64,000 bases of DNA, from the NCBI GenBank assembly GCA_027474245.1, contig CM049899.1:1212536-1276535 (forward strand). Reading direction: 5' to 3'. The DNA is from Spheniscus humboldti (lineage: Eukaryota). The notes below the pieces were generated by a model. That model searched no databases and was not told the DNA's origin. It saw only the letters and a list, made by a program, of their open reading frames with translations. Every line of letters starts with the position of its first letter. Position 1 is the first letter of the stretch. The translations under genes and the position numbers were made by a program. This document shows positions 1 to 64,000 of the stretch, piece by piece.

Positions 1-14700: not shown

Positions 14701-17700
14701 TCCCACTGATAATTTCCTCAATAATTGACAAGTGCACATTACAACTCCAGTGGTCTGTTTACTGCACATAAAAGAAAACAACTCCTTTTCAGCTGGTGTA
14801 CATATCCAAATAAACTCAAATAGTGTAACTTGCAAAGAGCTATGTCAGCTTAAACTTTATCTGTAGTGCCCTACTGGATAACTGCAGAGCTGCGGATGCT
14901 CAGAAATACTGGGGCACAACTCTTGGCCTGCCTGCAATGTTCCTGGCTCTCTCAGCTATCTGGGCAGAAGTAGAAACTATTCTTGGTTTTAGAGCAAGAC
15001 TGACTAGAGTTCAAATTTTCTTTTGCAGACTGACACCCAGAAGCTAAACCAAAACAAGCCACACCTGCGGATGAATGACTGCTAGGCATGTCCACACCAA
15101 CAGACCTCTCCCAACACACACTTTGAGCAATTAATACCCCAAGTCAACATTTGAAGTTGAACCTGGCCACAAATTTTAAAACAATGTAATTTGGGGGTCA
15201 AACTGATGTAAGTCTTTTCTTCTTAAAAAACTCACAAACTGAAAGAAAGAAAACCACACACTCTTCTCTGCTACATTGGATATCACATTCCTTCAGTCAA
15301 GCTTTTATTGCATTTCAGAAATAGTATAACAAACCCCAACAGAAAATATCTCATCATTGCTTTTTCTCCTTAAAAAGCAACTCTGACCACCTGACTGCTC
15401 ATTGCAATCAAAGGAAGATGTGACCTGACCCTTCAAGCATTCTGGATGCGTAGGTGGGACTAAACAGTGTTTGTGAATCAAGAACATGCATGCTCCTTGA
15501 GACAGGCAGGTCAAGTTTGCCACCAGGTCCCCACATCGGCATTTGCTAACACTGTTCAGCTTCGGGTACAACTGAGCTGCGTTCAGTTAACGTGAAAGCA
15601 TCTCCTAGTAACAGCCAGTATCAACCCAAGAACTATAACGTAAATGGAAGAAAACTCAAACTGTGCCCCCTTCTCCTTACGCTGGGTTAGGATTTGTGAC
15701 AGGAATTTGATTCCACAGTTTGGAAAAGCTCCACGGTTGCAGCCAAAAGGATCTGGAGCTTCCTGGGTCTCAGAGTAATTCTAGAGCTAAAGTAGTGATA
15801 GGCATCAACTTTAGATCAGATAATACATGCCAACACTCATCACTGACCCAAGGCGGCAACCTCCTCCTGTCCTACCCAAGGGTTTAAAATGCAACACACT
15901 TTCTTCCTAAAACAGGACACTACCTTATTTATTTGTAACACCATTGACAAATTTCTTCCTTGAGATGGGACTAGGGATACATTACACAAGCAGTCAAGCC
16001 ACTGGTTGGAAGCATTGGAGCCTTTTCGGTACTGTTTTATCACCACGGTTGGCATGAGAAGGAAAATGAAGGACACGAGAGATGGTGAGACATTTAATCT
16101 ACAATGGAGATAGCTATGGTGAACAAGTAAGGCTGAGACCAAGTCCTTTTTCTCAGGGGAAAAGTACACACCAACTAAATAACTGCTGAACAGACCAGTA
16201 TAATTTAAAGTTATACAGGAAAAAAGATTTGAGGAACACAACATAAGAACTGACTACCGCAACACTTCTTTTGTATAGTACTAAAGTGGAAACACACTAC
16301 ACAAGTGTATGTACTGCATATATATTTTATATAGACATTAATGTCTATATATATTTATATAGACATTATGTATTATAATAGTCATATATTTCTGTGCATA
16401 TAAACACCTATAAAATCCAAACCTTTACTCTTCCTCTGGCCATACACATCTTTCACGTCAATGTACACCAAGAAGAATTCATAAAATCCAAAAGTAATTA
16501 TCTACAAGATTCCACTAAAACCTGTAGCTAAGAAATATTTCGGAGAGACCGCCACAAAATTCATGAAGAATGCAGACAAAAATCACCAGCAAAGGAACAT
16601 TAAAAGCACAATGTTCCCAAATCTGAATATATATACACACATTTTTTTGGAGATGAATCCTTAAGTTTTGCCCGTTAGATTATTTTTTAATAATCTACTG
16701 AAATAGTTTTTGCCACTGGTATCAAACAGCACCTGGTTCCCAAGTCTCCAATCATCAAGATCATTAATTGCAAGTAGTTGTTTCTACAATTACCCTGTTA
16801 CATTTACCTGGACATGCTGAGGGTTGACAGCAGACAAGAATTGTGACCTGTGCTGGCACTTACTGCACCACTTCTGTACCGACATGATCAGATGAATGCC
16901 AGAATTTCATCCGTCTTCATTCGGTGCAGCCATCCCATGAGATCCATCGCTGTCCGCCCCCAGGAAACACTGCTCATCCTCAAATACTCCGACAGACTGC
17001 ACCCCTAAGCAGGGCATTATTTTAGTTCTGAATCAGGTAAGCACAGCATCGAAGCAGAGCAATGAAAATGCCTTAGTTAACATTTACAAAGTTTGCAGCA
17101 CACCAGGTGTTTTCCATCCCATTAACAACTTAGGACATACTCACCACTCTTGCATATTACGTGCTTTACGCGTGTCTGTGCATACGTACTGGCACATGTG
17201 CATGCATACCCCTACACTACTACATTTCTTTCCTCCCCTCTACTTTCTAGCACAGAGGTATCAAGCTCAATGTCAAGTTAAACACATGCAAGCAGTAAGG
17301 CACCAATTCACGTCAGACCATCAGATATTATCTTGGCATCCAAGCTAACACGCACATCACCACCCCGAGTCTCAAAAATAACAAGACTAACGTTTCATGA
17401 AACTTACTGTCAAGTGCCAGAGCTGCCACAATCTGAAGCGGCACTACGAAGGGAATTCTCATGTGCATCTCTCTCTCTCTTCCCCCCACCCCCCACTACT
17501 GTTTACCTACACTACCCGTAAACATCATTTTCCTGATGCAGTACTTTAACCCACATGTTTTCAGCACAGCAACAACAATCATAAGCAATAGTGCCTCCAG
17601 TTCTTTTGGGGACACTAAAAATAATGCAACTTTTTTTTCCCCCTCCAGACACCAGCGGTTATTGACGTTTCCCACCTCCTGGAACCAGAATCCAGTTGTT

Positions 17701-18167
17701 GTGGGCTACCTCTGGTAACCCACACCTATAAAACCAATGCTAGCTGCACCATTTATCAAGGCGAGCAAGCAAGAAGCAGTGCTGTGGCCAGATTCAGTAC
17801 AGTGTCCTATCAAGGGAGCCATGTGGAAGTACAGCTACAATCTCCCTGTAGATAAAGGAGCAGCAAGAAGGTCGCTTCCCAGGTCTCAGAGTAATTCTAG
17901 AGCAAAACCAAATCATCTTCAGATTTATGCTCAGATAATACATGCCAACACCCATCACAGACCCAGGGGAACTAACAAAGCAGCCCCCTTTGTACCTCAC
18001 AGGGGACAGCAGGGCAGGAGAGGAGCAGCTGGGGAGCACACACCCAACCTCTAACTCTCAACAAGGGAGTGAGGGTTGTTACTCTTAATAAAAGCACAGC
18101 TGCGCTGAAATAAGCCCATACTTACACAGTCGCCTTTCCTTGTCCCATACAAAGCTATATGGGCCAC

Positions 18168-18701
18168 TGTCCTGGTTTCGGCAGGGATAGAGTTAATTCC
18201 CTTCCTAGTAGCTGGTACAGTGCTGTGTTTTGGATTTAGGATGAGAACAAAGTTGATAACGCACCCATGTTTTAGTTGCTGCTAGGTAGTGCTTACGCTA
18301 GTCAAGGACTTTTCAGCTTCCCATGCTCTCCCAACTGAGAAAGCTGCAGGTGCCCAAGAAGCTGGGAGGGGGCACAGCCAAATTGGCCAAAGAAACATTC
18401 CATACCATGTGACGTCATGCTCAGTACATAAACTGGGGAAAGCTGGCCAGGGGGGGCCGCTGCTCAGGGACTGGCTGGGCATCGGTCAGTGGGTGGTGAG
18501 CAATTGCACTGTGCATCACTTGCTTTGTGTATTATTATCATATTATCATCATTTTATTTCAATTATTAAACTGTTTTTATCTCAACCCACGAGTTTTTCT
18601 CACTTGTGCTCTTTCCCAATTCTCTCCCCCATCCCACCGGGTGGGGGGGAGTGAGCGAGCGGCTGCGTGGTGCTTAGTTGCCGACTAAGGTTAAACCACA
18701 A
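18168..18701 (+). mobile_element. Solo LTR, copy in unit 3
   Basis: Same sequence at a +13816 offset. Confidence 0.85.
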
Positions 18702-21700
18702 GAGCCACGTGTTTCTCCAAAAGTAACATGCTTGGCCATCAGGTTTTCTCACTGCGTCCTGTCACGGTGTCACCTTCAAAAAGCACCAACAAAGTGTCAG
18801 TTGTGGTGTCAGCTCAGGCGCTTTCCGTGCCCGAGGGTAATTTGGGCAACTCACCAGCAGTAAGTGCCCGTCTGGACACAGACCTTTCTCCATCGACCCC
18901 GACTTGCTTCCTGGCCTGACAAAACCTCCCGACAAGGCTGAGGTGAACCACCACTGGCCCCTCCGACCAGCAGAAGACCCAGACCCCGCTGAGGGGGCCC
19001 GACGCAGACCCCGAGGCCTCCCCGGGGGCAGGCAGCCACCCAGGGCCACTAAAGCAGGGTCCTGCCAGGCACTGCCTGCTACCCTGCCCCGCGGCATGAC
19101 GCTCCAATGCCTTCATTAATAACCATTTCAAATTCTCTCAAAACCCTTCTGCTACCTATTCTGACACCACTGTCTGAAGAAAGTTCCTACTGTATTTGCA
19201 AGCTGAAACACAGTCCTACAAGTTGTTCCCCGATTTTCATAATTGAACAGACTCACAGAATCATTTAGGTTGGAAGGGACTTCTTGAGATCATCTAGTCC
19301 AACCCCACGTATGGAATTCTGCAATATTTTTTTTATTTTTATCAACGAGAGGATGTGTAATACATTCAATAATTATTTAATTTTTATTTCATGATCTCAG
19401 ATCAAATTAATTTTGAAGGATTACATTGCACTACCTACATACAATGACTTGTGATCTACGACTGCTGTGCCTAGGTACCCTTTTCAGCCAAAAGGGTACA
19501 AAGGCCACTAAAAAGTAAAGTCTGTAATTAGACACAAATACTGATTTCACACAACAGAATTCTCGATCATAAGCAGCCAAACGACAGCAGTTTTTTGGCT
19601 GTTGTGAGGACAAGTTACAATGAAATAATGTAACTCGCTCATTCATCAATCATATGAAGATACAACAGGAGAATTACATCAATACTATTTCCAAAACGGT
19701 CATTTTAGTCACATAATAGATTTGTAATATTCACTTATCTTACTACACTGCTAATCTACTATTTTGTACTTGTGATAACAGAAAAGTCTCATTATATTTT
19801 CTCAAATTAATCTCTACATTTCAGTCTCCTGCTGAACTTCTCAGCTGGTTTTTGTTACCAGACCTCTCCAAAACCCTATTACTGGAGCTAAATAGCAAAT
19901 GTATCAATGTAACATCAAGTACAAGCCTGAGCATGCAAGCTGAGCATACACTGCCATGACTCCCCCGCTACTCACCTGTTGTCAATTTAACACAAAGGAC
20001 TCCACCTACTCTGACCAACTTCTCATGAAGTACCAAGATGGATCTGTAGCCAGAGGGATAACCAATTTCACTACTAACCTGTAAGACAGGGACATACAAA
20101 CTTCAGAAAGGGACACAAGATCAAGTACGCCTCTAGTAATGAAAATTAGATGGGTAATATAAATAGGCTATGGTAAAATAGGCTATCTGGAAGGAAAACC
20201 AAGGTACAGACGTATACTTTTAAATTGACTTGCTAAAAAGGGGAAGGCCTTCTTTGGCATGAAAATTGGCCATCTGATTGGCTATGCCATGACTTCTAAA
20301 AAGCAAGCAGAAAAATTCTAGAGACAGGGAAATGCTTTAAGTCCAGAAGTGCCTCCTCTTTGCCTCGAACAGAGAAGAGGTTTGCCAGCTTCCCAAGTAA
20401 CAGGGACTTTCCAGACTTCTCTAGGGTGGGAAGAAGGAAGGCTGCCTAATTTGGATTACTTAATACCTGTTTGGGTTGGGTTTTGTTCCCTGCCCCCCCA
20501 CCCCCCACCAAATTATAACCTCCCAAGTCTCTGCCTGGCTTTCAGATCTCTCCACCTATTTGTTTGTTTACTTTAACTAAGGGACAGGCATTTGGCAAAC
20601 AAGGAAGGTACATCAATGGGCATCACCGATGGATTTCTGACCAGTACACCCTGGTGTGATACCGGGAACGCCTGCACCATGACGGAGTGGTAAGGGGGAA
20701 CACCCTCACCATCAGCTAAAGCACAGTGACACCACCTCCACTGTTCTTCCTCCAAGGAAGACTGAGCAAGGGATGTGTGGACTTCTGAAAGTCAGTCTAG
20801 ATTATTATTATTATTGTATCATGCACCAATTATTAAGCATTTGGTCAGATCTGCAGAGGATCTAGGTGACTGAAAAGTCTAAGGAACTGAAAGTTTAGGC
20901 AATAGGAAAGCTATGCTCGTTGCTAGAAAATTCTGCGTAGCAGTAAGCCACCCTGATTCCCATAGTCCTTCTAGAATAAAGCAGCTCTAAGTATAACTAC
21001 AACCCTGTGGCCAGTTCTCATTCTACCAAGGAGCCTTAACATCAAGAGCCCGGCTGTCCCCATAGCAGCAGGTAGTGTCAGGTGACACAGGTGTCGGAAA
21101 GAAACTTTTATAGGCCATATGTGATGCTGGCTAATTTAAAATATCTCCACATAAAGAAAAACTCACCCATCCTGCATGTGATTCAGAACCAAATCCTCCA
21201 TCTGAGCTCATACAGGCAAAAAACCAAATCCTACTGCTTTCCCCACATCAAGAGCTTCCAGTTTTCCCTGCAAGGCAGAATAGCAACTAATGCACTGTAT
21301 ATCCTAACCAAGCTCACTACTGCAGAAGCTTCAGTAGTGCTAATGAGAAGAATCTGTACTTGTACAAGCGATGATATAGGCCTTACCAGAAGTGCCAAGA
21401 TTGCTGCAGCGCTGAGGGAGAACCTTGTAGCTGTTTCTCCTAGAACGTAGGGGGGTAGGGGATGAAATAAGTAGGTTGTTTTTTTTTAACAACAAAAATA
21501 AATTCAAATCACCATTGAAAATATGGAACAAAATGCTACAACCCCAGGTTTTACATCGAACAGAAAATAACCTAACTAAAAAGTGCCCCTGTACTGCTTC
21601 CTTTTCCATCCCACTGATAATTTCCTCAATAATTGACAAGTGCACATTACAACTCCAGTGGTCTGTTTACTGCACATAAAAGAAAACAACTCCTTTTCAG

Positions 21701-24700
21701 CTGGTGTACATATCCAAATAAACTCAAATAGTGTAACTTGCAAAGAGCTATGTCAGCTTAAACTTTATCTGTAGTGCCCTACTGGATAACTGCAGAGCTG
21801 CGGATGCTCAGAAATACTGGGGCACAACTCTTGGCCTGCCTGCAATGTTCCTGGCTCTCTCAGCTATCTGGGCAGAAGTAGAAACTATTCTTGGTTTTAG
21901 AGCAAGACTGACTAGAGTTCAAATTTTCTTTTGCAGACTGACACCCAGAAGCTAAACCAAAACAAGCCACACCTGCGGATGAATGACTGCTAGGCATGTC
22001 CACACCAACAGACCTCTCCCAACACACACTTTGAGCAATTAATACCCCAAGTCAACATTTGAAGTTGAACCTGGCCACAAATTTTAAAACAATGTAATTT
22101 GGGGGTCAAACTGATGTAAGTCTTTTCTTCTTAAAAAACTCACAAACTGAAAGAAAGAAAACCACACACTCTTCTCTGCTACATTGGATATCACATTCCT
22201 TCAGTCAAGCTTTTATTGCATTTCAGAAATAGTATAACAAACCCCAACAGAAAATATCTCATCATTGCTTTTTCTCCTTAAAAAGCAACTCTGACCACCT
22301 GACTGCTCATTGCAATCAAAGGAAGATGTGACCTGACCCTTCAAGCATTCTGGATGCGTAGGTGGGACTAAACAGTGTTTGTGAATCAAGAACATGCATG
22401 CTCCTTGAGACAGGCAGGTCAAGTTTGCCACCAGGTCCCCACATCGGCATTTGCTAACACTGTTCAGCTTCGGGTACAACTGAGCTGCGTTCAGTTAACG
22501 TGAAAGCATCTCCTAGTAACAGCCAGTATCAACCCAAGAACTATAACGTAAATGGAAGAAAACTCAAACTGTGCCCCCTTCTCCTTACGCTGGGTTAGGA
22601 TTTGTGACAGGAATTTGATTCCACAGTTTGGAAAAGCTCCACGGTTGCAGCCAAAAGGATCTGGAGCTTCCTGGGTCTCAGAGTAATTCTAGAGCTAAAG
22701 TAGTGATAGGCATCAACTTTAGATCAGATAATACATGCCAACACTCATCACTGACCCAAGGCGGCAACCTCCTCCTGTCCTACCCAAGGGTTTAAAATGC
22801 AACACACTTTCTTCCTAAAACAGGACACTACCTTATTTATTTGTAACACCATTGACAAATTTCTTCCTTGAGATGGGACTAGGGATACATTACACAAGCA
22901 GTCAAGCCACTGGTTGGAAGCATTGGAGCCTTTTCGGTACTGTTTTATCACCACGGTTGGCATGAGAAGGAAAATGAAGGACACGAGAGATGGTGAGACA
23001 TTTAATCTACAATGGAGATAGCTATGGTGAACAAGTAAGGCTGAGACCAAGTCCTTTTTCTCAGGGGAAAAGTACACACCAACTAAATAACTGCTGAACA
23101 GACCAGTATAATTTAAAGTTATACAGGAAAAAAGATTTGAGGAACACAACATAAGAACTGACTACCGCAACACTTCTTTTGTATAGTACTAAAGTGGAAA
23201 CACACTACACAAGTGTATGTACTGCATATATATTTTATATAGACATTAATGTCTATATATATTTATATAGACATTATGTATTATAATAGTCATATATTTC
23301 TGTGCATATAAACACCTATAAAATCCAAACCTTTACTCTTCCTCTGGCCATACACATCTTTCACGTCAATGTACACCAAGAAGAATTCATAAAATCCAAA
23401 AGTAATTATCTACAAGATTCCACTAAAACCTGTAGCTAAGAAATATTTCGGAGAGACCGCCACAAAATTCATGAAGAATGCAGACAAAAATCACCAGCAA
23501 AGGAACATTAAAAGCACAATGTTCCCAAATCTGAATATATATACACACATTTTTTTGGAGATGAATCCTTAAGTTTTGCCCGTTAGATTATTTTTTAATA
23601 ATCTACTGAAATAGTTTTTGCCACTGGTATCAAACAGCACCTGGTTCCCAAGTCTCCAATCATCAAGATCATTAATTGCAAGTAGTTGTTTCTACAATTA
23701 CCCTGTTACATTTACCTGGACATGCTGAGGGTTGACAGCAGACAAGAATTGTGACCTGTGCTGGCACTTACTGCACCACTTCTGTACCGACATGATCAGA
23801 TGAATGCCAGAATTTCATCCGTCTTCATTCGGTGCAGCCATCCCATGAGATCCATCGCTGTCCGCCCCCAGGAAACACTGCTCATCCTCAAATACTCCGA
23901 CAGACTGCACCCCTAAGCAGGGCATTATTTTAGTTCTGAATCAGGTAAGCACAGCATCGAAGCAGAGCAATGAAAATGCCTTAGTTAACATTTACAAAGT
24001 TTGCAGCACACCAGGTGTTTTCCATCCCATTAACAACTTAGGACATACTCACCACTCTTGCATATTACGTGCTTTACGCGTGTCTGTGCATACGTACTGG
24101 CACATGTGCATGCATACCCCTACACTACTACATTTCTTTCCTCCCCTCTACTTTCTAGCACAGAGGTATCAAGCTCAATGTCAAGTTAAACACATGCAAG
24201 CAGTAAGGCACCAATTCACGTCAGACCATCAGATATTATCTTGGCATCCAAGCTAACACGCACATCACCACCCCGAGTCTCAAAAATAACAAGACTAACG
24301 TTTCATGAAACTTACTGTCAAGTGCCAGAGCTGCCACAATCTGAAGCGGCACTACGAAGGGAATTCTCATGTGCATCTCTCTCTCTCTTCCCCCCACCCC
24401 CCACTACTGTTTACCTACACTACCCGTAAACATCATTTTCCTGATGCAGTACTTTAACCCACATGTTTTCAGCACAGCAACAACAATCATAAGCAATAGT
24501 GCCTCCAGTTCTTTTGGGGACACTAAAAATAATGCAACTTTTTTTTCCCCCTCCAGACACCAGCGGTTATTGACGTTTCCCACCTCCTGGAACCAGAATC
24601 CAGTTGTTGTGGGCTACCTCTGGTAACCCACACCTATAAAACCAATGCTAGCTGCACCATTTATCAAGGCGAGCAAGCAAGAAGCAGTGCTGTGGCCAGA

Positions 24701-25075
24701 TTCAGTACAGTGTCCTATCAAGGGAGCCATGTGGAAGTACAGCTACAATCTCCCTGTAGATAAAGGAGCAGCAAGAAGGTCGCTTCCCAGGTCTCAGAGT
24801 AATTCTAGAGCAAAACCAAATCATCTTCAGATTTATGCTCAGATAATACATGCCAACACCCATCACAGACCCAGGGGAACTAACAAAGCAGCCCCCTTTG
24901 TACCTCACAGGGGACAGCAGGGCAGGAGAGGAGCAGCTGGGGAGCACACACCCAACCTCTAACTCTCAACAAGGGAGTGAGGGTTGTTACTCTTAATAAA
25001 AGCACAGCTGCGCTGAAATAAGCCCATACTTACACAGTCGCCTTTCCTTGTCCCATACAAAGCTATATGGGCCAC

Positions 25076-25609
25076 TGTCCTGGTTTCGGCAGGGATAGAG
25101 TTAATTCCCTTCCTAGTAGCTGGTACAGTGCTGTGTTTTGGATTTAGGATGAGAACAAAGTTGATAACGCACCCATGTTTTAGTTGCTGCTAGGTAGTGC
25201 TTACGCTAGTCAAGGACTTTTCAGCTTCCCATGCTCTCCCAACTGAGAAAGCTGCAGGTGCCCAAGAAGCTGGGAGGGGGCACAGCCAAATTGGCCAAAG
25301 AAACATTCCATACCATGTGACGTCATGCTCAGTACATAAACTGGGGAAAGCTGGCCAGGGGGGGCCGCTGCTCAGGGACTGGCTGGGCATCGGTCAGTGG
25401 GTGGTGAGCAATTGCACTGTGCATCACTTGCTTTGTGTATTATTATCATATTATCATCATTTTATTTCAATTATTAAACTGTTTTTATCTCAACCCACGA
25501 GTTTTTCTCACTTGTGCTCTTTCCCAATTCTCTCCCCCATCCCACCGGGTGGGGGGGAGTGAGCGAGCGGCTGCGTGGTGCTTAGTTGCCGACTAAGGTT
25601 AAACCACAA
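25076..25609 (+). mobile_element. Solo LTR, copy in unit 4
   Basis: Same sequence at a +20724 offset. Confidence 0.85.
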
Positions 25610-28600
25610 GAGCCACGTGTTTCTCCAAAAGTAACATGCTTGGCCATCAGGTTTTCTCACCGCGTCCTGTCACGGTGTCACCTTCAAAAAGCACCAACAA
25701 AGTGTCAGTTGTGGTGTCAGCTCAGGCGCTTTCCGTGCCCGAGGGTAATTTGGGCAACTCACCAGCAGTAAGTGCCCGTCTGGACACAGACCTTTCTCCA
25801 TCGACCCCGACTTGCTTCCTGGCCTGACAAAACCTCCCGACAAGGCTGAGGTGAACCACCACTGGCCCCTCCGACCAGCAGAAGACCCAGACCCCGCTGA
25901 GGGGGCCCGACGCAGACCCCGAGGCCTCCCCGGGGGCAGGCAGCCACCCAGGGCCACTAAAGCAGGGTCCTGCCAGGCACTGCCTGCTACCCTGCCCCGC
26001 GGCATGACGCTCCAATGCCTTCATTAATAACCATTTCAAATTCTCTCAAAACCCTTCTGCTACCTATTCTGACACCACTGTCTGAAGAAAGTTCCTACTG
26101 TATTTGCAAGCTGAAACACAGTCCTACAAGTTGTTCCCCGATTTTCATAATTGAACAGACTCACAGAATCATTTAGGTTGGAAGGGACTTCTTGAGATCA
26201 TCTAGTCCAACCCCACGTATGGAATTCTGCAATATTTTTTTTATTTTTATCAACGAGAGGATGTGTAATACATTCAATAATTATTTAATTTTTATTTCAT
26301 GATCTCAGATCAAATTAATTTTGAAGGATTACATTGCACTACCTACATACAATGACTTGTGATCTACGACTGCTGTGCCTAGGTACCCTTTTCAGCCAAA
26401 AGGGTACAAAGGCCACTAAAAAGTAAAGTCTGTAATTAGACACAAATACTGATTTCACACAACAGAATTCTCGATCATAAGCAGCCAAACGACAGCAGTT
26501 TTTTGGCTGTTGTGAGGACAAGTTACAATGAAATAATGTAACTCGCTCATTCATCAATCATATGAAGATACAACAGGAGAATTACATCAATACTATTTCC
26601 AAAACGGTCATTTTAGTCACATAATAGATTTGTAATATTCACTTATCTTACTACACTGCTAATCTACTATTTTGTACTTGTGATAACAGAAAAGTCTCAT
26701 TATATTTTCTCAAATTAATCTCTACATTTCAGTCTCCTGCTGAACTTCTCAGCTGGTTTTTGTTACCAGACCTCTCCAAAACCCTATTACTGGAGCTAAA
26801 TAGCAAATGTATCAATGTAACATCAAGTACAAGCCTGAGCATGCAAGCTGAGCATACACTGCCATGACTCCCCCGCTACTCACCTGTTGTCAATTTAACA
26901 CAAAGGACTCCACCTACTCTGACCAACTTCTCATGAAGTACCAAGATGGATCTGTAGCCAGAGGGATAACCAATTTCACTACTAACCTGTAAGACAGGGA
27001 CATACAAACTTCAGAAAGGGACACAAGATCAAGTACGCCTCTAGTAATGAAAATTAGATGGGTAATATAAATAGGCTATGGTAAAATAGGCTATCTGGAA
27101 GGAAAACCAAGGTACAGACGTATACTTTTAAATTGACTTGCTAAAAAGGGGAAGGCCTTCTTTGGCATGAAAATTGGCCATCTGATTGGCTATGCCATGA
27201 CTTCTAAAAAGCAAGCAGAAAAATTCTAGAGACAGGGAAATGCTTTAAGTCCAGAAGTGCCTCCTCTTTGCCTCGAACAGAGAAGAGGTTTGCCAGCTTC
27301 CCAAGTAACAGGGACTTTCCAGACTTCTCTAGGGTGGGAAGAAGGAAGGCTGCCTAATTTGGATTACTTAATACCTGTTTGGGTTGGGTTTTGTTCCCTG
27401 CCCCCCCACCCCCCACCAAATTATAACCTCCCAAGTCTCTGCCTGGCTTTCAGATCTCTCCACCTATTTGTTTGTTTACTTTAACTAAGGGACAGGCATT
27501 TGGCAAACAAGGAAGGTACATCAATGGGCATCACCGATGGATTTCTGACCAGTACACCCTGGTGTGATACCGGGAACGCCTGCACCATGACGGAGTGGTA
27601 AGGGGGAACACCCTCACCATCAGCTAAAGCACAGTGACACCACCTCCACTGTTCTTCCTCCAAGGAAGACTGAGCAAGGGATGTGTGGACTTCTGAAAGT
27701 CAGTCTAGATTATTATTATTATTGTATCATGCACCAATTATTAAGCATTTGGTCAGATCTGCAGAGGATCTAGGTGACTGAAAAGTCTAAGGAACTGAAA
27801 GTTTAGGCAATAGGAAAGCTATGCTCGTTGCTAGAAAATTCTGCGTAGCAGTAAGCCACCCTGATTCCCATAGTCCTTCTAGAATAAAGCAGCTCTAAGT
27901 ATAACTACAACCCTGTGGCCAGTTCTCATTCTACCAAGGAGCCTTAACATCAAGAGCCCGGCTGTCCCCATAGCAGCAGGTAGTGTCAGGTGACACAGGT
28001 GTCGGAAAGAAACTTTTATAGGCCATATGTGATGCTGGCTAATTTAAAATATCTCCACATAAAGAAAAACTCACCCATCCTGCATGTGATTCAGAACCAA
28101 ATCCTCCATCTGAGCTCATACAGGCAAAAAACCAAATCCTACTGCTTTCCCCACATCAAGAGCTTCCAGTTTTCCCTGCAAGGCAGAATAGCAACTAATG
28201 CACTGTATATCCTAACCAAGCTCACTACTGCAGAAGCTTCAGTAGTGCTAATGAGAAGAATCTGTACTTGTACAAGCGATGATATAGGCCTTACCAGAAG
28301 TGCCAAGATTGCTGCAGCGCTGAGGGAGAACCTTGTAGCTGTTTCTCCTAGAACGTAGGGGGGTAGGGGATGAAATAAGTAGGTTTTTTTTTTTTAACAA
28401 CAAAAATAAATTCAAATCACCATTGAAAATATGGAACAAAATGCTACAACCCCAGGTTTTACATCGAACAGAAAATAACCTAACTAAAAAGTGCCCCTGT
28501 ACTGCTTCCTTTTCCATCCCACTGATAATTTCCTCAATAATTGACAAGTGCACATTACAACTCCAGTGGTCTGTTTACTGCACATAAAAGAAAACAACTC

Positions 28601-31600
28601 CTTTTCAGCTGGTGTACATATCCAAATAAACTCAAATAGTGTAACTTGCAAAGAGCTATGTCAGCTTAAACTTTATCTGTAGTGCCCTACTGGATAACTG
28701 CAGAGCTGCGGATGCTCAGAAATACTGGGGCACAACTCTTGGCCTGCCTGCAATGTTCCTGGCTCTCTCAGCTATCTGGGCAGAAGTAGAAACTATTCTT
28801 GGTTTTAGAGCAAGACTGACTAGAGTTCAAATTTTCTTTTGCAGACTGACACCCAGAAGCTAAACCAAAACAAGCCACACCTGCGGATGAATGACTGCTA
28901 GGCATGTCCACACCAACAGACCTCTCCCAACACACACTTTGAGCAATTAATACCCCAAGTCAACATTTGAAGTTGAACCTGGCCACAAATTTTAAAACAA
29001 TGTAATTTGGGGGTCAAACTGATGTAAGTCTTTTCTTCTTAAAAAACTCACAAACTGAAAGAAAGAAAACCACACACTCTTCTCTGCTACATTGGATATC
29101 ACATTCCTTCAGTCAAGCTTTTATTGCATTTCAGAAATAGTATAACAAACCCCAACAGAAAATATCTCATCATTGCTTTTTCTCCTTAAAAAGCAACTCT
29201 GACCACCTGACTGCTCATTGCAATCAAAGGAAGATGTGACCTGACCCTTCAAGCATTCTGGATGCGTAGGTGGGACTAAACAGTGTTTGTGAATCAAGAA
29301 CATGCATGCTCCTTGAGACAGGCAGGTCAAGTTTGCCACCAGGTCCCCACATCGGCATTTGCTAACACTGTTCAGCTTCGGGTACAACTGAGCTGCGTTC
29401 AGTTAACGTGAAAGCATCTCCTAGTAACAGCCAGTATCAACCCAAGAACTATAACGTAAATGGAAGAAAACTCAAACTGTGCCCCCTTCTCCTTACGCTG
29501 GGTTAGGATTTGTGACAGGAATTTGATTCCACAGTTTGGAAAAGCTCCACGGTTGCAGCCAAAAGGATCTGGAGCTTCCTGGGTCTCAGAGTAATTCTAG
29601 AGCTAAAGTAGTGATAGGCATCAACTTTAGATCAGATAATACATGCCAACACTCATCACTGACCCAAGGCGGCAACCTCCTCCTGTCCTACCCAAGGGTT
29701 TAAAATGCAACACACTTTCTTCCTAAAACAGGACACTACCTTATTTATTTGTAACACCATTGACAAATTTCTTCCTTGAGATGGGACTAGGGATACATTA
29801 CACAAGCAGTCAAGCCACTGGTTGGAAGCATTGGAGCCTTTTCGGTACTGTTTTATCACCACGGTTGGCATGAGAAGGAAAATGAAGGACACGAGAGATG
29901 GTGAGACATTTAATCTACAATGGAGATAGCTATGGTGAACAAGTAAGGCTGAGACCAAGTCCTTTTTCTCAGGGGAAAAGTACACACCAACTAAATAACT
30001 GCTGAACAGACCAGTATAATTTAAAGTTATACAGGAAAAAAGATTTGAGGAACACAACATAAGAACTGACTACCGCAACACTTCTTTTGTATAGTACTAA
30101 AGTGGAAACACACTACACAAGTGTATGTACTGCATATATATTTTATATAGACATTAATGTCTATATATATTTATATAGACATTATGTATTATAATAGTCA
30201 TATATTTCTGTGCATATAAACACCTATAAAATCCAAACCTTTACTCTTCCTCTGGCCATACACATCTTTCACGTCAATGTACACCAAGAAGAATTCATAA
30301 AATCCAAAAGTAATTATCTACAAGATTCCACTAAAACCTGTAGCTAAGAAATATTTCGGAGAGACCGCCACAAAATTCATGAAGAATGCAGACAAAAATC
30401 ACCAGCAAAGGAACATTAAAAGCACAATGTTCCCAAATCTGAATATATATACACACATTTTTTTGGAGATGAATCCTTAAGTTTTGCCCGTTAGATTATT
30501 TTTTAATAATCTACTGAAATAGTTTTTGCCACTGGTATCAAACAGCACCTGGTTCCCAAGTCTCCAATCATCAAGATCATTAATTGCAAGTAGTTGTTTC
30601 TACAATTACCCTGTTACATTTACCTGGACATGCTGAGGGTTGACAGCAGACAAGAATTGTGACCTGTGCTGGCACTTACTGCACCACTTCTGTACCGACA
30701 TGATCAGATGAATGCCAGAATTTCATCTGTCTTCATTCGGTGCAGCCATCCCATGAGATCCATCGCTGTCCGCCCCCAGGAAACACTGCTCATCCTCAAA
30801 TACTCCGACAGACTGCACCCCTAAGCAGGGCATTATTTTAGTTCTGAATCAGGTAAGCACAGCATCGAAGCAGAGCAATGAAAATGCCTTAGTTAACATT
30901 TACAAAGTTTGCAGCACACCAGGTGTTTTCCATCCCATTAACAACTTAGGACATACTCACCACTCTTGCATATTACGTGCTTTACGCGTGTCTGTGCATA
31001 CGTACTGGCACATGTGCATGCATACCCCTACACTACTACATTTCTTTCCTCCCCTCTACTTTCTAGCACAGAGGTATCAAGCTCAATGTCAAGTTAAACA
31101 CATGCAAGCAGTAAGGCACCAATTCACGTCAGACCATCAGATATTATCTTGGCATCCAAGCTAACACGCACATCACCACCCCGAGTCTCAAAAATAACAA
31201 GACTAACGTTTCATGAAACTTACTGTCAAGTGCCAGAGCTGCCACAATCTGAAGCGGCACTACGAAGGGAATTCTCATGTGCATCTCTCTCTCTCTTCCC
31301 CCCGCCCCCCACTACTGTTTACCTACACTACCCGTAAACATCATTTTCCTGATGCAGTACTTTAACCCACATGTTTTCAGCACAGCAACAACAATCATAA
31401 GCAATAGTGCCTCCAGTTCTTTTGGGGACACTAAAAATAATGCAACTTTTTTTTCCCCCTCCAGACACCAGCGGTTATTGACGTTTCCCACCTCCTGGAA
31501 CCAGAATCCAGTTGTTGTGGGCTACCTCTGGTAACCCACACCTATAAAACCAATGCTAGCTGCACCATTTATCAAGGCGAGCAAGCAAGAAGCAGTGCTG

Positions 31601-32289
31601 TGGCCAGATTCAGTACAGTGTCCTATCAAGGGAGCCATGTGGAAGTACAGCTACAATCTCCCTGTAGATAAAGGAGCAGCAAGAAGGTCGCTTCCCAGGT
31701 CTCAGAGTAATTCTAGAGCAAAACCAAATCATCTTCAGATTTATGCTCAGATAATACATGCCAACACCCATCACAGACCCAGGGGAACTAACAAAGCAGC
31801 CCCCTTTGTACCTCACAGGGGACAGCAGGGCAGGAGAGGAGCAGCTGGGGAGCACACACCCAACCTCTAACTCTCAACAAGGGAGTGAGGGTTGTTACTC
31901 TTAATAAAAGCACAGCTGCGCTGAAATAAGCCCATACTTACACAGTCGCCTTTCCTTGTCCCATACAAAGCTATATGGGCCATGTGTTTCTCCAAAAGTA
32001 ATATGCTTGGCCATCAGGTTTTCTCACCGCGTCCTGTCACGGTGTCACCTTCAAAAAGCACCAACAAAGTGTCAGTTGTGGTGTCAGCTCAGGCGCTTTC
32101 CGTGCCCGAGGGTAATTCGGGCAACTCACCAGCAGTAAGTGCCCGTTTGGACATAGACCTTTCTCCATCCACCCTGACCACGGGGCAGACTTCCCGCCTC
32201 GCTTCCCGGTCTGACGAAACCTCCCCGCGGAAAGGCCTCTAAGAAAACCTCCTGCCGAGGCTGAGGCGAACCACCAGCTCGCCGCTGAC

Positions 32290-32760
32290 CACCCGGACCA
32301 GTCAGAGGCCGAGACCCCGCCGAGGGGTCCGGCCTCCCCAGTCCGGCCCGGCCGTGCTCAGCTGCACTGCCGGGTCCCAACGCACCTCTGGATGTGGAGC
32401 GACCGGGGCCGAAGCCCCCGCGCCGCCCCAGGTCTGCGGAGGCCGGCGGGGCCCTCTCCTCGCCGCGCGGTGCGCAGCACCCACCTCCTCCGCCTCCCGC
32501 GCCGGAAAGAGCGTTCGGCCGCGGGGCGGGGAAGAGGTAGCTCCCGGCAGGACCCCGCTATAGCTGCCCTTGCCGTTCGCCTGACCCGCGCTGGCGGTCG
32601 GGAAGGACCCATCGGTCAGGCGGGAGGCCCTGTGGCAGGGAAGGACCCCGCCCGGAAGCCGGGTCGCCACACTGACCGTCGCGGCTCTGTGGAGAAGCCG
32701 GTCGTAGGGCTCAGCCCCAGAGCAGCTGAGGGCAAGTGCGCTTCCCTTCAGAAATAAACC
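32290..32760. promoter_or_regulatory. Orphan CpG island immediately right of the array end. Candidate promoter, owner gene not identifiable in the window.
   Basis: CpG density is very high (many CGCG and GCGC). No convincing coding exon is found. A consensus donor CTGCTG|GTGAGT lies on the minus strand at about 32126-32137. A TATAAA is present at about 32862. Confidence 0.5.
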
Positions 32761-32924
32761 CCTTTCCTTCCTGATTAAAAGTGGTTACTCCGATTGCGCT
32801 GATAATTACCAACGTTGGACTCTGCCAGACGTGATTCGTGCCGGGTGGGAACACCATTTTCAGACTATAAATGAAAAAATATGTATAATGCTAGCTGGCA
32901 CAGAGCAGTTGAAAATAAGGTTTC

Positions 32925-33050
32925 TTTTTTGGGTTTGTTTTTTCGGGGTGGATGGGTATTTTTTTGGGGGGGGTGTCTGGGGGAGGGTTTGGGGGGTTAT
33001 GGGGGGGCGTTGGGTGTTTTGATGGGGGAGGGGTGTTGAGTGTTTTTTTT
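32925..33050. repeat. G/T-rich low-complexity tract (runs of G4-8 separated by T)
   Basis: ggtttgttttttcggggtggatgggtatttttttggggggggtgtctgggggagggtttggggggttatgggggggcgttgggtg... This is a potential G-quadruplex former on the + strand. Confidence 0.8.
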
Positions 33051-33129
33051 AAATACAGCAAATACTTGTCTAGCAGGTCACAGTATTGATCTTCCCCACA
33101 GGTAAATAAGATGGCTGTTTACAGCCATT

Positions 33130-33890
33130 AAGCACTTTGTTAAGCAATGCAAACGTCGTACCTTGTGACAGGATTTGCACCATCCAGCACTACATTCAGA
33201 GGGTGGGTGACAGGGACCGTAGGGAAGCCAGGCCATTTCAGTGAGCAGCTGCAAATGAATTCACAGGAGGGTTCAGGTGGGAAGGGGCCTTTGGAGATCA
33301 TATAGTCCACCCACCCCTGCTCAAGCAGGACCACCCAAAGCCAGTGTCCCAGGACCATGTCCAGTGGGATTTTGACTGTCTCCAAGGATGGAGACTCCAC
33401 AACCTATCTGGGCAACCTGTACCAGCATTTGACCCATCCTCACAGTAAAAAAAAGTGTGTTTCTTGTGCTCAGGTGGGATTTCATGTGCTTTAATTTGTG
33501 CCCATTGCCTCTTGCCCTGTCAGTGGGCACTACTGAGGAGTGCCTGGCTCCCTCCGCTTCCATCCCATGAGGTGTTCGTGCACATTGATAAGATCCCTCT
33601 GAGCCTTCAACAGGCTAAACAGTCCCAGTTCTCTCATCCTCATGCTCCAGACCCTTTGTCATCGTCGTGGCCCATCCATGGACTCTCTCCAGTATGTCCA
33701 TGCCTTGGACGTGGGGATCCCAGCACTGGACACAGCACTCCAGGTGTGGCCTCACCAGTGTGGAGCGATTTCCCCAAGAAGTCTGGGGAAAGTGCATTCT
33801 CCCAACGCTGAAAGAAGGGCCTATCCAAGGTGGAAAAAAAACCTCACAAAAATTCCTCCTTCTCAGCTGTTCCTGCTGCAAATGTAGTTA
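33130..33890 (-). mobile_element. CR1 LINE 3' fragment (ORF2 C-terminal region), degenerate
   Basis: Minus-strand ORFs (33615-33881, 33321-33563, 33140-33400) translate to LVRPHLECCVQCWDPHVQGMDILERVHGWATTMTKGLEH and DRARGNGHKLK...FFTVRM...VVESPSL. These match the CR1 ORF2 C-terminus seen intact at 58600-59199. Confidence 0.75.
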
Positions 33891-34992
33891 AGTAAGTATA
33901 TATACTGATGGAAAGGAATAATGGGTTTAAATATACTGGATTTGAAATAAACGTGAAGCTGTTAAGTCATTCTTAAGGAAAAGCTACACACTTTCACTTG
34001 AATTATCCTAATGGAACATTTACTTGCTTAGGAAGTGCAGTAGTGAAAGAGGCCATGCTCCCTGAAGCTGATATTCTGTTACTGCTGGATAGTATCTAAA
34101 TCCTTAAGGCACATGCCCAGACAACAGCAACGCAGGCCTTGGTAGGGCTGAGCTGGAAGGGCTGTTTGGGGGCTGTAGCGTAGTGAGACCTGCAGTACAG
34201 CTGCAACGTACTTTAGGCACTGGACAAGTTACCTGAATTACAATTTAAATGATGTGACAAGCAAAATGAATAAAAGCAACCACACCTCTCTGCTTATAAA
34301 TAGTTTTTTATTAGAATGCAGCAATGCCTGTCAGAAATAACATTTTAATCATCTAATTTTACAGTGAAAAAACATTGTGTTGTGAGGTTCTCATTTCTTG
34401 CCCCTTATCGTATTTGTGCTTTTGGAGTAATATCCAAATTGAGAACAGCATTGTTATAACTGAAAATAAGGCAGTTTCCTACTTCTTTCACATGGCATCA
34501 GTTAAAATGAAAACATGTATAAAACTGAATGATCGTACTTCTTTTTTCCCACTATGATTAAAACATATACCCATATTTCTCAAGAACTGTACTTAAGCAA
34601 GACGACTTCTTTATGGATGAATGTTAAGGCACAAGAAAACAAGCATTTTCTTCATAAATGTTAGAGGTTTCTTTGAGGCACAGAGATAAACGCATTGAAT
34701 GACAATTTCTGTCTGCTGGACTCAGGTTAAGTCACAGAAAAGAAGTCCTATTATGCTCTATCTTTTGAAAACAAAAACTAGTTTTTGTTCATACTGACTC
34801 ATGGACACGTGTAAAATATAGATAATCTGCAAGTAGCAATCCAGCCACCATTTGAGAAAAGTAACATCTGTCTGTGTTGTAATTTATGAGAATGTATGTT
34901 TCTGAAAGGTCCAGAAGTCAATATGTATTCACTTTCAATTTTTTTTAAAAGATGCAAGTTTCTGAAGACCACAAAACCACAGTGTTGTCATA

Positions 34993-34998
34993 TTTATT
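34993..34998 (-). terminator. ACADM: Candidate ACADM polyadenylation signal AATAAA (minus strand), about 590 nt past the stop codon
   Basis: tttatt on the + strand at 34993-34998. No other canonical signal was seen nearer the stop codon. Confidence 0.35.
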
Positions 34999-35584
34999 TT
35001 AGCAAGTGGTGACCTAGAGACTGTGTGCTGCAACATGGTATACCTGAGGAAACAGAATTGCTTTTTTAAATTGCCCTGAGATTTATTAATTTGATATCCA
35101 CCCAAACTCCAGTGCTAAAACAGTGGGAGCAAATCTGTGTCATTATAAACAATACAGAAACACCTAAAATCCAATTCCTCGTTACATGCTGAATGCCTTC
35201 ACAGACAAAAAAAAAAAAAAAAATTAAAAGAATCTGAATTTTGTTCACTTTTTTGATCATATAAATTCTACAGGGAAGTGTTTACCTCTTCTCCCACCAA
35301 AAGCCAAAGATTTGAGTGAAAGAGAGTGAGTGCGGAAAGATGACAACCAATCACTTTGGAATTCAGAAATGTTTAGAAAACACCAAGTTTGTTAGTCAGG
35401 AGGAATGAAGTAAGAGAATGGATGGGGAGTACAGAAGTAGTGCTTAATCATGTATGCAATACAAAGATTTTGAAGGCAAAGGGGTTTTTCCACACCTTTC
35501 TAATTGTATTGAGAAATGCACTAACATCCTCTTCCATGAGAACACAGAACACTACAGCAGCACCAGATTGCCTGATACATTTCT

Positions 35585-35656
35585 TTAAGCCTTATATTTG
35601 CCAACATGTTCACGAGCTATGATCATCCTTTGAATCTGAGCAGTTCCCTCATAAAT
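35585..35656 (-). CDS. ACADM: ACADM exon 12 coding part ([23 protein letters not shown], stop TAA at 35587-35585)
   Basis: Acceptor cttttcag. The encoded peptide matches human [23 protein letters not shown] and ends with a stop codon. Confidence 0.9.
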
Positions 35657-37104
35657 CTGAAAAGAAGAATTAAAATAATGTTAGCTGATCATGTAAAAAA
35701 ATACTTTAACAGATCTTTCTACGCTTGTAAACCTTCATAGCACTAATTCAGTGTGGATTAGGATGTGCAGAAAGACAGAGAAAACTGAAAAAATTCCAGT
35801 GCGACTTGAGTAACTACAGTGGGCTAAATGCAATAAACCACATATAAGATACTGAGAGACAGTCTTGTTCTCTCAGATGCTCTCATCAAAACTCAGTAAG
35901 GTTCTCATGAAATTAACAGACATAGTGGGTGAAGAAGGATGGGGAAAATGTCTTATCTGGGGAAGGAAATACATAATTTACATTTTACAAAGTAGGTTTT
36001 GAAACGGTGGGTGGAGGGGAGGAGGTGACCTGTGCTGAAAGTGTATTTTCTTTGACTAGCCTTTCAACACCATAGCACGTGTTCTCTTTCATCCATTTAC
36101 TGCCTTCAACACACTATTTATTTATTTATTTATTTTTAACCATGTATTCTTGCTTTTTCCTCTAGAAACATTCTGCATCTTCCCTCTGTTCTATTTGGCT
36201 TGCTGGCAGCAAAGCCAGAGATAATAAAATTCTTGGCTAGTGAGAATACTTTTCATTTTTAAGTCAGCTGTAAGAGAAATTTCAACTACCTAGGCTCTTA
36301 AGAATGACAACTGTTATAACTAACATCACAGATCATGGTCCACATGCATATCTTGATATCATCTATTTTGATGTGTTTTATCTAGTCATTATTAATGTCA
36401 GAAAGAGATGAAAAGATAAAGATTACTGGTTTTCCTGAACAGAATTAAATCATTCTTGCTGAATAAAGAACTGTAGCACAGAGAAGAATTATGACATGGA
36501 ATAATTTCTTGGTAATAATACTGCAGAAAAAGATCTGGGGATTATGGGTGACTATGGGCTAAACATGAGTAAATATGAGCACGTTTTGTTTTGTTTTGTT
36601 TTTTTAAAAGGCTAATCACTGCCAGTTGCGCCACACTTCTGTTAATACAACATATGCAAGATAATTAATCCACGATACTCAGTGCTGTTGATATCTCAAC
36701 TGAAGTAATCTGCCCAGCTTATGATACCAAAGTTTCAGACAGAAGGTTTAGAGCACAGCAAGAAGTGATGAAGAGAACAGTATTATACGTAAACCTCTAC
36801 CAATGCCAAAGCAGGCATTGGTATTTTGATCGGTGTTTTCTACAGTGTTTTTTTCTAAAAGTTCAAAAGCTTCAAAATGAAAAGTCCAAGAATTTCAAAG
36901 AGTTACCACATCAGGAAAAACAAAACACCACTAAATTTATTTCTCTTGTGTAGGTTAAGTTGTTGATCTAATACCAAGAGTTTTGTGTGCAAGAATTTGC
37001 CTGATTTGAATGCCCTTTCTTTAAATGGAAGGATTATTGCTCTCATCCTCAAAACTTTTTTTGTATGTGTAAATCATGATTTCAAATAAGTAGCCATTAG
37101 TTTA

Positions 37105-37407
<303 letters not shown>

Positions 37408-38098
37408 CTACGAATGATGAAATAAACTAAGTTAACATTGCCTGCTTAAAATTTTGTGAAATCCAAGAAAAATATAGTCATCTTAATTTCTTAATTTGTG
37501 AATTCAACACACTCAGGAAATTGTACTTGGCGAGTTCTACAGAATTTGGATCAGGCTTTCGTAACTGTATGTTGAATTAGACTTCTAAGTTTTTAACTCT
37601 GAAATCTACTTAGTCACAGGGATTAAGTGTTGAATTATGAAGTTGCGCTTTACTTTTTATGAGATCTGTATTTAGTTTGACGTTTATTGATGTTTCTTTA
37701 AGCATGGTAAGCAGTGTGATTGGCAATGCATTCTATTAGTATTAATACTGAGAGTCTTGTTTCACGTACCTCAGGGAGGTTTTCTCCTTCCCTGAAAATC
37801 CCTGTTCATTAGAATTGAAGGACTTAAGTATGTCCTGACAGTACATGAGTTTCAGGGTTTTGGGCAGAGTTTTCTTTGTGATTTTACTATTACCATCAAT
37901 AAGTTATTGATGAATCCCAGGACTTACTGCATAGCTAGATTTACTTAGATAGTGCTAACCTATATACTTGAAAACCCAAGCAATGGTAGAGGTATAATAA
38001 ATCATGTCCTAAATATCAAGGAACAACCTTGAAAATTAACTAGTAGTGCATCTGGTATGAAAACATAGCTTTTTGATATATTGATTTTTATATATTTA

Positions 38099-38272
<174 letters not shown>

Positions 38273-38276
38273 TTAC

Positions 38277-38417
38277 GGGTGGTCTGGTCTTATCAAAAGC
38301 TCCCATTGCGATTTTAAAGCCAGCTCCCTCAGCTATCAATACATTTTCTTTTGGAACTCTCACATCTTCAAAGACAATACCTCTTGTATCAGAGCAGCGC
38401 TGACCCATATTAATTTC
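38277..38417 (-). CDS. ACADM: ACADM exon 9 ([47 protein letters not shown])
   Basis: Acceptor ttttcag, donor gtaagt. The peptide is visible in the 38229-38528 minus ORF of the track. Confidence 0.9.
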
Positions 38418-39299
38418 CTGAAAAGGGAAATTTACAGAGGTGCAACTAAATTGGATTCTTCCAAGGTACAACACATTTTCATTCTTCAGTTTACTCAAAG
38501 CATAAACAAAGCTCCCCCCCCCAAACACTTCAGTTTTATCTAAAAATCACCATATACACAACAAATACTAGTTTTGCATTTACAGACCAGCATGCCCTTA
38601 ATTTGTCAAAGCTGGGCAGTTTACTTTCTCTGTATGTGAAATTAATTCTGTAGCTTTAATCACTCGTTTGTCTGTTTCTAGTTCAATTACATCCTTCAAG
38701 ATGGGAGAGGAAAAGGTAAAGATTCCAAAATGCAAGCAGAAGTAAAATACAGCTGTACTACAAACAAATAAATGAATGAGATTTTCAAGTTTTCCGATTC
38801 CTTTCCTAGTGTTCAACGTTCAATTTTGCCTGCTACTAAAAATAGTACTTTCTTTGTTTCCTCCCTCCCTTCCCCCCCCCCCAAAAGAGAGCTAGCACCA
38901 ATGTTTCCAAGGCCTATTCCTTGAGCAGGAGTAGCTAAAATTAAAGCACACTGTGTGTTTATGGTTAAAGTTGTCCACCTTGCTTCTTACACTTTCAAGG
39001 CATGCTACTTCACCTTAACTGGCACTTGTCAATTAAATGGTTCTCTAAGATTCTTTTGCAGCTGTGCAAAGTCTTTAGACTATTCAAAATAATTCATTAT
39101 CTGAATTAATAAAATTATAATTATTAAGTATGTCTTATGGATAGTTTCTGTATGCTGTGAAAACGAAAGGATTGTACATGAGCACATGAAAATGTTCAGT
39201 TGCTTAACAGTCTTTTTTCTTTAATGGCAATCTGTTGCATTATTGGTTTAGAAGTGAATAATAATTCCTGGCTTGTCAAATAAGAGATATGGTGTTCAC

Positions 39300-39408
39300 C
39301 TTTCTTCCAATTTGGATTCCAGGGCTATTTGCTTCCACTATGAATCCAGTAAAGGCTTTGCTTGCAGGAGCTTTTGGATCTGGATTGGTACGAGCTAGCA
39401 AAAAATAC
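39300..39408 (-). CDS. ACADM: ACADM exon 8 ((W)[36 protein letters not shown])
   Basis: Acceptor cactag, donor gtgaac (a weaker donor). The encoded peptide matches human [37 protein letters not shown]. Confidence 0.85.
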
Positions 39409-40615
39409 CTAGTGTAAAACAAAGACGAGGGGAGTCAGTTTATCCTCACAATTAATAATCAGATACTTTTTTAGCTAAAAGGTTGAATGTTTTTATGTGT
39501 GCTTGTACCATATAATAGATCTATCAGTAAGTTAACAACCCTTTTTTCTTGTCCCTTCCAAAAATAAACTGAGAGGGAGTGAGGGAGAGGAGTGTCAGTG
39601 CATCTCTTGCCGCAAAAGTCAAGATTTAATAAAATTACTTCAGATCAACATGCAAAAGTTCTCCATCTTTTCCATGTATTGTAAGTCTTAATATTACAAT
39701 CAGCTTCATGAATAGTACAAAAGAAACCTATTCACAGCACATACATAAAAATTATTGCTTAGGAAATACAGTATTCCATGTAAAATGTTATGTTATCCTC
39801 TTGATTTCAAATATCTTAATTTTATTCTTCAAAGCGTAAGTTGTAGGTAAGTTTTTTGTTAGAAATTAAACAGTTGTAAATCACATTTATGGTGTTCAGT
39901 AACAACAAAAGATAGCCAGTAGATTCTCTTTGATGGTTATGCCTTGAACAAGGAAATAAATAATAAGAAAATTCAACTTTATACATAAATGTATAAAGTT
40001 TTTCCTCTTGAATTAAAAAGAATTTACGTGTTGGGGATGAGCATGATCTTATGTGAGACATGATGAAAGAGTTCTATATTGTAAAGCATGTTCCATAGAC
40101 ACTACAGCAAAATCTGGATTCTTTGACACTTGGAAAATTTCTTCCCCTTAAGAATATAAAATGTAACACCACAATCCTAGACCTTTTCTGTCTTCACTAG
40201 AAGTGAGAGATGTTTCCAGTAGAATCTGAAGCAACTGATCTCGGTCACCACACCCACAAAGCAAGATCACTTGTAATATAAGCCTCTTGAGTACTTTGCA
40301 AGTTGACTCTTACTGTTGCTGCCCTTCCCTGAAGAGAAAGCAGAATTAATTTTGTTTGATAGCAGCAAAATTTGAGAGGCATTCTTGAATGGAATTGTCA
40401 TGTCATCGCTCAATTTCCTTTCTAGGCATTGCACAGCACTGAGACTGCTTTCTTATACCTTGTCCTGTTAAATTGGGCACAGATTAAAGTGCAGTGTGGT
40501 GAACCATAATAAACGTTCAGATTTGTAAGAGATCTTTAAAGAAACACTAGTATCTAACTTGGAGGGGGACACACCTCCGTTTAGAACACAGTAACAGAAA
40601 ATGTAACGTGAGTCA

Positions 40616-40945
<330 letters not shown>

Positions 40946-41540
40946 TTAACTTTCCTTATAAATCCGTAATAATACTTAAAATTGTCTTTAATGATAAACA
41001 GAACCATTCTGTAACTTTTACTAAAAGTCATCACTTCCTTATGCTTCACAAACTCCGATATGAAAGCTGAGGACCTTTAAAATCTGAAAATAGGAGCAGA
41101 GAGTAACATTCTATGGTTACCGTGCTCTTCATTTTATGAGGCTTAGTTGTTCAGATTTTAATGCATTGCACATGCATCTTTACTTCTTTCTATGTAACAA
41201 GTAGATAATATTTAAGATTCATAAATGCAGTTTAATGCCCACCTGAGTTGAGTTCGTGCTTATATAAACCTTGCATTTTTCTTAAACTCCTACACCTTCT
41301 CTTGAAAGTGAATTAAAAGGTATTCATTTTCAGTAAGTGACTTAGGATGGTTTTCCAGGTAATACCTTCTATTTGCTTATTGAATGCATCTAATTCAATG
41401 TTCCTTGACTTTCAGTAAATGCCACTCTTTATTTACAAACCAAAACAGGCTAAGTTGTGAGTAGATATCAGTGTTTTAAACAAACCAACCTGATTAATAC
41501 AATTTAGGAACAGTCTACAGCGTTCCTAAGTTATACTTAC

Positions 41541-41621
41541 ACACATCATTGGTTCCTCTGTCATTCTTCCTAAGTATTTTTTCTGCTGCTGCTCATTTCC
41601 TGCAATGATTACTGGCATTTG
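41541..41621 (-). CDS. ACADM: ACADM exon 6 ([27 protein letters not shown])
   Basis: Acceptor ctttcag, donor gtaagt. Length 81 nt, phase 0. The encoded peptide matches human [27 protein letters not shown]. Confidence 0.9.
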
Positions 41622-41707
41622 CTGAAAGAAAACATTTAGACCATTAATCCATTTTTTTAAAGGGCACAGACTCTAGTTTAAAGGAGGTAAGAAAAGACAG
41701 AACTTAC

Positions 41708-41808
41708 CCCTAGGGAGTTTGCCTCAATGGCAGTTTGAACCCCTGTACATCCGTAAGCTAACTCTTCCGTAATAAGGCATGCTTCAAAACTGCCGAGGCC
41801 AAGACCAC
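41708..41808 (-). CDS. ACADM: ACADM exon 5 ((G)[33 protein letters not shown])
   Basis: Acceptor atttag, donor gtaagt. The encoded peptide matches human [33 protein letters not shown]. Confidence 0.9.
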
Positions 41809-44167
41809 CTAAATTTGAAATATTTGACTATAATGAGTTTAAATTGAAACATATTAGTGATTTACAAAAATTAATTATCGAAAACATATTCCCCCATGTA
41901 CATTTGATTGTGCACTGTGTTTGATTGGACATCCCCATGCAAGGTTTTTAACTAAAGTTTTGTCAGATTAGTAACGGATGACTTAAAAACGACACCTTGC
42001 AGCTCCAGGGTGTAGTGTGCTTGAGGTGGGACAAGCTGCACAAAATGGCAAGAATGTACCACTAGAATCTTTTGACTACTTTACATCTGAGAATTTTCTT
42101 AGGAGTTCGTAGGAAGCAGAGAAAGGGCCACAAGGGCTCCTGAGCTACCACAGCACTTAGGAATGAAAAAAAACCATATCAGTCAGAAAACCAACCTAGT
42201 AACCTGTTTCTGACAGAAGCCAACACTTTGGGAAGTGCATAAAAATACAGTAACAATATACTATATATATACAGTAACTAAAATACAGCAATACTCCCTC
42301 AAAATATTTTCTCCAGCCTTCAGGTGACTTCCTCAGCCAAAAGGATCTTTGGTATCTTTGTTAGCTAGCCCTTGACAGACATTTCTTCTCTGAATTTACC
42401 CAGTCTCTTTTTGAACCTATGTTCAATTTTAGCATCAATATCATCCAGGGGCAATGAGTTTCACAAATTAACTACACACTGAGTGTAGAACCATCTCCTT
42501 TCATTTATTCTGAACCTGCTGTCTGCTGACTTCATTTGATGCCTTCTAGTTGTGCTGAAGGGGACAATGGGCTATCAATCCCTTTTCACATGGTCCGTGA
42601 CACTGGCGTTTTAGGCATTTCTCATACAGAAGCTGTTCTGTATCTTTTATCATCTTTGTCATCTTTTTAGGAACCTCCTCCTTCTGAGGTGGAAGGATCA
42701 GACTGCATAATGAATTAAAGAGCCAAGTGCCTCTTTGGATTTGAGAAGCAGCATAACTATGGCTTCTGCTTTTTTCTTCATTCCCTTCTTAATTTCTGAC
42801 CTTAAATTTATGGTTTTGACCACTTGTGGGCATTATGCTGACATCTTCACAAAAATACATATTATAACCCCCAAAATCTCTTTTTTTTCCAGAGGTAGTA
42901 ACTTGTTCAGATGACACCATTTTATCTGGGAAGTTTGGATTGCTTCTTTCCTTTCTTGTGTGCATCATTTTTCCTATTTTGAATGTCATCTGCCATTTTA
43001 ACAGTCACCCAGTTTCACGACCTTCTCCTACAGCTCTTCGCACCAGCTTCATCTTTTCTATACTGAATAACTTAGTATTATCAGTAAACTCTATGAACTC
43101 ACTATTGACCTCCTTTTCCAGATTATTTATACGTATACCAAATAGCGCAAGCGCCAGCAAGACTGCACTGCTGATTTTTCCACTATGAAACCTGATGATT
43201 TTTCAGATTCATTTTGGAAGTTCGAGCATTTTATACCAACCAGGCATCCCTTGTTCACACACTTATTAGCTACTTCAGAGAACTGCAGTTATTTTTTGTG
43301 CCATGACTTCCTTTTACAAAAACCCTTCTCTAGCATATCATGTTTATGTGTGTCCACTCTATCTCTACTTCATCTTCCTTGCTCTTAATTTACATGGTGT
43401 ATCAGGCTTACTGGTATGTATTTTCCCAGCTCTCCCTTGGAATGTAAAGGAATGGTGTCCAATTTGTCACTTGTAAGTTTTAATTTAATAACCAAGTGAT
43501 TACACATTGCAATAGTCCAGCTATTTCTGAGTTTCCCTAGAATTTGTGACTGACTAAATGTTATCCTCGCAATTGCTCCTTTTGCCTCTTTGTTCCTTAA
43601 CCTTGTTAATTACATTTTTGATACAAGATACACCCTCTGATGAGTCTTCAAAAAAAGTAGGGTCTGCTGTGGACACTTCCCCAACTTCTTTTTCAGGTAA
43701 TATAAATGCAAAAAAGAAAATCTAAAATTTAACATTTTTTCCATGGTTAGTCATATACCTAAGCACTGCCAAAGCACTGCTGTACTGCACATCATCTAAA
43801 CTGGAAGACTGTCCTTCTGGAATAAACTCTTAAATTGCTCCAGCCTGTGTCAGAGACTAGATCAAAATATGTCTATTCTAATTTCTCTGCCTCATCAGCT
43901 GACACAGTGTACCAGGGTAACATTAGGCAGTTGTAATCATGGTAGAAAATCTGGTCATAAATTACTAAATCATGATCTGTCCAATCTGTTGCCTGATTGC
44001 ATCCACCCCTAGTAACATGTGTATGTGTCCACCTGCCTACTGATTAAATTTAGAGTATTCAAGTATGCAACTGTTCATTTTATACAGAATCCATAATTAC
44101 ACATATAAATCTCCTCTAAGGCCTTTTCTTTGTTTTATTTTACAGACTAAAAAGAATGTTTACTTAC

Positions 44168-44237
44168 CACAGCTTTCTGGTATGTGTGAATTTATAAGAC
44201 CAAGTTCCCAAGCTCGTTTTATGAGCGGAAGAGGATA
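44168..44237 (-). CDS. ACADM: ACADM exon 4 ([23 protein letters not shown] + g)
   Basis: Acceptor tttcag, donor gtaagt. The encoded peptide matches human [24 protein letters not shown]. Confidence 0.9.
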
Positions 44238-44346
44238 CTGAAATAAACAGGGAAAATCACCTTCTGATTCATCACAGTTAACATTCTTAATTTTATGCAG
44301 GTTAAGATAAAAATCTGTTTTTTCCCCTACTGCACAGTAGATTTAC

Positions 44347-44444
44347 CTCTCCACTTTTGTCATAATGTGCAGCAACAGGAATAATTTCCTCCACAGCAAA
44401 CTTACGAGCAGTAGCTTGAAACTCTTTCTGTTCATCAGTAAGTT
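44347..44444 (-). CDS. ACADM: ACADM exon 3 ((E)[32 protein letters not shown])
   Basis: Acceptor taatag, donor gtaaat. The encoded peptide matches human [32 protein letters not shown]. Confidence 0.9.
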
Positions 44445-45263
44445 CTATTAAAAAAAGAAAGTAAAAAATAAAGTCACAGCTCTCTTTAATCTTGCCAGTT
44501 GTCAGACTATGAGAAAAGAAAAAACAAGTCTCAGTTCCTTCCAGGACAATTCAAACTGCCAGCACCTACCTTCCTGAGCCTCTCCAGAAACCAAAGAAGC
44601 TCAACTCTCTCTTTCTCTCTAGAGAAAACCTGCACTGATCTCTAATGAACACCCACAATGCACAAAATTGTCCATAAAATATTGAAAATGGAGTAGGAAG
44701 TACATGTAACATAAAATGCATTACCAAAAGAAACGAGAAGCATGCTGTGCTAATTAAATGAAGGAGGAGATGGAGGCAGATAAATGTTCCTTATTTGACA
44801 ATTCTGGCTACTCAGTTTCAAACATCTAGCTGCTGACCCACTAAATTTGCTTATATGCTTTACATATATAATATGCCAAGATGAGGATTAATTTCTTTAT
44901 AACATTCCTTCATAACGAAGTTCAACTAAGACTACATACAGTTATTTTAACGTTTTAAAACCCAGTGTGAGGTAATTATTCAAAGCTAGGGCAACTTTGG
45001 CAATAAAAAAGCTCAAGACAGACATTATTTAAAAAAAAGAAGGAAATCTCATAAATATCACACACATACCTGGCTTTCCTGAGCTGGAGAAGAAAGTAAT
45101 TTTGGTTTTCAAATGCTTTTAAAAAAAAGAATAGAAATCTGTTCCGAATAAATACCTTCATTGTAAATTCATACTGAAATGCAATACAGTTGTTCTGGTT
45201 TTTTTCCTAACTCTGCAATTTGTCCTTAACTGTTTTATTTCTTTCAAAAACTGCAATACTTAC

Positions 45264-45360
45264 CAAAGCTAAAGCCAGCTCCAGGTTTGCTTATATGTGT
45301 GTTTTGAGCAGGTTTACTAGAATGTGATCTCCATCCACGCCACGCAATGGTTCGGAGCAT
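45264..45360 (-). CDS. ACADM: ACADM exon 2 (MLRTIAWRGWRSHSSKPAQNTHISKPGAGFSF + g)
   Basis: Acceptor ttttgcag, donor gtaagt. The encoded peptide matches human [29 protein letters not shown]. Confidence 0.85.
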
Positions 45361-46127
45361 CTGCAAAAGAAAAAAAAGAACATGAGGTGTAAGATCTTTG
45401 CAGCTCAAGTCTCATAAAGCTACTAGCCTGACTGCAGCACAAGTGCACAACGAAGCAGGAAGAACACAGGCAAGAATAGGTATCAACACAGTAAAAAAAA
45501 TATTTTCAGGGAACACTGAAAACATCTATGAAGTTAAAAGGTGAAGAAATGCAGGAAGACCACTGCTAGGCATAGAAGTGCTGAACACTGAAATGTTAAG
45601 CGAGTGTATTAATAGTTCAGGATTGTATTTTCCAGTAGGCAATATATTGCTTATTTGGAGTTTTCACAAGTCACAGCCATTGCAAAATGGTGTATTGAGT
45701 TCTTATGTAAGTTTTACCTTCTTGCCTAACTGCTACCACCATTATATAAACAAAACAATTAAACAATACCAACAAACATCTAGAAAGACCTCGATCCTCC
45801 CAAACGTTTTGTACTTTATTTTATGTGGAAACAGACAAGAAGAAGATGAGGTTGAGAAAAAGCCAGGTAATTGTAATCACCTTTTTTTTTTTTAAGGATG
45901 ATCAGTCGTATACAGCTTTGCCACCAAAAAGTTTTGTCTAAACTAGAAAAAGTCCTGAGTTCAAAGTAATGCTAAAGATGATACCCTAGATGAAAGAAGC
46001 TGTCAAATTTATGCTAGAGAACTTAAGCCGATCATGGCTTTCATATACCAGAGTGGTATGCAAGGTCAACACCGAAGGTTACTCTGAAAAAATCCTACAC
46101 TGCCCGCAACAAATGGACATATGAACT

Positions 46128-46172
46128 GGGGTGTGGGTGTGTGGGGGTGTGTGTGTGTGTGTTCATACCTGG
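46128..46172. repeat. (GT)n / GGGTGT microsatellite
   Basis: gggtgtgggtgtgtgggggtgtgtgtgtgtgtgttca. Confidence 0.85.
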
Positions 46173-46799
46173 AGGTGGCACAAAGGAGTGACAAAGGACC
46201 GCAGCTCACAACATGTAAGGATTTGGGCAACCACCTGCCTGCTCTGTCAACCTCCCTATTGCCCGAATTGGTGGCTCCAGTGACAAGTCACTGGTAGCCA
46301 TGCTCAAACCCAACTCCTCACGCACCTCCCTTGGAGGTTTACACCAGCTCTGCCACCTTTGGAAATACCGCCACAACAGTGGCGCAATTGTTGGTGGGGC
46401 TGAACTCCAACCACCTGTGCCCAAAGCGTCACTTCTGATCTGCGAGGGACTGGCTGCCGTCGGGTGGAGCCACCTTCTCTGACCGCCACTGTCACAGCGA
46501 CGCTTTGGGAAGGTGGCCGCATCCCGATGGGGGACATTGCTGCTGCCGAGGGACATGGCTGTCAGGCCACCCTGACCCAGCACCCTTCACCTTTCCCCTA
46601 ATTCAGGAGCGACTCTGGAAACAGGGAGAGCAGGAAAAGGGCCGGTGTAAACACGGTACTGCCTGAGCTGTGAACCCTTCGTACTGTCTAGTGGGAAGTT
46701 GGGAGATTATCAGTGGTTCGATAACTTCTTATAGAAAGAATATTCTTAATTCCTAACAGCAGGGTTAGTACTTCAGAAAACAACTTTTATAGACCACGC

Positions 46800-47520
46800 A
46801 TTTAAAAATGCCACCGGCAGCACAGCCAGGTACGCATCAGGAAAGGCAACAACGGGGCCGTGAGGGGAAGCAGGGCGCCGGGGGGGGCTGCCTTCAGGCC
46901 TGGCGGCCGGCCCCATGCCGGGCCCCGAGCCGCCGGGGTCGGGGCTGGCAGCGCCCGCCCGGGCCCTGACGCCGGCGGCTGCGGCGCGGCTCCCCCGCCC
47001 TCAAGCCAGCAGTTACGGCGGGCGGCAGCCCTTCGCTTTCGCCCTCCCGCGCTCCCCGTTCCGCCCCGTCCCCACCCCGGCCGCCAGGGCCCGTCCCAGC
47101 CGCTCACCCGGCTTGCTCTGAGGGCGGACATCTTGGTGAGGGCGCCCGGCGTCGGCAGAGGCTCCCGGCAGTGCTCGGCCGGGCGGGTCAGGTCGGGGCG
47201 GGCAGCCGCGGGGGTGGGCCTGCGGGGCCCGGGCCTGCCCGCCCCGGCCGGTCTCTGCGCTGCAAAGGCCAAGCCCGGTGGCGGCTGTCGGCCCTCCGCA
47301 GCCGAAGGGGCGTTTATGCCCTTCATTTACTGCGGGCTCCGCAGCTTTTCGCCTGGCAGCTCTCCGGCCGCCCGCGTCTTCTCCCTGTCAGCGGGAAAGT
47401 CCCTCCACTCGGTCTCCTGTATTCCCCCCGCTAGGGGATCATAAACCCGGTTTTGGGGGTGTACCGGGAACGGGGACCGGGGCGCGGGCCCGGCTTTGTC
47501 CCATTTTTGCCCATCAGGGT
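46800..47520. promoter_or_regulatory. ACADM: CpG island spanning ACADM exon 1 and its promoter
   Basis: Very GC- and CpG-rich sequence (gccgccgggg, cgcgctcc...). It contains the ATG of exon 1 on the minus strand at 47131. Confidence 0.8.
47108..47131 (-). CDS. ACADM: ACADM exon 1 coding part: ATG TCC GCC CTC AGA GCA AGC CGG (MSALRASR), donor gtgagc
   Basis: The ATG sits in a CpG island with A at -3. A GTGAGC donor follows immediately. This gives an 8-aa start of a mitochondrial presequence, as in human exon 1. Confidence 0.7.
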
Positions 47521-50500
47521 TTTTCCCTTCTCTGCATGAAATAATGTTAATTTCCCTGCACGGTGTGTGCCCAGACCTGGTCTCGTTCTGGTAATGTCTG
47601 GGCTCGTTACCACAAAAGAACAAAATCGACTGGCTTAGCTAGGCTTTTAAAATTCATTTTTAGTACAAACTTGAGCTTTAATGCCATTCTGAATTTGAGG
47701 TACCATCTGATGTGTACAGGGTGGACAGTGTTGTAAAATGCTCTTGCGAATACTCTTGGTTCTGGCTGTATGCTAAAGCAAAAGCATCAATCTTGCAAAT
47801 TATCTGCAGTGCTGTGAAATATACTTTTTTGAATATTATTCCATCAGTGGATTAAAGAAGTGTTACTTCAGCCTTTATTAAAATAACACTTTCAAGAGAA
47901 ATAGCTACTTTGATTTCTCTATGAACAACCTTTTTTTGGTATGAAATTTTTAACAGAATTACTGAAATATAAAGCTGTTTTCTGAAAGCTGGATTTTGGG
48001 TAGTGTTTTATTTTGCATAACACTTCAAAGTAAGGTGTGCCAAATATTTTTAGCACTATTATTGCCTTGGTGTGTTTGATTCTTGATTGCTTGGTTTGTT
48101 GCTGACAGCTATGACTATTAATTTTGTACTTAATGCAGCAGAAACATTTTGTAGGTAGCTAGCCGTGTAAGAGTTATTTTTTGGCACACATATCAGCAGA
48201 TTAAAAAGAAGCTGATTGTAGTCTCGCATAGGTTTTGTACTGGCATGACTCCAAGTGTTTACTGACTGTAGTGACTGCTGATTTTTCACTCCAATATCAG
48301 TGGATTTTTTCTCCCTATACTTTAAGCGTAGTTGAGTAAAAGGTAATTTGTAACTTTATGTTATTCAAATATTTCATGAAGATTTTTGCATGTTCTTCCA
48401 GTTTTAAATTGAGTCTGAAGTACGTGGGATTGTGTGGCTTTGGGGCTTTTAAATATTAGCTCTCAAGCCTGCGTTCTGTGTGCCACTTTATATAGGATTC
48501 TGCTCCATAGGTCATGTGTCTGACTACGGTGTGAAATTCCTGAGCAGCCCAATTTCTACTCATGTATTAGTTATCTCTTATTTGTATGGTTTCTGCATAC
48601 CTCGTATCTCAGTATTCCTCACTTGATTTATCATCATAACAGCCCTGTGATATAGAGAAATATATTAATCCCATTTTACCAATAAAGGTTTTAACAGTTT
48701 TGGGTTTTTTTGATGAGCAGCTTGGCTTTTACTGTGAGTACACTAATTAGGATCACACCCACAACACAATCCTAGAGGCAGGTACGTGGGTTCAGTATCC
48801 ATATGGAAAGGTAATGGCACAGGTAGTATACACTCTCCTGGGTAACAAACAACTGCAGCCGACTGAGTCAGGTGCCTGAATGAACCCCTGTAAGGATGCC
48901 ATACACTAAGGATTTTTACTAGTTGCTGGAAGGGATTTAGATACAACAGGGATCAGAATTGAGACATTATTTCTAGGTGCCTTCAAGCTTAGGATCCATA
49001 ACCCTTCAGTAAGTAACAAGCTCCTGTAATTTACGACCAAGGAATGACCTGGTATGGAGGGCGAGAAGGTCCAGCTGCAGAAGGCATTAAACTGGCTGGA
49101 AGCAGGAATGCCAGGGTGAAGTTTCCCTTGGTGATGAGATAAGCAGCAGCCTTGTCTTGCAGCCATCTGGAACGCGAGCAAGCTCAGGGGCCCCCTCTGG
49201 GCAGCAGAGCTGGGCTGGGGATGGACCCCAGGCTGGGCTGAGGTGCCCCATGCTGATGCTCACAGGGTGGGCGCTGGTCCCAGTCCGTATAAGGAAACAG
49301 CTACTGCCCCATCTGTGCAGACTCCTTGTAGAACCGCTTATGGCGGTAGGACTCCGCCCCATGCATTGCTCATTATTTTTTTTTTTTAATATATATATAT
49401 TTAAGCACAAACGTGTTTAATTCACCTCAAGAAGTGAAATAAAAAATCCCCAACACTGCTAAGTATTCAGGAGAAGAGTGACATGAACAATAGCAAGGTT
49501 GTCTGTCAAAGCCTAAACCACTTGAACCTTGAATTTCAAAGTTGTTTACCTAAGAAATGACAATTGAAGTTTGTTAGGTGCATCTAGCATTTTTAGCCCT
49601 TCTTACAGAAGAAGGAAACATGGCATCTCTCTTTCCATTTTATGTTCTCAAACTCTTTTGTAATAACTCCAATACTCCTTACTTATTATTCCTCTGTTTA
49701 CTTTTACTGCAGTGTAAATTATAAACTGTGCAGTCCCTTGCATTGTTAGACTAGAATCCTCTCTTTTATACTAACCACCAGAATTCCTGATGCTTGTTGC
49801 TGAAATGTATAAATTAGCAAGTAAACACAATAAGAATATTACATCAGAAAACATATTTCATTCCTTAAAGTTAGCAATTCTAATCTAGGCTGAAGTGTTA
49901 TTTTTTAGTAGTAGTTATAAATGTTTTACTATTTGGTTTTTTTTTCATTATTAGGAACAAACTGTATTCTAGCATTTGCTAATGAACCATTATTTTAGAA
50001 ATGGAAAGCAACTTCAGTGTTATGCAGGGATTGATGTAGTGAAAGTTACTGAAGCTACTGCTGTGAAAGAACATTTTGAAATTCAATTAAAATATTTTCA
50101 GGTATATTTTTAGTTTGTTTGATTCCTGGGTATCACAAACATTACTTCATTTCAAATTTTCAATCTTTTTTTTAATTATAAAGCCATATCTGCTCAAAGT
50201 CTTGGAGGCTTTTAATTTGACTACTGTATGTAAACACATCAAATATATATTTTTTTAATGTCATAAAAAGGTACTGAGTTACATTTCTATAACTATCTAA
50301 CATGAACTATGAAGAAAAAGAAGGGACAGATATACAGAGCTTGAGAACAAATAAAAACGATTCAGTTGCATCTGGTAATAATTTTGGCTTGTATGTCTTT
50401 CTGAAGACAAAGAAGGTCAGCGCAAAGCTCAGAAGATAGTTTCTGCATCATGCCTTAGAATAAAGGTCACCTGTCCTAACTTACTTCAAAGTATGATGAA

Positions 50501-50689
50501 ATTTTGTTTAGGGTTTTTCAGGACTAGCTACTTCGAGGAACAAGTACTTAGACAACCGTGGCTTTAACTTGTGTGAAATACAAACGAGTTAATTGTTAAA
50601 TAAAGTGTGGTAAGAGCACTATGTGTAAAGGAAACATCCAGGACATTTTAGCACTAAATCACTTCTAGTCATCATATTGAAGTATGCCG

Positions 50690-52110
50690 ATCAGGATGCA
50701 AACCGGAGCGTTGGGGATGTAGGAGGGGGTTGGTGGGATTTTGCAAACTGGTGAAGGAGTGGAGGGGGAAGGGAGCTGGGGAAAGAGGGGGGGAGCAAAG
50801 GAGGGAGAGACAGAAAGGGCTGCAAAAGGGACCAGCTCTGCGTGAAACGGGGCAGTCAGTCCCCTCCTTGGACGAGCCCTGCCCCTGATCACCACAGTCT
50901 GTCCTTTCTTATATCTTCTTATTACATCTTTTTTCACCTGTCTCTTAAAATGTTGTCGTGACTATCTCTCTGTGTAATCTCACTCTCTATCCCATGTGCA
51001 TGTGTTCTGCAAGGACTAAGTGCCAGCTGCTGGTGAGATCTGTGTCAGAGAGTGAAAACTGGTGCCAGGTACTGGGGTCAGACCAGGGGTGTGGGTGCCC
51101 CTGGGCTGTGGTGTCAGCTACTGGAGTGAGTGGGGTCCCAGTGCAGCTACTGGAGCAAGTCGGAGTCTTTAATCTGCAGCCACTATGGCAGGAACAATCT
51201 GTGTTCCCAAAACCAGCTACTGGGGGGGACTGGCATGAGTGAGGTGAGTGAGGGGCTGCGCGCTGGTGGCTGGAGTGGGACCGTGGGTCACAGCCCATGT
51301 GCCTGGTGCTGGCTGCTGAGGGGGTGAGGGTCTGTATCCCCCCAACCCAGGTGTGCGTGGGGTGTGCGTGGGTATTCACCAGCAAACCAGGCTGGACCAG
51401 CCGGGAGCAGGGGGCCCTCAGGTCCAGGCTGGGGTATCAGCTGGGCAGGGGTCTGTGCTGGTACCTGGGGGACCCGCCAGTGTGGGGTGCCCGTGGGATG
51501 GGTGTGCGAGTGCTGCGCGTTTGCAGTGAGCACCGAGCTGGACCAGCCAGCAAGTCGGGGACCCGTGGGGTAGGTCAGAGAGCCGGGGTCTGGGCAGGGG
51601 TCCTGGGCAGCAGGGAGGCCATGATGGTGCTCAGGGGACCCATGAGTGTGTTTGTGCTTATGAACCCCAAGCGTGTGTGTGTGCTTGCACGAGTGACCGT
51701 CTGTCTGTGCCAGCCCTGGAGGAGGAGGGGACATGGCTGTGGGTGCTGGTGTGTGATGGGGATCCTCTGCGTGGGTGCTGCTGGTGGCAGTGTCTTGGCT
51801 GTGGCAGGCTGTGTGACCATCTGTCTATGTGTCCTGTGCGTGTGTGTGTGTGTCTCTGGGACATGTGCTCAGCTTTGCTGCTGGTTGAACCTGCAAAGGG
51901 GAAAGCAGCAGCTCTGTCCCTCATCTGGGGGAGAGACCCCGGGTCCCCAGGGAGTTCCTGGGCCAGATTTGCTGGAGGCAGTGGCAGCTCCTGACATCCC
52001 ACTCTGCTGCCCCGCTTGCACAATTCCTTCAACTCTGCCTGCGTGCCTGGACCCAGCTCCCGCAGGGGAGGATCATCTCCACCACACCACCAGCCTTGCT
52101 TAGTCACCTG
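50690..52110. repeat. GC-rich low-complexity, minisatellite-like block (degenerate GGGTGTG / CAGCTACTGG / GTGTGCGTGGG motifs)
   Basis: Long ORFs overlap in several frames on both strands (for example 51297-52103 +, 51658-52149 -). The encoded peptides are Cys/Gly/Pro-rich and low-complexity. Confidence 0.55.
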
Positions 52111-52168
52111 CTTTCCTGAGCAGAGTTTCTTGGCCCCTTTGCTCCCCACTGCAATGTTGGATGAAATA

Positions 52169-52756
52169 CCGTCCTGGTTTCGGCAGGGATAGAGTTAATT
52201 TCCTTCCTAGTAGCTGGTACAGTGCTGTGTTTTGGATTTAGGAGGAGAACAATGTTGATAACACACCCATGTTTTAGTTGTTGCTAGGTAATGCTTACAC
52301 TAGTCAAGGACTTTTTAGTTTCCCATGCTCTACCGACTGAGAAGGCTGCAGGTGCACAAGAAGCTGGGAGGGGGCACAGCCAGGACAGCTGACCCAAACT
52401 GGCCAAAGGGATATTCCATACCATATGACGTCATGCTCAGCATATAAAGCTGGAGGAAGAAGAAGGAAGGGAGGGACGCTTGGAGTGATGGCGTTTGTCT
52501 TCCCAAGTATGTTACGCGTGATGGAGCCCTGCTTTCCTGGAGATGGCTGAGCACCTGCCTGACGATGGGAAGTAGTGAATGAATTCCTGGTTTTGCTTTG
52601 CTTGCGTGCACAGCTTTTGCTTTCCCTATTAAACTGTCTTTATCTCAACCCACGAGTTTTCTCACTTTTACCCTTCCAGTTCTCTCCCCCGTCCCACTGG
52701 GGGGGAGTGAGCGAGCGGCTGTGTGGTGCTTAGTTGCTGGCTGAGGTTAAACCACA
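52169..52756 (+). mobile_element. Second solo LTR of the same avian ERV family as 4352-4885 (~588 bp, roughly 90% similar with indels)
   Basis: Starts gtcctggtttcggcagggatagagttaatttccttcctagtagctggtacagtgctgtgttttggatttagg. Ends gagcgagcggctgtgtggtgcttagttgctggctgaggttaaaccaca. It has a flanking AAATAC/AAATAC 6-bp duplication. Confidence 0.8.
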
Positions 52757-54539
52757 ACAAATACATACGTGCTTTTCTCTGGGTATCAGCAGGGAGTGAA
52801 ACAGCGTGGACAGACCCACAGCGAGCAGCCCTCTGCATCAGCTCCTTCCCACTGAAAGGGCTAAGGTGGCATAGAGGTGTCAGTAGTGACTCCCTGGGGT
52901 CTAGCAGGAACAGCTACGGGCCATGACATCGTGACTTCAGAACAGCCCCAACTCAGAGACTGGCAGTCATTTTTCCTCTCCAAATTTACCTTCCTTTGCC
53001 GTTCCTGCACATCGCACCCAGACTTTACTTCTGTGTTCTCCATCCCCTCCGCACTGGACTGAGGGCTCACAGCACAAGCACTTCAACCATCCCCAAACCC
53101 ATAACCTAGCCACCCACCAGCCTGCACTGTACATCCCAGCCACAGCCCCTTGCAGCCCCCTGTCCCTGCACAGTGGGAGAATGTTCTGTTCATGCAGCTG
53201 CAAGCAGCTCCTCAGGTCCTCCTCTGGATCCTCCTGCAGGTGAACATGGCTCTCCCACCAGGAGCTCGACCAGGACGGTGACCTGGGACATCCCTCTCTC
53301 CCTCTGCAGTGAAACCATCAGGCCAAGGCACGTGCACAGACTGGTCCGAGTCCCACAGCCACATGCACGTCCCAACCTCCAGCAGACCTGCCGTCCCGTG
53401 GCTGATCACCCAGGGAGGCACCACTGGAGAAGTTTGGCTTTTGCTGTTACCGAGCGCAAGTGCGAGGAGGAAGGAGAGGACAGGCATGTCCGTCCAAGCA
53501 TGGTTATTGACTTGCCAGCTTTGAGAATGGGCTTGAAGATGCTTATCTGCAGAAACAGTGCATGGAAGACTGCTCCAAAATACTCCCTCTCAGTTGTTTT
53601 TGAGGCAGAAAGAGGAGAGTCATTGGTGAGGATGGTGCTGGCGCCCACATGCACAGAGCAGAAGAGATGAGCAGTCCACCCCCTCAACCACCATCGCACT
53701 CCAGGAGATCACGGTCAGTGTGGTCCAGCTTTGGTTCCCTCAGCCCCTCTGCCACGCAGGTGCTCAGCTGGGACAAATCCAGACCATCAGCCAGCACAAC
53801 TCCCCTTGGCCGCACTGCCCGGAGCCCAGCCCCCTGCCGGGGGGCTGAACCATCAAGCTTTTGGTTATCAGCCGAGTGTGCTTGCCTGCTGTGCTGCAGA
53901 ACCCTTGGGTGGAGGTGTTCTGGGGCACAATGCGGGCATGGAGACAGTCCCGGTGCTGTGGGAAGGGGAGGGTCCCTCAGCCAACCCACACCCCCAGCCC
54001 CCAGGAGAGGGGAAGCCATCTTTCACCCCACCCGAGGGATGCTGGCAGGCAGAGGAGTGCAGGGGGAGGCCCTGTGCCTGGGTGAGGGTTTGCGGGCACT
54101 CCAAGCCCAGGAGCCACTCTTTTTCATCCCGTGTCCCCGCCACCACCCTCCCTGCCATTGGAACCCAGGGCACCTCACCCAAGGGAGGACACTTGCCTGG
54201 CCTCTTCCCTGCTCCTGCTGCTGTAGTCGAGGACAGATGTGACACACACAGGAGTGTTGCACTGGGTGGCAGAGGCAGCACAGGAGGAGGAATTTGCTCC
54301 TCTCTGTTGACCCACCTGTGGTCACAGAGTAACTGGAGGGGCAGCACTCTGCAGTGCAGCCCTGTGCCAGGACCAGTCCCCAGCTGAGACACAATCCCGA
54401 CTTCCCCCATCCCAGCCTGCAGCCTCACAGGAGGCTTCAAATGCTGCTTTCCGAATGGCCTGCCGCCAGCATATACTGTTGCATGGGGTTATACCTCCCC
54501 AGGTGCTGGACTTCGCAAACGTGAGAAAAACCTTTTTTT

Positions 54540-64000: not shown

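What the first reader, a model, noticed from the sequence alone, without database searches (positions are those of the whole stretch)
31960..32340. The array boundary coincides with the LTR empty site, and identity steps down from ~99.9% to ~96% to ~75% across it
The terminal partial copy matches the other units essentially perfectly up to 31982. This is exactly where the solo LTR sits in every full unit. The site here is uninterrupted (gggcca|tgtgtttctcc). Immediately beyond, the sequence is still homologous to the post-LTR segment of the units but shows about 8 mismatches in 200 bp, mostly CpG transitions. Over the next ~150 bp homology falls to roughly 75% with indels and then disappears into the CpG island. 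This fits an older duplication whose true breakpoint lies near 32330. It was followed by LTR insertion into one copy and then recent amplification or concerted homogenisation of LTR-bearing units. The LTR heterology would stop conversion tracts into the terminal copy.
Basis: partly seen in the sequence, partly recalled or inferred. Interest (0 to 1): 0.7.

Follow-up and report, generated by a model that had tools for sequence, protein, structure and literature searches.

The report
LTR-bounded edge of bird gene-fragment array
In a waterbird genome, a retroviral LTR that landed in one copy of an ancient duplicated gene fragment (a decayed front end of RABGGTB carrying two SNORD45 snoRNAs) now marks exactly where near-perfect copy-to-copy homogenisation stops; this is a clean, datable example of a known process, not a new one.

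Summary
The window starts inside a tandem array with a 6908-bp period. Copies are at least 99.95% identical up to 31982. Every full unit has a 536-bp solo LTR there with a 5-bp target-site duplication (GCCAC). The last copy has the uninterrupted site (GCCAT). Beyond it, identity falls in steps: 2/118 differences, then 5/77, then about 78% with indels.

King penguin and Oriental stork loci have the same duplication junction with no LTR and no step at that site, so the duplication is ancient. A copy-1 deletion shared with falcon suggests it is as old as the falcon/waterbird ancestor.

The "~96%" zone is not the age of the duplication. Up to about 32100 it is a former gene-conversion domain: 16 sites group by species and 0 by ortholog. 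Right of 32118 the pattern is purely orthologous.

The old breakpoint is complex. A 63-bp inverted piece of 32509-32570 sits in each unit.

The terminal copy's body was overwritten by array-type sequence. It carries a 1.84-kb segment that copy 1 lacks in all three outgroups.

The units are decayed 5' RABGGTB fragments with conserved SNORD45 genes. This is a new example of a known kind and is moderately interesting.

The parts
1..31982 (.). Tandem array with a 6908-bp period. The window holds at least 4.6 copies and the array runs off the left end. Each unit is X (about 6.0 kb) + solo LTR + Y (about 0.3 kb promoter-proximal remnant + junction).
   Evidence: Lag-6908 identity is about 100% with 6 mismatches. 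The tandem-repeat finder gives internal markers spaced 6908 bp apart.
25076..25611 (+). Solo LTR, 536 bp, TGTCCTGG...ACCACAAGA. Identical copies lie at 4352-4887, 11260-11795 and 18168-18703. It has a TATA-like CATAAA at 25335 and ATTAAA at 25473. It is antisense to the RABGGTB remnant.
   Evidence: The 4 copies have 0 differences. A family member at 52171-52757 is 87% identical and has its own 5-bp TSD. The LTR is absent from both copies in penguin and stork.
25071..25075 (.). Left copy of the 5-bp target-site duplication GCCAC. The right copy is at 25612-25616.
   Evidence: Read directly from the sequence.
31979..31983 (.). Empty LTR site in the terminal copy, GCCAT. The T at 31983 is a private C>T change at a CpG; the window unit and both penguin copies have C.
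   Evidence: The same CpG changed independently in stork copy 2.
25951..31982 (-). Terminal X, the body of the promoter-proximal copy. It is 99.95% identical to array X (3/6032). At 28386 it keeps the ancestral T, where all array units share a derived G.
30021..31861 (-). 1.84-kb segment holding the exon remnant aa 42-101 and the B-type SNORD45. It is present in every window copy, including the terminal one. It is deleted from copy 1 of penguin, stork and falcon with the same junction.
31983..32100 (-). Tier 1 of Y': 2/118 differences from unit Y, both private to the terminal copy. This is a former conversion domain in which sites group by species.
32101..32177 (-). Tier 2 of Y': 5/77 differences. 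It is the transition zone; the first ortholog-pattern site is at 32118.
32178..32335 (-). Tier 3 of Y': about 78% identity in aligned columns. Deletions of 20, 28 and 8 bp and CpG-to-TG/CA losses in the unit copy are shared with penguin copy 2. This is old paralog divergence.
25612..25910 (-). Y in the last full unit, the truncated promoter-proximal remnant homologous to 31979-32335. It recurs at -6908 intervals.
25950..26012 (.). Inverted 63-bp copy of CpG-island positions 32509-32570, part of the old duplication junction. It is present in the penguin and stork junctions too, since their alignments run through it.
   Evidence: 48.2 bits; maximum of 200 shuffles 28.3.
32336..32720 (.). CpG island (47 CpG in 385 bp, observed/expected 0.87). 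It is the promoter region of the RABGGTB-derived transcription unit and exists only next to the terminal copy.
29580..29664 (-). SNORD45, 'A-type', 68.3 bits. There is one per unit (also at 1948, 8856, 15764, 22672).
   Evidence: It is 95% identical to falcon against 77-82% in the flanks.
31696..31779 (-). SNORD45, 'B-type', 56.5 bits. There is one per unit (also at 4064, 10972, 17880, 24788).
   Evidence: It is 87% identical to parrot against 60-62% in the flanks.
31945..32010 (-). Remnant of the first RABGGTB coding exon (aa 16-37, 68% identical to the parrot protein). The LTR site lies inside it. There is an in-frame stop and a frameshift just upstream.
30632..30811 (-). RABGGTB exon remnant aa 42-101 with an in-frame stop, 65% identical to the parrot protein.
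28072..28354 (-). Frameshifted RABGGTB exon remnants aa 137-195. These are the last recognisable exons before the unit junction.
35585..47131 (-). Intact ACADM gene: 12 exons, canonical splice sites, 422 aa. It is the upstream neighbour and anchors the synteny.

Best explanation
The array is built from an ancient tandem duplication of the 5' part of RABGGTB. The duplicated piece runs from promoter-proximal sequence through the exon for aa ~158-195 and includes two intronic SNORD45 genes. It lies just downstream of ACADM.

The duplicated copies lost coding capacity, but they kept exchanging sequence by gene conversion and/or unequal crossing-over. The domain in which exchange succeeds has shrunk stepwise from the promoter-side edge, and each step coincides with a heterology:
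- In stork it reaches about 32285.
- In the common ancestor of the window species and penguin, 20-, 28- and 8-bp deletions arose in copy 2. The domain now ends at about 32100-32117 in both species.
- In the window lineage only, an ERV inserted into the first-exon remnant of a downstream copy and was reduced to a solo LTR. This cut the remaining ~135-bp homogenised strip off from the 6-kb body.

LTR-bearing units were then amplified and/or homogenised to near identity. Array-type sequence also overwrote the body of the promoter-proximal (terminal) copy, but it could not pass the LTR without importing it. So identity drops at 31982/31983.

Shown here: the anatomy, the order of events relative to speciation, and the direction of transfer into the terminal copy.

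Inferred: the molecular mechanism. It could be non-crossover conversion ending at the heterology. It could also be one unequal exchange confined to the 121-bp island between the old deletion breakpoint at 31861/2 and the LTR site.
For: Boundary, TSD and empty site.

Same junction and no LTR in penguin and stork.

Site patterns: 16 species-type and 0 ortholog-type sites in 31862-32117, then 0 and about 20 in 32118-32345, with shared indels.

No step at the empty site in the outgroups: penguin 2/121 vs 2/118, stork 0/121 vs 4/118. The window has 3/6032 vs 2/118, p about 0.002-0.004.

Lineage-specific conversion limits next to lineage-specific indels.

Direction of transfer: the 1.84-kb segment is absent from copy 1 of penguin, stork and falcon with an identical junction, but present in the window's terminal copy.

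Array coalescence: the array units share a derived base at 28386 that the terminal copy lacks, so they coalesce with each other slightly later than with the terminal copy.

Literature: elevated divergence at the edges of duplicated blocks, caused by failing conversion, is a described phenomenon (PMC2588116).
Against: - The step across the LTR site in its first 118 bp rests on only two substitutions, one of them at a hypermutable CpG.
- At that divergence, the exchange endpoint can be placed only within roughly 200 bp to the left of the LTR, not exactly at it.
- The left end of the array, the total copy number and the position of the functional RABGGTB are outside the window.
- Copy number in penguin and stork beyond copy 2 is unknown, so a lineage-specific increase in copy number is not proven. 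Only lineage-specific near-identity is shown.
- The source species is unidentified, and read-level support for the assembly could not be checked.
Confidence: 0.78

Rival explanations
1. The ~96% segment reflects the age of the old duplication, with its true breakpoint near 32330. There would have been no exchange right of the LTR site since the duplication.
For: Identity does step 99.95% -> 96% -> 75%. Direct homology ends at about 32328-32335.
Against: The duplication predates the penguin and stork splits, yet 31983-32100 is more alike within species (2/118) than between orthologs (10-12/118). It also has 9 species-pattern and 0 ortholog-pattern sites. An inverted fragment of 32509-32570 lies at the junction.
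Confidence: 0.05
2. There is no barrier effect. The array was recently amplified outward from the terminal copy's own X, or from a two-copy state. The coincidence of the amplification or recombination endpoint with the LTR edge is chance or microhomology (GCCAC).
For: All X copies, including the terminal one, are nearly identical. Exchange endpoints cannot be resolved better than about 200 bp. The 5-bp TSD provides microhomology.
Against: The terminal X carries a segment that the ancestral copy 1 lacked, so sequence flowed into it from copy-2-type units at some point. A random endpoint within 6 kb has less than a few percent chance of landing within 200 bp of the LTR. In penguin and stork, homogenisation runs straight through the same site when it is empty.
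Confidence: 0.1
3. Selection rather than heterology sets the boundary. The terminal copy's first exon and promoter-proximal sequence are functionally constrained as the snoRNA-host promoter, so incoming conversion from decayed Y copies is removed by selection.
For: The CpG island and CpGs are retained only in the terminal copy, while units lost 5 CpGs and the terminal copy none in 32170-32335. The terminal promoter region is 95.8% identical to penguin copy 1, against 92% for unit Y vs penguin copy 2. The snoRNAs are conserved.
Against: In 31983-32169 it is the terminal copy that carries the private substitutions (31983, 32002, 32154), not the units. Penguin and stork tolerate conversion across this stretch. 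Selection does not predict a boundary at the LTR edge to the base.
Confidence: 0.05
4. Assembly artefact: near-identical 6.9-kb units were over-expanded or mis-joined by the assembler, and the boundary is a join between haplotypes or paths.
For: Units 1 and 2 are 100% identical over 6908 bp. No reads are available to check.
Against: The units differ at a few specific sites, in a pattern consistent with real copies (10142, 10580, 18753 and terminal-private sites). Two independent outgroup assemblies show the same copy1-junction-copy2 architecture. The Y/Y' difference is paralogous whatever the copy number.
Confidence: 0.05

Closest known systems
Concerted evolution of tandem duplicates with conversion domains bounded by insertions or deletions. 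The classic example (from my own knowledge) is the human alpha-globin X/Y/Z homology blocks separated by non-homologous segments, together with the proposal that Alu-type insertions end conversion between globin duplicates. The general pattern of diverged block edges is described in Drosophila by Osada & Innan 2008 (PMC2588116).
   Same: Paralogs are more alike within a species than orthologs are between species. The duplication demonstrably predates speciation. There is a sharp switch from homogenised to diverged sequence at a heterology, and divergence is elevated at the edge of the duplicated block (PMC2588116).
   Different: Here three successive limits can be ordered on a species tree: stork about 32285, penguin plus window about 32100-32117, and window 31982. 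The last limit is tied to a dated, lineage-specific solo LTR whose empty site is visible in a paralog and in two outgroups. The duplicate is a non-coding gene fragment, not a functional gene pair.
Solo LTR of an endogenous retrovirus. The 5-bp target-site duplication is, from general knowledge, typical of ERV-L/class III elements.
   Same: It has a 5-bp TSD and TG...CA-type termini: the unit copy is TG...GA and the second copy CG...CA, each one substitution away from the canonical form. It has a dispersed family member, internal TATA-like and poly(A) signals, and precise empty sites.
   Different: No internal provirus or second LTR is available, so the family was not identified by name and the insertion cannot be dated by LTR-LTR divergence.
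Tandemly repeated intronic C/D snoRNA host units, such as the mammalian SNORD115/SNORD116 clusters (from my own knowledge).
   Same: The units are repeated, each carries C/D snoRNA genes in what were introns, the host exons are non-coding, and a single upstream CpG-island promoter is present.
   Different: Expression was not tested. The units derive from a decayed partial duplicate of the ancestral host gene RABGGTB. The copy number seen is small (at least 4.6), and each unit is interrupted by an antisense solo LTR.

Membership tests
Solo LTR (endogenous retrovirus) | Flanked by a short direct target-site duplication, with a precise empty site elsewhere | tested here: met
   GCCAC flanks the insert on both sides in all 4 units. 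A single GCCAT/GCCAC is present in the terminal copy and in both copies of penguin and stork.
Solo LTR (endogenous retrovirus) | Member of a dispersed repeat family with defined TG...CA termini | tested here: met
   A second copy at 52171-52757 is 87% identical, ends ...ACCACAACA and has its own TSD AATAC. The unit copy ends ...ACAAGA, one substitution from CA.
Solo LTR (endogenous retrovirus) | Assignment to a named ERV family or class through internal gag/pol or a curated repeat library | not testable with these tools
   No repeat library is available and no internal region is in the window. The class III guess rests only on the TSD length.
Concerted evolution by gene conversion or unequal crossing-over | The duplication predates speciation (shared junction and shared derived indels in at least 2 species) | tested here: met
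   The same X-junction-Y structure, the inverted piece and the copy-2-specific sequence are found in penguin and stork. The 20/28/8-bp deletions are shared by window and penguin.
Concerted evolution by gene conversion or unequal crossing-over | Paralogs within a species are more similar than orthologs between species over the same columns | tested here: met
   For 31862-32100, within-species differences are 0-4 per ~120 bp and between-species differences are 8-26 per ~120 bp. There are 16 species-pattern sites and 0 ortholog-pattern sites.
Concerted evolution by gene conversion or unequal crossing-over | Direct evidence for the mechanism (conversion tracts vs crossovers) from polymorphism or pedigree data | not testable with these tools
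   Only one haplotype per species was available.
SNORD45 (Rfam RF00279) C/D box snoRNA | Score at or above the curated gathering threshold over the full model | tested here: met
   10 hits score 68.3 or 56.5 bits against a gathering score of 42, over model positions 1-72 of 72. Orthologous hits are found in penguin, stork, falcon and parrot.
SNORD45 (Rfam RF00279) C/D box snoRNA | Purifying selection relative to the flanking intron, and expression | tested here: inconclusive
   Conservation exceeds the flanks: 95% vs 77-82% to falcon, and 87% vs 60-62% to parrot. Expression could not be tested.
Functional RABGGTB gene | Intact open reading frame across the exons, about 90% identical to vertebrate orthologs | tested here: not met
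   Exon remnants are 52-68% identical to the parrot protein, with in-frame stops and frameshifts. Only the region up to about aa 195 is represented. The intact parrot gene gives 83-100% per exon.
CpG island promoter | Length over 200 bp, G+C over 50%, CpG observed/expected over 0.6 | tested here: met
   32336-32720 has 47 CpG in 385 bp, observed/expected 0.87. The 1-kb window 32001-33000 is 62% G+C. Promoter activity was not tested.

The most novel reading that the evidence does not exclude
The decayed 5' RABGGTB duplicate has become a dedicated non-coding snoRNA host, driven by the retained CpG-island promoter. In this lineage its unit, with two SNORD45 genes, has been amplified into a young tandem snoRNA cluster kept homogeneous by selection for snoRNA dosage. 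That would be a bird counterpart of mammalian tandem snoRNA clusters caught at birth, with the LTR-bounded edge as a by-product.
Probability: 0.2. Interest if true: 0.6.

Novelty: new member of a known kind. Interest (0 to 1): 0.4.

Why it matters
Heterologies are thought to end concerted evolution between duplicates, but most examples are inferred from a single genome. At this locus the same site is seen empty in a paralog and in two outgroup species, where homogenisation crosses it. It is seen filled in one lineage, where homogenisation stops at it. Two older limits also track older indels. This makes the locus a compact natural experiment on how insertions shrink conversion domains.

The locus also documents an old, previously unremarked partial duplication of RABGGTB next to ACADM in several bird orders. 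Its exons decayed while its intronic SNORD45 genes stayed conserved, which bears on how snoRNA host genes become non-coding.

Tried and rejected
1. I first labelled the window as Oriental stork, because its ACADM fragment matched a Ciconia boyciana protein at 100%. The stork locus itself is only 84-91% identical at the DNA level, against 95% for king penguin, so I dropped the label.

2. I tried to identify the species through the exact ACADM protein. I reconstructed a 422-aa product. The contig look-up would not accept a spliced product, and the exact sequence is not in the protein collection.

3. I tried to reach the functional RABGGTB, or the far end of the array, through penguin RABGGTB P0207 and stork ACADM P0001. 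Neither is on record.

4. My early idea that a minus-strand GTGAGT at about 32125 is the exon-1 donor of an 81-bp intron was not pursued. The parrot exon shows the first coding exon to be continuous through this stretch.

5. I considered that the 96%->75% gradient was only a CpG-density effect. CpG loss in the units is real in 32170-32335, but the site-pattern switch and shared indels show a real difference in history.

6. The literature search on SNORD45 and RABGGTB found only human host-gene listings and nothing on birds.

7. The ORF scan of 48-64 kb showed CR1 LINE fragments only.

Full report
**1. What is at the coordinates**

The window begins inside a tandem array with a 6908-bp period. 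Identity at that lag is complete except for six single-base differences. It ends exactly between 31982 and 31983.

Every full unit carries an identical 536-bp element at this phase: 4352-4887, 11260-11795, 18168-18703 and 25076-25611. The element begins TGTCCTGGTTTCGG and ends AAACCACAAGA. It is flanked on both sides by GCCAC. The last copy has a single GCCAT at 31979-31983.

A second, 87%-identical member of the same family lies at 52171-52757. It ends ...ACCACAACA and has its own 5-bp duplication, AATAC. The element is therefore a solo LTR with a 5-bp target-site duplication, and the terminal copy is a true empty site.

**2. The identity steps**

The terminal X (25951-31982) differs from the adjacent unit at 3 of 6032 positions. 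The sequence after the LTR in the units (Y, 25612-~25910) aligns to 31979-~32335.

- Ungapped BLAST gives 96.0-96.5% over 200 bp, then 75% over 88 bp.
- A gapped alignment gives 5/191 differences for 31979-32169. For 32170-32335 it gives 14/107 differences plus five indel blocks.

The steps are statistically real. X vs the first segment gives p=1.3e-6, and the first vs the second segment gives p=8e-4.

In the first segment all five differences are transitions, but only two are at CpG sites. In the second segment five sites are CpG in the terminal copy and TG/CA in the units, and none go the other way.

**3. What the repeat unit is**

Rfam finds ten SNORD45 genes on the minus strand, two per unit, scoring 68.3 and 56.5 bits against a gathering score of 42. 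A local tblastn places an intact ACADM on the minus strand at 35.6-47.1 kb. It also places RABGGTB-like exon remnants on the minus strand of every unit:

- aa 16-37 at 32010-31945; this remnant spans the LTR site
- aa 42-101 at 30811-30632, with an in-frame stop
- frameshifted pieces for aa 137-195 at 28354-28072

Nothing beyond about aa 195 is present. In a parrot, the order is ACADM, an intact RABGGTB with exons 83-100% identical to the query protein, then MSH4.

The units are thus decayed copies of the 5' part of RABGGTB. The CpG island at 32336-32720 (observed/expected 0.87) is the ancestral promoter region. In gene orientation, the 'terminal' copy is the first, promoter-proximal one.

**4. 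Outgroups**

The window's ACADM fragment matched a Ciconia boyciana protein at 100%. However, the stork locus (L005) is only 84-91% identical to the window at the DNA level. The king penguin locus (L001) is about 95% identical, and stork vs penguin is 82-88%. The source is therefore an unidentified bird closer to the penguin than to the stork. Its reconstructed 422-aa ACADM is not in the protein collection.

Both outgroups show the same architecture: CpG island, Y', copy 1, the same junction, Y, then copy 2 directly. Neither copy has an LTR. The LTR insertion is therefore specific to the window lineage, and the duplication is older than the stork split.

**5. Site patterns across the boundary**

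I made a four-way alignment of the window terminal copy, the window unit with the LTR removed, and penguin copies 1 and 2.

- In 31862-32117, 16 variable sites group the two copies of each species together. None groups orthologs.
- In 32118-32345, none groups by species. About 20 sites group the terminal copy with penguin copy 1 and the unit with penguin copy 2, as do the 20-, 28- and 8-bp deletions.

So everything left of about 32100 has undergone concerted evolution in both lineages since they split. Everything right of 32118 has not.

In stork, the two copies stay nearly identical as far as about 32285, and copy 2 lacks those three deletions. It still shares the copy-2-specific sequence at 32295-32335. 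The limit of homogenisation has therefore moved inward at least twice before the LTR arrived, each time next to new indels.

**6. Is the step tied to the LTR?**

Paralog differences immediately left (31862-31982) and right (31983-32100) of the site are:

| Species | Left of site | Right of site |
|---|---|---|
| Penguin | 2/121 | 2/118 |
| Stork | 0/121 | 4/118 |
| Window | 0/121 (3/6032 over all of X) | 2/118 |

Given the X rate, two or more differences in 118 bp has P=0.0017. Seven or more in the first 195 bp has P=1.5e-11.

The two differences in the first 118 bp (31983, 32002) are both private to the terminal copy. The first is the last base of the target-site duplication, at a CpG that also mutated independently in stork copy 2.

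There is a caveat. At about 1.7% divergence, the exchange endpoint can be placed only within roughly 200 bp to the left of the LTR.

**7. Direction of transfer**

A 1.84-kb segment (30021-31861) holds the aa 42-101 exon remnant and one SNORD45. It is missing from copy 1 of penguin, stork and falcon, with the same junction sequence. It is present in copy 2 of penguin and stork, and in every window copy including the terminal one.

The deletion is thus ancient and specific to copy 1. This also implies that the duplication predates the falcon/waterbird ancestor. The window's terminal X must descend from copy-2-type, array sequence.

Only 121 bp separate that old deletion breakpoint from the LTR site. 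A single unequal exchange confined to this island would give the present structure. So would a conversion tract ending at the LTR.

At 28386, the four array units share a derived G where the terminal copy keeps the ancestral T. The other variants among units are new CpG transitions.

**8. The old breakpoint**

Direct homology ends at about 32328-32335. But unit positions 25950-26012 are an inverted copy of CpG-island positions 32509-32570. The match is 78% identical and scores 48.2 bits, against a maximum of 28.3 in 200 dinucleotide shuffles. The penguin and stork alignments run through this junction.

The original event was therefore complex, or was followed by a local rearrangement. It involved sequence at least as far as 32570.

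**9. Function of the units**

The A-type SNORD45 is 95% identical between window and falcon, against 77-82% in the flanks. The B-type is 87% identical to the parrot copy, against 60-62% in the flanks. The A-type scores 66-68 bits in copy 1 of falcon, stork and penguin. It is degraded in the parrot's intact gene, at 29.9 bits.

This fits retention of the decayed duplicate as a snoRNA host under the surviving CpG island. Expression was not testable here.

**10. Comparison with what is known**

Elevated paralog divergence at the edges of duplicated blocks, attributed to failing conversion there, has been described (PMC2588116). From my own knowledge, conversion domains bounded by insertions or deletions are classic in the globin clusters.

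This locus is a new and unusually well-resolved example of that kind. It is not a new kind of system. The RABGGTB-derived, SNORD45-bearing array in birds appears not to have been described in the searchable literature.

**11. Verdict**

Its core is right: an older duplication, a later LTR insertion, recent homogenisation, and the LTR as the limit.
- Three points are wrong: the dating logic for the 96% zone, the simple breakpoint, and the CpG claim for the first 200 bp.
- Interest is moderate (0.4).

Noticed in passing
window 1948-2032, 4064-4147 and equivalents every 6908 bp (10 copies); L001, L002, L004, L005: There are two SNORD45 paralogs per unit on the minus strand. Both are conserved well above their flanks across bird orders, while the surrounding RABGGTB exons are decayed. 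The higher-scoring paralog is degraded (29.9 bits) in the parrot's intact RABGGTB. The decayed duplicate may survive as a snoRNA host.
   Followed up: partly
L002 (Falco cherrug) 22630-24391; L001 25261-25398; L005 26434-26877; L004 (Amazona guildingii) 6011-22227: A decayed 5' RABGGTB copy lies directly downstream of ACADM in falcon, stork, penguin and the window species, with the same 1.84-kb deletion junction. The parrot has the intact gene there and no decayed copy. This points to an ancient partial duplication, with loss or collapse in parrots or in that short-read assembly.
   Followed up: partly
window 25950-26012 vs 32509-32570: A 63-bp inverted fragment of the CpG island sits at the duplication junction, about 40 bp past the end of direct homology. 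This suggests a template-switch type origin, or a later local inversion and deletion.
   Followed up: partly
window 52171-52757: A second solo LTR of the same family is present. It is 87% identical, has a 14-bp and a ~56-bp insertion relative to the array LTR and a divergent central region, and has a 5-bp TSD AATAC.
   Followed up: partly
window 54687-55397, 57007-59199: These are CR1-like LINE reverse-transcriptase ORF fragments, duplicated locally. The G+C-rich 51-64 kb region also holds simple repeats: (CCTTC)x40 at 61888-62089, 41- and 50-bp minisatellites at 60095-60355, and ATGATTCT repeats at 55600 and 59263.
   Followed up: no
L005 = C. boyciana CM067939.1:393405-426341; L001 = A. patagonicus CBFEYL010000041.1: NCBI names the stork and penguin genes 'ACADM-like'. 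The stork locus is on a chromosome-level record of only 1.76 Mb. Whether these species have a second ACADM locus was not resolved.
   Followed up: no
window 31983 and the aligned position in L005 copy 2: The CpG formed by the last base of the target site (CACGTG) mutated to TG independently in the window's terminal copy and in stork copy 2. This is a reminder that the first 'boundary' mismatch lies at a hypermutable site.
   Followed up: yes
window 44339-44341: The penguin 'isoform X1' ACADM-like model reads through the intron between exons 3 and 4. The equivalent read-through is frame-broken in the window, so that isoform is probably an annotation artefact.
   Followed up: no
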